Shown here in pieces: positions 1-56,279 of a stretch of 56,279 bases of DNA (positions within the stretch are counted from its first letter, which is position 1; every line of letters starts with the position of its first letter). The notes under the pieces were generated by a model. That model was not told the origin of the DNA and did not search any database. It saw only the letters and a list, made by a program, of their open reading frames with translations. Made by a program: the position numbers and the translations under genes. This DNA is from Gemmatimonadota bacterium (GTDB lineage: Bacteria > Gemmatimonadota > Gemmatimonadetes > Gemmatimonadales > GWC2-71-9). The DNA is taken from positions 1 to 56,279 of the forward strand of contig JAHECN010000003.1 in the NCBI GenBank assembly GCA_024641735.1. The letters are read 5' to 3'.

Positions 1-193
1 CGCTGCGTCGCACATTGGCTCGGAGGGCGGCTACACGGGCCAGTCCGCCGCTCTTGCCGCCCGCGACCGGGGAGATTTCATAGACGTCGTTAAAGTGCAG
101 AAACGTCGCGGTACGGCTCCCAGCGCCCTGTGCGAGCCCAATAACGGGTGCGGCGAGGGTCAGGGCGCTGAGCAGGGCCAACAGGCGGTACAT
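1..193 (-). CDS. 5'-nucleotidase / calcineurin-like metallophosphoesterase, N-terminal part (runs off the window edge)
   Basis: Manual translation from ATG at 193: MYRLLALLSALTLAAPVIGLAQGAGSRTATFLHFNDVYEISPVAGGKSGGLARVAALR. Signal peptide followed by the LHFNDVY and GGLARVA motifs of 5'-nucleotidases. Not in the ORF track. Confidence 0.8.
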   Translation of the reverse strand, partial: MYRLLALLSALTLAAPVIGLAQGAGSRTATFLHFNDVYEISPVAGGKSGGLARVAALRANVRRS

Positions 194-318
194 GGGCATT
201 CCTTCCAAGTGTGACCCGGAATCTGGACCCTTGGGGGCTGGCCCGCCAGCGTCAATCTGTGCATCGTTACCAAACCGGCTCGTCCCTTGGGCCGTCTACT
301 CAAACAGGAACGGAAGCT

Positions 319-1215
319 GTGATTCGAAAGATTTTCGTGGCCCTTGGGGCCGTCGTCGTGCTCGGTGGATGTGTCAGCAAGAAGCAGTTTGACGCCGTGG
401 TGCTGGAACAGCAGCAGCTCGCCGAGCAGAAGGACTCGCTGGTCGCGGACGTGCTCGCGGCCACCCAGATGGTAACCGAAATCAATACGGATCTGGCCCG
501 CGTGAAAGCGCTTGGCATCTCTCCGGTTGGCGGCGGGGAGCGCCCCGTCAGTGGTCGTGCGGAAGAGCGCGCTGTCCTGCTCGGCAAGGTCCGCGAGGTG
601 ATTGCTCGCCTCGACGCGGCCGACAAGCAGATCGAAGCGCAGAAGAAGCGCATCGGGGGGCTGACCGCGGAGCGGACGCGCCTGGTCGCGCAGCTGGAGA
701 GCTTCCAGAAGTCGATCGACGAACTTCGTGGTGCCGCCATGCAGCAGGAGGCGCTGATCAACGAGCAGAAGGAACAGATCGTCGTGCTGACGTCGAAGGT
801 GGACACCCTGACGCAGAAGACCGCGCAGCTCACCACCGAGAAGGCCGCGGTCAAGGACACGCTGAGCTTGGTGATCGACGAGAGTCACGTGGTGTACTAC
901 GCCGTGGGAACGAAGGACGAACTCCTCAAGCGCGGCATTCTCGTGAGCGAAGGGAGCAAGTTCCTCGTCTTCGGCAGCAAGACGTTGCAGCCGGCGCGTG
1001 ACTTGAAGCCGGAACTCTTCCAGCGCCTCGACCGTCGTCGGGACACCGTGCTGGTCGTGCCGGAGCCGAACAAGGAATATCGAATTGTCACGCGTCAGAG
1101 CCCGGCCTTCCTCTCTTCCACCGTGATGTCGAACGGCAAGGTGAAGGGCGACCTGCACATTTCGTCGCCGGAGTTCTGGGACGGCGGGAAGTTCTTGATT
1201 TTGGTTCGGGACTGA
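319..1215 (+). CDS. coiled-coil lipoprotein (resembles Cbp1-like family)
   Basis: GTG at 319 gives VIRKIFVALGAVVVLGGC (lipobox), a long heptad coiled coil, and a C-terminal domain with YYAVGTKDEL. Confidence 0.65.
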   Translation: MIRKIFVALGAVVVLGGCVSKKQFDAVVLEQQQLAEQKDSLVADVLAATQMVTEINTDLARVKALGISPVGGGERPVSGRAEERAVLLGKVREVIARLDAADKQIEAQKKRIGGLTAERTRLVAQLESFQKSIDELRGAAMQQEALINEQKEQIVVLTSKVDTLTQKTAQLTTEKAAVKDTLSLVIDESHVVYYAVGTKDELLKRGILVSEGSKFLVFGSKTLQPARDLKPELFQRLDRRRDTVLVVPEPNKEYRIVTRQSPAFLSSTVMSNGKVKGDLHISSPEFWDGGKFLILVRD

Positions 1216-1221
1216 TCGATC

Positions 1222-1295
1222 GAGTCGTGAGTCGTGAGTCGTGGGTCGTGAGAGGTGTGAGGCGTCCGTCCTCTCACCACTCGCGACCCACGACT
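1222..1295. repeat. (GAGTCGT)n heptamer repeats forming a 26-bp inverted repeat hairpin
   Basis: Arms 1237-1262 and 1270-1295 are complementary with 3 mismatches and a 7-nt loop, directly downstream of the stop at 1215. Confidence 0.8.
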
Positions 1296-1328
1296 AGTTT
1301 CTGATATCCATCACCGAGGTCTCGCCCC

Positions 1329-1853
1329 ATGCTCCGCCGTGTCCCCCTGCTGGTCGCCCTTGTCGTGACCACGTCCTGTTCGGCCCCGAAGGCGCAGGAC
1401 GCTGCCGTGCCCATCGTACCTGCCGAGCCAGTTGCCGCGCCGGTTGCCGAGGCCAGTGTCCCGATCATCCCGGTTGGGGATCAGATCCCTATTCGCGTGG
1501 TGAAGTCACCAACCTGTGGCTGTTGTGCGGCTTGGGTCGATTACATGAAGGAGAATGGTTTCGCGGTGACGGTCGAGGAGCGGGAAGTGTTCACCGAGCT
1601 CAAGCGCGCCAACGGAGTGACCCCGGAACTGGAGTCGTGTCACACGGCTTTTGCCGGTGACCTCGTGATCGAAGGCCATGTCCCGGCCGAGATGATCAAG
1701 AAGGTGCTGCGCGAGAAGCCGGCCGGGGTCAAGGGTCTCGCGGTACCGGGGATGCCAGTCGGCTCACCAGGGATGGAAGGTGGCACGCCGCAGCGCTACA
1801 CCGTGTTCACATTCGATGCGACCGGGAAGTCCTCGGTGTACTCGAAGCAATGA
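1329..1853 (+). CDS. DUF411 family metal-binding (CopG-like) lipoprotein
   Basis: KSPTCGCC, SCHT, EGHVP and PGMPVGSPGME motifs; lipobox TTSC. Confidence 0.9.
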   Translation: MLRRVPLLVALVVTTSCSAPKAQDAAVPIVPAEPVAAPVAEASVPIIPVGDQIPIRVVKSPTCGCCAAWVDYMKENGFAVTVEEREVFTELKRANGVTPELESCHTAFAGDLVIEGHVPAEMIKKVLREKPAGVKGLAVPGMPVGSPGMEGGTPQRYTVFTFDATGKSSVYSKQ

Positions 1854-2065
1854 GTGGAGACCGCGTCGATCGGATGCGTGCGGCAGTGCTGCGGATGGTC
1901 TTTGGAGTAGTGGCAGTCGACACGGTCGCGCTGACCATTTGGTTCATGGCCGGCGTGGGCTCGCGCCCCGAGTGGCGCACGCCGATGGTCGTGGTGTGGT
2001 TGCTGGCGACGCTCGCCGTGGTGCTGCCAGGATTGCGGGCCATTCGGATGGCCCGCCGCGGCTGA
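1850..2065 (+). CDS. small two-TM membrane protein
   Basis: ATGA overlap with the upstream gene; two hydrophobic segments. Confidence 0.6.
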   Translation: MSGDRVDRMRAAVLRMVFGVVAVDTVALTIWFMAGVGSRPEWRTPMVVVWLLATLAVVLPGLRAIRMARRG

Positions 2066-2833
2066 TCAGTCCGTCCCCTCGCGCGCGAGCTCGTCGCGCA
2101 GCTGATCGCGCGCCACACGAATCTTCTCTCGGACCCGATCCCGCAACGCGGGAAGGTCGTCCATCGTGAGCCCAGCCGTGGGCTCCGGAGCCAACACCTC
2201 GACAATTGCGTGGGCCGGGTTGATGCGCCAATCGTGCTTGGCGATCGCGTCGCGCGTGCCGTAGAGCGCGAGGGGCAGGATCGGGACTCCCGCCTCGATC
2301 GCGAGACGAAAGGCCCCGTCCTTGAAGGGCAGCATCTCCGCCGTCGGCGAGCGGGTGCCCTCCGGAAAGATCATCACGGACATCTTGCCATCAAGGCGTT
2401 CACGGCAGGCGATCATAGCGTCCCGCGCACTCGAGCCACGTCCCCGCTTGAAGCCGATGTCCCCCGCCGCCCAGTTGTCCCAGCCGAGGACCGGGATCCG
2501 GAAGATCTCGATCTTGCTGAGCCACTTCATCTCCCACGGCAGGTGGGTGATGAGGAGCATGTCCGCGAACGACTCGTGATTGGACACCACGACGTACGGA
2601 TTCCGGATATTGATGCTGGCGATGGGGCCGCGCGCTTCGAAGCGCCAGCGCGGCGTGACCAGGGCGCTCCACGGGCCGACCCGGCGAAACCAGCGGCCTC
2701 CGTAGTAGTTCCAGCGGTCCCAGGGGCGGCCCAGATAGCGGTGGAGGAGGATCAACGGAAAGACCACCACCAGCGCCACGCCGATCATGGACCACGTCCA
2801 AATGGACGCCAAGGTGGTGCGGAATCGGGACAT
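2066..2833 (-). CDS. plsC: 1-acyl-sn-glycerol-3-phosphate acyltransferase (PlsC family)
   Basis: NHESFAD (NHxxxxD) and IFPEGTRS motifs; start at 2833 or 2851. Confidence 0.88.
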   Translation of the reverse strand: MSRFRTTLASIWTWSMIGVALVVVFPLILLHRYLGRPWDRWNYYGGRWFRRVGPWSALVTPRWRFEARGPIASINIRNPYVVVSNHESFADMLLITHLPWEMKWLSKIEIFRIPVLGWDNWAAGDIGFKRGRGSSARDAMIACRERLDGKMSVMIFPEGTRSPTAEMLPFKDGAFRLAIEAGVPILPLALYGTRDAIAKHDWRINPAHAIVEVLAPEPTAGLTMDDLPALRDRVREKIRVARDQLRDELAREGTD

Positions 2834-2871
2834 GGCAGGGAAAGTAGACACTTTCTGCCTATTTTCTATTC

Positions 2872-3948
2872 ATGACCTCAGACTCCCTGCCTCTCCTGTC
2901 CCAACTCCTCGATGCTCCCGGCCCTTCCGGATTCGAACGCCACCCGGCGCGTCTCTGGCGTGAAGCCGCGGCATTTGCCGACGAAGTGCATGCCGATGTG
3001 GGCGGCAACTCGTTCGCCACCGTCCATCCGGCGACCGGTCCATCCGACGGCCCCCGCGTGATGTTCGCCGGGCACATCGATGAAATCGGCGTGATGGTGA
3101 TTCATGTCGACGAGCACGGCTTCTGCTTCTTCGAGCCGATCGGCGGGTGGGACACCCAGGTCTTTGTCGGACAACGCGTCCTCCTCCTCGGCCGCGACGG
3201 CCCGGTGCACGGTGTCATCGGGAAACAGGCAATCCACATGATGGATCAAAAGGAGCGGGACAAGCTCTCGAAGCCCCACGATCTCTGGATCGATATCGGT
3301 GCCTCCACGCGTGACGAGGCGCTGGCGCGGATCCGCGTGGGGGACGCTGGCGTCCTTGGCTCAACCGTCACACGGCTTCCCAACGATCGCATCGTCTCCC
3401 GGTCGCTCGACAACCGCATCGGTGCGTATGTCGTGCTCGAAGCGCTCCGGCAGTTGGCGGCACACCGTCCCGCGCTTTCGGTGACCGCAGTCGCCACCAC
3501 GCAGGAAGAAATCGCCTATTCCGGGGGTGGAGCGCGGACCTCCGCGACGACCCTCACGGCGCACGCGGCCTTCGTCGTGGATGTGACCCACGCGACCGAC
3601 TTCCCGGGCGCAGAAAAGAAGCGCCACGGGGAAGTGGCGCTCGGTGGCGGCCCGGTGCTCTCGCGCGGGTCGGCGGTGAATCCGGTGCTCTTCGATCTGT
3701 TGGTGGAAACGGCCAACGCGGAAGGAATTCCCTACACCGTCCAGGGTGCCGCGCGCTACACCGGAACGGATGCGGATGCGATCTTCACGGCCCACCACGG
3801 CGTGGCGACCGCACTGGTCTCGGTACCACTTCGCTACATGCACTCTCCGAACGAACTCGCCGCCCTGAGTGACATCGCGCACGCCGCCACGTTGCTGGCG
3901 GCGACGGCGCGACGCCTTGAGACCACCACCGACCTGGTGCCGCGCTGA
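2872..3948 (+). CDS. M42 family metallo-aminopeptidase
   Basis: GPSGFE, GHIDEIG, LDNRIG, QEEI, DVTH, GTDA and RYMHSP motifs. Confidence 0.93.
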   Translation: MTSDSLPLLSQLLDAPGPSGFERHPARLWREAAAFADEVHADVGGNSFATVHPATGPSDGPRVMFAGHIDEIGVMVIHVDEHGFCFFEPIGGWDTQVFVGQRVLLLGRDGPVHGVIGKQAIHMMDQKERDKLSKPHDLWIDIGASTRDEALARIRVGDAGVLGSTVTRLPNDRIVSRSLDNRIGAYVVLEALRQLAAHRPALSVTAVATTQEEIAYSGGGARTSATTLTAHAAFVVDVTHATDFPGAEKKRHGEVALGGGPVLSRGSAVNPVLFDLLVETANAEGIPYTVQGAARYTGTDADAIFTAHHGVATALVSVPLRYMHSPNELAALSDIAHAATLLAATARRLETTTDLVPR

Positions 3949-3954
3949 CGGCAC

Positions 3955-4515
3955 TCAGCTGTTGAGGATCGCCATCGCGGTGGGAGTTCCGATCTGCTCG
4001 AGTGCACGGTACGCCGCCGCGCGAACACCCTCATCCTCGTGGCGCAGCAGTACTTCCAAGGCGGGGATGGCCAACTCGAGGGCGCGCAGCCCGGACACCT
4101 CGGCTGCGGCGGCAAGCCGCCTGGGGTCGCGCCCCTTGAGTGCGTGCAGCACTGGCCCAGTCGCCTCCGGGTGTTCCGTGAGGGCCTCGAGATAGACCCG
4201 CCGTGTGACGCGGTCCGGTGCCAGTGCCAGTTGTTGCAGGAGTGCCTCGGCTCCGACAATGCCGAGCGCGAAGAGTGCCTCCCGGACGACAGCCGGTGTG
4301 TCGTGGTCCCGGAGTCGGCGAGCCATGATGGCGAGGGCGTGCGGGGCCGAGAGGTCCTCGCGTTGGGCGGCAAAGACCTGTGCCGTGAGCAGGCTCTCGT
4401 GCCGCTCAAGCTTGAGCAACTCGAGCAGAACCACGGCAAGGCCTGCGGCATCCTCCTGCTCGATGGCACGTTCCCCTCGCACAACGAGGGGTTTTCCTCG
4501 CTCACCGTCGTTCAT
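3955..4515 (-). CDS. HEAT-repeat domain protein
   Basis: Helical repeats such as RRLAAAAEVSGL and DEGVRAAAYRALEQIG. Confidence 0.65.
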   Translation of the reverse strand: MNDGERGKPLVVRGERAIEQEDAAGLAVVLLELLKLERHESLLTAQVFAAQREDLSAPHALAIMARRLRDHDTPAVVREALFALGIVGAEALLQQLALAPDRVTRRVYLEALTEHPEATGPVLHALKGRDPRRLAAAAEVSGLRALELAIPALEVLLRHEDEGVRAAAYRALEQIGTPTAMAILNS

Positions 4516-4547
4516 CGCATCCTCCGCAGAAGCACCGTCTCCACAAC

Positions 4548-6209
4548 TTAGCCGATCAGTCTGGGCGTCAGGAATCGCGCCACATCCGCACGCCGATCAC
4601 CACCCGCCGGTAGGGCATGCGCCAGAGCGACGCCAAGACTCGCGGGTGGTGGCGCCGACCCCGACGTCAACATGTCCCGCATTGGAGTCCGGACGCTCGC
4701 GCGGCCCCCTTCCAGGCGAACGCCAAGATCGAGTGCCTCATGGGCGAAGATCATGTCATGCGTGATGGCGACCACGGCATGACCCCGGTCGACGCGCGCA
4801 CGCACGGCGGCGATCACACGGTCACGCGACGCTCCGTCGAGGGCAGCGGTCGGCTCATCCAAGAGCAATAGTTTCGGGTCGGTGACGAGGATGGCGGCGA
4901 GCGCCACCAAGCGGCGTCTCGGCAGTGGGAGATCGTAGGGATGCTCATCGATCGCATCGCGCAGGCCGAGCTCGTCGAGCACGGATTCCACGGCCTCCGC
5001 AATGGCGGCGGAGTGCCATCCCGCGAGCCGAGGCCCCATGCCGCACTCGCTGCGGACCGAAGACGCAAAGAGCTGCCGTTCCGGTTGCTGGAAGAGGAAG
5101 CCGACCGCGGGAGCAAAGTCTTCGGGATGGAGCCCGGCGGTCGCGCGACCGAGCACGGACAACGTGCCACCGCTTGGATGGTCAAGCGCCATGGCGAGGC
5201 GGAGCAACGTCGATTTTCCTGCGCCGTTCGCCCCGAAGAGTCCGATCGCGTCGCCAGCGTGGACCATGAGTGAGACGCCACGAAGCACTGGTGCCCCATC
5301 CCGATAACTGAACTCGACCAAATCACAGGAGAGCACCGGTGCGTCGTGCGCTCGGGGTGGCTCAGCGAGAAGCGGTGCAGAGGATCTTGGGATCGCGGCA
5401 GTCTTGGCGAGCAAGTCAGCCGTCGTGATGGGCCGTGGCACGGGCATCCCTGCGGCACCGGCGAGCGTGGCAGCGTCGGTCGTGCTCGCCCCTGCGGTGA
5501 TGAACGCGTCTCCGGCGAGGAGCGTCGTGGGGTTACCGTCGACGGCGACCACACCATGATCGAGTACGACAACGCGATCGGCGATCGGTGCCATGACGTC
5601 GGCGTCATCCGACGCAATCACGACCGTCGCACCGTCCTGCGCGAGGGATTGAATCCAGGCTGCCACGGAGAGGCGGCTGGCATGATCGAGTGCCGCAAAG
5701 GGCTCGTCGAGCAGCCAGACGCGCGGGGCAGTTGCCGCGAGTGCCGCCAACAGGACGCGCTGCTGCTCACCGCCCGAGAGTTGTTCTGGTCTCCGCTCCG
5801 CCAAGTGACTCACGTTGAGCCGTGCCAGTGCCGTGTCGGTGGCGTCCCGGAGACGCTCGAGTGTCCAGCAGAGATTCATCGGACCGACTGCGACTTCGTC
5901 CCACACGGTGCGGGCAATGCCGCTGAGTTGCAGCGCGGGAGTCGGCCCGAGATAGGCGACGCCATGTTGGAGCGGCGTCACGTCAGAGGGGTCCTCGCCC
6001 AGGCAACGGACTTCCCCGGAGCGCTCGCCGCCGGTGATGCGCGGCGCGAGTCCCGCCAAAGCCAGCAGCAGCGTGCTGGTGCCGCTCCCGAGCGCGCCGG
6101 TGAGCCAGGTCACCTCCCCCGCTTCGACCGTGAGCGAAATGCCATCGAGCGCGAAGCCCGTCTGGGCCGGGTAGCGAAAGCGCAGCGTCTGGGTCGTCAG
6201 CGAGGTCAC
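4548..6209 (-). CDS. ECF transporter fused dual ATPase (A-A')
   Basis: Two ABC domains (LSGGE, LLDEP twice, GANGAGKST); GTGA overlap with the T component gene. Confidence 0.9.
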   Translation of the reverse strand: MTSLTTQTLRFRYPAQTGFALDGISLTVEAGEVTWLTGALGSGTSTLLLALAGLAPRITGGERSGEVRCLGEDPSDVTPLQHGVAYLGPTPALQLSGIARTVWDEVAVGPMNLCWTLERLRDATDTALARLNVSHLAERRPEQLSGGEQQRVLLAALAATAPRVWLLDEPFAALDHASRLSVAAWIQSLAQDGATVVIASDDADVMAPIADRVVVLDHGVVAVDGNPTTLLAGDAFITAGASTTDAATLAGAAGMPVPRPITTADLLAKTAAIPRSSAPLLAEPPRAHDAPVLSCDLVEFSYRDGAPVLRGVSLMVHAGDAIGLFGANGAGKSTLLRLAMALDHPSGGTLSVLGRATAGLHPEDFAPAVGFLFQQPERQLFASSVRSECGMGPRLAGWHSAAIAEAVESVLDELGLRDAIDEHPYDLPLPRRRLVALAAILVTDPKLLLLDEPTAALDGASRDRVIAAVRARVDRGHAVVAITHDMIFAHEALDLGVRLEGGRASVRTPMRDMLTSGSAPPPASLGVALAHALPAGGDRRADVARFLTPRLIG

Positions 6210-6943
6210 GCGCGCACCCGCCAAATGATGATTGCCAGAAGGGCAGTGACGGCCATCCAGCGTACCACGCGTTCCAGTAGGTGGTCTGCTGGCGGGTCGA
6301 TCGCGGTGCGCGGTCCGGTGGCCGTCAGGCCTCGGGTTTCCAGCGCGAGGGCGCGTTCGTCCGCCTCAGTGAGTGACGCCAGAAGGAGCGGGAAGACGAG
6401 CGCGGGGATGGCCCGTGCTCGCGTGGCGAGCGAGCCACGGACCTTGAGTCCCCGGGTGCGCTGTGCTTCCCGAAGCCGGGTGGCCTGCTGCCCGAACCGA
6501 CTCATGGCATCGAGTGTCGCCACGATCAAGAACGCCGCCGAGAATGGCCACTTGCGTGCGATCGCGGCTTGGAGGAAGCGGTGCGGATCGAACGCGCGCG
6601 CAAAGGCGAGTGACGCGGTGACGATCGCCGCCAGCCGACTCCCCTGCTCCACACCCCACGCCATCCCTGCCACAGAGAGCGTGCCGCCCCACGGTGCCGT
6701 CAGGTAGGGTGCCTCACCGAGAATGCCGTGCATGATGAAGAGGAGGACCCAGAGCGGGACCACGACGACCAGCGCGTGCAGCACGGCACGTCCCACTCCC
6801 GTTACGATCGCGAGAAGGCAGACCGCGGCATAGAGGAGGGGAGGCCCGCTCGGCGCGGGAGCGAGGACGCCGAGGAAGATGAGCACCAGCGTCACGGTCC
6901 CGGCCGTGAAGGGATGCACGCGGCCCGCAAACGAGGTGGTCAT
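6206..6943 (-). CDS. ecfT: ECF transporter transmembrane T component
   Basis: TM helices, EAQRTRG and ALETRG (xRG) motifs; ATG at 6943. Confidence 0.88.
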   Translation of the reverse strand: MTTSFAGRVHPFTAGTVTLVLIFLGVLAPAPSGPPLLYAAVCLLAIVTGVGRAVLHALVVVVPLWVLLFIMHGILGEAPYLTAPWGGTLSVAGMAWGVEQGSRLAAIVTASLAFARAFDPHRFLQAAIARKWPFSAAFLIVATLDAMSRFGQQATRLREAQRTRGLKVRGSLATRARAIPALVFPLLLASLTEADERALALETRGLTATGPRTAIDPPADHLLERVVRWMAVTALLAIIIWRVRA

Positions 6944-7509
6944 CGGTCGACGGCGCGAGCAGCGAGCGGGAAGCGACCGAGGATCCGTCGCGGCAAGGCG
7001 CGGAGCAGGAACCCGACCAAGACGAAGGCAGCGGTCTTGTCGAGGAGGTCCGTGGAGATGGACGCCGCGGTGACCGCCACCGGGAGGGAGGCCCCCAAGG
7101 AACGGAGGAGCGCGCCGACCGCCGTGACGCCTCCGGCGGTGACGCCCCGGAAGAGGAGATAGGAAATGGCAGCGGAGCAGGCGCCACAGAGCAGCCCGCA
7201 GAGGGCCCCCCATGCCCCGCTCCGCCACGCCCCGGCAAAGCCCTTCCCCTGCGCCGCTCCCCCCGCGAGCAGGGCGATCAGCCACTGAATCGGCATGAAG
7301 GCGATCCACTGGTAGCCGGAGAGCATCCCCGCCAGCAGCTGACTGATGCTGCCCACCAGCAGTCCGCCCCGCCACCCGGCCAAGATGGCCACCAGCATGG
7401 TACCGAGCGTGTCGAGGTAGACCGGCAGCGCCAACTCGGCCACGATCCGTCCGATGACGAGATTGATGGCCACGGCAGCAGGAATCAGCGCGAAGAGGCG
7501 TGGGGACAA
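6940..7509 (-). CDS. ECF transporter S (substrate-binding) component, substrate unknown
   Basis: 189-aa hydrophobic protein with LPVYLDTLGT and DLLDK; first gene of the S-T-AA' operon. Confidence 0.85.
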   Translation of the reverse strand: MSPRLFALIPAAVAINLVIGRIVAELALPVYLDTLGTMLVAILAGWRGGLLVGSISQLLAGMLSGYQWIAFMPIQWLIALLAGGAAQGKGFAGAWRSGAWGALCGLLCGACSAAISYLLFRGVTAGGVTAVGALLRSLGASLPVAVTAASISTDLLDKTAAFVLVGFLLRALPRRILGRFPLAARAVDR

Positions 7510-7598
7510 TGGACCCGGCGTGGTCTGGAGTGAGGTGGACCACTAGAATCTAGGGGTACTTCAACCTGGAAGGACCTATCCTCGATGCCGATCGGATC

Positions 7599-8027
7599 GT
7601 GACCCGGCTGCGCGCCGGCTTTAATCACGACATGCCGCGGAAGGAATTGCTGACGCTGGCCTGCGAGTTGATGCGGGAAAGCGGTGCGCCCTACACGTCG
7701 GTCTATATGTACATGCTGCACGGCGACATGCTCGTGCTGGAGGCGTATAGTGGGCGCGACACCGACCACGACCGCATCCCGGTCGGGAAGGGTGTCTGCG
7801 GGACGGCCGTGGCGACGGGAGAGGATCAGAATGTTGGCGATGTGCAGGGACGCGAGAACTATATCGCCTGCAATCTGTTCACCAAGTCGGAATTGGTCGT
7901 CCTGATCCGCCGCGGGACCCAGATCCTTGGACAGATCGACGTCGACTCCGATGTGCTGGACCCCTTCACCCCGGACGAGGAGCGCGCCGTGCGGCAAGTG
8001 GCGGAGGCGCTCGCGGTGCTGCTGTGA
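7599..8027 (+). CDS. GAF domain protein, free methionine-(R)-sulfoxide reductase-like
   Basis: IPVGKGVCG, YIAC, SELVV and IDVDS motifs of the fRMsr/MsrC-like GAF family; start uncertain. Confidence 0.8.
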   Translation: MTRLRAGFNHDMPRKELLTLACELMRESGAPYTSVYMYMLHGDMLVLEAYSGRDTDHDRIPVGKGVCGTAVATGEDQNVGDVQGRENYIACNLFTKSELVVLIRRGTQILGQIDVDSDVLDPFTPDEERAVRQVAEALAVLL

Positions 8028-8863
8028 CGGTGCGCACCATGACGCGTGAGGTCCGCGGCGTCACGCTTTTTGAACGGCGCATCGGCGAGGGGCCGGAGGT
8101 CGTGGTCTTGCACGGGGGTCCCGGCGCACACCATGACTACCTGCTCCCCGGGTTCGACGCGCTGGGCAGCGGACGCACACTGATCTACTACGATCAGCGT
8201 GGTGGCGGACAATCGGCCGTGGGCCGCGACATTCCTGTCGGCTGGCAGGAGCAGGTGGCGGACCTCGAAGCACTCCGTGTGCTCTGGGGGCTGGAGCGCC
8301 TGGATTTGCTTGGATACTCGTGGGGCGCGTTGTTGGCGATGCTGTACGCCGTCACGCACCCGGACCGGGTCGGGTCGCTTGCACTCGTCTCTCCCGCCCC
8401 TGCCGCCAAGCAGGAGCGATTGGTGTATGAGACGGCGCTCGCGGCGCGGAACGCCACGCCGGAACTCCTCGCCGCGCGCCGCGCGCTGCAGGAGAGCGGG
8501 CTGCGGAGCAGCGATATCCCCGCGTACAATCAGCGCCTCTTCGAACTCGCGGTGTCGGGATATTTCCACGATCCGGCGCGGGCGCGAGATCTCACCCCGT
8601 TCCGCGTGACTGGACGCACGCAACAGGAAGTGTGGAGCTCGCTCGGCGAGAATTTCGATCTTCGCCCCGAACTCGCGAAGCTCGACCTCCCAGCGATCGT
8701 GGTCCACGGCGATGATGATCCGATTCCCCTCGCCACGGCCGAGGCGACGGCGCGGGCACTCAAAGCGCCGTGCGTGGTACTGCCGCATTGCGGGCATGTC
8801 CCGTACGTGGAAGCGCTGCCCGAGATGATCGCCGCCCTCGATCCCTTCCTTCCCCGCGCATGA
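8024..8863 (+). CDS. alpha/beta hydrolase, proline iminopeptidase-like
   Basis: HGGPG, YDQRG, GYSWG nucleophile, GDDD and CGH. Confidence 0.85.
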   Translation: MTVRTMTREVRGVTLFERRIGEGPEVVVLHGGPGAHHDYLLPGFDALGSGRTLIYYDQRGGGQSAVGRDIPVGWQEQVADLEALRVLWGLERLDLLGYSWGALLAMLYAVTHPDRVGSLALVSPAPAAKQERLVYETALAARNATPELLAARRALQESGLRSSDIPAYNQRLFELAVSGYFHDPARARDLTPFRVTGRTQQEVWSSLGENFDLRPELAKLDLPAIVVHGDDDPIPLATAEATARALKAPCVVLPHCGHVPYVEALPEMIAALDPFLPRA

Positions 8864-9498
8864 CACCCCGACCGCACCCTTTCACGCTGGTCTTCGGCGA
8901 GCTCGCCGAGGCACGTTTTCCGGCGATTCGGGAGGCGGTGGGAGACGCGCCGTCCGTCGATCAGTTCCTCCTTGCCGAGGCCGTGGTCGAATTGCTGCAG
9001 GAACTCCGCCCAGATGAAGGCATTGGCGAGGCAATCGACGATTTCGTCGCCTTTACCCATGCTGCGTTCTGTTTCTGGGCGGCTGGCTCGGTCACCCGAG
9101 ATCTCGATCTCGCCACGACCCGCGCGCTCTGTGCAGAGGCGGGGGGCGGCACGCACGCGGAGCCTGCCACCACGACGTACATTCAGGTCTCCCCACGTCT
9201 CATCTGGGGCCAGCTCGGCGAGGAGACCCTGCACGAGCCGCTCGATGGCTGGTTTGCACTGCCAGAGGCGTCCGCCGTCCGGATGGTCGCCTGTTTCGGG
9301 GTCCACGCCGAGCGGCCGGGGCTCTCGGTGGTCTCGATCGTCGGGACAGCATCGGAGTCGTTCGTTCGAGAGGATGGGACGCCGCGCTTTGCGCCGACCA
9401 TGGAGGGCGGGGAGTTGGCAGGGTTGTTTGCCGTGGCATCGCCAGAGGAGCTCCTTCTCTTGGCAGCGCGCGCGGGTCAGTTCGAGGGAGGACGATAG
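8860..9498 (+). CDS. hypothetical protein
   Basis: ATGA overlap with the upstream gene; stop abuts the polX start. Confidence 0.7.
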   Translation: MTPRPHPFTLVFGELAEARFPAIREAVGDAPSVDQFLLAEAVVELLQELRPDEGIGEAIDDFVAFTHAAFCFWAAGSVTRDLDLATTRALCAEAGGGTHAEPATTTYIQVSPRLIWGQLGEETLHEPLDGWFALPEASAVRMVACFGVHAERPGLSVVSIVGTASESFVREDGTPRFAPTMEGGELAGLFAVASPEELLLLAARAGQFEGGR

Positions 9499-11217
9499 AT
9501 GCCTGTGATCGAACGGACGGGGGTCGCCCGCGCGCTGGAACAAATTGCCTCCTATCTCGACTTGAAGGGGGAGAACTCCTTCCGCGTGCGCGCCTTCACC
9601 ACTGCGGCGCGGACAGTTGAGGGGGTTTCGGGTCCGCTCGCTGAGGCCCTCGCGGACGGCTCCTTGGCCAAGGCGAAGGGAATCGGTCCTGCGATCCTGG
9701 AAGTCATCACCGAGTTGGTCGAGAGCGGGCGCGCGACACTGCTGGATGAACTTCGGGCCGACGTGCCGCCAGGGCTGATCGAGATGCTCGACATCTCCGG
9801 CCTCGGTGTCGCCAAGGTGCGCACGATCCACCAGACGCTGGGCATCACGACGCTGGCAGAACTTGAGGTCGCCGCAGGTGACGGACGCCTGGCGGCCTTG
9901 CCGCGATTCGGTGAGCGCACCGCGCAGAACGTCCTCAAGGGGATCGCCTTCCTCCGTGAAGCGAGTCAGTGGCGCCTGGTGCACCACGCCACCGATGAAG
10001 CCACCGCACTCGCCGAAGCGCTGGGCCGCGTGCCGCACGTGGTGGCAGTGCATATCGCCGGAGAGGTTCGGCGTCGGATGGAAACGGTGCGTGAAGTGAT
10101 CATTGTGTTGGTCGCCGACGTTCCCCCGGAAGAGATTTTTCGACATCTCGCTTCGCTCCCGGGTGCGCGCGGGATCGCGGGACAGGACGAACGCCGCGCC
10201 ACGCTCCGCCTCGCCGCCGGGACCGCGGCGCAGATCATCGTCACCCCGCCGCAGAATCTCGGGACCGTGCTGGCGCAGGCCACCGGGAGTGATGCGCACC
10301 TGAATGCGCTCGCGGCGCACGCGACAAGCCGTGGATTCACGCTGGCCGGCACGGCGCTCTGGGAAGGAAGCCGCTTCGTGCCGACGCCAACCGAGGAGTC
10401 GCTCTACCACGCGCTGGGACTCCCCTGGATCCCGCCCGAACTGCGGGAAAGTGGCGCCGAAGTTGGGATGCCGGTGCCGCGGCTCTTGGAGCGTGGGGAC
10501 CTCCGCGGTTTTCTCCATTGCCACACCACCTATTCGGACGGCAACAACAGCGTGGCCGAACTCGCGGCGGTCTGTCGCGCGGATGGCTATTCCTATCTCG
10601 GCATTACCGATCATTCCCGCGCGGCGGCCTACGCGGGAGGGATGCAGCCCGATGACATCCGGCGGCAGTGGGACGAAATCGATGCCGTGAACGCCTCGAA
10701 CCCCGGGATCCGTGTGCTGAAGGGGATCGAGAGCGACATCCTGGTGGATGGATCGCTCGACTATCCGGATGACATTCTGGCGGGCTTCGATTTCATCATC
10801 GGGTCGGTGCACTCGCGTTTCACGCTGTCGCGTGACGAGATGACGGATCGCGTCTGTCGGGCGATGACCTCGCCGTACTTCACGATCCTCGGCCACCCCA
10901 CCGGCCGATTGCTGCTGAGTCGTGAGGCGTATCCGATCGACCTCGATCGCGTCTTCGAGGTGGCGGCCAGAGAAAAGGTCGCGATCGAGATCAACGCCGA
11001 CCCGCATCGCCTCGATCTCGATTGGCGCGTCCTCGCCGCGGCACGCGCCGCCGGCGTGATGATCAGCCTCGGATGCGACGCGCACAATCTTGCCGGCGTC
11101 AGCAACATGACGTGGGGTGTCGGGGTCGCACGGAAAGGCGGACTCACACGCGATGCCGTGCTGAATTGCCGCGACGCGGAAGGGTTTCTCCGCTTCGCGC
11201 GCGCACGTCGCCCCTGA
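9499..11217 (+). CDS. polX: PolX-PHP family DNA polymerase/3'-5' exonuclease (polymerase site degenerate)
   Basis: GENSFRVRAF, HhH motifs (GIG, GLG), WIPPELRE, and intact PHP motifs HCH/SDG/TDH/GHPTGR/EIN/DAH. Confidence 0.92.
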   Translation: MPVIERTGVARALEQIASYLDLKGENSFRVRAFTTAARTVEGVSGPLAEALADGSLAKAKGIGPAILEVITELVESGRATLLDELRADVPPGLIEMLDISGLGVAKVRTIHQTLGITTLAELEVAAGDGRLAALPRFGERTAQNVLKGIAFLREASQWRLVHHATDEATALAEALGRVPHVVAVHIAGEVRRRMETVREVIIVLVADVPPEEIFRHLASLPGARGIAGQDERRATLRLAAGTAAQIIVTPPQNLGTVLAQATGSDAHLNALAAHATSRGFTLAGTALWEGSRFVPTPTEESLYHALGLPWIPPELRESGAEVGMPVPRLLERGDLRGFLHCHTTYSDGNNSVAELAAVCRADGYSYLGITDHSRAAAYAGGMQPDDIRRQWDEIDAVNASNPGIRVLKGIESDILVDGSLDYPDDILAGFDFIIGSVHSRFTLSRDEMTDRVCRAMTSPYFTILGHPTGRLLLSREAYPIDLDRVFEVAAREKVAIEINADPHRLDLDWRVLAAARAAGVMISLGCDAHNLAGVSNMTWGVGVARKGGLTRDAVLNCRDAEGFLRFARARRP

Positions 11218-11874
11218 ATGGCTCGCGAAGGTAAGGCCGCGCGCGCCGAGCGCGTGCTCGAGATTCTCTCGCGCTTGAAGCGTGAGTATCCGGACGCCCA
11301 CTGCGAGTTGGACTACCGCAACGCCTTCGAGTTGCTGGCTGCCACGATCCTCTCCGCCCAGTGCACCGATGTGCGCGTCAACATGGTGACGCCCGCGCTC
11401 TTTGCACGCTATCCGGATCCGCACGCCCTCGCGGCGGCTCGGCAGGAAGATGTCGAGGCGTTGATTCGCTCCACCGGCTTCTTCCGCAACAAGGCGCGCT
11501 CACTGATTGGCATGGCCCAGGGGTTGGTGGCCGACTTCGATGGTGAGGTCCCCCGGACCATGGCCGAGCTCAACCCGCTGCCCGGGGTCGGACGGAAGAC
11601 GGCCAATGTCGTGCTCGGCAACGCGTACGGACTCAGCGAGGGGATCACCGTCGACACCCACGTGATTCGGCTCGCCAATTTGCTCCAGTGGAGCCGCGTC
11701 CGGGACGCCGTCAAACTCGAACGGGAGCTGATGCCCCTGATTCCGCGGGATGACTGGACCTTGGTCAGTCACCTGCTGATCTGGCATGGGCGGCGGGTCT
11801 GCATCGCGAATCGGCCGAGGTGTGGGGAGTGCGTGCTGGCGGAACTCTGTCCTTCGAGAGTGGATAGTCGATAG
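11218..11874 (+). CDS. nth: endonuclease III
   Basis: ILSAQCTD, Hh[16 protein letters not shown] and the C-terminal Fe-S motif CxxxxxxCxxCxxxxxC. Confidence 0.96.
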
Positions 11875-11938
11875 TCGTGAGTCGCGAGAAGGATGCCACG
11901 ATTCGCAGGCGCACCCTCACGACTCACGACCCACGACT
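11866..11938. repeat. GAGTCGT/ACGACTC heptamer inverted repeat
   Basis: AGTCGATAGTCGTGAGTCGCGAG ... CTCACGACTCACGACCCACGACT; the left arm contains the nth stop codon. Confidence 0.75.
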
Positions 11939-11977
11939 CCCCCCTATATTTCCCCCTTACCCTTTGAGGATCCCTGC

Positions 11978-12427
11978 ATGTCCAAAATCGCCACTCTCGT
12001 CACCGAACGCGGCACCATTGTCGCTGACCTCTTTCCGGACGCTGCCCCCGAGACCGTCGCCAACTTCGAGAAGCTCGCCAACAGCGAGTTCTATGATGGC
12101 GTGCGCTTTCACCGGGTGATCGCCAACTTTGTGATTCAGGGTGGTGACCCGCTCTCGAAGGACCCGAAGAACCCGCGCATCGGGACCGGCGGCCCGGGAT
12201 GGACCATCAAGTGTGAGACTGCGGGGAACCCACACAAGCATGCCGCGGGCTCGCTCTCGATGGCGCACGCCGGGAAGAACACCGGCGGCTCCCAGTTCTT
12301 CATCGCGCATTCGCCGCAGCCGCACCTCGACGGCGTGCACACCGTCTTCGGGCAGGTGACCGAAGGGATGGACATCGTGAACGCCATTCGACAGAACGAC
12401 ATCATCACCTCCATTCGGGTGAGCTGA
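11978..12427 (+). CDS. cyclophilin-type peptidyl-prolyl cis-trans isomerase
   Basis: [27 protein letters not shown] and LDGVHTVFG motifs; ATG at 11978. Confidence 0.95.
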
Positions 12428-12429
12428 CC

Positions 12430-12846
12430 CTGCACGCCGAACTCGCACTCCTCGCCGACTATGCCCTGGTCGACCAGTACGGCAAGCTCTCCGTATTGGG
12501 GATCTGGCGACACCTGATGGTCGGGCAGTTCCCGGGAGTGCACCCCCGGGCGCATCTCGTGGTGCACCTGCGGGGGCGCCGGACCGAGATCGGGACGCAT
12601 CAGGTGATCGTCCGTCTGGTGGATCCGAATGGTGGCACGTTGCTCGAGCAGAACGGAATGATGGAAGTCAACGAACCTCCTGCCGGCGTGACGGAGCTCG
12701 ACGCACCACTGGTGCTGATCTTCGACGTTCCGCTCTCGGTGCCGGGCGAGTATGCCTTCGTGGTGGTCGTGGACGAGGAGGAAGTCGCGCGCGTCCCCTT
12801 CGCGGCGTCCGCCCCGGTAGCCCCGACCGGCGGGACGATCCACTGA
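12430..12846 (+). CDS. DUF6941-like protein
   Basis: Frame extends upstream of the track start to (L/M)HAELALLADYALVDQYGKLSVLG and ends with PGEYAF; probable CTG start. Confidence 0.7.
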   Translation: MHAELALLADYALVDQYGKLSVLGIWRHLMVGQFPGVHPRAHLVVHLRGRRTEIGTHQVIVRLVDPNGGTLLEQNGMMEVNEPPAGVTELDAPLVLIFDVPLSVPGEYAFVVVVDEEEVARVPFAASAPVAPTGGTIH

Positions 12847-13436
12847 TGGACGGCGCTCCCTGGCCGCGGGAGCGGGCGTGGCAGTTGATGACGGAGTGGA
12901 CGGCCTCGCCTGCGCTCCGCGTGCACATGCATGCGGTCGAGCTCGCCATGCGACACTTTGCACCGCAGCATGGCGCCGACCCGGAGTGGTGGGGTGTCGT
13001 GGGCTTGCTCCACGATTTCGACTACGAGCGCTACCCCAACAACGACCAGGCCGCCGACGCCGAGCACCCGAGCGAAGGGGTACGCCACCTCCGGAGCCTC
13101 GGATTTCCGGAGGAGGGGTGTGACGCCATTCTCGGCCACGCCGCCTTCACTGGCGTCCCGCGGCACTCGCCCCTCGCGAAGGTGCTTTTTGCGGTGGATG
13201 AGCTCGCGGGATTCCTGGTGGCCTGTGCATTGGTGCGCCCCTCGAAGTCGCTGGCGGACCTCGAAGCGCCATCAGTCCTGAAGAAGTTGAAGGACAAGGG
13301 ATTCGCGCGTGGCGTGTCGCGGGATGATGTGCGGCTCGGTGCCGAGGAGCTCGGCGTCCCGCTCGACGCGTTGATCCGTGAGATGTTGAGCGCCTTGCGC
13401 CCCCACGAACACGCCCTCGGACTCGGCACCCCATGA
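12846..13436 (+). CDS. HD-domain hydrolase
   Basis: H...GLLHDFDYE, HP, ILGH and AVDEL motifs. Confidence 0.88.
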   Translation: MDGAPWPRERAWQLMTEWTASPALRVHMHAVELAMRHFAPQHGADPEWWGVVGLLHDFDYERYPNNDQAADAEHPSEGVRHLRSLGFPEEGCDAILGHAAFTGVPRHSPLAKVLFAVDELAGFLVACALVRPSKSLADLEAPSVLKKLKDKGFARGVSRDDVRLGAEELGVPLDALIREMLSALRPHEHALGLGTP

Positions 13437-14845
13437 CCGCGCCGACGGCCCGCCTTCGACCGAGTGTCGGCGGGTTGTCGCGAGCCCTCGACCGTGCCGC
13501 CGGGAGTCAGGCGATTCCCGGCAACGCGGTCACGCTGCTGATTGATGGACCCGAGACGTACGCCGCGATGCACGCACAGATTGCCGCGGCAACCCGTCGG
13601 ATTCATCTCGAGAATTACATCATCCATGACGACGTCGTGGGAGAACGGTTCGCCGAGGCCTTGATCGCCAAGGCGCGCGCTGGCGTGCGCGTCCGCGTGC
13701 TCTACGACTGGGTCGGTTCGTTCAGTACGTCGCGGCGGTTCTGGAAGAAGCTCCGTGACGCCGGCGCGGAGGTCCGCGCCTTCGGTCCGCCCCGGCTCTC
13801 CGATCCGCTCCTCATCTTTGCGCGCGACCACCGCAAGTTGTTGGTGGTCGATGGCGAGTGCGGCGTCACCGGCGGATTGTGCCTCGGGGTCGAGTGGACG
13901 GGGGATGCCAGCAAGTCCCGATTGCCCTGGCGCGACACCGCGGTCGGGATCCAAGGCCCCGCGGCCCGAGCACTCGACGGTGCCTTTGCCCGGGCGTGGG
14001 TCTTCTCGGGGGGGCGGGCGCCGGATGACGGCGTCGAAGTGGCTCCAGATGTCACGGTGGCTGGGGAAACGGTCGTCCGGGTGGTCGCGACAGAACCGGG
14101 TCGGGAGCGGGCCTACCGGACAATCGACCTCCTCTTGGGCATGAGCGCCGAACGGATCTGGATCACCGAGGCCTACCTCGCTGCCCCACAACGGATGTAT
14201 CAGGCGATCCAGGATGCCGCACGGGATGGGGCCGATGTTCGGATGCTGGTTCCCGGATCCAGCGACCTTCCGACGGTCCGAAACCTCGCCCGGGTGGGGT
14301 ATCGGCCCTTGCTCCGGGCCGGGGTGCGGATCTGGGAATGGAATGGTCCGATGCTCCATGCCAAATCGATTGTAGCGGACGGACGCTGGTGCAGGGTAGG
14401 ATCCAGCAACTTGAATGTGTCGAGTCTCCTCGCTAATTGGGAACTCGATATCTTTATTGACGATGAGGCCCTTGGCGAAGAGATGGAGCACCAATTTCGC
14501 ACCGACGCGGCCGCCGCCCGAGAAGTCTTGCTCCGTCCGCGAAAGCTCCCCGCCATTATGGGCCGGAAGTTTCCGCCGAAGTTGGCGTTGGCAGCGGCTT
14601 CCGGGGATGCCTGGGGCCACGTCGCTGGCCCCTGGGAGCGGATCCGGGTGGCGGCGGTGATCGCCGGAGGGCTGGCCTACGGTGCCCGCGCGGCCCTCTT
14701 CGGGCCGATCGCGCTCGTCCTGCTGGTGCTCTCGATCGCGTTCGCCCTTGCTCCAGGGGCGATGGCACTGGTGGCCGCCGTGGTCTCAGGGATCGGAGCC
14801 GTCGCTCTCGGAGTCCGGGCCCTCTCGCATCGGGAGCGGGGTTGA
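13433..14845 (+). CDS. phospholipase D family, cardiolipin synthase-like, with C-terminal TM pair
   Basis: Two HKD motifs (HRKLLVVD, HAKSIVAD), WRDT and GSSNLN. Confidence 0.9.
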   Translation: MTAPTARLRPSVGGLSRALDRAAGSQAIPGNAVTLLIDGPETYAAMHAQIAAATRRIHLENYIIHDDVVGERFAEALIAKARAGVRVRVLYDWVGSFSTSRRFWKKLRDAGAEVRAFGPPRLSDPLLIFARDHRKLLVVDGECGVTGGLCLGVEWTGDASKSRLPWRDTAVGIQGPAARALDGAFARAWVFSGGRAPDDGVEVAPDVTVAGETVVRVVATEPGRERAYRTIDLLLGMSAERIWITEAYLAAPQRMYQAIQDAARDGADVRMLVPGSSDLPTVRNLARVGYRPLLRAGVRIWEWNGPMLHAKSIVADGRWCRVGSSNLNVSSLLANWELDIFIDDEALGEEMEHQFRTDAAAAREVLLRPRKLPAIMGRKFPPKLALAAASGDAWGHVAGPWERIRVAAVIAGGLAYGARAALFGPIALVLLVLSIAFALAPGAMALVAAVVSGIGAVALGVRALSHRERG

Positions 14846-14873
14846 TGATCAACCTCCCCGCGCGCCGACGCGT

Positions 14874-15428
14874 ATGACCTCCGTGGACGAGAGCGCTCTC
14901 GCGGCTCGCGCAGCCAAGGGGGACGCCGACGCCTTCGGGGTGTTGGTGGAGCTGCATGCCCCGATGGCCCGACGAGTGGCCTACACGATCCTGGAGGACC
15001 GGGAAGACGCCGATGATGCGGCCCAGGAGGGGTTTCTCTCCGCGTGGCAGGCGATTCATCGGTACGATGCCCGGCGGGCCTTCCGGCCTTGGCTGATGCA
15101 AATCGTGGTGAACGCGGCCCGGGATCTCCGCCGCCGCCGCCGGGTTCGGACGACGGAATCTTTGGACTTCGTCGCTGCCGCCTCCCGGGATGACCCGGCC
15201 AAGGATGCTGGGTCGATGGATCTGGGGGATCGCCTGCGCGAGGCGTTGGCGACGCTCCCGGAACGGCAGCGACTGGCCGTCGTGATGTTTGATGCAGAGG
15301 GCTATCCTCAGGCAGAAATCGCCGAGATGTTGGGGATTCCCGAGGGGACTGTCAAGTCGGATGTGTTCCATGGACGCCGTGCGCTTCGGAAGGTGCTCGG
15401 TTCAGTGAAGGAGGAGTGGGATGAGTGA
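14874..15428 (+). CDS. ECF-type sigma-70 factor
   Basis: DADDAAQEGF, FRPWL and region 4 EIAEMLGIPEGTVKS; ATG at 14874. Confidence 0.92.
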   Translation: MTSVDESALAARAAKGDADAFGVLVELHAPMARRVAYTILEDREDADDAAQEGFLSAWQAIHRYDARRAFRPWLMQIVVNAARDLRRRRRVRTTESLDFVAAASRDDPAKDAGSMDLGDRLREALATLPERQRLAVVMFDAEGYPQAEIAEMLGIPEGTVKSDVFHGRRALRKVLGSVKEEWDE

Positions 15429-15750
15429 CATTTCGCCGTTCGATGCATCGCCCGACACCGAGCTTGGCTCGGCGTTGCGCGACGCACTCGAGGCACCGCA
15501 CCCTGCGGCATTCGTGACCCGAGTGCGTGCGCGCATGGGCGTGCAGGGCCGTGCTTGGGAAGACGAGCTTGCCGGATGGTTCTGGCAGGGGCTCGCGGCC
15601 GCATCACTTGCCACGCTCTTGGCAGGATGGAGCTGGAAGCAAGGTGCGACGGTTCCGACGGTCGAGACTTCGGTCGCCAGTGAGCTGATGAACGGCGACC
15701 GGACCGGAACGGAAGTCCTTCTCGTCGCGATGACCGAGGGGCGCCGGTGA
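15421..15750 (+). CDS. putative membrane anti-sigma factor
   Basis: Overlaps the sigma gene; FVTRVRARM followed by one TM helix. Confidence 0.6.
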   Translation: MSDISPFDASPDTELGSALRDALEAPHPAAFVTRVRARMGVQGRAWEDELAGWFWQGLAAASLATLLAGWSWKQGATVPTVETSVASELMNGDRTGTEVLLVAMTEGRR

Positions 15751-16244
15751 GCACCAGGTCGCGGACTCAGGCGGTGGCGCTGCTGTTGACAGCGTTCGGT
15801 GTTGGCGCGGTGGCTGGTGGTGCGGCACTCACCTCGGCGATTCGCAACGGGAAGGCGGATTTCGTCTTTCCTGAAGGGCGAGCGCCGGTTGCTGGAAATC
15901 AGGGCCGCCAGGACTGGACGAGGCGCATCGGGCTCGAAGGCGAGTTGCGCGACACCGTAATGGCGATTTCCCGGCGCGGGGAACGCGGCATCGACTCGAT
16001 CGTCCGAGGGGCAATGGGGAGCACCATGGATTCGCTCTGGGAATCGGTGCGGCCAGCAGTCGAGGCCCGGCGCTCCGAGACACGAGCACAGATTCGCGGG
16101 TTGTTGTCGCCGGAATTGCAGGTCCGATACGACTCACTCACGAAAGCCAACGACGAAAACCGCCGACGGATGCGGGAACAGGGCCGCAGTGGCCCGGGCG
16201 GGCAGGACGGACGAGGAGGAGGGGGAACACGTGGTTCGCGCTAA
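15747..16244 (+). CDS. putative periplasmic helical accessory protein (Spy/CpxP-like)
   Basis: N-terminal TM (FGVGAVAG), helical body with IRGLLSPELQVRYD, Gly/Arg-rich tail. Confidence 0.55.
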   Translation: MSTRSRTQAVALLLTAFGVGAVAGGAALTSAIRNGKADFVFPEGRAPVAGNQGRQDWTRRIGLEGELRDTVMAISRRGERGIDSIVRGAMGSTMDSLWESVRPAVEARRSETRAQIRGLLSPELQVRYDSLTKANDENRRRMREQGRSGPGGQDGRGGGGTRGSR

Positions 16245-17544
16245 GCACATGACCTGCGCCGCGATTGCGGCGCTTTTGTTGACGACCCAAGCCGCCGCGC
16301 AGGCGCCGGCTTCCATTACGCTGAACGATGCACTGCGCCTGACCGAGGAGGTCACCCCATCGGTGGTGTCTTCGCGTGGCTCCATGCGGAGCGCTGAGCT
16401 GGCCGTGCGGCAGGCCAAGTGGGCGTTCCTGCCCCAGATCACGGCGCGGCCCCAGGCCAACTTGCAGATGAACTCGGGCCAATCACGGGTGAACCCGATC
16501 ACGGGTGCCGTGGAGAGTGGCAACACGACCAACCCGAGTTATGGCATGAACGTCGGCGTGACACTGCCGATCTTCGACGGCTTCTCGCGCAATCATTCGC
16601 TCAAGGCAGCGCGGGCGCAGGAAAATGCGGCGGACGCGAACTACACATCGAGCCGTTTCGCTGCGGCGCTCTCGGTGACGAACGCGTTCTTCGACGCGCT
16701 CGCCAACCGGGAGCTGTTGCAGGTCAGCGAAGCGGCGGGGCTGCGCGCCGAGGAGCAATTGAAGGTCGCGACCGCGCGCCTTCGCTCCGGGGCTGGGCAG
16801 CGCACCGATTCCTTGACGGCATTGGTTACCCTGGGACAGGCGCGGCAGAACCGGCTCCAGGCGCTGGCCAACTTGGCCAATGCCGAGGCAACGCTCGGCC
16901 GGTTGGTCGGATTCGAGCAGCGCGTTGCTGCCACCGCGGACTCGGCGTTTTATCAGACCCCGCCCGCCCTCGACACGACAGCGCTGCGGAGCGAGGCGTT
17001 CGCCATGGCACCGGCGATTCGGAGTGCTGAGGCCAATCTGGTTGCGGCGAAGGCGCGGCTGAGTCAGCAACGGTCGGCCTACTATCCGAGTGTCGACCTC
17101 TCTGCGTCGTCCAATTGGAACGCCAGCAAGACCAACGACTACACGCTCGAAGGGCGTCGGCAGTTGCTGATCGGGTTGAGCATCACGCCCTGGACCAATT
17201 ACCAGCGCGAGACGCAGGTGGAGAATCAGTCGATCGCGGTCGACAACAGTGAAGCCTCGCTCGCCGATCAACGACGTCAGCTCAGCGCCCAGCTGACGCA
17301 GTCCTTCGCCGCGCTCGCCAATGCAAGCGAAGCCATCGAACTCGCCAAGTCGTCGGTGCAGGCGAGCCAGGAAAACGTTCGGGTCGCCGATCAGCGGTAC
17401 AAGCTGGGCGTCATGACGATCGTGGAACTGATGCAGATCCAGGAGCAATTGACGCAGGCCGAGGTGAACGAGATTCAGGCCCGCTTCACCTATCTCCGAG
17501 CGAAAGCATCGCTCGAGGCACTCGTTGGCCGGAGGCTACCGTAA
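16231..17544 (+). CDS. TolC family outer membrane efflux protein
   Basis: Signal peptide, LPIFDGF, YYPSVDL and RYKLG...EL motifs. Confidence 0.9.
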
Positions 17545-18302
17545 TGGGCAAGGATATCCGCGACACCGGCGAACGGATGGCCATGCTGCCAGCTGACGTG
17601 CCGCGCGACGCCATCATCGTCACGCGCAATCTGAAGCGCGAATACACGATGGGTTCGGAGGTTGTGCACGCGCTGCAGGGCGTCGACCTCACGATCCGGA
17701 AGAATGAGTTCGTTGCCATCATGGGCCCTTCGGGCTCTGGCAAGTCGACGCTGATGAACATGATCGGCTGCCTCGACTCGCCCTCCGATGGTGAATACTG
17801 GCTGAATGGCTATCGCGTCAGCGAACTCAACGACGACGAACTGGCACGGATCCGGAACAAGGAAATCGGCTTCGTCTTCCAGACGTTCAACCTGCTGGCG
17901 CGCGCCTCCGCGCTCGCCAACGTGGAACTGCCGATGGTCTATGCCGGCGTCTCCACGAAAGAGCGGCGCGAGCGGGCCAGGCAGGCGCTCGATCAGGTCG
18001 GGCTGGGCGACCGGATGGATCACCGCCCGAACGAATTGTCGGGTGGTCAGCGGCAGCGCGTGGCAGTTGCCCGTGCGCTGGTGAATCGGCCGTCCATCAT
18101 TCTTGCCGACGAACCGACCGGCAACCTCGACTCGGCCACCTCGGTCGAAATCATGGCGCTTTTTGAGTCCCTGCATGCGCAGGGACAGACGATCATCATT
18201 GTCACCCACGAACCCGATATCGCAGCACACACCAAGCGTCAGATCATCCTGCGGGATGGTTTGATTGCGAGCGACGTGAGCAGCATGGAGAACCGCACGT
18301 GA
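17544..18302 (+). CDS. MacB/LolD-type ABC ATP-binding protein
   Basis: [36 protein letters not shown] and VTH motifs. Confidence 0.95.
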
Positions 18303-19756
18303 AGTCCTACATCCGAGTCTTGTCCCTTGTCGCCCTCGTTGCTGCCTGCAGCAAGCCTGAGCCGTTGCCGGTATATGAGGCTGTCACGATCGGGAAGCGT
18401 GACATCGTGGTCACCGCCGAGGCGGTTGGCGCGATCAACCCCGACACCATCGTCGAGGTGAAGTCGCGCGCGTCCGGCGAAATCATCGAGTTGGCGGTGG
18501 AAACCGGACAGCTGGTGCGTCGCGGCGAACTGCTGGCCCGGGTGGACCGTCGCGTCCCGACCAACCGCGTGTCGCAGGCACAGGCTGCGGCCGATGTGGC
18601 CCAGGCGCGTCTCCGCAATGCCGAGGCGCAGTTGCGTCGGGCACAGGAACTCTTCGCGGCACGGGCGATCACCGAGCAGGAACTGGAGTCGTCCACCCTC
18701 GATGTGGCCAACTCCAAGGCGGCGGTGATCAGTTCGACGATCGATCTCGAGAACGCCAAGATCGCCCTCGATGACACGGAAGTGCGTGCTCCGATGAGTG
18801 GCGTCATCCTCGCGAAGAACATCTCGCGCGGTACAGTCATTTCTTCCCCGACGAGTGATGTTGGCGGCGGTACCGTCCTGCTCAAGATGGCAGACCTCAG
18901 CCTGGTCCAAGTGAAGACCTTCGTTGACGAGACGGACATCGGCAAGATCAGCGTGGGGCTCAAGACCGCCGTGACGATCGACGCGTTCCCGACGCGGTCG
19001 TTCCAAGGCTCCATTCTCAAGATCGAGCCGCAGGCCGACACCATCCAGAACGTCACCATGTTCCCAGTCCTGGTGCGGATCGACAACAAGGACGGGCTCC
19101 TCAAGCCAGGGATGAGCGCGAGCGTCAAGGTGAGTGTCAATCAGAGCCTGGACGTCGTGGCCGTGCCCAATTCGGCCCTGCGGACAGAGCGCGATGTGGC
19201 GAGTGCCGCGGGAGTCCTCGGGATCTCCGAAGCGGATCTGGCGCCGATGATGGAAGCGGCGAAGGCCGCCAACGCGCCGCCTGCGGGCACTCCGAGCCCG
19301 GACGGTGGTCAGGCGCTCGAAGGCAAGGCGCCTAGCGCCGCCGCACCAGCTGGCGGTGGAATGCCCCCGGCGAACGCGATGGCTGCTGGTGGCGCCGCAG
19401 GTGGCCGTGGCAATGGCGGTGGTGGTGGCGGTCGTGGCAATGGCGGCGGCGGGCGTGGTGGGTACTCACCCGGGGGACAGTATGTGGTCTTCGTCCTGCG
19501 TGACGGCAAGCCGACTCCCGTCTACGTCCGAACCGGCCTCACCGATCTCGATTTCACCGAGGTCAAGTCCGGACTCGTCGAAGGAGATCAGGTGCTGATG
19601 CTGCCGAGCGCGTCGCTCTTGCAGAGCCAGAAGGACTTGCAAGAGCGCATCAGCCAGCGGAGCAGCGGGCTGCCTGGACAGGGCAACGCGACGACGACGC
19701 AAACCAAGACCGCGGCGCCGGCTGGGGCCGGTGGTGCGCGTCCCGGAGGGAGGTAA
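18299..19756 (+). CDS. MacA-like periplasmic adaptor (membrane fusion protein), lipoprotein
   Basis: Lipobox LVAAC, VKSRASG, RAPMSG, VDETDIG and LKPGM motifs; Gly-rich insert. Confidence 0.92.
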
Positions 19757-19757
19757 G

Positions 19758-20969
19758 ATGCTCATCGGTGAGACGATCCGAGTCGCCTTGGCATCGATTC
19801 GCGCCAACAAGTTGCGCGCCCTCCTCACCATGCTCGGTGTGATCATCGGCGTCGCGGCCGTGATCACGGTCGTCGCGATGGGAACGGGCGCCCAGAAGGC
19901 CGTGGAAGATCGCATCAACTCCCTCGGCGCCAACCTGGTGCTGGTCACGGGTGGACAGTCGATGAGTCGTGGCGTGGCCGGCCAAAACCGCTCCGCACTC
20001 TACGTGTCGGACTACGAGGCCGTGCGTCGCGAAGTCGCGTCCGTGTCCGAAGTTGTTCCTGAGCTGGAGAGTGGCCAACAGGTTCAACTCGGCAACACCA
20101 ACATCCGCTCCAGCATTGTTGGGACCACGGCGAACTATATCGTGGCACGGAATTACACGCTCACCCACGGACGGATGTTCACCGATGGCGAGGATGCCGC
20201 TCGGAAGCTCTATGCCGTGGTTGGAGCGGACGTCCCGAAGATGTTGGGGGTCAACGACGCCGCCTTGGTCGGACAGGAGATTCTGATCCGCAAACTGCGC
20301 TTCGAGGTCATCGGGGTGCTCAGCCCCAAAGGCGCACAGGGATGGCAGAACCCTGATGAACAGATCCTGATTCCGCTCGCGTCGGCACGCTACCGTGTCT
20401 TTGGGACCGACCGCCTCCGCACCATCGCCTTGGTGGTCCGCGATGGCGTCCCGATGGAACGTGGCATTGTCGAGATTGAGCGGGTGATGCGACGGGAGCA
20501 CAAGATGCGTGTCGGCGCCAGTAATGACTTCTCGATCGTCACACCGAAGGAGTTTCTGGCCACGCAGCAGCAGACGTCCGAGACATTCTCCCTGCTCCTG
20601 CTCTCGATCGCTGGTGTTTCCCTGCTCGTCGGCGGCATCGGCATCATGAATATCATGCTGGTCTCGGTGACAGAGCGAACCAAGGAAATCGGTATCCGGA
20701 AGTCGCTCGGCGCGACCAAGGCGACCATCATGGGCCAGTTCCTGATCGAGGCGCTGGTGCTCTGCCTTGCGGGTGGCCTGATCGGCATCGTGCTCGGCTG
20801 GGGCGCCTCGTCCCTCGTGGCACAGAAGCTCGGCTGGAACACGGTGATTTCGCCAGTTGCCGTCGGCGTGGCATTCGCCTTCTCGGCGCTGGTGGGGCTC
20901 TTCTTCGGTCTCTGGCCGGCCCGGCGGGCTGCGCGGTTGGATCCGATTCAGGCGCTGCGCTACGAGTGA
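19758..20969 (+). CDS. MacB-type ABC permease
   Basis: LTMLGVIIGV, GGIGIMNIMLVSVTERTKEIGIR and DPIQALRYE motifs. Confidence 0.95.
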   Translation: MLIGETIRVALASIRANKLRALLTMLGVIIGVAAVITVVAMGTGAQKAVEDRINSLGANLVLVTGGQSMSRGVAGQNRSALYVSDYEAVRREVASVSEVVPELESGQQVQLGNTNIRSSIVGTTANYIVARNYTLTHGRMFTDGEDAARKLYAVVGADVPKMLGVNDAALVGQEILIRKLRFEVIGVLSPKGAQGWQNPDEQILIPLASARYRVFGTDRLRTIALVVRDGVPMERGIVEIERVMRREHKMRVGASNDFSIVTPKEFLATQQQTSETFSLLLLSIAGVSLLVGGIGIMNIMLVSVTERTKEIGIRKSLGATKATIMGQFLIEALVLCLAGGLIGIVLGWGASSLVAQKLGWNTVISPVAVGVAFAFSALVGLFFGLWPARRAARLDPIQALRYE

Positions 20970-20970
20970 A

Positions 20971-21062
20971 GAGAAAGGAGAAAGGAGAAAGGAGAAAGGA
21001 GAGAAGAGGGCCCGCAGTGTGGCTTCCTCCTCTCTCCTTCCTCTTTTCTCCTCTCTCCTTCT
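20971..21062. repeat. (GAGAAAG)n purine tract followed by a complementary pyrimidine tract
   Basis: GAGAAAG x4 then CTTCCTCCTCTCTCCTTCCTCTTTTCTCCTCTCTCCTT; imperfect inverted repeat, possible terminator. Confidence 0.75.
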
Positions 21063-21076
21063 ACTATCTTCTCCGG

Positions 21077-23368
21077 ATGACGAAACCCCTCTTCGCCCTG
21101 CTGCTCGCCCCCGTCCTCCTCGCCGCCCAGACCCCACAGTCCGTCGTCCCTCCCCGGGTCGAGGCGACGGTCGTGATCGATGGCCGGTTGGATGAGGCCG
21201 TCTGGCGCCAGGCCGCGCGGCTGGATGGGTTCCGGCAGTATCAACCGGTCGACAGCCGGCCCGCCGAGGATTCGACGGTGGTGTTGGTCTGGTATTCCCC
21301 CAACGCGATCCACTTTGGAATCACGGCGTATGACCGGGTGCCGGAGGCGGTGCGCGCGACAGTGTCGGACCGTGACAATGTCAGCAATGACGACCTCGTC
21401 ACCATTTTTCTCGACACCTTCAATGACCGGCGACGGGCGTACTTCTTCGGGGTGAATCCCTATGGGGTTCAGGACGACGGGGTCCGCAGCGAGGGTGGCT
21501 TCTCAGTCGGCAGCGGCATGTCGGGAAGCATCGACCGGAGCCCCGACTTCCTCTGGGAGAGCAAGGGGATGAAGACGAGCTTCGGATGGGTGGCAGAAAT
21601 CCGGATTCCCTTCAAATCGCTCCGCTGGGGCGGGGGCAACGACCTGACGTGGGGGATGAACGTCTCCCGGACGACACGGCGGACCGGATACGAGGACACC
21701 TGGACCGATGTGCGCCGGGCGAATGCGTCCTTTCTGGGACAGGCCGGGACGATCACCGGCATTCATGACATTCATCGCGGCGTGGTCACCGAGCTGCAGC
21801 CCACGCTGACCGCCGCGTTGCCAGGCACCCGTCTCCCGGACGGCTCCTTCGATCGCGGGGACCCGAAGTTTGAAGTGGGTGGCAATGTCCGGCTGGGGTT
21901 CACGCAGCTCACCCTGGACGGCACGATCAATCCGGACTTCTCACAGGTGGAGTCGGACGCCGGGCTGGTCACCATCAACGAACGCTTTGCGCTGCAGTTT
22001 CCAGAACGGCGCCCCTTCTTTCTGGAAGGGATTGACCTCTTCGCGTCACCGAACAATCTGGTGTACACACGCTCCATCGCGAACCCGCTTGCCGGCGCCA
22101 AGGTGACAGGCAAGTTCGGCTCGTGGAGTGTGGCCCATCTCACGGCGCTTGACGAATTCGGTCAGGCACGCGATGGCGGCGTGACCAGCGACACGCGAGG
22201 CATCGCCAACATGACCCGGGTCCGGCGTGACATCGGGAGCAATTCCGTGGCCGGATTGACGTTCACGAACCGTGATGAAGACGGGGACTTCAACCGTGTC
22301 CTGTCAGCGGACACGCGCGTGGTTTTCTCCAAGCTCTACTACTTCCAGGCGCAAGTTGGGGCGTCGATCACGCGCGATGGACGGGATGACGACTGGCGGA
22401 CCGACCCCATTTGGGAAATGGAAGTGGATCGCACCGGCCGTGCGCTCGGGTTCAACTACAAGCTGACCGGAATCGGCGACGATTTCGAAACGTGGAGCGG
22501 CTTCGTCAATCGGACCGGCATCGTGACGGCACGGGGATTCAACCGCTACCGCACCTATGGGAGCAGGGGCGCGTTGATCGAAGAGGCGACGATTTTTGGG
22601 GGCGGTTCACGGATCTACAAGTACGGCGAGGTCGGCGGACGGGCACTCGAGGGAACCAACGAGCTCAACCTCTCCACCAAGCTGCGCGGTGGATGGAGCG
22701 TCAGCGGGCAGCTCGGATTGGGGTTCGTACGATTCGATCCCGCGTTCTATGGCAACTACACCACGGGCAGCACGACCCAGCCCGCCCCCTTCGCGTTGGC
22801 GTCGGGAGTCTTCGATGCGACGTCGGGCAACGTGAGCGTGACGACGCCAACATGGAGACTCTGGCAGGGAACGTTCAAGGTGACCCGGGGGGCTGCGACG
22901 ATCTTCCCTGAGGCCGCTGAGGGTGTCTCGACGTCGGTCACCGGATCGGTGACGCTGCGACCGTCGCCTGCCGTGCGCGTCTTCGGGACCGTGGCCGTCC
23001 AGAAACTCGACCGCGCGCGCGATGGCAGCGAGTTCGGGAGAACGATGCTGCCGCGCCTGAAGGTGGAGTATCAGCCGAACCGCTCGCTCTTCTTCCGGTT
23101 GGTGAGCGAGTATCGGAGCGAACGTCGCTCCGCCCTGACGGATCCGACAAGTGGGCTGGCCATTCTGGTGAATGGCGCAGCCGTACCGGCGCGCCAGACG
23201 GACCAGCTCCGCGTCGACTGGCTCGCGTCCTATGAGCCGACGCCGGGCACGGTCGCCTTTCTGGGGTACGGTTCAACGTTGCGTGGGGAACGGCCATTGA
23301 CCTTCCGAGCCCTGGAGCGGACAACGGATGGCTTCTTCGTGAAGCTGGCCTACTTGTTCCGGAAGTAA
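21077..23368 (+). CDS. CBM9-like / DUF5916 outer membrane protein
   Basis: Signal peptide, IDGRLDEAVW, LDTFND, EIRIPFKSLR, INPDFSQVESD and ERRPFFLEG motifs; aromatic C-terminus. Confidence 0.85.
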   Translation: MTKPLFALLLAPVLLAAQTPQSVVPPRVEATVVIDGRLDEAVWRQAARLDGFRQYQPVDSRPAEDSTVVLVWYSPNAIHFGITAYDRVPEAVRATVSDRDNVSNDDLVTIFLDTFNDRRRAYFFGVNPYGVQDDGVRSEGGFSVGSGMSGSIDRSPDFLWESKGMKTSFGWVAEIRIPFKSLRWGGGNDLTWGMNVSRTTRRTGYEDTWTDVRRANASFLGQAGTITGIHDIHRGVVTELQPTLTAALPGTRLPDGSFDRGDPKFEVGGNVRLGFTQLTLDGTINPDFSQVESDAGLVTINERFALQFPERRPFFLEGIDLFASPNNLVYTRSIANPLAGAKVTGKFGSWSVAHLTALDEFGQARDGGVTSDTRGIANMTRVRRDIGSNSVAGLTFTNRDEDGDFNRVLSADTRVVFSKLYYFQAQVGASITRDGRDDDWRTDPIWEMEVDRTGRALGFNYKLTGIGDDFETWSGFVNRTGIVTARGFNRYRTYGSRGALIEEATIFGGGSRIYKYGEVGGRALEGTNELNLSTKLRGGWSVSGQLGLGFVRFDPAFYGNYTTGSTTQPAPFALASGVFDATSGNVSVTTPTWRLWQGTFKVTRGAATIFPEAAEGVSTSVTGSVTLRPSPAVRVFGTVAVQKLDRARDGSEFGRTMLPRLKVEYQPNRSLFFRLVSEYRSERRSALTDPTSGLAILVNGAAVPARQTDQLRVDWLASYEPTPGTVAFLGYGSTLRGERPLTFRALERTTDGFFVKLAYLFRK

Positions 23369-23402
23369 TCTGGTCTGACGTGGACGTTCGGACGTGACGC
23401 CG

Positions 23403-23807
23403 TCAGTTGGCCTGTGCGGCAAGCTGTGAGCCACGCAAGCGGACATCGATCCGGCAGATATGACTGACCAACCAATTGTCGATCGTGTTCACCAGTCGGC
23501 GTGCCTGCGATTCGTGGTAGCCATGCTCGGCAAAATGTTCCCGAAAGGTCGCCAGGAGTGACATGAAGCCGACGTGGGCTTCCTTGTTCTCGGTCGCCAC
23601 GGGACAGTTTGCACGGTGCATGCACCCCTCCTCGACGGAGAAGTGCATCCGGACGTAAAGGTCCAGCGAGTCGAGCAGCGAGCCGAACACCGCCACGCCA
23701 CGCCCCTCATCGAGCGCCGACCGGAAATCGTCCGCCAACTGAAAGATCAGTTTGTGCTGGGTGTCGATTTGCTCATTGCCAGTGCTGAAACGGTCGGACC
23801 ATTCCAT
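23403..23807 (-). CDS. single-domain bacteriohemerythrin
   Basis: MEWSDRFSTG..IDTQH, HFSVEE and WLVSHICRID motifs; ATG at 23807. Confidence 0.88.
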   Translation of the reverse strand: MEWSDRFSTGNEQIDTQHKLIFQLADDFRSALDEGRGVAVFGSLLDSLDLYVRMHFSVEEGCMHRANCPVATENKEAHVGFMSLLATFREHFAEHGYHESQARRLVNTIDNWLVSHICRIDVRLRGSQLAAQAN

Positions 23808-23959
23808 TGGGGCGCTCGTGCGGTGAGGGTCAGGAATAATACCCTGAAGGGGTGACTTCGCGGTCCCCCCTCCTTCCGCTTTCCCTCGCCTCCGCACACC
23901 TTCGATGGAGCCATTGGCTCCTGCCATCCTTCGCCCCGCCATTCCTCAGGACCATCTGC

Positions 23960-25504
23960 ATGAGAAATCCAATCCGCCGTGCCCTGCTCGCCATGACCCT
24001 CCTCGGCACGATGGCGATGTCTGGACTTCCCGACCCGGTCGATTGGGTCATGGTCGCCAAGATCCGCGAGGAAGGATTGCAGCGCTCCCAGGTCATGGAG
24101 TTCGAGAGTCACATGGCCGACGTCCTCGGTGCCCGGTTGACGCTCTCCCAAGACATGAAGCGGGCACAGGGCTGGGCCACGGCCGTGATGGCGAAGATCG
24201 GCCTGGTGAATGTGGTGTCCGAGCCCTTCATGGAGTACGGGACCACCTGGGACAACGAGTATGTCTCCGTCCACCTGCTCGAACCCGACTACACCCCGAT
24301 GGTTGGCTACCCGCTGAGTCACACGCCGGGGAGTGCGGGGAAGCAGGTCGCCGAGGCGGTGATCGTCGACCTTCAGGTGAAGGGAGATCTGGATCGCTTC
24401 CGCGGCAAGTTGGCCGGGAAGGCGATCCTGAGCACGCCGCCAGCCGTGATTGACATGACGCCGTTGGTCAACGGATCGCAGCGTCGCACCGACGCGGAGC
24501 TGGAAGCGTTGGAGCGCATCGTGATTGTGCCGACGCGGCCCGCGGCGCCACGGACGCCGCGCAACCCCGAGGTGCTCTCTGCCGTCGAGAAGATGAACTT
24601 CTTCAAGGCCGAGGGCGTGGCGGCGGTGCTGCAATCGGAGAGCGGCTGGCTCGGCGCGGTACGCGGCTTCGCGCGGCCCGGTGCCACGGCCGATCGGTGG
24701 TCGCGCGCGGGAACCCTCGCGGCGCCAGTGATGATCGCGATCACCCCAGAGCACTACAATCGGATGTACCGCATCGCATCGCACGGGATTCCCGTGAAGG
24801 TGGAGTTTGAAGTGCGCAACCGAATCGGCGAGCAGGTCGAACAGGCCGTCAACATTCTTGGTGAAATTCCGGGGAGCGATCTCAAGGGCGAGGTCGTGAT
24901 GATCGGCGCCCATTTCGACAGCTGGCACGCTTCACCGAATGCGACGGACAACGCTTCGGGCGTCGCGGTAATGCTCGAGGCGATGCGGATCCTGAAGGCG
25001 GTGGATGCCAAGCCGCGCCGGACCATTCGGATTGCCCTCTGGAGCGGCGAGGAACAGGGCCTCTGGGGCTCCCGCAGCTATGTCCGGAAGCACTTCGGTG
25101 ACCCGCGGGATCCGAAGGTCGGCGTGACGAAGGACTACGAGAAACTCTCCGCCTATTTCAACCAGGACTATGGCCCCGGTCAATATCGCGGCATCTACTT
25201 GCAGGGGAACGAGTTCGCGCGGGCGAGGCTGACGTCCTGGATGGCACCATTCAAGGACTTCGGCATGACGATGGTCTCCAACCAGAGCCTCGGCAGTACC
25301 GATCACGTGGCCTTCGATGAAGTCGGGCTACCCGGCTTTCAATTCCTGCAGGACCGGATTCCCGGGGGCGGCGGGCACACCAATCTCGACTTCCTCGACA
25401 CGGTCGTGCCGGAAGATCTGATGAAGAACGCCGTCGTGGTGGCCTCCTATGCCTGGCACGCGGCCATGAGCGACGAACGGATTCCCCGGAAAACTCTCAA
25501 GTAA
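23960..25504 (+). CDS. M28 family exported peptidase with PA-like insert
   Basis: GAHFDSWH, ATDNASG, WSGEEQGL, STDH and HT motifs; signal peptide. Confidence 0.92.
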   Translation: MRNPIRRALLAMTLLGTMAMSGLPDPVDWVMVAKIREEGLQRSQVMEFESHMADVLGARLTLSQDMKRAQGWATAVMAKIGLVNVVSEPFMEYGTTWDNEYVSVHLLEPDYTPMVGYPLSHTPGSAGKQVAEAVIVDLQVKGDLDRFRGKLAGKAILSTPPAVIDMTPLVNGSQRRTDAELEALERIVIVPTRPAAPRTPRNPEVLSAVEKMNFFKAEGVAAVLQSESGWLGAVRGFARPGATADRWSRAGTLAAPVMIAITPEHYNRMYRIASHGIPVKVEFEVRNRIGEQVEQAVNILGEIPGSDLKGEVVMIGAHFDSWHASPNATDNASGVAVMLEAMRILKAVDAKPRRTIRIALWSGEEQGLWGSRSYVRKHFGDPRDPKVGVTKDYEKLSAYFNQDYGPGQYRGIYLQGNEFARARLTSWMAPFKDFGMTMVSNQSLGSTDHVAFDEVGLPGFQFLQDRIPGGGGHTNLDFLDTVVPEDLMKNAVVVASYAWHAAMSDERIPRKTLK

Positions 25505-25517
25505 CCTGGAGCTGACC

Positions 25518-26810
25518 ATGTCGTCACGGCGTCATTTTGTTCGCAACATGATCGGGGTTGGGGCGGCATTGCCCGTGTTCCGCCACGATGCCATGCGTCA
25601 GGTCGTGCGCGCCACCGATCGATTGACGAGCGCCGACCCGCTCCGCGCCGCTGAGGACGAGGCCTACTGGACCGAGATCCAGCGCGCCTTCGATGCGGAT
25701 CGCACGATGGTCAACCTCAACAACGGTGGCGTCTGTCCATCGCCGACGCACGTGCTGGAGGCGATGATCCGCGATCTCCGCTTCAGCAACGAATTGCCGG
25801 TGGTGCACATGTGGTCGGTGCTGGAGCCGCGCATCGAAAGCGTGCGGCGGGATCTGGCGCACGACTTTGGATGCGACCCAGAGGAGATGGCGATCACCCG
25901 CAACGCCTCCGAGGCACTCGAGACGTTGATCCTCGGCAAAGACCTGAAGCCCGGCGACGAGGTGCTGGTCACCAATCAGAATTACGGTCGGATGCTGACG
26001 ACATGGGAACAGCGGGTGCGGCGCGAGGGGATCGTGCTGAAGCAGGTCTCGTTTGACGTCAAGAATCCGTCCGTGGACTATCTCGTCAATGTCTTCCGCA
26101 AGGCGATCACGCCGAAGACCAAGATCCTCGAGGTCACCCACATCACCAATCTCACCGGACAGATCTTCCCGGTGCGTCAGGTGGTGGAGATGGCACACGA
26201 GCACGGCGTGGAAGTCTTCGTGGATGGGGCGCACGCCTACGCGCACTTCCCTTTCATGCGAGACGACTTGAAGGTCGACTACTATGGCACGTCGCTCCAC
26301 AAGTGGCTCCTCGCGCCGATTGGCACGGGATTCCTCTATGTGCGGAAGGAGAAGATCGGCGGGCTCTGGCCGATGATGGCCGCGCCGGAGAAGATGAACG
26401 ACAACATTCGGAAGTATGAGGAGATCGGCACGCACCCCGCCGCCAATCACAACGCCATTTCGGCGGCGCTCGCCTTCCATCGTGGTATCGGCAGCGAGCG
26501 GAAGATCGAGCGGCTGCGCTATCTCCGGAATCGGTGGGCCAAGCGACTGCTGGCGGAGAGTTCACGCGTGCACGTGCCAACCCCGCTGGAGGGGACCACG
26601 TCGGGCGCGATTGCCCTGCTGAGTGTCGATGGGATCGAGGCGAGCAAGCTCTCGGCCTGGTTGCTCGAGAAGCACCGCGTGGTGACCGTGGCGATCAACC
26701 ACGCGGAGTTCTCCGGGATTCGGGTGACCCCGAACGTCTATACGACGCCCGATGAGATCGACGTGTTCGCCGATCTCATCGGGAAGGCGATCAAGTACGG
26801 GATCGCCTGA
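25518..26810 (+). CDS. class V PLP-dependent aminotransferase (isopenicillin N epimerase-like), Tat signal
   Basis: SRRHF Tat motif, LNNGG, VDGAH and SLHKWL (PLP lysine). Confidence 0.88.
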   Translation: MSSRRHFVRNMIGVGAALPVFRHDAMRQVVRATDRLTSADPLRAAEDEAYWTEIQRAFDADRTMVNLNNGGVCPSPTHVLEAMIRDLRFSNELPVVHMWSVLEPRIESVRRDLAHDFGCDPEEMAITRNASEALETLILGKDLKPGDEVLVTNQNYGRMLTTWEQRVRREGIVLKQVSFDVKNPSVDYLVNVFRKAITPKTKILEVTHITNLTGQIFPVRQVVEMAHEHGVEVFVDGAHAYAHFPFMRDDLKVDYYGTSLHKWLLAPIGTGFLYVRKEKIGGLWPMMAAPEKMNDNIRKYEEIGTHPAANHNAISAALAFHRGIGSERKIERLRYLRNRWAKRLLAESSRVHVPTPLEGTTSGAIALLSVDGIEASKLSAWLLEKHRVVTVAINHAEFSGIRVTPNVYTTPDEIDVFADLIGKAIKYGIA

Positions 26811-29726
26811 TTACTTCGGCTCCCGCATCGTCTCCTTGGCGATGAAGGGCACGCCATCGGTCATCCATTTCGGAGCGGGCACACCCTTCAGGTAGTGATC
26901 GAAGAACTGGAAGTAGCGAATCGTGAGATCCTTCCGGTTTGCCAGGCCACGCAGGCCATGCCCCTCGCCGGGGTAGGCGAGCATGATGGCGTTCTTCCCG
27001 TTGAACCGAAGGGCGTTGTAGAAGTTCATCCCTTCTGTGAAGGAGACGGTCGGGTCGGCGGTGCCGTGCATGATCAGGAACGGGACCGTCACGTCCGGCA
27101 CGTGCGTCAGTGCTGATTCGTAGTGGTACACCTCGGGCTTCTCCCAGGGTGAGAAGCCCCAACGACCCTGACCATACATGTAGTAGCCGTTGCCGTTGGC
27201 GCCGCTCCCACCGCTCACCTGATAGGTCCAGCCCCAGCTCTGCGAGAAGTCCGAGTAGAGGTCGGTCACGCCGGCCCCCATGCCCACCGCGGCAAAGAGC
27301 TTGGAGCGGGTGCCGATGAACGCCGCCCCCTCGCCGCCGTAGCTATGGCCATGCACGCCGATGTGCTTCGGGTCGGCGTACCCCATCGCAATCACCTTCT
27401 CGGTCGCCGCTTCGACGGCGTCGAGCATGTCCGAGTGCGACGAGCCGGTGTGGAAGAAGACATCCGGGAGCATGGTGATGTAGCCGCGGCTAGTGGCCTC
27501 GATCGGGATCGATCCCATCCCGGTGATGAAGGAGGGCATCGGATACCGATTCGCCGTCTGCGAATTCTTCTCATAGAAGGTGACGATCATCGGACGCTTC
27601 TCCCCCGCCTTGTAGTCGTCCGGCAACGCGAGGATCCCCTGCAGCGAGTCGCCGCGACGGGTCACGTAGTCGAATACCACGCGGCGTCCCCACTGGTACT
27701 CGGCGCGCTGGGGGTTGATGTCGGTGATCTGCGTCGCGTCGGCGAAATTGCGACCCGAGATGCGCAGGTCCGGGAAGTCCACGAAGCTCTGGCGAGTGAA
27801 GAGGAAACGGTCACTCTTGTCCGCACGGCTCGGCGTGCTGTAGGCCGCGTCATCAAGAACGAGCTGGGTCATCTGCCCGTTGGCCAGTCGATAGAAGCCG
27901 CCCTTCTTGGAAAACTCGCCGTACGCCGAGAGCGTGATTGGCTTGGCCAGGTCGATCTCGGCGCGGAGCCGCGCACCGCTCCGGACGGTGGAGTCCATCT
28001 GTTCCGTGCGGATCTGGCGCAGGACGATCTTCTCCCGCGCACCGACTCCCAGTGTCACGTTGCGGGCAGGCGCGCCGTCGAGCGGCAGTGCCCAGAGGTC
28101 AAACCGACTCTGCGCGATCACCGCACTGCCATCGCTGCTCCACCCGGCGATGCCATAAGACGGGCGCGGTCCCGGGTTGTCGAATTCCTGATTCGCGAAG
28201 ATGGATCCACTCCCTGGCGCGAGCGCACGCGAGGTCATGGCGGCGAGGGTGTAGGCCTGCCACGCCCCGTCCTTCCAGTAGAGGAACGTCCGGCCATCCG
28301 GAGAGATCCCTTCGATGAAGCGCCCCGTGAGCATTTCCTTGAACATCAGCGTGCGTTCGCCGGTCAGGAGATTGACGCGGTAGATATCTGCAGTGGCCGG
28401 CTTGTAGTCGGAGATGTACGGCATCGGATTCTGGCCAACCGCCCAGGTGCCGGTCAACGGCAACTCGATTTCCCGCATCCCGGAATCGGTCAGGGTGATG
28501 TATTTCCGCCCGGCCACGTCGAAGGCCTGGCGGAACGTGCGATTGCGTTCGCCTTCGATGCCAATCATCTGGGCGGATTGAATCCGCTCGTCCTGCGTCC
28601 GCCAGACATCGACGTCCGCGATGGAGTCGGTGCTCTTCTTCTTGGCCGTGTCGGGTGCCGCGGTCTGCGGCATGATGCCGAGGAAGAGGAGCCTGCCGTC
28701 ATCACTCCAGGAGAGGGAGCTCCGCTCGCTGATCACGAATCCTTTCGGGAAGCCGGAGGCCGTAGGATCCAGGAGTGTTGGCGCGCGCGTCGGGGCGGCC
28801 AGCGCCGTGGCGATGTCGGCAAAGACGATCAGCGTGTTGTCACGGTCGCGCATCTTCTCGACCGCGTGCCCCTTCAGGATCGCGAGCCCGGTGCCGCGCG
28901 CATTCCACGCCAGACTGGCGTAGCGGAGCGAATCGTTGTCGAGCACATCCGATCGACCGTTGCGAAGATTGATCAAGAAGAGGCCGTTGCCGTCACGAAC
29001 CGCGGCGTCCACGGTGTAGGCGAGGAGGTCGCCGGCGCGATTGAACTCGGCGTCACCCATACTTCCCAAGAACTGACTGCGTCCGGTCGCGAGTTCGTGC
29101 AGGACGGCATCGACACCACGTGCGGCATTTGGCCCGGCCGGTGCGCTGGCTGCTCCACCACTCCCTCCACTGCTCGCCCCACTCCCCGCAGGATTACGCC
29201 GCAGCAGCAGGTGGCTCGACGTCGGCGAGAAGCGCGCCGATTGCACGTTCTGCCACACCCGAAGTTTGCCGGTCGCGAGTTCACGCAATTCCCAGCGCTT
29301 CGGTTCCTGCTTGGGAGCGGCGGCCGCGCCGCGCCCATTCGCTGGGGCCGCCGCGATGCCGGGCGCGGCAGGCGCTGCCGTGCTGTCCGCCGCCGCACCT
29401 CGACCGCCTTTCGCGGGCGGTGGCGGCTCCACCTGATAGGCCACCCACCGGGAGTCCGGCGAGAAAATCGCCGTCGTCACGTGCGGGACCTCGACCTCTT
29501 GGTTGGTGGTGAGGTTCCGCAGGTGCAGCACTGGCTTCGCGTCCGGCGTCAGCGTGTTGGCGAAGCGCACGATGTAGCTGGCCCAATTGCCATCTGGCGA
29601 CAGGTCCGCGCCGCCGATCGTCCGCCATTTGGTGTAGTCGTCGGTGGACAGGACTTTCTTGGTCTGTGCGGCCGCAGGGGCGACGGCCAGGAGCACGAGC
29701 AGGGCGAGGGAACGGAGACGGAGCAT
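26811..29726 (-). CDS. S9 family (prolyl oligopeptidase/DPP-like) peptidase
   Basis: Signal peptide, beta-propeller with SPDG repeats, GHSYGG nucleophile, HGTAD and GEGH; ATG at 29726. Confidence 0.92.
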   Translation of the reverse strand: MLRLRSLALLVLLAVAPAAAQTKKVLSTDDYTKWRTIGGADLSPDGNWASYIVRFANTLTPDAKPVLHLRNLTTNQEVEVPHVTTAIFSPDSRWVAYQVEPPPPAKGGRGAAADSTAAPAAPGIAAAPANGRGAAAAPKQEPKRWELRELATGKLRVWQNVQSARFSPTSSHLLLRRNPAGSGASSGGSGGAASAPAGPNAARGVDAVLHELATGRSQFLGSMGDAEFNRAGDLLAYTVDAAVRDGNGLFLINLRNGRSDVLDNDSLRYASLAWNARGTGLAILKGHAVEKMRDRDNTLIVFADIATALAAPTRAPTLLDPTASGFPKGFVISERSSLSWSDDGRLLFLGIMPQTAAPDTAKKKSTDSIADVDVWRTQDERIQSAQMIGIEGERNRTFRQAFDVAGRKYITLTDSGMREIELPLTGTWAVGQNPMPYISDYKPATADIYRVNLLTGERTLMFKEMLTGRFIEGISPDGRTFLYWKDGAWQAYTLAAMTSRALAPGSGSIFANQEFDNPGPRPSYGIAGWSSDGSAVIAQSRFDLWALPLDGAPARNVTLGVGAREKIVLRQIRTEQMDSTVRSGARLRAEIDLAKPITLSAYGEFSKKGGFYRLANGQMTQLVLDDAAYSTPSRADKSDRFLFTRQSFVDFPDLRISGRNFADATQITDINPQRAEYQWGRRVVFDYVTRRGDSLQGILALPDDYKAGEKRPMIVTFYEKNSQTANRYPMPSFITGMGSIPIEATSRGYITMLPDVFFHTGSSHSDMLDAVEAATEKVIAMGYADPKHIGVHGHSYGGEGAAFIGTRSKLFAAVGMGAGVTDLYSDFSQSWGWTYQVSGGSGANGNGYYMYGQGRWGFSPWEKPEVYHYESALTHVPDVTVPFLIMHGTADPTVSFTEGMNFYNALRFNGKNAIMLAYPGEGHGLRGLANRKDLTIRYFQFFDHYLKGVPAPKWMTDGVPFIAKETMREPK

Positions 29727-29741
29727 GGCGGGCCTGACGGA

Positions 29742-29802
29742 GAGTCGTGAGTGGGGAGTCGTGAGTCGTGAGTGGTCGTAGGTTGTAGGTCGTAGGTCGT
29801 AA
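29742..29802. repeat. tandem heptamer repeats (GAGTCGT then GGTCGTA)
   Basis: gagtcgt-gagtggg-gagtcgt-gagtcgt-gagt-ggtcgta-ggttgta-ggtcgta-ggtcgta, just 5' of the S9 peptidase start. Confidence 0.8.
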
Positions 29803-29944
29803 GAATCTACCCTGCGAATCGGGTTGGGGGACGGATCGAGCAATGCTGACCGTGCCCCGACCTGGGGAGGGATCCAGTGGGTACGAGCACGGTCGACGCG
29901 TTGCGAGAACAACCCCCGACTCGATTCGCTGACGCAAGATCAGG

Positions 29945-30778
29945 TCAATTGAATACTCGAACAAATGCGCCAGGGACGGCTGCCCGGAAGATCGTGCTGT
30001 GCTCCAAATCCGGCCTCGGCTCGAAATACCAGCGCATCCCCTCCGGAGCGTGCGTCTTGAGAATTTCGGCGAGTCGGGCTGTGCCGGGAACGATATCGGT
30101 TTCGTTGGCCGAGGTAAGGTAGAGGGATCGCGGGAAATCGGCCGGGGTGGCGAGGCGTTCCGCCGCGATCCGCACCACCGCCTCGTTGTTCCACCAGACA
30201 CTCGGGCTCAGCGCGATGGCATGATGGAAGAGTGTCGGCTCCAGGAGGAACGTCTCCACGATGAAGAGCCCTGCGAGTGATTCCCCCACGGCGCCTGTCT
30301 CTTCGGTCGTCCGGTAGCGCTCCCGAATCTCCGGCATCAATTCGTCTCGGATGAAATTGCGGAACGCCGCCGACCCGCCGACGTGCTCGGCAACCGCACT
30401 GTCACTCCCGACGGTCGTTGGGCCGGTCAGGTCACGCCGCCGCTCGGTATTCTCGATTCCGACGACCAGCATCGGCGGGACCAAGTCAAGTCGCATCAGG
30501 GAGTCGATCGTATTGACGATGTGTGGAAAGTCTTCCGCAAGCCCACCATCCGGCATGTAGAGGACGGGGTAGAGCGTGAGGGGGGAGGAGGCGTAGTCGG
30601 GCGGCGCGTAGACGTTGATCGTGCGTGTTTCACCGACCGCGCGCGAGCGAATCGTGAAGCTGTCGTGCGGCGGGATCTGGTCGACGGATGTGACTGGCTT
30701 CTGCCGGGCGGAGTAGAGCACACCGCCTGCGACGAGGATGGCGACCCCGAGGGCGATGCGGCGGATCGGGCGGTGCAT
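29945..30778 (-). CDS. alpha/beta hydrolase, putative esterase (IroE-like)
   Basis: YPVLYMPDG, RRRDLT, GESLAG, SPSVWW and a C-terminal His. Confidence 0.85.
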   Translation of the reverse strand: MHRPIRRIALGVAILVAGGVLYSARQKPVTSVDQIPPHDSFTIRSRAVGETRTINVYAPPDYASSPLTLYPVLYMPDGGLAEDFPHIVNTIDSLMRLDLVPPMLVVGIENTERRRDLTGPTTVGSDSAVAEHVGGSAAFRNFIRDELMPEIRERYRTTEETGAVGESLAGLFIVETFLLEPTLFHHAIALSPSVWWNNEAVVRIAAERLATPADFPRSLYLTSANETDIVPGTARLAEILKTHAPEGMRWYFEPRPDLEHSTIFRAAVPGAFVRVFN

Positions 30779-30809
30779 GAAACCTCCGGGGGATCGCGGG
30801 AACTGCGTG

Positions 30810-31274
30810 CTATTCCGCGGAGGTCACTCCGAAGCATTCGGTAATGGCCCGGGTGCGGAAGTCAAAGATCGCGCGCAGTTGATGGCGGACGACGAGCCAG
30901 TGTGCCAGCCGACCGAGTGCACCGAACGGGAGGCGATACTGGACCGTGTCGGTCATCTCCACCCCACCCACGACACTCCGGAAGCTATGTGTGTGGTACC
31001 ACTCGGCGTAGGGACCCGCGAGCTGCTCATCCGCGAAGTGCGAATTCTCAACGTACTCCGTGATCCGCGAGCGCCAGCGCATCGGGATGCCGAGCAGCCC
31101 AATGCGATACTGAATTTCGGTGCCTTCCCGGACTTCGGTGTCGGTCGTCCCGAGAATCTTGAAGCCCAGCCATGGTGGGGTCAGCCTGGCCAGGTTCGAC
31201 GGATTCTTGAAGAAGGCGAAGACCTCCGGGAGCTCCCCGCGGAGCACCGTGGTGCGACGAAGTTCGTAGATCAT
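30810..31274 (-). CDS. SRPBCC family protein
   Basis: NLARLTPP, FADEQLAGPY.EWYHTH and IFDFR motifs; ATGA overlap with the CarH-like gene. Confidence 0.85.
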   Translation of the reverse strand: MIYELRRTTVLRGELPEVFAFFKNPSNLARLTPPWLGFKILGTTDTEVREGTEIQYRIGLLGIPMRWRSRITEYVENSHFADEQLAGPYAEWYHTHSFRSVVGGVEMTDTVQYRLPFGALGRLAHWLVVRHQLRAIFDFRTRAITECFGVTSAE

Positions 31275-32218
31275 CGACGTTCCACCTGGGCCAACACGCG
31301 TCGGAGTTCGGCCAACGAACCGCAGACGGAAATGCCCGGCCGGTGCAAGAGATCAGAGCTTTTCGGGATCCCGGCACCACCGAGGATGATGGCGAGAGAG
31401 GCCGGGAGCGCGGTGCGGAGGGAGAGCACATCCTTGGTCACGTGCCCCATATCTCCTGGTGCGACCACGCTCAGCGCGACCGCGCGCGCACCGACGCTTT
31501 GGGCCGCCTCGACCAAGTCGTGCGCAGGGACGTCTGCTCCCAGATAGGTCACGGCCCAGCCATCCAGTGCCGCGATTCCAGCGACGAGGGCCGCACCGAC
31601 GCTGTGGAGTTCGCTGGACGGGGTTGCCACGAGCACACGTGGCGCGCCGGACGACGGACGGAGGGAGCGAGCGGCGTCAAGAACCACGCCGATGACGATG
31701 GCCGAGGCGAGGTGCTCCTGCGCGATCGTCATCTTGCCGCCAACCCATTGCTCGCCGACCTGATGCATCAGGTGGGGGATGAAGTCTTCCAGGCACTCCG
31801 CCGTCCCGAGCCGGGCGAAGGCGCGGCGGAGGAGTGCTTCGAATGCGACGCCATCAAGGGCGCGTATACTCGCGAGCGCCTCCTCGGTCCAGCCGTCTGC
31901 CGCGAGCGGTAGCGGAGCGGGTGCGGGGATGGCCGCGTCGTCCTCCGCCACCAAGCGGAGCAACTCCTCCATGGAACAGCCTGCCACCAGACTGATGTTC
32001 CGGCCATGCTGGGTCGCTGCCGCGAGGAGCCGAAATCGCTCGATGTCCTCGTCGCTGTAGAGCCGCTGTCCCCCTTCGCTTCGTGAAGGCGCCACCGCGT
32101 TATAGCGCCGCTCCCAGGCTCGCAGGACGTCTCGGGAGAGACCCGTACGCTCGGCGACAATCGCGATGGGGTGCCCCGGGAGGGGGGTGGCGTGCTGGTG
32201 CCCTGAAGGGTTCGACAT
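31271..32218 (-). CDS. carH: CarH/LitR-type MerR-family regulator with a cobalamin-binding photosensor domain
   Basis: MerR HTH (LRAWERRY, RLYS), W-x9-EH (WVGGKMTIAQEH), ExHxxG (ELHSVG) and YLGADVP. Confidence 0.85.
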   Translation of the reverse strand: MSNPSGHQHATPLPGHPIAIVAERTGLSRDVLRAWERRYNAVAPSRSEGGQRLYSDEDIERFRLLAAATQHGRNISLVAGCSMEELLRLVAEDDAAIPAPAPLPLAADGWTEEALASIRALDGVAFEALLRRAFARLGTAECLEDFIPHLMHQVGEQWVGGKMTIAQEHLASAIVIGVVLDAARSLRPSSGAPRVLVATPSSELHSVGAALVAGIAALDGWAVTYLGADVPAHDLVEAAQSVGARAVALSVVAPGDMGHVTKDVLSLRTALPASLAIILGGAGIPKSSDLLHRPGISVCGSLAELRRVLAQVERR

Positions 32219-32235
32219 GAGACGAAGATAGTTGT

Positions 32236-32331
32236 CGTCCAAGTTTCGTCAAGGCAGGTACTTAGACAAAGGCTTGACAAAGGACCCATTGTGTCGTAGA
32301 ATACTCGCTCGAGCTGGACAAACTCTAGACA
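32236..32331. promoter_or_regulatory. putative CarH operator: TnnAC(A/G) repeats at 11-bp period
   Basis: Plus strand: TAGACA 32263 / TTGACA 32274 and TGGACA 32315 / TAGACA 32326. Minus strand: TTGACG 32252 / TGGACG 32241. Confidence 0.7.
32274..32302 (+). promoter_or_regulatory. sigma70-type promoter of the fasciclin gene
   Basis: TTGACA (32274-32279), 17-bp spacer, TAGAAT (32297-32302). Confidence 0.8.
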
Positions 32332-32351
32332 ACGAACCCACAGGTGCTCCG

Positions 32352-32870
32352 ATGATCAACGTTTCCAAGGCTCTTCTCCCCGTGGCGGCCCTCCTCATTG
32401 CCGCCGCTCCTGCCACGGCGCAGATGGCGGACCACGGCGCGGCCAAGCACACCAACACGATCGTCGACGTGGCCGTCGGCGCGGGCACGTTCAAGACCCT
32501 GGTCGCCGCCTTGCAGGCTGCTGACCTGGTGACCGCCCTGCAGGGCACGGGCCCGTTCACCGTCTTTGCGCCGTCGGATGCGGCCTTCGCCAAGTTGCCG
32601 GCTGGCACGGTCGAGGCCCTCTTGAAGGATCCGAAGGCGTTGGCCGCGATCCTGACCTACCACGTCATCCCGGGCAAGGTGATGGCGGCGGATGTCATCA
32701 AGGCGGGCACGGTCAAGCCGACCACCTTGAACGGCGCGGCGCTGGATATCCAGGTGAAGGGTGGCAAGGTGTACGTGAACGGCGCGATGGTCACCGCAGC
32801 CGATGTGGCGGCCTCCAACGGCGTGATCCACGTGATCGATGCCGTCGTCCTGCCGCCGACGAAGAAGTAA
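32352..32870 (+). CDS. secreted fasciclin (FAS1) domain protein
   Basis: Signal peptide, [19 protein letters not shown] and NGVIHVID motifs. Confidence 0.95.
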
Positions 32871-32899
32871 GCTGGTTCAGGAGCCCCTCTGCGCCTGCC

Positions 32900-33367
32900 T
32901 CAACCGCGATTCAGTTTCCAGATCGCAAAGTTGAGGCAGGTCGCGAAGGAGACCCACGCGAGATAGGGGAGCAGCAGCATCCCCGCGCGCCGATCGATCC
33001 CCCAGAAAGCCCAGATCGTCGCCCCGATGGCGAGCCACAGGACCACGATATCCATCAAGGCGAGATCCGGGCGCTCCAACCCAAAGAAGAGCCAAGACCA
33101 CGCCGCGTTCAGCGCGAGCTGCACCAGGAAGAGCGTCAGCGCGTGCCGGACTCCGGTGGCCCCGGTGGACTTCCAGATCATCCAGGCCGACACCGCCATC
33201 ATGACGTAGAGCGCCGTCCAGACCGGCCCGAAGATCCAGTTCGGCGGGTTCCAACTCGGCTTCGTGAGACCGGCATACCACGCGCCGGGCATGAACTGCG
33301 CGCCGATTGCAGCCGCGAGAAAGGTCACGGCAAGCCACCCCACCAATCCGAGCCACGTCTTCATCAC
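32900..33367 (-). CDS. tspO: TspO/MBR family tryptophan-rich sensory protein
   Basis: WYAGLTKPSWNPPNWIFGPVWTALY, LNAAWSWLFF and PYLAWVSFA motifs. Confidence 0.95.
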   Translation of the reverse strand: MMKTWLGLVGWLAVTFLAAAIGAQFMPGAWYAGLTKPSWNPPNWIFGPVWTALYVMMAVSAWMIWKSTGATGVRHALTLFLVQLALNAAWSWLFFGLERPDLALMDIVVLWLAIGATIWAFWGIDRRAGMLLLPYLAWVSFATCLNFAIWKLNRG

Positions 33368-33921
33368 GACATTCCTCCCGGGTGCTTCGCCACCAAGAGC
33401 TCGAGCATCTTGGCCTGGGTTTCCTGCATCTCCACAATTCGTGTCAACTCTTGGGTGCGCAAGAGGTCGATCTTCTCGTGGATCTGCATGATTTCGATTT
33501 CAGCCTTCAAGTTGACCTCATAGTCATGCGTCGCCTGTTGCCGATCGGTATCCGCTTGACGACTCTGGCTCATGAGAATGATGGGAGCCTGCACCGATGC
33601 GAGGCAGGAGAGGACCAGGTTGAGGAGGATGAAGGGGTACGGGTCATAGGGGTGTTGCAGGGCATAGCTGTTGAGTCCCATCCACCCGATGAGGATGGTG
33701 AAGAAGATCCCCATGAAGGCCCAGCTCCCCCCGAAGCGCGCGACGCGATCGGCGACCCGTTGGCCGAGGGTCAACTCGGCATCGATCTCTCCCTGAATTG
33801 GGCGGCTGACGTGCATGCGCGAGATGACCGAGCGGAGGATCTCCTGCTCGCGTTCGGTGAGTTTTTCCCAAGTCCTGCGGAAGTGTTTGGTTGCAAGCGC
33901 GGCGGCTTCCTTCGAGTTCAC
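33364..33921 (-). CDS. DUF1003 domain membrane protein
   Basis: ADRVARFGGSW, DPYPFILLNL and QAPIILMSQ motifs. Confidence 0.92.
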   Translation of the reverse strand: MNSKEAAALATKHFRRTWEKLTEREQEILRSVISRMHVSRPIQGEIDAELTLGQRVADRVARFGGSWAFMGIFFTILIGWMGLNSYALQHPYDPYPFILLNLVLSCLASVQAPIILMSQSRQADTDRQQATHDYEVNLKAEIEIMQIHEKIDLLRTQELTRIVEMQETQAKMLELLVAKHPGGMS

Positions 33922-33957
33922 GGGAACTCTCCAGCAAATGGTGGTGCCGCGGCGCAG

Positions 33958-34377
33958 TCAGACGCCGGGCGGGCGGTACCCTTGGGCGAGCAGGTGTTGA
34001 ATCGGCAGGAAGAGTGGCTCCGGCAATGCGTCCCACGCGCACCAGCGCCACTCGGCACATTTGGTCGGTTCGCGGAGCTCAGGCTCACCGACGGGCGCAT
34101 CGGCCACGACAAAGAGCGTCACGTAGTGACGCTCTTCGATGGTGAAGCAATCGTTGGTGAAGGGACCGCGTTGCAGATTGTGGACTGCGAGGCCGGTTTC
34201 CTCTTCGACTTCGCGCATGGCGCAGGCTTCGGGTTCCTCGAACCATTCGAGGTGCCCGCCGGGAAATTGCCAGGTCTCGTCGCCGTGCGAGTCGGACAGC
34301 CTTCGGCCAACGAGGACTCGGCCGTCGCGGACCACAATGGCGGCAACTCCGATACGGGGACTGGGCAGCTCCATCAA
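33958..34377 (-). CDS. NUDIX hydrolase (NUDT15/MTH2-like)
   Basis: Nudix box GGHLEWFEEPEACAMREVEEETGL, EPTKCAEW and LFLP. Confidence 0.9.
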   Translation of the reverse strand: MMELPSPRIGVAAIVVRDGRVLVGRRLSDSHGDETWQFPGGHLEWFEEPEACAMREVEEETGLAVHNLQRGPFTNDCFTIEERHYVTLFVVADAPVGEPELREPTKCAEWRWCAWDALPEPLFLPIQHLLAQGYRPPGV

Positions 34378-34853
34378 CGCGCCAGCAACGCCGCCAGTCG
34401 GTCGTATGCCGCTTCCACGCCGTCCACCATCGGGGAGGCGAGTACGGCGTTGCGGACGTCTTGCGAGATGTACCGGACCGTCTGAATCAGCGTGGTGTGA
34501 CCCTCGTGCTCCACGAAGAACACCATGCCGGTGGCGTCGCCTTCAAACCACGGGTTGTCGAACACCTCCGTCTGCACAATGCGCTCCGGCACCACGACCT
34601 CGAGAAACGTCCCACCCATGCCAATCATGCCACCCTCGGGACTCCGCCACACGTGTCGGTAGCTACCGCCCTCGCGGAGGTCGATGATGGACTCGGCCAA
34701 TTCCCAGCGTGGCGGCGTCGAAAACCACTGCTTGAGAAGTTCGGGTTGCGTGAAGGCGGCAAAGAGATCGCTGCGGGACGCTTCGAAAATCCGCGTCATC
34801 ATGATCTCGCGTTCCGAAGGGGTCGTGACATTGAGGTTGGTGAGGTGGGACAT
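34374..34853 (-). CDS. SRPBCC/AHSA1 family protein
   Basis: EREIMMTRIF, AFTQPELLKQW, DLREGGSY and EVVVPERIVQTE motifs; ATG at 34853. Confidence 0.85.
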   Translation of the reverse strand: MSHLTNLNVTTPSEREIMMTRIFEASRSDLFAAFTQPELLKQWFSTPPRWELAESIIDLREGGSYRHVWRSPEGGMIGMGGTFLEVVVPERIVQTEVFDNPWFEGDATGMVFFVEHEGHTTLIQTVRYISQDVRNAVLASPMVDGVEAAYDRLAALLAR

Positions 34854-35042
34854 GGCGTGCTCCGGCAATCGGGAAGTCTGAGTCGAGAGGGTCTCGTGGT
34901 TCAGAGGAGGAGTGTGCGCCGGGCCGGGATCAACGATCACGGGCGCGGCGTGGGTGCGGGGGCACCCTTACGAAGAGTAACAGAGTGCGCGAAGGGCGAC
35001 CCAGAATGGAACACACGCGGGGCCCGCGGGGGAGCGCTCGCG

Positions 35043-35450
35043 CTACTCCATTCCGTGACGCCGAAGGTCAGTTTGGAACGGACCCTTGAACACCAGGGCA
35101 CCGTAGCCGCCAGCCAGAAGTGTCACGACGATCGCGACCGCAGTTAGTGTGGTGGATGCCTCGGGGCCACGGGCTGGCGAGAAGAGCGCTGAGGCCGCCA
35201 CAAACCAGTGCACAAAATTCGCAAAGACGATTGGGCGTCCGTAGATCCCACCAAGCAATTGCGTGCGACTGTACCAATTGAGGGCAGCAAAGCCGAGCCA
35301 CGCCGCGCCCAGCAGCTGGCCGACCCAGATGCCGGACTCGGGGAACCCTGGGATCATCTGCGGCAACACCAGGTCCGCGGCAAAGAGGAGCAGCGTGCCG
35401 GCCACCCCAAGAATGAACGCGCTCGCGCGACTCAGCAGCGCCGAGCTCAT
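35043..35450 (-). CDS. hypothetical 4-TM membrane protein
   Basis: ATG at 35450 overlaps the upstream stop; hydrophobic; GGIYGRP motif. Confidence 0.7.
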   Translation of the reverse strand: MSSALLSRASAFILGVAGTLLLFAADLVLPQMIPGFPESGIWVGQLLGAAWLGFAALNWYSRTQLLGGIYGRPIVFANFVHWFVAASALFSPARGPEASTTLTAVAIVVTLLAGGYGALVFKGPFQTDLRRHGME

Positions 35451-35716
35451 GCAGGACCTCCGGGAGCAGCGTCTCGCTTTCGATCTTGCCAGAAGAGCCA
35501 GTTGCCCAGCAGCATCACTGCGAGACCACCCCACGACAGGGTCTCCGCATATGTTGCCCCACGCTGCTCGGCCAGTTTCGAGATTCCCAAGAGGAGCACC
35601 CCAATTCCGAAAACAGCCAGGCTGCGCCAGTTCTCCTTGCCTGTCAGACGGGAATGGGCAGCCCCGGCAAGTGCGGCGATGGCGGCCGTGAAGGCGAGGG
35701 TGGTTGTGAAGGTCAT
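35447..35716 (-). CDS. hypothetical 3-TM membrane protein
   Basis: Three hydrophobic segments; coupled to the downstream gene. Confidence 0.55.
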   Translation of the reverse strand: MTFTTTLAFTAAIAALAGAAHSRLTGKENWRSLAVFGIGVLLLGISKLAEQRGATYAETLSWGGLAVMLLGNWLFWQDRKRDAAPGGPA

Positions 35717-35777
35717 GGCATGCACTCACGGACTGGGGTGGCGTCGCCCCAATGATACGTGCTGGCCTCAGCTCCCG

Positions 35778-36134
35778 TCAGGCGGTCGGTTCAATATGGT
35801 CCACAACCCAGCGCGCTTCCGTGGCGCAGAGGGTACAGGCGGCCTTCCCGGAACCATAGAGCACCATCTCTGCATCTACCCCACAGGCGGGACAGAGCGC
35901 CGTCACTGTCCGCAGGCCATCGGTCGGCAGGCCGTTGCGTGCGATGCGGGCAACCATCTCGCGCGGTGCCACAGCCCCGATCGGGCACATGTTGCCGTTG
36001 CAGTGACCGCCCAATTCGAGACAGACGACTTCTTCATCGTGCAGGATCGCCTGGCCGTCGTGGGCGAGCGCCTCCGAAATCATCACGCGAACCTGCCGAT
36101 CGCATGCTGAGCAGAAGAGTTGTGCGCTTTTCAT
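35778..36134 (-). CDS. small 9-cysteine protein (three CxxC plus Cx6Cx4C)
   Basis: GGAGGT RBS, ATG at 36134, 29 nt downstream of apbE. Confidence 0.75.
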   Translation of the reverse strand: MKSAQLFCSACDRQVRVMISEALAHDGQAILHDEEVVCLELGGHCNGNMCPIGAVAPREMVARIARNGLPTDGLRTVTALCPACGVDAEMVLYGSGKAACTLCATEARWVVDHIEPTA

Positions 36135-36163
36135 GAGACACCTCCAATCGAGTCGAGTAACAC

Positions 36164-37159
36164 TCAGGTGAGTACGGTCACCTGAGCCGAGCGAGCCAAG
36201 TGACGGACCATCTGCTCCGCCGCGAGTTGATCCATTCCGAAGGAAGCCGTGGCCGCCGCATCCGCGTCGATACACCGATCGGTCTGCACGGTCACGCTGT
36301 GCCACGGTCCCGTCCGCGGGACCGCCGTGGCCGGATCCATCAAGTGATGGAACCGCCGCCCCTGCCAGTCAAAGAACTGGGCATAGTCGCCTGACGTGGC
36401 CACCGCCTGATCGGAGACTTCCAACGTCAGCGCGACGGTCTCTTCCGTGTGGGGGGAGCGAATGCCGACACGCCAGGGTTCGCCGTCGGGCGCATGCCCG
36501 AGGGCGTAGAGATCGCCGCCGACATTGACGATCGCGTGCGCCACCCCACGGTCGCGCAGACGCTGCACCGCAACGTCCACCCCGTATCCCTTGGCGATGC
36601 CACCGAGATCGAGTCGCACATCGCGCTCGGTGAACCGGACCATGTTGCCGCGACTGGTGGGCGCCACATCGACATGACGCCAGAAGCCGCGCCCCGCGAG
36701 TGGGCGCACTAGCGCCTCGGCCGGTGGCGCATGGTGGTGCGCGACATCCCAAAGCTCTACTACCGAACCGATCCCCGGGTCGAACCGTCCGTCGGTGGCC
36801 TCGGCCCACCGCAACGCAGTGGCGATCACGCTCGCCGTGGCCGCCGAGATCGGCACACCATCACGTGCAGCAGCTGCGTTGGCCCGGCCAATGTCGGAGG
36901 TGGTACGGAACCGGGTCATCGACCATTCGACGCGGCGCAACGCATCCATCGCGGCGTCAAGCGCATCCTGCGCAGCACGTTCATCGTGATGGACCACGGT
37001 CAGGTCCGCGATCGTCCCCATCACGGGCATGCTGCGCCGAGCAACAACCTGATGCCGACGCAACGCGAGGGGGAGCGATGCCACGACGAAGGCACCCACG
37101 CCAAGTCCCAGAAAATGTCGACGGGTGAGCCGTCCGGTGTCGCGCCTGTCATTGGTCAT
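36164..37159 (-). CDS. apbE: FAD:protein FMN transferase, Tat-exported
   Basis: TRRHFLG Tat motif, MGT, DLGGIAKGYGVD, GGDL, ATSGDY, HHLMDP and ADAAATA motifs. Confidence 0.93.
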   Translation of the reverse strand: MTNDRRDTGRLTRRHFLGLGVGAFVVASLPLALRRHQVVARRSMPVMGTIADLTVVHHDERAAQDALDAAMDALRRVEWSMTRFRTTSDIGRANAAAARDGVPISAATASVIATALRWAEATDGRFDPGIGSVVELWDVAHHHAPPAEALVRPLAGRGFWRHVDVAPTSRGNMVRFTERDVRLDLGGIAKGYGVDVAVQRLRDRGVAHAIVNVGGDLYALGHAPDGEPWRVGIRSPHTEETVALTLEVSDQAVATSGDYAQFFDWQGRRFHHLMDPATAVPRTGPWHSVTVQTDRCIDADAAATASFGMDQLAAEQMVRHLARSAQVTVLT

Positions 37160-37295
37160 CGTGATGCTCCCCCGTGTAGTGCGAACAACTGTTGCTGCAT
37201 CCCCCGCAGTGGCCGCCGCATCCTCGTTGTCGGACCAGCCCAAAGAGCGCGAAGAGCAGCGCCGTCGTCCCGATCGCCAGAATGGTCGACATCAT
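37149..37295 (-). CDS. 48-aa membrane peptide with four Cys (NqrM-like / FeoB-associated Cys-rich type)
   Basis: MMSTILAIGTTALLFALFGLVRQRGCGGHCGGCSNSCSHYTGEHHDDQ; ATGA overlap with the rnfA stop; fills the rnfA-apbE gap exactly. Confidence 0.75.
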   Translation of the reverse strand: MMSTILAIGTTALLFALFGLVRQRGCGGHCGGCSNSCSHYTGEHHDDQ

Positions 37296-37867
37296 CCCGC
37301 TCCCAGGCCGGCGAAGCCCATGAACGCCAGGGCGAGGCACGACGCGATGATCAGCGAGAGGCCGAAGCCTTGCGCGGCAGATGGAACATCCGCCAGATCG
37401 AGCCGCTCGCGGATCGATGCCATCAAGGCGAGTGCGAGCGTCAGGCCGAGGCCGGCGCCCACAGCAAACGCGAGACCCTGCCACAAGTCATAGCCACGAT
37501 TGGTCTGGAAAATGGCCAGCCCGAAGATCGCGCAGTTGGTGGTGATCAATGGCAGGTAGATGCCCAATGCCCGGAAGAGCGTCGGACTGAGCTTCTTGAT
37601 GGCCATTTCTACGATCTGGACCAGCGACGCGATCACGATGATGAACGAGATGATCCGCAAGTACGGTGCGTTGGCGAGAATGAACCGATTGAGGAACCAG
37701 ACCGATGTCGAGGTGATGACCATCACGAAGACATTCGCCGTACCGAGTCGGAGCGCAGTCTCCGTCTTGCTCGTGACCCCGAAGAAGGGGCAGAGCCCAA
37801 GGAATAGCGTCAACGTGAAGTTGTTGATCAGCAGCGCGGAGAGGAGAATCCAAGTCAGATCGCTCAC
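37292..37867 (-). CDS. rnfA: Rnf complex subunit A
   Basis: FLGLCPF and LGIYLPLITTNCA motifs; GTG at 37867. Confidence 0.95.
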   Translation of the reverse strand: MSDLTWILLSALLINNFTLTLFLGLCPFFGVTSKTETALRLGTANVFVMVITSTSVWFLNRFILANAPYLRIISFIIVIASLVQIVEMAIKKLSPTLFRALGIYLPLITTNCAIFGLAIFQTNRGYDLWQGLAFAVGAGLGLTLALALMASIRERLDLADVPSAAQGFGLSLIIASCLALAFMGFAGLGAG

Positions 37868-38499
37868 GCGGCACCTTCCCCGTTCGCTCGGCCCGTGGAG
37901 CGCTTGGCATGCCATCCGAGCACCAGCATCACCACGCCGAGCGTCAGAAAGCCCCCCGGCGGGAGCACCATGATCACCCACGGTTCGAATCGCGGCCCGA
38001 GAAGATCGATCCCGAGGAGGGCGCCCGTCCCGAGCAGTTCCCGCACGGCACTCAAGAGCACCAAGACCAGCGTGAATCCCGCGGCCGTCCCGAGCGCGTC
38101 CAACAGCGAACGCTTCACCGATTGGCGTGACGCGAACGCCTCAGCGCGGCCAAGAATGATGCAGTTCACCACGATGAGGGCCACAAACGGGCCAAGCTGC
38201 TTGTGGACGACCGGCACCGCGGCTTCCAGCAGCATGTCGGCGATCGTGACGAAGGTGGCAATGATCAGCACGTAGGAGGTGATCCGCACCTCGTGCGGAA
38301 TCCATTTCTTGAGGGAGGAGACCAGCAGGTTGGATCCCAGCAACACAAAGGCCGTGGCCATCGCCATGGCCAAGCCGTTCGCCACCGAATTGGTCACGGC
38401 CAATGTCGGGCAGAGCCCGAGCATCTGGACCACGACTGGATTCTCCCGCCACACACCGCGCAAGAAGTCGTCGAACGTTGCCGGCACTTGATCGCTCAC
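37864..38499 (-). CDS. rnfE: Rnf complex subunit E
   Basis: ENPVVVQMLGLCPTLAV, LIVVNCIILGRAEAFA and LPPGGF motifs; GTG at 38499. Confidence 0.95.
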   Translation of the reverse strand: MSDQVPATFDDFLRGVWRENPVVVQMLGLCPTLAVTNSVANGLAMAMATAFVLLGSNLLVSSLKKWIPHEVRITSYVLIIATFVTIADMLLEAAVPVVHKQLGPFVALIVVNCIILGRAEAFASRQSVKRSLLDALGTAAGFTLVLVLLSAVRELLGTGALLGIDLLGPRFEPWVIMVLPPGGFLTLGVVMLVLGWHAKRSTGRANGEGAA

Positions 38500-39161
38500 G
38501 GGGTCCCTCCCCGCAGGTACGCCTGCAGGAGCGGCTGCCATCGGCTCGTGGCGTTGTTGATGATGTTCACCACGGTGCGCGACGAAATGGTGGCGCCGGT
38601 GATGGTCTGCAGGTCGTTCGGTGTACTTGGGGCACTCTTCACACCGCGCAACGGAGTCGCCGGGCCGTCGAAGCGCGAGGTGAATGGCGTCTTCTCGATC
38701 TTGTCGCCGAGGCCCGGTGTTTCCTTGTGCGCGAGGACCTTCATGCCCAGCAATGTGCCGCGGGTCGGTTCGAGGCCGAAGATGAGGCTGATCACGTCGG
38801 AGAACCCTGGTTCTCCAGCGGTGACTGCGGCGCCGATCACGCTGTCCGAGGCCGTGTAGCCGAGGAAGACGCGCTCCAACTGACGCCGATCGGCTCCTGC
38901 CGACGGCGTCTTGGTGAGCACACCACCTTCCAAGTAGAGCGTGTCCCATCGTGCGGGCGCCTTCAGAACTTCGCGTACCGCACTTTCGACCAGTTCCGCG
39001 CGATGCGCCTCAATGCGTGGCAACGTCGCGCTGTACACCGTCACGATCAGTCCACCGGCGAGCGCGCCCGCAAATCCGAGCGTCGCCAACAGCCGCCAAG
39101 ACGGGACGGCGGGTGCGGGTTCCATCTCGGGAGGTGCGCCGTGCGCGTGACCTGCACTCAT
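38496..39161 (-). CDS. rnfG: Rnf complex subunit G (FMN-binding)
   Basis: N-terminal TM, HKETPGLG and the ITGATISS flavinylation motif. Confidence 0.93.
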   Translation of the reverse strand: MSAGHAHGAPPEMEPAPAVPSWRLLATLGFAGALAGGLIVTVYSATLPRIEAHRAELVESAVREVLKAPARWDTLYLEGGVLTKTPSAGADRRQLERVFLGYTASDSVIGAAVTAGEPGFSDVISLIFGLEPTRGTLLGMKVLAHKETPGLGDKIEKTPFTSRFDGPATPLRGVKSAPSTPNDLQTITGATISSRTVVNIINNATSRWQPLLQAYLRGGTP

Positions 39162-40150
39162 CCGGGCACCCTCCGGCGCGTCCCGAAGACGCGCGGTTGG
39201 GTCATTCGGTTGATGAAGGGCACCAGTGCATTCATCAAGAGGATCGCATACATCACGCCTTCCGGGAGTCCGCCCCAGAGTCGGATCACCACGACAAGTA
39301 CACCGATCCCGGCACCGAAGATCCATCGTCCCGTGTTGGTGACTGGTGAGGTCACCATGTCCGTTGCCATGTAGACCGCGCCGAGCATCAGGCCACCGGA
39401 GAAGAGCATGAACCAGGCGTCAGGATGCGTCGGGTCGACCGTGTGCATCACGGTGGCGAGGAGGGCGGTGCTCAACAGGACACTCACCGGAATGCGCCAG
39501 TTGAGATAGCCGCGCCACGCCAGGTACGCTCCACCCGCAAGGATGACCAACGCCGCCGTTTCGCCGAGCGAGCCACCGGTGGTGCCGAGGATCAATTCCC
39601 GGAGTGGGGTGAGGGTGCCCTCAAATTTGTGCAGCCCCAGCGGGGTTGCCTCGGTGAGCGCGTCCGTCTGGGCGCTGGTGAATGGGAACGCGAAGGTGTC
39701 GCCGCGGAGGGTCCAGAAACTCTGACCGGCTGCGGGCCATGTCGTGATGGCAACCGGGAAGGCCGCCTGCAAGAAGGCCCGCCCGATCAATGCCGGGTTG
39801 AAGACATTCTGCCCGAGGCCGCCAAAGACCAGTTTGCCGAAGCCGACGCCGAAGATCCCGCCCAGCACGGCCATCCAGAGTGGCAGCCCCGCCGGTAGGC
39901 AGAGCCCGAGGAGGATGCCCGTGATCACCGCAGAACCGTCGCCGAGGGTGTCGCCCCGCCCGAAGCCGCGTTCCGTCACCAGGGCACCGATCGTGGTGGC
40001 CGCAATGACCAGCAGGGCGCTGATGCCGAAACTGAAGCCCGCGACGGCGATCACCGGGAGCAGGCTCAGCACGACATGCCACATGATCCGCGGGGTGGAG
40101 TCGCGATCCTTGAGGTGCGGCGAGGCCGTGACGACGAGTGGAGTACTCAT
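39158..40150 (-). CDS. rnfD: Rnf complex subunit D
   Basis: SPH, GGLGQNVFNPALIG, TEATPL (FMN threonine), ATDMVTSP and PEGVMYAILLMN motifs. Confidence 0.95.
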   Translation of the reverse strand: MSTPLVVTASPHLKDRDSTPRIMWHVVLSLLPVIAVAGFSFGISALLVIAATTIGALVTERGFGRGDTLGDGSAVITGILLGLCLPAGLPLWMAVLGGIFGVGFGKLVFGGLGQNVFNPALIGRAFLQAAFPVAITTWPAAGQSFWTLRGDTFAFPFTSAQTDALTEATPLGLHKFEGTLTPLRELILGTTGGSLGETAALVILAGGAYLAWRGYLNWRIPVSVLLSTALLATVMHTVDPTHPDAWFMLFSGGLMLGAVYMATDMVTSPVTNTGRWIFGAGIGVLVVVIRLWGGLPEGVMYAILLMNALVPFINRMTQPRVFGTRRRVPG

Positions 40151-41475
40151 GGGGCGCTCGCCTGTGCGCGGCGCAATCCGGCCTTGCTGACCTGGAAGAG
40201 CTGCGACAACGGGATATTGGAAGGACAGACATAGGAGCAGGATCCGCAGAGCATGCAATCCGAAAGATGGGCGTCGGTCATCTCGTCATAGCGGCCGACC
40301 CGCGCGAGGTCTCCGAGGAGTGACGGGTTCAGGAAGACCGGGCAGGCATCGAGGCAGCGGCCGCAATGGATGCACGGATACACACGTTCCGTGCGCGTTT
40401 CCTGGCGGGCGAGGACCACGATGCCGGTGGTGCCCTTGGTGATCGGGGCGTCGAGGTTGGCCTGGGCGAGGCCCATCATCGGGCCACCGGCAATCACTTG
40501 GGCCGCATCGGCCGTGAGGCCGCCGCACTGATCAAGCAGGTCACGCAGCTTGGTGCCAACCGGCACGATCAGGTTGGCCGGACGGGTCAGCCCATGTCCC
40601 GTGACGGTGACGATCCGCTCAATCAGGGGAAGCCCGGTCTCGAACACTTCCGCAATTGCCGCGGCCGATCCGACATTCTGTACGACCACGCCAGCAGAGA
40701 CCGGAAGTTTTCCGGACGCGACCTCGTGGCCCGTCACCGCGTGGATCAGCATCTTCTCTGCGCCCTGCGGATACTTGACCGTGAGCGGCAGGATCGTGAT
40801 GTCGAGATCGGTCGGGATGGTCCGGGTCAGGGCCTCGATGGCGTCAGGCTTGTTCCGCTCTACGCCGATCACCGCTTTGGAAACGCCGAGCGTCTGCATC
40901 ATCACGCGAATGCCGAAATGCACCCGCTTGGGGTATTCCGCCATCGTGCGGTGATCGGAGGTGAGGTACGGCTCGCATTCCGCCCCATTGATGATCAGCG
41001 TATGGATCGGAAAATCCTTGGGTGGCGCCAGTTTGACGTGGGTCGGGAAGCCGGCCCCACCGAGGCCAACGACGCCGGCATCTTGCACCGCCTGGACCAC
41101 CTCATCCACCGAGAGGCCTTCCCAGTGCGGAACCATCCGGGGGCGCGGGATCTGTGGTGCATAGGGGTCCACGAGAATCCGGACCGCCATTGCCATCGTG
41201 CCATCAGGATGCGGCCACCAGTCGACGTCCACGACCTTGCCGGCGGCGGAGGAGTGAATCGGCACGGAGATGTAGCCGTCGGCCTCTCCCACCTTGTCGC
41301 CGCGCTCGACCCGGTCGCCCACCTTGACGCAGAGTGTCGCCGGCTTCCCGGCGTGTTGCCGGAGCGGGAGGACGATCTCCTTGGGGTACGCCATCCGCCG
41401 GATCGGAAGCTGTGCCGTCAGCTCCTTCGATTCCGGCGGATGCACGCCGTGCGCGAACCCGGAAGTGAACCACAT
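40147..41475 (-). CDS. rnfC: Rnf complex subunit C
   Basis: GVHP, GLGGAGFPTHVK, NGAECEPYLTSD, YPQGAEK, GGPMMG and two CxxCxxCxxxCP motifs. Confidence 0.96.
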   Translation of the reverse strand: MWFTSGFAHGVHPPESKELTAQLPIRRMAYPKEIVLPLRQHAGKPATLCVKVGDRVERGDKVGEADGYISVPIHSSAAGKVVDVDWWPHPDGTMAMAVRILVDPYAPQIPRPRMVPHWEGLSVDEVVQAVQDAGVVGLGGAGFPTHVKLAPPKDFPIHTLIINGAECEPYLTSDHRTMAEYPKRVHFGIRVMMQTLGVSKAVIGVERNKPDAIEALTRTIPTDLDITILPLTVKYPQGAEKMLIHAVTGHEVASGKLPVSAGVVVQNVGSAAAIAEVFETGLPLIERIVTVTGHGLTRPANLIVPVGTKLRDLLDQCGGLTADAAQVIAGGPMMGLAQANLDAPITKGTTGIVVLARQETRTERVYPCIHCGRCLDACPVFLNPSLLGDLARVGRYDEMTDAHLSDCMLCGSCSYVCPSNIPLSQLFQVSKAGLRRAQASAP

Positions 41476-44400
41476 CAGTTGAACTTCTCCGCCCGCGCGA
41501 CCCACTTTGCCAGGTCCTTCTCCTTCGGATTCAACGGCGTGCCGGGATGGATCAGCGCCACCGGGCAGCGTTCTGCCGCCAGCACCAACTGCTGGAAGGT
41601 GCCGGCCGTTGCATCCTTGATGTAGGCCTGCTTCACGTCGTTGTAGGCGAACATCCGGCTGTTGAGGTTGGTGCACTCGTTGCACGTGGTGCAGTTGGCG
41701 GAATCGATGTACGCCTCAAGGGTGAGGGGTGCGTCGTCCCCGGCCTCAGGCGCAACCGGAGCGGCCGTCGGTGTGGCAACGGGAGCCGATGCCGCCGGTT
41801 CTGGGGCGCTGGGTGGTGTGGCGGCCACGGGTGTCGGAGCAACTGCAGCCTCTGCTATGCCGTGGCCATTGCCAGAGGATGCCGTGGCCGCCGAGGCCGG
41901 CAATGTTGCCAGGAGGTCGGCGATCACGGCACCACCGCCTTGCTTCATCAATCCTTCGACGAGTCGCTTGGCGATTTCCCGTGGATAGTTGGCGCGCATC
42001 GCTGCGAGTGACGCATCGAACTCGGCGCGCAACGTGGCCTCGCGCTGGGCGTACGCGGTGTCCAGATCTCGTGCGACGAGATCGCGAACACTCTCCGACA
42101 CTTCGACGCCCGCGAGCTGCCGCAACTGCGACCAGTACTCGAGTCGCTCCTGCGCCAGAGTTGCCATCGCTGGTGCCACACGCATCCGGCGCAACCGGCG
42201 TTCCCGGGTCACCCCATGAATGAATGCCACCTTCCCCTCACGTTCGTCGAACGGGATGGTGATGTACTCATGGAATGGCACCATCGCATCGTCCCACTGT
42301 TCGGGCGGTACTTCCGTGAAGTGCTGCTTGAATCGCGTCTCAGTGGCCGCCCAATCCGCGATGGTCAGCGGTAACGTCATGGTCTGTTCGGCGCCGTCTT
42401 CGTCGACATACGCGAGGGAGTACTCGGGCCAATCGGTGTCGACTGACGGGTTGCCATCCAGGCTCATGCAGTCGGCGAAGGACGGGCCCCCATCGGGGTC
42501 ATAGCTGAAGAACGGGAAGGCCCGGCTCTCCAACGAGAGGCGCGCCGCGTGCTGTGCCCAGTCGTCGGCGAGGCCGTGCTCCACCGGGCATGGCGTGTAG
42601 ATGTTGAAGATCGCCGGGCGCCGCTTCTGAAGGCCCTTGAGCACGCCGCTGAGCAGGTGGGACGCCGCTGCCTGCGAGGATTGGTGGACGAAGACCCCGC
42701 GGTGTGCGATCGCCAGCAGGCCGAGTTCCTTGCGCACTTCGGTCTTGCCGGACTGCGCCTTGCCGAAGGCCGACATGTCGGCGACCTGTCCCGTGAACCC
42801 GCTGGTGCACGCCTGTCCACCGGTATTGGAATAGACCTGTGTGTCGAGGACGACGACCCGGATCGGCTTTCCGGAGGCGAGGAGTCGTGAGAGGTTCTGG
42901 AAGCCGATGTCGAGCATCGCCCCGTCGCCGCCCATCGCGACAATCGGAGGGCAGAGATGGAATTCGTCATCCGTGAGCTGCTGCCAATCGAGGCGATTGA
43001 GCTCCGGTTCCATCGTGGCCGCGTCATAGCTCCCCTCGGCCAACGCGCGTGCGCGCCGAATGGCGATGAAGCCGTCGGTCATCTTCCGCATGTGCGCTTC
43101 GAAGAGGCCGATCGCGATCGATGGCGAATCCTGGAAGAGGTGGTTCACCCATGGGAAGGGGTACGGGTTGTACGGGTACGTGCTTCCCCAGACGGAGGAA
43201 CAGCCCGTCGAGTTGGCCATACCCAGCGACGCGCGTCCCTTGCCACTCGGTCCCTTGACGTAACGCCACTGCAGGTCCGTGATGGCGCGAAGCGATTCGT
43301 TGAGCAGTGCCAGTTCGGCGCGCTTGGCGTCCGCCATCGGGACTGCGACGGAATCTTTCGAGGCCTCCGCCGCAGCCAGGTCCACACCTGAGGCCACCAG
43401 CGCGCGGGCCTTGGCGTCGAGTGTGGCAATCAGGTCGTCGAGTTCACGAACCTGCGCGGCGACGCGCGGGGCCATCATCGCGTGAATCGCCGACACAATC
43501 AGGTGGACGGTCGTCTTCTCACCGCACCCCATGCAGGCGCCGTCGCCGCCGACCATCGAGCGGTAGGTCTCCTTCTTGAGCAACATCGAGGAGAGAACGC
43601 CAATCCCCTCGCTCATGTCGGCAATGTTGATGAATCGATCATTGGTGTCCGGAAGGTGCTGCCAGACGGCCCAGTTGCGACGCAGTTCCGCGAGGTTGGC
43701 GTCGTCCTGCTTGACGGTGATCAGCGCACCATCCGGGCAGACCTCCACACAGAGGTTGCATCCTTTGCACGCTTCCGGATTGACCGTGATCGACAGCAGG
43801 CCACCACCACCCTTGGACTTCGACTCGTGGGTGTCGAAGAAGGGCCGGGTCCGTGCCAGCGGGAACTCGGCCAATTGGCTCTGAATCACGGCGTGTTCCA
43901 CATCCGTGGCGGCACGACGCTCTGCGTCCCACGACATCTTGGCGGCCACCGCCTGATATCCCTGCGCGAAGGCGTCGGAGACGCTCAGGCTGGAATCCTT
44001 GCCGAGGAGGGTGTGGGTTTCACGCGCCCAGTGCTTGACGATCGGTCGCACCTTCCCGAACGTTGCGCCGTTCGTGGTGCTCCGAATCACCGCGTCGATG
44101 ACTTCTTCGGCGCTGTTCACGACGCCGGGGATCGCCGAGTCGGGACACTGGACCCAGCACTGCGAGCAGCCGGTGCACTTGTCGGCGATGAACGCCGGGA
44201 CCTCAAGGCGCACACCGCTCATGTCTCGCACGCTGCTGGTCACCGCGGGAATGGCGCTGATCGCAGCAAAGGGGTCGGCGATCCCGTCCTCGCCGAGGGT
44301 GCACATGGAGCAGACCTGCTCCCAAAAACGCCCCTCATGCCCGATGCCCTCAGCGGCATCATTGGCGGACATCAGGACCGGCATCTGGGGGACTTCCCCG

Positions 44401-46529
44401 CGCTCGTCGGGGATCTCCGTGCTGGACCCGATCACTTCGTGGAGCTCGTCGTAGCCGCGACGGATGACGCGCAGGTTGTCCTGGACCACCTGGTCGCCAC
44501 GATGCCCGAACTTCTTGGTGAGCTGCTTGGTAATGCCCTTGAAGAGCGCTTCTTCCGACACGCCTTCCTTTTCGCGCAGCGGTGAGGTGCGGAAGAAGGC
44601 GCCCATGAAGGCGGCACCCTGCATCCGGTACCGCAGCTCAGCGTCCGAGGCCTCGCTCATCGCGATCGCGAACGCGTCCAGCACATAGAGGCGGATCTTG
44701 CGATCGATGATCGTGCGGCGCGCCTTGGCCGGCAGCGTCTGCCAGAATTCGTCCGGCGGAAGATCGGACTGGATGACAAAGACGCCATGGTCCGCGAGCC
44801 CGGCGAGCGGGTCACTGTGCCGGAACACATTGGGGTCGGGCGACAGCACGACATCCACGTACTTGAGCTCACAGTTGAGCCGAAGCGGTTCGTGCGCGAG
44901 CACGGCGTAGAAGGTCGTCGGCTGCCCCTTCTTCTCGGAGCCGTACTTCGGATTGGCCTTCACCTGGAGGCCGAAGAGCTCGAACGCCGTCATCGCAACA
45001 TTCTTGCCCATGGTGATGGCACCCCAGCCACCGACCGAATGGATGCGCAGCGCGGTTGAACTTGCCGGAAGCATGTTGACCGGTGCCGCCGGTGTGAGCG
45101 ACAGCTCCGTCAGATGCGGGTAATGATCCACCAACTCTTCTTGCCAGATCTGGAGCTTCGGTGCCCGGGTCGCCTGACGGACGAAGTCGATGCCGAGATA
45201 GAACTGCCGCTGACGTCCGCCGTCCGGCAGCATGTTCTCGACGGCAGCGACGATGTCCCCCGGCTGCAAGTCACGACTGCCAAGGCCGAAGCAACCGCTG
45301 AAGAAGTCGGGCACCTGTTCCGGTCGGAGCGGGCGAACGCCAGCGTGGGCATCCGGAGAGCGGGAATTCTCCACGCCCTGTGCCATCGCCGCGCGAATCT
45401 CCCGAAGCAACGGCGCGTCCACGGCGAGCGGTTGATCGACGCGCTCCAACACGGTGACGCCCTTCTTGCCGGCAAGGAGCGCCGTGAGGACGTCCGCCGG
45501 GAAGGGGCGGAACATGGTCAGGTGGACGACGCCGACTTTCAGCCCGCGAGTCGCCCGGAGATGGTCGGCCACGACTTCCGCGTTGGAGCAGACCGACCCC
45601 TGGCCGAGGATGACATACTCGGCGTCATCGAGGCGATACCCCATCGCTCGGGCGTAGCGCCGACCGGTCAACGCGGCGTACTCTGCAAAGGCGCGTTCCG
45701 ACAGCTCACGAATGTGATCGAAGTAGAAAGGCCGTTGCGCCGCCACGCCCTGTGCGTAGCTGTCCTGATTCTGCACCGTCCCCAGCATGGCCGGGTAGTC
45801 GAGGTCAAACATCTCCGGGATCCGCCGACGCGTGGCACCGAACACCATGCGTTGGGCGGGAGTCGGGGAGTCGATCAGGTCGCTCGGATCCCCGAGGTAC
45901 TCCTTGATCAAGGCAGGCTCGGGAAGGCGCAGCGACTCGATGACGTGACTGGTGAGAAAGCCATCCTGGGCCACCAGCCCGGGATTCAGCGACAACTCAG
46001 CGATGCGGTGTGCGATCAACGTGAGATCCGCGGTCTCCTGCACATCCTTGGCAAAGAGCTGGAAGAATCCGGTATCGTCGACGGCGTGATAGTCATCGTG
46101 CCCGGCGTGCACGTTCAGCGCGTGCTTGGTCATGGCGCGCGCGGCGACGTTGAGCACGTAGGTCAGGCGCTTGCCGACCGCCGCGTAGAGCGACTCGTGC
46201 ATGTACGCGATACCCTGACCGCTCGAGAAGTTGGTCGAACGGAGCCCTGCCATGCTCATGCCCGCGGTGACCGCGGCGGCAGCATGTTCGCCTTCCGGCT
46301 CGAAGAAGAGCAGGCGTCGGCCGAACACGTTTGGGGTGCCCTCGGCGACAGCCGCCGCCCATCCCTCACCCATCTGCGTGGATGGCGTGATCGGATAGGC
46401 GCCGGCGGCTTCGCTGGCGCCGGTCTCCATCGCGACGACCGCGGAACTGCCGTCGAGCGCCACCAGTTTGCCGGGGTACTTCACGGTGGCCGCCTGGGGG
46501 ACCGCGGCTTCCTTCGTCTTGAAAAACAT
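41475..46529 (-). CDS. single-chain pyruvate/2-oxoacid:ferredoxin oxidoreductase (NifJ-like, 1684 aa) with C-terminal tethered ferredoxin
   Basis: YPITP, FRPFP, GLGSRD, CTGCSQCWVQCP, CKGCNLCVEVCP, GACMGCGE, TGCSSVWG, GGDG and VYSNTGGQ motifs; tail CTTCNEC...CP; ATG at 46529. Confidence 0.92.
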   Translation of the reverse strand: MFFKTKEAAVPQAATVKYPGKLVALDGSSAVVAMETGASEAAGAYPITPSTQMGEGWAAAVAEGTPNVFGRRLLFFEPEGEHAAAAVTAGMSMAGLRSTNFSSGQGIAYMHESLYAAVGKRLTYVLNVAARAMTKHALNVHAGHDDYHAVDDTGFFQLFAKDVQETADLTLIAHRIAELSLNPGLVAQDGFLTSHVIESLRLPEPALIKEYLGDPSDLIDSPTPAQRMVFGATRRRIPEMFDLDYPAMLGTVQNQDSYAQGVAAQRPFYFDHIRELSERAFAEYAALTGRRYARAMGYRLDDAEYVILGQGSVCSNAEVVADHLRATRGLKVGVVHLTMFRPFPADVLTALLAGKKGVTVLERVDQPLAVDAPLLREIRAAMAQGVENSRSPDAHAGVRPLRPEQVPDFFSGCFGLGSRDLQPGDIVAAVENMLPDGGRQRQFYLGIDFVRQATRAPKLQIWQEELVDHYPHLTELSLTPAAPVNMLPASSTALRIHSVGGWGAITMGKNVAMTAFELFGLQVKANPKYGSEKKGQPTTFYAVLAHEPLRLNCELKYVDVVLSPDPNVFRHSDPLAGLADHGVFVIQSDLPPDEFWQTLPAKARRTIIDRKIRLYVLDAFAIAMSEASDAELRYRMQGAAFMGAFFRTSPLREKEGVSEEALFKGITKQLTKKFGHRGDQVVQDNLRVIRRGYDELHEVIGSSTEIPDERGEVPQMPVLMSANDAAEGIGHEGRFWEQVCSMCTLGEDGIADPFAAISAIPAVTSSVRDMSGVRLEVPAFIADKCTGCSQCWVQCPDSAIPGVVNSAEEVIDAVIRSTTNGATFGKVRPIVKHWARETHTLLGKDSSLSVSDAFAQGYQAVAAKMSWDAERRAATDVEHAVIQSQLAEFPLARTRPFFDTHESKSKGGGGLLSITVNPEACKGCNLCVEVCPDGALITVKQDDANLAELRRNWAVWQHLPDTNDRFINIADMSEGIGVLSSMLLKKETYRSMVGGDGACMGCGEKTTVHLIVSAIHAMMAPRVAAQVRELDDLIATLDAKARALVASGVDLAAAEASKDSVAVPMADAKRAELALLNESLRAITDLQWRYVKGPSGKGRASLGMANSTGCSSVWGSTYPYNPYPFPWVNHLFQDSPSIAIGLFEAHMRKMTDGFIAIRRARALAEGSYDAATMEPELNRLDWQQLTDDEFHLCPPIVAMGGDGAMLDIGFQNLSRLLASGKPIRVVVLDTQVYSNTGGQACTSGFTGQVADMSAFGKAQSGKTEVRKELGLLAIAHRGVFVHQSSQAAASHLLSGVLKGLQKRRPAIFNIYTPCPVEHGLADDWAQHAARLSLESRAFPFFSYDPDGGPSFADCMSLDGNPSVDTDWPEYSLAYVDEDGAEQTMTLPLTIADWAATETRFKQHFTEVPPEQWDDAMVPFHEYITIPFDEREGKVAFIHGVTRERRLRRMRVAPAMATLAQERLEYWSQLRQLAGVEVSESVRDLVARDLDTAYAQREATLRAEFDASLAAMRANYPREIAKRLVEGLMKQGGGAVIADLLATLPASAATASSGNGHGIAEAAVAPTPVAATPPSAPEPAASAPVATPTAAPVAPEAGDDAPLTLEAYIDSANCTTCNECTNLNSRMFAYNDVKQAYIKDATAGTFQQLVLAAERCPVALIHPGTPLNPKEKDLAKWVARAEKFN

Positions 46530-47359
46530 TATGCTGCCTCCGAGACCGGTGCACGGGTGAACTGTGCGCCGGAGAGCCAAACGATTGCGTTGGTTGGACA
46601 TCGGGCGACGGCGCGGGCATCCGCGAGCGCCGCCAGTTCCTGATTCACGACTGCCACTCCGCTGGCGATGCTGATCAATCCCGGCTCCGCGTCCTGCACG
46701 CACTTGCCGCATGCGGTGCACGCGACCTCGCACTGGGAGAGGATGTCGTCACCGACCATCAGGTTCTTGCACTGCACCAGGAGTGGCTGATCGACGGGGA
46801 GAATGGTGAACAACGTCTTGGGGCATGCCTCCACGCAGTCGCCGCACGCGGTACAGGCCACGGGGTCGACAACCGGGATGCCGTGGGCATTCATGTGGAT
46901 CGCGCCGAAGTCGCAACTGCGCTCGCAGTCGGCGAGACCGAGGCAGCCCCAGGTGCAGCCCTTGCCGCCCCCAGCGACCGCGGCGGCGGCTCCACAGGTC
47001 GCCACGCCACGGTATTCCGCGCGTTGGATCGCCACGTCGGTGCCGCCGGCACAGAGCAGGCGGGCCACCCGTTTCACGGCGACGCCGGCGTCCACCCCGA
47101 GGTAGCCCGCGATCTGGTCGCGCGAGGCCTCGGTGGCCACCGAACATTGGGAGACTTGGATGGTCCCTGCGACTGCCGCCTCCGCGAACGAACGACAGCC
47201 GGGGAGGCCGCATGCACCGCAGTTCGCGCCGGGAAGAATCGACGTGACGACGCCGATGCGGGGGTCCTCCCACACGGTGAGATTGGCGTTGGCGAGTGCG
47301 ATCAGGATGCCGAACGCCAGCCCTACACCACCAAGAATCAGGATCGCGTCGAGCACCAT
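46529..47359 (-). CDS. rnfB: Rnf complex subunit B
   Basis: N-terminal TM, LPGANCGACGLPGC, CLGLADCERSC and CTACGDCVEACP motifs; ATG at 47359. Confidence 0.93.
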   Translation of the reverse strand: MVLDAILILGGVGLAFGILIALANANLTVWEDPRIGVVTSILPGANCGACGLPGCRSFAEAAVAGTIQVSQCSVATEASRDQIAGYLGVDAGVAVKRVARLLCAGGTDVAIQRAEYRGVATCGAAAAVAGGGKGCTWGCLGLADCERSCDFGAIHMNAHGIPVVDPVACTACGDCVEACPKTLFTILPVDQPLLVQCKNLMVGDDILSQCEVACTACGKCVQDAEPGLISIASGVAVVNQELAALADARAVARCPTNAIVWLSGAQFTRAPVSEAA

Positions 47360-47381
47360 GCTCCGCTCCGGTGTTGGCGCG

Positions 47382-48386
47382 TCAGGCGCCGTCCTGAAGC
47401 CCGGTCTGGCCGAGCAACCACTGCGTGACGCGATCGACGGCGTCCTCTGCCCCGATCGCAGGTGTGCCCGTACCGTCGCGTGCCGGGACCGAGAACGGGG
47501 TCCGCGCGAGATCGGTGAGCAGTCGAACATCCTCTGCCATCTGCCACACGCTGATGCCGTCGATCGGCGCCTTGGGTGCCACGGCGTTCGTGCCAATCGA
47601 CAGACGCTGCCACCCTTCGGCGCCGCCACGCGGATCGTGGGTGAAAGTCGTGCACCCTTCCGGCACCATCGCCACGATCGCGGGTCCGTCGAAGGAGGCC
47701 ACCTGATCCAATCCGGCGCCGTCGACGGTCTGCATCACGAAGGTCCCCGGCGTGATGCACCGGGCGAGCGGGGCGGGCGCACAGGGCCCGCTGACGACCA
47801 ACACCAGCTTGGCGCGACCATCGGCGAAGTCGGTGAGGGCACCAGAGTGGAGATCCGCCCCACGCAGGACGATCACGAGCGGCGGGGCAAAGCGTCGTTC
47901 CGCGCGATTCCAGGTGCGGAACTCCGCTGGATCCAGCAGCCGATCGTGGGTCGCGGCGTCGTAGCGTCCGGCGCGAATCAATTCCGCCAACACGATCGCG
48001 CCAAACGCCTGTCCCGCACGCGCCAGTGCCGCGTCGATCGTGGCACCGAGTTTCCGCCCTTCGGTGACTTCGGTGACAAAGAGGTCCGAGGCCTCGCCGT
48101 TGACTGCCTCCAGCGTCTGCACGGCACGATCGAGCATCGCGAGCGATGCCGGATCGCCGGATCCGAGCGGCGGAAAGAGTGTGGCGAAGCGCCCGGCATC
48201 GATGCGACCCGTCGCGAACTCGCCCAGCTCAAACGCCGCACGCGATGCGCGAATGGCGGGGCTGGCATGGTGTGCGTCAAGGAAGCCACTCGCCTGCGTG
48301 AGTGCGCCCTCCACAGCCGCACGAAACTCGGCAATCGGTTGGGCCAGCGCGTCGAGCGCGACGGCGACCCGAGGATCAGACAGCAT
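47382..48386 (-). CDS. hypothetical protein; degenerate paralog of the PFOR TPP-binding (beta) domain
   Basis: ATG at 48386 overlaps korB; shares YDAAT, PP(L/I)V, FVxQ, PAI and DPxGG blocks with the adjacent PFOR but lacks GDG. Confidence 0.8.
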   Translation of the reverse strand: MLSDPRVAVALDALAQPIAEFRAAVEGALTQASGFLDAHHASPAIRASRAAFELGEFATGRIDAGRFATLFPPLGSGDPASLAMLDRAVQTLEAVNGEASDLFVTEVTEGRKLGATIDAALARAGQAFGAIVLAELIRAGRYDAATHDRLLDPAEFRTWNRAERRFAPPLVIVLRGADLHSGALTDFADGRAKLVLVVSGPCAPAPLARCITPGTFVMQTVDGAGLDQVASFDGPAIVAMVPEGCTTFTHDPRGGAEGWQRLSIGTNAVAPKAPIDGISVWQMAEDVRLLTDLARTPFSVPARDGTGTPAIGAEDAVDRVTQWLLGQTGLQDGA

Positions 48387-49332
48387 ACTTGTCGAACTCC
48401 TCTTCGAGGCGCGTATTGCGCTCCGTCGGCGTGCGCGGGGTGGTGCGCCGGGTTTCCTCGTATCTCGGCCGGGACGGATCGCGGAAGAAGACGCCGAGAT
48501 GAATTCGGTCGTCGGACTCTGCGTAGTGCCGCGCCGCCGCGAGATCACGGGGGTCGTGATGAATTTGAGTCTTGTAGATCTTCTCGATCTCCGGCACGAT
48601 GACGCCGTCATCGTGCACCAGCAGCGCGATCTGTGAGGGATCGCGCACAGCAGAGGCAAAGATCTCGGGTGTAAACACCGGGCAGCGCTGGAGAATCCGG
48701 ACGAAGCTGGTTCCCTTGTGCTGGTAGGCCGCCCGGAGGGTGGCATACAAGTGTGCCGGGACCCACTCCGCGGTCTGCGCCACAAACGACGCATTGGTCA
48801 CCCCGAGGGAGACCGACAACGGATTCATCGCCGGGAGGTAGCTCCCGCGGGGCTGGGTGTTGCTCACCGTGCCCTGCGGAGTCGTCGGCGACGTCTGCTT
48901 CTTGGTCAATCCGTAGATGGCGTTGTCGAGCATCATCACCGTGAGGTCGACATTGTATCGCAGCGCGTGAATCCAGTGCGCGGCGCCGATCGAGGTGCAG
49001 TCGCCATCACCCATGACCGTGAACACGCTCAGTTCCGGCCGATGCAACTTGATGCCGGTGGACACCGGCAACGCCCGGCCGTGAATGCCGTGGAAGCCAT
49101 AAGTCTTCAGATAGTGCGGGAACCGGCTGGAACAGCCGATGCCGGAGACGAAGACGGTCTGTTCCGGTACCAGTTGTTCGGCGGCGAGGAGCCGCTGCAC
49201 CGCCGTCAGGATGCCGTGGTCACCACAGCCGGCACACCACCGGGCCCGCGCGCCTTCGTAACTGTCCATCCCGTAGGGCTCGTCGCTCCCTTTCCGCTGG
49301 ATGACATGGAGCAGTTCGCAGGAGAGACTCAT
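48376..49332 (-). CDS. korB: 2-oxoacid:ferredoxin oxidoreductase beta subunit
   Basis: WCAGCGD, SGIGCSSR, HGRALP, GDGD, NAIYGLTK.Q.SP and RCP motifs. Confidence 0.93.
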   Translation of the reverse strand: MSLSCELLHVIQRKGSDEPYGMDSYEGARARWCAGCGDHGILTAVQRLLAAEQLVPEQTVFVSGIGCSSRFPHYLKTYGFHGIHGRALPVSTGIKLHRPELSVFTVMGDGDCTSIGAAHWIHALRYNVDLTVMMLDNAIYGLTKKQTSPTTPQGTVSNTQPRGSYLPAMNPLSVSLGVTNASFVAQTAEWVPAHLYATLRAAYQHKGTSFVRILQRCPVFTPEIFASAVRDPSQIALLVHDDGVIVPEIEKIYKTQIHHDPRDLAAARHYAESDDRIHLGVFFRDPSRPRYEETRRTTPRTPTERNTRLEEEFDKYAV

Positions 49333-51239
49333 GCTGCACCTCCAGAGAGCACGCGTTCGCGGATGGCGGTGACAATCGAACCAGGGCGCAGGGGCTCACC
49401 TGGCACTCGGGTCCAGCTGTCGACATCGACCAGCGTGGAGGAGCGCAGCAGCATCGCCATCTGGCCACGCCGGCGGTTCTCCTCAGTGATGTAGGGTGCG
49501 TCAGGGTCATCGGAATAGTTGATCTCGACGGCGACCACCTTGGTGAAGCGCTGCAGGATCGCCTTGATCCCAGGCTCCAATGGCGAGAGGAAGCGCAGGT
49601 GGAGTGACGAGACCTTCAACCCATCGGCCCGCACCCGATCCACGGCCTCCTCAATGGCACCCTTGGTGCTTCCCCAACCGACGACCAGCAGATCCCCGCC
49701 CTCCTCGTCGCCATAGACCACGGGTGGGGTGAGCACGCTCTGCAGCACCGCCAGCTTGCGGCTCCGCATGGCGGAGGAGTGCTGATGAATGCCGGAACTG
49801 TAGGCGACTTTGCTGCGCTCGTCGTGCGAGAGCCCGGTCAACGTGAACATGCCACCGGGTTGGCCCGGGACGATGCGCCGTGAAAGCCCGGTCTCCTCCT
49901 CCCAGGCGTACGGGAGGTCGGAGTCGCCCACGGGGGCGAGGTCGATCGGCGCAGCCTGCCACTGGGAGTCGAGCGTGGGACGCGGGTACGGCGCCACACC
50001 GGTGGCGAGATTCGCGTCGGTCAGCACCATCACCACTGCGCGGAAGGTCTCGGCGATGCGTCGCGCCGTGATCATCACGTGGAAGCACTCTTCGATCGTC
50101 GCGGGGGCGACAATCACGTGCGGTGCATCTCCCGGCTGTCCGAAGAGCGCGGCCAGCAAATCCGACTGCTCCACCTTGGTCGGGAGTCCGGTGCTCGGTC
50201 CGCCGCGTTGGACATCGACCACCACGAGTGGCGTTTCCGTCATGATCGCGAGGCCGAGGAACTCCGTCTTCAGCGCGAGCCCTGGTCCGGAGGTGATCGT
50301 GAGGGCGACTTTTCCGGCGTACGAGGCGCCAATCGCCACGCCGGCGGCTGCGATTTCGTCTTCCGCCTGGTGGACCACGCCACCGAAGCGTTCGAAGACC
50401 TCACTCAGGTAGTGCGACACCGAGGTGGCCGGGGTGATCGGGTACATCGCGCAGAGCTCGAAGCCCGCCGCGATGGCTCCCATTCCGATGGCCTCGTTGC
50501 CGTTCATCACCACCAGCGGTGTGTCGATCGGTGCAGGCGGCACATCAATCCGAAAACCGATGTGTTCCTGAGCCCACTGGTAGCCGAGATTGACGAGCGA
50601 CACGTTGGAGTCATAGACGGCTTCGCTCTTTTTGCGAAACGCGGTCGCGATTTGATCGCGGATCCGCTCCATGTCGCGGTCATAGATGTAGGCGAGCATC
50701 CCGAGTGCGAACATGTTCTTCCCCTTTCGGGGATTCTCCACCAGGGTCAGGCACTGCTCCTGCATCGGCACCGGGATAATGCGATACTCTCGCGTCGACA
50801 GCTCCTCCATCGCCGCCTCCCATGCCGCCACGATGGCGGGGTCTTGGGAGGTCGCCCACATCTCTTCGATGAGCAGGATCGCGTCCGGCGCGAGGGCGCC
50901 GACACGGTGCCGCGCCAGCAAGGCCTGTTCGTTGAAGGCCACGACCAGGTCGGTTTGGTCGCCCCAGTTGGTCACCGGACCGGCGCCGACACGAATGCGA
51001 TTGCCGCTGGCACCCTCCGGAACGCGTGGAGGTGGCTGCACTTCGGCCGGAATGATCTCGACGGTCCAGATCCCGTTTCCCATTTTGGCGGAAACGGCGG
51101 CGAAGATCTGCCCGCACTTCTGTGCGCCCTCGCCAGAATCCGAGACGATTTCGATCGTGTGTTCGCGAACGCGCAAATGTGCCGGAGGCGCCCCGGTCTG
51201 GGGGGCCACGGCACTCGTGGTTCCTGCGGAAATAGTCAC
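49329..51239 (-). CDS. korA: 2-oxoacid:ferredoxin oxidoreductase alpha subunit (gamma-alpha fusion)
   Basis: DSGEG, KNMFALG, GNEA, YPITPATS, QAEDEIAA, TSGPG, QRGGPSTGLPTK and GWGST motifs. Confidence 0.93.
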   Translation of the reverse strand: MTISAGTTSAVAPQTGAPPAHLRVREHTIEIVSDSGEGAQKCGQIFAAVSAKMGNGIWTVEIIPAEVQPPPRVPEGASGNRIRVGAGPVTNWGDQTDLVVAFNEQALLARHRVGALAPDAILLIEEMWATSQDPAIVAAWEAAMEELSTREYRIIPVPMQEQCLTLVENPRKGKNMFALGMLAYIYDRDMERIRDQIATAFRKKSEAVYDSNVSLVNLGYQWAQEHIGFRIDVPPAPIDTPLVVMNGNEAIGMGAIAAGFELCAMYPITPATSVSHYLSEVFERFGGVVHQAEDEIAAAGVAIGASYAGKVALTITSGPGLALKTEFLGLAIMTETPLVVVDVQRGGPSTGLPTKVEQSDLLAALFGQPGDAPHVIVAPATIEECFHVMITARRIAETFRAVVMVLTDANLATGVAPYPRPTLDSQWQAAPIDLAPVGDSDLPYAWEEETGLSRRIVPGQPGGMFTLTGLSHDERSKVAYSSGIHQHSSAMRSRKLAVLQSVLTPPVVYGDEEGGDLLVVGWGSTKGAIEEAVDRVRADGLKVSSLHLRFLSPLEPGIKAILQRFTKVVAVEINYSDDPDAPYITEENRRRGQMAMLLRSSTLVDVDSWTRVPGEPLRPGSIVTAIRERVLSGGAA

Positions 51240-51506
51240 CTCAAACCTCGAGCGAGCGCGCGGACGGCAAACGGAAAGGTGACTCTTTCCCTAATGTTTG
51301 TCGCACGCACGACGTGTGACGTCAGCCTCTTGAAATCGCCGAGTCATCTCGGTCGACATGTCACTGTGTAGACAATACTCGCGCCCATGGTACCCTGAAA
51401 AGCATGAGCAAAAGAGTCGCAATTCCACACCGGAATGCCGAGCAAAGGAGTCGTAAATTATTGGGACGAAATGGCCGGAAATGGCCGGTAGGCGTGGCGT
51501 TTGAGG

Positions 51507-52586
51507 TCAGCGTCCGCGCGCGTCGATTGGCCACCGTTCGATGACGTCGTGACGCCGGACGCCGACCGCTTCATCAAAGAGGTGCGTGACGATGCAGACA
51601 TGGTTCGGAATGATGCGGACCTGCTCACCAATGGTCGGCCGCCAGCTGCTCTGCGAAAGCTCGAGGGTGCCGTGTTCCTCCGACATCGCACGGACGTAGA
51701 CCTCCGGTCGATCGAGCAGCACCCCAAAGCCTGGCACGTCCGCGCCGCGAATCGGCTCGCGTCCGAGCGCCTTGGTGCCAGCGTCCACAATGGCCTGACC
51801 AGGCACCGCCGTGCTCACCACGGTTGCGAGGACGGTGAGCGCGCAATCGTCCCAGCCGCACGCCCCGATCTCGGCGGTGGTCCGGTCGTTGTAGACCGAC
51901 GTGCCAGGCCGAATCTCGGTGAGTCCGGTGATCCGATGCGAATCCCAGAGGGTCGGCGTGGAACCGCCACTGACCACTATCGGCGGCATTCCGGCTCGCG
52001 TCAGCGCGTCAATGGTAGATCCGAGATCGCGATTCAATACCGCGAGCGCATCATCAACACCCGGTCCACGGATATGTCTCGGATAGAACGCCACCCCGAG
52101 GTATTCGAGACCAGGTTGCTCGGCGACATGGCGGGCCAGCGTGACTGCCTCTGCCGGGGTGCCAACTCCCACCCGACCCATGCCGAGATCGAGTTCCACC
52201 AACACCCCGATGGGACCCCCACCACCGGCGGCGGCAGCGATCAGGGCGTTCACCGCCTCTCGAGAATCGAGCATCACCCGGAGCCTGGTGTGGCGAGCGA
52301 GTTCCGCCACGCGTGCGGCCCGCGCATGCCCAACTGGGGGGTATGCCAGGAGGATGTCGTCAGTGAGCGTGCGCATCACTTCGGCTTCGCGCGGGGTGGC
52401 GCAGGTGAAGCCCGTCGCGCCGGCATCGAGTTGCGCGCGACCGATGCGGAGGGACTTATGGGTCTTCACGTGCGGACGGAGCGTCAGCGCATGCGCCGCG
52501 GCATAGTCAGCCACGCGGGTGATGTTGGCGTCCAGTCGATCGAGGTCGACCAGCGGGATGGGAGTCGGGAGGGAGTCAGTCTGCAT
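51507..52586 (-). CDS. D-threonine aldolase / D-serine dehydratase family PLP enzyme (alanine racemase fold)
   Basis: LRPHVKTHK, RVGV, SGGSTPT, EIRPG, DAGTKAL, SEEHG and PNHVC motifs; ATG at 52586. Confidence 0.9.
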   Translation of the reverse strand: MQTDSLPTPIPLVDLDRLDANITRVADYAAAHALTLRPHVKTHKSLRIGRAQLDAGATGFTCATPREAEVMRTLTDDILLAYPPVGHARAARVAELARHTRLRVMLDSREAVNALIAAAAGGGGPIGVLVELDLGMGRVGVGTPAEAVTLARHVAEQPGLEYLGVAFYPRHIRGPGVDDALAVLNRDLGSTIDALTRAGMPPIVVSGGSTPTLWDSHRITGLTEIRPGTSVYNDRTTAEIGACGWDDCALTVLATVVSTAVPGQAIVDAGTKALGREPIRGADVPGFGVLLDRPEVYVRAMSEEHGTLELSQSSWRPTIGEQVRIIPNHVCIVTHLFDEAVGVRRHDVIERWPIDARGR

Positions 52587-52618
52587 CAGGGCGCATCGGA
52601 GGAGAGTGATCGGCGAGG

Positions 52619-52900
52619 CTACGTCGTGAGCACCTTCCACGGCTGTACGCCTGCCTCGAACGCCATCGGTCCCCCGTAGCAGGTGCAGCGGGAGAGGCCG
52701 GGGGCGAGCGCGTCGTTCCACGCGGTCACCATGAAGCCCTTCTTGTCGCCGCGCACATCGACATGCCCGGAATAGCGCAGTTCCGGGAATCGCTCGCGCA
52801 GGTCCGCCATGCACTCGGCGTAGTGCCCATGTTCCCGGAGATACGCCTCCTGGGCAGTGATGAGATGATTGACGTCGTCGCGCAGCGAATCCAGATCCAC
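52619..52900 (-). CDS. small hypothetical protein resembling a type IV pilin globular domain
   Basis: LRDDVNHLITAQEAY...Y, GFMVTAW and RCTCYGG; no prepilin N-terminus. Confidence 0.55.
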   Translation of the reverse strand: MDLDSLRDDVNHLITAQEAYLREHGHYAECMADLRERFPELRYSGHVDVRGDKKGFMVTAWNDALAPGLSRCTCYGGPMAFEAGVQPWKVLTT

Positions 52901-53061
52901 AGGGCACTCGTGTCGGGGGATGCCATCAAATATATCCCATGACGACGCGCGGCCTCGAAATCCGACCGCAGCGCTTCCGATTCGGGCCGATCAATTCCGC
53001 AACTTTTCCGGGCGTGGCCGAGTATATCTCCTTGCGGGAATCACCCCGCCCCGGAGGTGCC

Positions 53062-55065
53062 ATGCGTTCCTCAACACCGCTCCGCTCCTGCGCCTTGGCG
53101 ATCGCGATGGCCGCGTTCCCGGCGCTGCTGATCGCTCAAGCCACGCCTCGCCCGATCCACCGCGAGATTCCCCTCACCAACATGATTCGGCGTGCATTTT
53201 CCGCCGGAACACGCGATTCCACCGGCCGTCCAGGCCGGAACTACTGGCAACCGCACACGGCGTACGTCATTGCCGCACGGCTCGATCCTGCCACGGCGAT
53301 GGTGACCGGTCGGGAAACGGTGGTCTTCAAGAACACCAGCCCGGATCCGCTCCGACTGCTGACCTTGCGACTCGATCAGAACTTGTACGCAGCCAACGTC
53401 CCGCGCGCCGAGCAGGTGCCGGACATCACCGACGGAATGAAGATCACGCGCCTCACGGTCAATGGCGCAGCGGTCAATCTGGCGGCAACGCGTGGCGGCG
53501 GTGGTCGCGGGGCCGCCGCAGCGCCAGCGCAGCTTTCGGCAACCGGGCTCGACCAGACCGTGGCGCGAATCCTCCTGCCGACAGCGATCGCCGCAGGGGA
53601 GTCGGTCACCCTTGAAGCAGAGTGGAATTTCCGCGTGCCCAACGTCGCCGGTGGGCGGGGACTCCGCATGGGTGCCTGGGGAGACTCGCTCTTCCAAGTG
53701 GCACAGTGGTATCCGCGCTTTGCCGCGTATGATGACCTGCGCGGCTGGGATCCCGATCCGTACCTCGGCCCATCCGAGTTCTACAACAACTTCGGCAGCT
53801 TTGACGTCACGCTCGACGTGCCGGCAGGATGGCTGGTCGGCGCGACCGGCGTGCTGCAGAATCCGGAGCAGGTGCTGACACCGACTGCTCGTGAGCGGCT
53901 CTCGCATGTCCTGGAGTCCGATTCGACGCGGATCATTGTCGGTCCCGCGGAGTTCGGTCCCGGCAAGGCGACGGCCTCGGGCGACCGGTTGCTGTGGCGC
54001 TTCGTCGCGGACTCGGTCTCCGACTTCGCGTGGGGCACGTCGAACCAGTTCGTCTGGGACGCGACGCGCGCCACCATCCCCGGCAAGGGACCGATCCCGG
54101 TGTACGGCATGTATCTCCCCGGTCACGCGACGCAGTACGCCCGGGGCGGGGCCATCAACCGCCATGCGCTGGAGTTCTACTCCAAGCTGTGGATGCCCTA
54201 TGCCTTCCCGATCCTGACCATGCTCGACGGTCCTGACGGCGGGATGGAATATCCGATGACGATCTTCTCTGGCGTCGGTGCCGCGGACCACGAAACCGGA
54301 CACCAGTGGTGGCCAATGATGGTCGGCAACAATGAGACCTGGTACGGCTTCATGGATGAGGGGTTCAACCAGTACATGAACAACCTCTCGAGTGCGGATT
54401 CTCGCGGTCTGCCCGCGCGCATCGACGGAGCCGGTCAGTCCTATGGCCGCACCAGCGGTGACGAGCGTGAGGCGCCGCTGATGTGGGATGCCAACTACGG
54501 CGGCCCGATGTACTCGTTCCAGGCGTACGGCAAGGCGCCGCTGATGCTCTCCATGCTGGGCGGCATCGTCGGGGACAGCGCGGTGCAGCGCGCCATGAGC
54601 GAGTACGCCAAGGCGTGGCGCTTCAAGCACCCCTCGCCCTGGGACTATGCCTTCTTCATGAGCAATGCGCTCAAGAATCGGGCACCCGATCTCGGCTGGT
54701 TCTGGTACTCGTGGCTCTTCACCACCGACGCCGTGCACGGCTCGATCCAGAACGTCGCGGCGAAGGGCAACGTGACCACGGTCACCGTGCGCCAGGAGGG
54801 CGGCATGCCCTCTCCGGTGGTGCTGAAGGTCGAGTTCGCACCGACCGGCAAGGCAATCAAGCCGATGGCCGGGAGCACGATGGTCGATAGCGTAACCGCG
54901 ATCGTCAGCTATCCAGTCAATGTCTGGTTCGATGGCCGCTGGAATTTTGACGCAGCACTCGACTTCGGTGGCCGCGCGATCACCAAGATCACGCTCGATC
55001 CGTTCGGACGCTTTCCGGATCGGGATGCGAGTGACAATGTGTGGCCGAGAGCGGTGAAGCCATAA
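53062..55065 (+). CDS. M1 family exported metallo-aminopeptidase
   Basis: GGAGGT RBS, signal peptide, AQWYPR, GGMEYP, HETGH-x18-E and YGK motifs. Confidence 0.92.
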   Translation: MRSSTPLRSCALAIAMAAFPALLIAQATPRPIHREIPLTNMIRRAFSAGTRDSTGRPGRNYWQPHTAYVIAARLDPATAMVTGRETVVFKNTSPDPLRLLTLRLDQNLYAANVPRAEQVPDITDGMKITRLTVNGAAVNLAATRGGGGRGAAAAPAQLSATGLDQTVARILLPTAIAAGESVTLEAEWNFRVPNVAGGRGLRMGAWGDSLFQVAQWYPRFAAYDDLRGWDPDPYLGPSEFYNNFGSFDVTLDVPAGWLVGATGVLQNPEQVLTPTARERLSHVLESDSTRIIVGPAEFGPGKATASGDRLLWRFVADSVSDFAWGTSNQFVWDATRATIPGKGPIPVYGMYLPGHATQYARGGAINRHALEFYSKLWMPYAFPILTMLDGPDGGMEYPMTIFSGVGAADHETGHQWWPMMVGNNETWYGFMDEGFNQYMNNLSSADSRGLPARIDGAGQSYGRTSGDEREAPLMWDANYGGPMYSFQAYGKAPLMLSMLGGIVGDSAVQRAMSEYAKAWRFKHPSPWDYAFFMSNALKNRAPDLGWFWYSWLFTTDAVHGSIQNVAAKGNVTTVTVRQEGGMPSPVVLKVEFAPTGKAIKPMAGSTMVDSVTAIVSYPVNVWFDGRWNFDAALDFGGRAITKITLDPFGRFPDRDASDNVWPRAVKP

Positions 55066-55067
55066 CA

Positions 55068-55146
55068 TCGGAGAACGGAGAACGGAGGACAGAGAGGGTG
55101 AGGGGTGAGGGGGAGTTGTTTCCCTTGCTCCTCACCCTTTCCTTTT
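55068..55146. repeat. heptamer repeats (CGGAGAA)n and (GGGTGAG)n with a partial complementary arm
   Basis: cggagaa-cggagaa-cggagga then gagggtgaggggtgagggg ... ctcctcaccc, between the M1 peptidase and fucosidase genes. Confidence 0.65.
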
Positions 55147-55174
55147 GAGTCATCCTCGTCCATCTGGAGTGCTC

Positions 55175-56279
55175 ATGTCCCGCACCCGTCAGGCGTTGCT
55201 GGCCCTCTTGCCCGCCTTTCTCCTTGCCGTGCCTGCTGTGGGGCAGCATGCCCAGGCGTACTTCCCCGATCCCGATCCGGTGGCACGGCAGAAGATTGCT
55301 GAGTGGCAGGACCTGAAGCTTGGCCTGCTGATGCACTGGGGGACCTATTCGCAGTGGGGGATCGTGGAGTCGTGGTCGCTCTGCTCCGAGGATGAGGGGT
55401 GGTGCCGCAGCCCGCAGCGCGATTCGATCGGCGAGTACGGCGCGTACAAGACCGCCTACGAAGGATTGCAGCGGACGTTCAATCCCCAACAGTTCGATCC
55501 CACGCGCTGGGCCAAGGCGGCCAAGGACGCCGGCATGCGCTACGTCGTCTTCACGACCAAGCATCATGACGGCTTCTCGATGTGGGATACCAAGCAGACG
55601 GATTATCGCATCACCTCTGCGAAGACACCGTTCTCGCTCAATCCCCAGGCCGACATCACACGTGCCGTCTTCGATGCCTTCCGCGATCAGGGGTTGTGGA
55701 TTGGGGCGTACTTCTCGAAGCCCGACTGGCATTCTCCCGACTATTGGTGGCCGTACTACGCCACCCCCGATCGGAATCCCAACTACGACCTGAAGAAATA
55801 TCCGGAGCGCTGGAATCGATTCGTGGAGTTCACGCACGCCCAAGTCCACGAGCTGATGTCCGACTACGGTCGCGTGGACATCCTCTGGCTGGACGGCGGT
55901 TGGGTGCGGCCGCTGACGGACTCCACCATTCACGCCAGGATCAACGCACCGGGGTACAAGTACGAGCGTCTGCAGAATCAGGACATCGACATTCCGCGTC
56001 TCGTCGCCGAGTCACGTGCGTTGCAGCCGGGGTTGATTGTGGTGGATCGCGATGTGCCGAGTCCGTACCAGAACTACCTGACGCCGGAGGCGCGCGTCCC
56101 GGCGACGGCACTGCCGTATCCGTGGGAAGTCCCAATGCCGATGGCGAACAGTTGGTCTTTCGTGCCCAATGATCGCTACAAGTCGTCGCACGTGTTGATT
56201 CAGATGTTGGTGGATGTCGTGGCGAAGGGCGGCAATCTGTTGCTGAACATCGGCCCCGGTCCGGATGGCCGCTGGCACG
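55175..56279 (+). CDS. alpha-L-fucosidase (GH29), runs off the window edge
   Basis: Manual translation from ATG 55175: signal peptide, LLMHWG, FTTKHHDGF, YFSKPDWH, LWLDGGW and GGNLLLNIGP. Absent from the ORF track because there is no stop in the window. Confidence 0.92.
   Translation, partial: MSRTRQALLALLPAFLLAVPAVGQHAQAYFPDPDPVARQKIAEWQDLKLGLLMHWGTYSQWGIVESWSLCSEDEGWCRSPQRDSIGEYGAYKTAYEGLQRTFNPQQFDPTRWAKAAKDAGMRYVVFTTKHHDGFSMWDTKQTDYRITSAKTPFSLNPQADITRAVFDAFRDQGLWIGAYFSKPDWHSPDYWWPYYATPDRNPNYDLKKYPERWNRFVEFTHAQVHELMSDYGRVDILWLDGGWVRPLTDSTIHARINAPGYKYERLQNQDIDIPRLVAESRALQPGLIVVDRDVPSPYQNYLTPEARVPATALPYPWEVPMPMANSWSFVPNDRYKSSHVLIQMLVDVVAKGGNLLLNIGPGPDGRWH

Follow-up and report, generated by a model that had tools for sequence, protein, structure and literature searches.

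In the textbook description of anaerobic energy metabolism, PFOR, ferredoxin and the Rnf complex are three separate, diffusing components; in Desulfovibrio africanus, for example, ferredoxin I is a physiological partner of PFOR. In the pyruvate:NADP+ oxidoreductase of Euglena and Cryptosporidium, the C-terminus of PFOR is fused to a flavoprotein (CPR-type) reductase, and in the E2 component of the 2-oxoacid dehydrogenases, lipoyl domains carried on Ala/Pro linkers work as swinging arms. The Gemmatimonadota are known mainly as aerobic heterotrophs.

A gene order joining PFOR to Rnf has been mentioned once before. The gill symbiont of Solemya velum has PFOR genes between rnfB2 and rnfC2 of its rnf2 operon (rnfBCDGEA), and pyruvate was suggested as the donor for this Rnf (Dmytrenko et al. 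2014, PMC4287430). The passages of that account that deal with rnf2 concern a different phylum and mention no fused ferredoxin, linker, korAB or paralog. In the relevant part of a study of Endoriftia, a "PFOR-like" gene is merely listed as co-regulated with korAB (PMC11636981). The tether described here does not appear in the portions consulted of the literature searched on Rnf, fused or tethered ferredoxins, PFOR and korAB clusters (including PMC6315080, PMC11636981 and PMC12174285), and a tailed, non-catalytic PFOR paralog of ~840 aa is likewise new here.

We analysed a window of 56,279 nucleotides, i.e., the whole stretch of DNA under study, from a Gemmatimonadota bacterium. It encodes the following operon, in order of transcription:

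49329..51239, minus strand: korA, gamma-alpha fusion subunit of a two-subunit OFOR (POR, POR_N, PFOR_II)
48376..49332, minus strand: korB, beta subunit of the two-subunit OFOR (TPP_enzyme_C, PFO_beta_C)
47382..48386, minus strand: orfX, 334 aa, no Pfam family
46529..47359, minus strand: rnfB, 276 aa (FeS and Fer4)
41475..46529, minus strand: PFOR_Fd gene, encoding a divergent single-chain PFOR of 1684 aa (stop included in the interval) that carries a tethered ferredoxin
40147..41475, minus strand: rnfC, 442 aa (RnfC_N, Complex1_51K, SLBB, Fer4)
39158..40150, minus strand: rnfD (NQR2_RnfD_RnfE, E 1.7e-106)
38496..39161, minus strand: rnfG (FMN_bind, E 2.4e-14)
37864..38541, minus strand: rnfE, start approximate (Rnf-Nqr, E 5e-62)
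37292..37852, minus strand: rnfA, Pfam-matched part, start approximate (Rnf-Nqr, E 3.1e-53)
36164..37162, minus strand: apbE flavin transferase, start approximate (ApbE, E 2.6e-74)

The six Rnf subunits (A, B, C, D, E and G) are complete, each with its Pfam match, and are accompanied by apbE. Unlike a NifJ-type PFOR, PFOR_Fd is encoded inside the rnf operon, where it is translationally coupled on both sides: its ATG overlaps the TAA stop of rnfB by one base (TAATG), and its TGA overlaps the ATG of rnfC in the same way (TGATG). In the open frame 41475-46733 (minus strand), the start is probably the ATG at 46529, which gives 1684 aa up to the stop at 41475-41477; a recorded protein, P0002, is identical over all 1684 aa. 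The protein divides into four parts:

42498..46529, minus strand: catalytic core, residues 1-1344 (Pfam, PDB alignment and invariant columns)
41898..42497, minus strand: C-terminal extension, residues 1345-1544, in which domain VI ends, with a beta-hairpin module and with long helices (~50 residues in one of them)
41721..41897, minus strand: Ala/Pro-rich linker, residues 1545-1603 (59 aa)
41478..41720, minus strand: single-[4Fe-4S] ferredoxin domain, residues 1604-1684 (81 aa)

The core follows the single-chain PFORs of Moorella thermoacetica (6CIN), D. africanus (1B0P) and Methanosarcina acetivorans (7PLM), its best PDB sequence matches (E 1e-91 to 1e-87), in domain order, in the TPP motif and, as judged from sequence, in the cysteines of two domain-V clusters and of the domain-VI cluster. 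Domains I, II, III, V and VI all lie in one chain, as expected for this superfamily, with Pfam matches to POR_N (40-260), PFOR_II (303-385), POR (500-694) and TPP_enzyme_C (1195-1276) and two Fer4 motifs (~770-800 and 914-944). Domain V carries two CxxCxxCxxxCP motifs, in CTGCSQCWVQCP and CKGCNLCVEVCP, and domain VI a GDG...NTGGQ TPP motif with conserved cysteines 999, 1002, 1110 and 1314. These motifs (the TPP motif as GGDGAMLD...YSNTGGQ) and the four cysteines are invariant in 25 aligned relatives and would provide the TPP/Mg site and ligands for three [4Fe-4S] clusters. PFOR_Fd is ~450-510 residues longer than the homodimeric single-chain enzymes: it has insertions near 802-878, 1013-1103 and 1161-1189, and its C-terminus is extended by 340 residues that end in the tethered ferredoxin. 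Its score against the NifJ/PFOR equivalog model (TIGR02176) is 418.7 bits for a cut-off of 911.35, so that its substrate and its equivalence to NifJ are uncertain. PFOR_Fd is probably a catalytically complete but divergent 2-oxoacid:ferredoxin oxidoreductase of the homodimeric type, with pyruvate as the probable substrate. A profile search of the genome found POR_N in korA and PFOR_Fd only. Transcription of the core is weakly hinted at by contigs of 151-323 nt with 0-1 differences from it in two public estuary metatranscriptome libraries, which left the tail uncovered at high identity and could also derive from DNA carry-over; gaps in this coverage carry no information.

The preliminary description, made from the sequence, had proposed that 41475-41930 encodes a single-cluster ferredoxin on a long Ala/Pro linker, and this is what we found: the interval takes in the last part of the helical segment together with linker and ferredoxin domain, and the linker quoted there, LPASAATASSGNGHGIAEAAVAPTPVAATPPSAPEPAASAPVATPTAAPVAPEAG, occurs letter for letter in the translation, followed by YIDSANCTTCNECTNLNS and then by LAAERCPVALIHPG. 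Fer4_13 matches residues 1608-1661 with 27.5 bits (33.3 in a second search; cut-off 24.5), and the ligand set, CxxCxxC...CP, is that of mono-cluster ferredoxins. The best PDB sequence match is D. africanus ferredoxin I (1DAX, E 3.5e-6). In an AF2 prediction, the domain has a pLDDT of 89-97 and its top Foldseek match is the same protein (1FXR: TMt 0.84, rmsd 0.9 Å over 58 columns), followed by other mono-cluster ferredoxins; those compared were from P. furiosus, T. maritima (1VJW) and B. thermoproteolyticus (1IQZ). The tail thus resembles ferredoxin I (1FXR/1DAX/1DFD) in motif, family and predicted fold, but it is fused rather than free and has an additional, near-invariant C-terminal helix of ~24 residues (HPGTPLNPKEKDLAKWVARAEKFN). 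A CxxCxxC lies within the last 110 residues of 120 of the 120 relatives listed, the window's own protein included, so that the motif is not a chance occurrence. All four ligands are invariant in the relatives, and from motif and fold we assume that the domain binds one [4Fe-4S] cluster. A separate ferredoxin gene, joined to PFOR by a gene-calling artefact, was rejected because no stop interrupts the frame across the linker and because all 48 of 48 testable loci have the tail.

The ferredoxin is the best-conserved part of the protein and the linker the least: identity to the window's protein in 24 relatives is 82.2% for the ferredoxin (87% for the last 24 aa), 73.5% for the core and 32.5% for the linker. 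The extension, with 55% mean identity to relatives, is modelled confidently, model residues 20-190 having a pLDDT of 85-98. Between this extension and the equally confident ferredoxin domain, pLDDT falls to <50 in segments 202-227 and 236-254 of the model, which predicts a disordered linker; in 113 full-length relatives the linker measures 43-73 aa (median 57; A 35%, P 17.5%, V 11%). Composition and predicted disorder are those of a swinging arm, in which PFOR_Fd recalls the E2 lipoyl arms, another small carrier on a flexible Ala/Pro-rich linker attached to a 2-oxoacid-oxidising enzyme, although the tail is an iron-sulfur electron carrier rather than an acyl carrier and the two are not homologous. 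It also recalls pyruvate:NADP+ oxidoreductase in having the PFOR C-terminus fused to an electron acceptor; here, however, the acceptor is a tethered ferredoxin that has to reach a separate membrane complex. The near-invariance of the ferredoxin and its terminal helix is also what a fixed interface would produce, and the helices that precede the linker are long and conserved, so one could picture the domain as permanently docked on PFOR, or in a PFOR-RnfB supercomplex, as a fourth cluster with the linker as a spacer. We find this quite improbable: a fixed domain has no need of a low-complexity, length-variable and poorly conserved linker of 43-73 aa that is predicted to be disordered, and the same tail occurs on two different scaffolds (see below).

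The association of the tail with Rnf and KorAB, proposed from the window alone, is supported by the genomic context of the relatives. Among testable loci of Gemmatimonadota, the tail is present in 48/48, rnfC follows directly in 46/46, rnfB directly precedes in 45/45, and 37/37 have korB at a distance of ~2 kb on the upstream side. In the sampled Gemmatimonadota, the tailed PFOR is always found within korA-korB-orfX-rnfB-PFOR_Fd-rnfCDGEA-apbE, an architecture with a patchy distribution in ~20% of the sample and thus not unique to this genome; in one genome (G279), tail and rnfC are 15 kb apart. The co-occurrence analysis suggested in the preliminary description gave the following result: in 401 genomes of the phylum, 79 have the tail, 90 have RnfC and 77 have both. 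No genome of the window's class has this Rnf without the tail, and 13 genomes of another class have an Rnf (RnfC 41-45% identical) and no tail. The PFOR-borne tail co-occurs strictly with this Rnf in the phylum sample. In Rnf-less genomes, the PFOR-family gene lacks the tail in 6/6 cases (G136, G203, G225, G282, G287, G301), which are not independent samples since five are from one genus; the G136 core is 82% identical and the protein ends inside the helical segment.

In other phyla, the tail is found elsewhere in the operon. A protein of ~840 aa, a non-catalytic paralog of the C-terminal half of PFOR, bears the same ferredoxin tail and is encoded between korAB and rnfB, and the PFOR-like gene there has none; the operon in other lineages thus keeps a tail, on the paralog just before rnfB. 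In the window, this place is occupied by orfX, a tail-less remnant of the ~840-aa family. When the orfX and PFOR families are compared directly by hhalign, the match is a weak one (47% probability, E 2e-4, 70 columns), and their kinship is based on the link through the 840-aa family (97%) and P0151 (40% identity, 295 aa). Another putative relative, P0150 (2733 aa, 26 matched stretches), was rejected as a compositional false positive, being an SprB-repeat surface protein.

These paralogs bear on how exclusive the partnership with Rnf is. The tailed paralog lies directly 3' of korB in 39/55 testable metagenome loci, and its tail is followed by rnfB in 46/68 and not in 22/68, the latter count being limited by contig ends; Rnf may also sit elsewhere in those organisms. 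Furthermore, one genome (G301) encodes korA, korB and a 759-aa tail-bearing paralog and has no RnfC match. The tail is therefore not tied to Rnf exclusively. It could be a general built-in acceptor of 2-oxoacid oxidoreductases, serving PFOR and, more than anything, KorAB, which itself lacks a ferredoxin domain, and passing electrons to any available oxidant, of which Rnf would merely be the commonest. We consider this unlikely, because within Gemmatimonadota the PFOR-borne tail is confined to genomes with this Rnf and because in most loci the tail-carrying gene adjoins rnfB or rnfC.

The preliminary description also took the tether to explain the absence of a ferredoxin gene. This absence holds within the window but not for the genome, where contig C9 has an open reading frame for a free 88-aa two-cluster ferredoxin (7Fe-type motif), so that a soluble carrier is possible; a profile search of the genome found no flavodoxin. 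The genome encodes two COX1 genes and PDH/OGDH-type E1 genes, and the organism looks aerobic. The ATP-citrate lyase marker PF16114 has no match in the genome, nor in the control genomes, so that nothing follows from its absence. An oxygen-sensitive PFOR might need protection in such an organism, and in D. africanus PFOR the clusters are shielded from oxygen by domain VII, at the C-terminus. The tail could thus be a protective or regulatory appendage that shields clusters or senses redox state, which we regard as very improbable: it has no similarity to domain VII (the 1B0P and 6CIN alignments stop near residue 1346), it has a bona fide electron-carrier fold with every ligand conserved, and such a role would leave the strict linkage to Rnf unexplained.

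We rather favour, as the probable reading, that PFOR_Fd couples 2-oxoacid oxidation or synthesis to Rnf through a built-in swinging ferredoxin. From architecture, conservation pattern, predicted fold and disorder, synteny and co-occurrence, we infer cluster binding, mobility, partners and direction as follows. The electron acceptor of PFOR_Fd would be the ferredoxin I-type domain itself, fused behind long helices and a linker of ~57 aa. It would dock on PFOR at the distal one of the domain-V clusters and, probably, on the adjoining KorAB at its only cluster, take up one electron, swing to the cytoplasmic domain of RnfB, which has several clusters, and unload there. Rnf would then reduce NAD+ and pump ions. 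In reverse, an ion gradient and NADH would reduce the tether and so power the synthesis of 2-oxoacids. Such a module would stand in for PDH/OGDH as an energy-coupled, ferredoxin-autonomous alternative. A complex prediction for residues 36-276 of RnfB and the 85 residues of the tail, from alignments of 34 and 41 rows respectively, scored 0.00 in both runs, which speaks neither for nor against binding.

A more far-reaching version, which we advance tentatively, is that korAB, orfX or the 840-aa paralog, PFOR or its tail-less counterpart, and Rnf form one membrane-associated machine. The tether would be the sole carrier between the two OFOR sites and RnfB, and the lineage would decide which of the two paralogous scaffolds bears it. 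The machine might act as an ion-translocating 2-oxoacid:NAD+ oxidoreductase or, in aerobes, as a gradient-driven pyruvate/2-oxoglutarate synthase. The non-catalytic 840-aa family would then represent a novel type of protein, in which one half of a PFOR has lost its catalytic role and become a dedicated "ferredoxin-carrier subunit".

Here, in contrast to the textbook scheme of separate parts, the carrier is tethered covalently, and the genes interleave and are coupled at translation. The alternation of the carrier between a catalytic scaffold and a dead paralog provides natural variants that can be put to the test. If the proposed coupling is correct, the locus would offer a clean system for studying how ferredoxin docks on RnfB, a question still open despite the existing Rnf structures, and a compact, transplantable module for ferredoxin-independent coupling. 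In the organism itself, electrons from pyruvate and 2-oxoglutarate would reach NAD+ without mixing with the pool of soluble ferredoxin, and this same flux would drive ion pumping or run backwards to fix CO2.

PFOR_Fd, a PFOR gene with a C-terminal tail, lies in a series of genes that occupies a single strand of the window:

49329-51239, minus strand, korA
48376-49332, minus strand, korB
47382-48386, minus strand, orfX (334 aa, no Pfam family)
46529-47359, minus strand, rnfB
41475-46529, minus strand, PFOR_Fd
40147-41475, minus strand, rnfC, then rnfD, rnfG, rnfE and rnfA
37149-37292, minus strand, Cys-rich membrane ORF of 47 aa, between rnfA and apbE
apbE, minus strand, last gene of the series, after the 47-aa ORF

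PFOR_Fd is tightly embedded between rnfB and rnfC and translationally coupled; its start overlaps the rnfB stop by one base (TAATG) and its stop overlaps the rnfC start by one base (TGATG). The 47-aa ORF has a weak, sub-threshold match to FeoB_associated (23.2 bits; cut-off 27), and from its position it may presumably be an NqrM-like maturation factor. On translation, the frame 41475-46733 (minus strand) is open, with no internal stop. Translation probably begins at the ATG at 46529 (MFFKTKEAA...); the resulting protein of 1684 aa is identical to a database entry (P0002) and has the following Pfam domains:

Residues 40-260, POR_N
Residues 303-385, PFOR_II
Residues 500-694, POR
Residues ~770-800 and 914-944, two Fer4 motifs
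Residues 1195-1276, TPP_enzyme_C
Residues 1608-1661, Fer4_13 (27.5 bits, cut-off 24.5)

Judged from the alignment, the catalytic core appears to be complete and of PFOR type: 25 aligned relatives all preserve, without change, the TPP motif (GGDGAMLD...YSNTGGQ), the two CxxCxxCxxxCP motifs and the cysteines of domain VI. The closest solved structures by sequence are the homodimeric PFORs 6CIN, 1B0P and 7PLM (E 1e-91 to 1e-87), the nearest known enzymes. Inserts near residues 802-878, 1013-1103 and 1161-1189 do not align to them, and in the PDB sequence comparison no alignment to solved PFOR structures extends past about residue 1346. Since the score against the NifJ/PFOR equivalog TIGR02176 (NCBIfam) is 418.7 bits, below the cut-off of 911.35, we take the protein as a divergent family member whose equivalog status is not established. 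Short contigs from two libraries of an estuary metatranscriptome are identical to the core at window positions 43235-43557, 43429-43579 and 44069-44219, a weak hint of transcription in situ.

The C-terminal sequence given in the preliminary description is exact: a helical stretch to ...ADLLATLP, an Ala/Pro-rich stretch, then ...LEAYIDSANCTTCNECTNLNS...LAAERCPVALIHPGTPLNPKEKDLAKWVARAEKFN. Its assignment to a single-cluster ferredoxin also holds, given the Fer4_13 match, the similarity of the last 84 residues to Desulfovibrio africanus ferredoxin I (1DAX/1DFD/1FXR, E 3.5e-6; more weakly ferredoxin I 1DWL, E 0.16), which is the nearest known carrier, and the predicted fold. We modelled the last 340 residues with AlphaFold2 from a 41-row alignment of loci (mean pLDDT 81). 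The model comprises beta-hairpins and long helices, one of about 50 residues, in a confident module (model residues ~20-200), a linker with pLDDT below 50 at 202-227 and 236-254, and a confident terminal domain at 260-340 (pLDDT 89-97). In Foldseek searches of the PDB the top match was 1FXR (TMt 0.84, rmsd 0.9 A over 58 columns), followed by other mono-cluster ferredoxins. The tail thus modelled ends in a domain of ferredoxin fold whose four ligands are invariant and which would bind a [4Fe-4S] cluster, on an Ala/Pro-rich, length-variable linker predicted to be disordered. That this domain is a static extra cluster seems improbable to us.

Of 8000 proteins scored against residues 1480-1684, 610 matched at E<=1e-3. 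Most of the 120 listed have lengths of 1650-1700 aa, and the few named entries are Gemmatimonadota/Gemmatimonadaceae plus one Vicinamibacteria. In each of these 120, among which is the protein of the window itself, CxxCxxC occurs within the last 110 residues. Measured from the conserved LLxxLP to LEAYIDS in the 113 listed relatives longer than 1600 aa, the linker spans 43-73 aa (median 57; A 35%, P 17.5%, V 11%, T 7%), and only its composition and its range of lengths are under constraint. Across 24 relatives, mean identity to the window is 82.2% in the ferredoxin domain (residues 1604-1684), 73.5% in the core (1-1344), 55.4% in the C-terminal extension (1345-1544) and 32.5% in the linker (1545-1603), which places the strongest constraint on the carrier domain; for the final 24 residues the figure is 86.8%. 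The feature is real, conserved and functionally constrained, and a protective or regulatory role for it is very hard to credit. Three PFOR-like proteins of 1432-1585 aa (P0122, P0127, P0136) have two stretches each matching the ferredoxin tail; in P0122 both copies are visible in the alignment and the TPP motif is degenerate (IDDETS replacing GGDGAM). One genome with the full operon (G059) also encodes, on contig C3 (~9829-10190 of locus L089), a short ORF consisting solely of Ala/Pro sequence and a ferredoxin domain of the tail type, with CQV, not CPV, at the fourth ligand and a KdpD-like sensor kinase gene as neighbour; this is perhaps a free-standing copy, perhaps a remnant.

The genetic organisation is stable too. 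In a scan of one genome per species, at least 530 of 673 pattern matches were relatives; from the best 80 we obtained 64 loci, nearly all from Gemmatimonadota MAGs (one labelled Vicinamibacterales, one 'bacterium'). Among these loci, wherever the flank sufficed, the PFOR had the tail (48/48), rnfB directly preceded it (45/45), rnfC followed within ~30 nt (46/46), korB lay ~2 kb upstream (37/37) and the korB-rnfB gap (976-1074 nt) held an orfX homolog (42/42 Gemmatimonadota loci). In a Gemmatimonadota subclade (L036, L043, L048, L054, L065), apbE lies between rnfG and rnfE, not after rnfA. In one called protein of 1456 aa (P0131) the tail continues directly with the domains of RnfC and RnfD, probably because gene calling read through the closely packed junction.

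To follow tail and Rnf across the phylum, we searched 401 Gemmatimonadota genomes, this one included, with a 245-aa tail query (E<=1e-10), an RnfC query (E<=1e-30) and the first 450 residues of the PFOR core (E<=1e-60; 83 genomes matched). With the tail query, 79 genomes were positive; they represent 42 of 147 genera, and 5 of the 15 other genomes from the window's own genus are among them. The module is thus patchy and accessory. RnfC matched 90 genomes, 77 of them shared with the tail (two lists compared by eye). Where coordinates are listed for both, tail and rnfC are neighbours, with G279 (~15 kb apart) as the one exception. The 13 genomes without a tail have an RnfC of just 41-45% identity, and the PFOR core query matched none of the 13; they all belong to one family of another class, whose Rnf is a separate lineage within the phylum. 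Two genomes, G136 and G301, matched the tail query without RnfC. The G136 PFOR (82% identical over the first 450 residues, 68% over the whole core) stops within the helical segment (...ALKASFPTLTATV); linker and ferredoxin domain are missing, and there is no rnfB nearby. This natural tail-less PFOR (L090, G136:C1:3923000-3942000) lies in a single-contig, 99% complete genome. Five further RnfC-negative genomes (G203, G225, G282, G287, G301) have tail-less PFOR-like genes 44-47% identical. Leaving out contig-edge fragments (G109, G179), the tail is missing from PFOR-family genes of Rnf-less genomes in six of six judged cases, five of them from one genus and so not independent. The co-occurrence with rnf that had been put forward as a check is therefore borne out: the PFOR-borne tail co-occurs strictly with this Rnf. 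In G238 and G337 the PFOR tail and rnfC are broken into several frames, through either operon decay or long-read assembly indel errors.

The tail also occurs on a second scaffold. The 84-aa ferredoxin domain, searched against 1.84 billion representatives, gave 1080 matches at E<=1e-3 (932 at E<=1e-10), and 67 of the top 150 are 700-899 aa long. Three of them (P0159, P0154, P0170) have no Pfam family besides Fer4_13, and P0159 and P0154 no NCBIfam family. P0159 is 69% identical to the window's ferredoxin domain, C-terminal helix included. The MAGs that encode its 89 relatives (E<=1e-3), a family of ~760-880 aa named just 'ferredoxin' or 'hypothetical', belong to Eisenbacteria, Thermoanaerobaculia and Myxococcota. 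In profile comparison the family matches residues 992-1684 of PFOR_Fd, i.e., domain VI, extension, helices, linker and ferredoxin (probability 100%, E 3e-99, 637 columns). Outside the tail, however, no cysteine is invariant in its alignment, and its consensus has no GDG at the position of the TPP motif. The family is thus a paralog of the C-terminal half of PFOR that looks non-catalytic.

Around this paralog we collected 80 loci from metagenomes, in which 489 of 599 pattern matches were relatives. The gene immediately upstream is korB in 39 of 55 testable loci; rnfB directly follows the tail in 46 of 68 (none there in 22), and rnfC is 3-7 kb beyond in 18 of 26. The usual order (L091-L170) is korA-korB-[paralog]-rnfB-[tail-less PFOR-like]-rnfCDGE. 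Five of six scanned ~4.5-kb genes between rnfB and rnfC have POR_N plus PFOR_II or a Fer4 motif, and the sixth (L168) Fer4 motifs alone; in the 19 loci examined, none has the tail motif and the genes end in the helical segment. Other lineages thus share the operon plan, with the tail on the paralog before rnfB instead of on PFOR. Two loci of a distant lineage (L161, L162) have the Gemmatimonadota-like order rnfB-(large gene with tail)-rnfC. By sequence comparison, orfX is a shortened, tail-less member of the paralog family: it is 40% identical over 295 aa to a tail-bearing protein of 457 aa (P0151), hhalign places its residues 10-324 on P0159 198-601 (97% probability, E 1e-10), and its TPP-motif region is degenerate (PPLVIVLRGADLHSG vs PPIVAMGGDGAMLDIG in PFOR). 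G301, which has no RnfC match, encodes a 759-aa tail-bearing paralog directly after korA-korB; that the tail is a more general acceptor on the OFOR side is a reading we hold to be possible but unlikely.

The tethered carrier had been offered as the reason for the absence of a ferredoxin gene. This absence is true of the window only, because the genome (2.75 Mb, 245 contigs, 96% complete) has a free 88-aa two-cluster ferredoxin ORF on contig C9 (L070 1402-1668, plus strand), of 7Fe-type motif pattern (CIGVKDRACVDVCP ... CIDCGACEPECP), the sole small stand-alone Fer4 ORF identified there. Fer4_13 occurs in the genome only in this tail and POR_N only in korA and PFOR_Fd; no flavodoxin or NifH was found. 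Five matches to E1_dh-type dehydrogenases and two copies of COX1 are present as well. The organism appears to be an aerobe equipped with conventional 2-oxoacid dehydrogenases, and the kor-PFOR_Fd-rnf operon is an extra module.

The components, PFOR, ferredoxin and Rnf, are known; the difference lies in the tethered carrier and the interleaved genes. The nearest published context is rnf2 of the Solemya velum symbiont, with PFOR genes between rnfB2 and rnfC2 (Dmytrenko et al. 2014, PMC4287430), in a passage that does not mention a fused ferredoxin. In literature outside subscription journals we found no description of the tether or the 840-aa family, and a tethered-carrier PFOR in an rnf operon is essentially undescribed in print. 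New here are the phylum co-occurrence counts, the natural tail-less PFORs of Rnf-less genomes, the seemingly non-catalytic paralog with the same tail in other lineages, with orfX as its remnant, and the free ferredoxin.

We favour, with some reserve, a role of the tail as a mobile shuttle to Rnf. The tethered ferredoxin would move electrons between the distal cluster of PFOR and the cytoplasmic cluster domain of RnfB, the latter described as the acceptor site for ferredoxin in a passage of a 2025 RNF/NQR review (PMC12174285). KorAB, which lacks a ferredoxin domain of its own, would probably be its second partner. In the forward direction, energy would be conserved from 2-oxoacid oxidation; in reverse, an aerobe would make low-potential electrons for 2-oxoacid synthesis.
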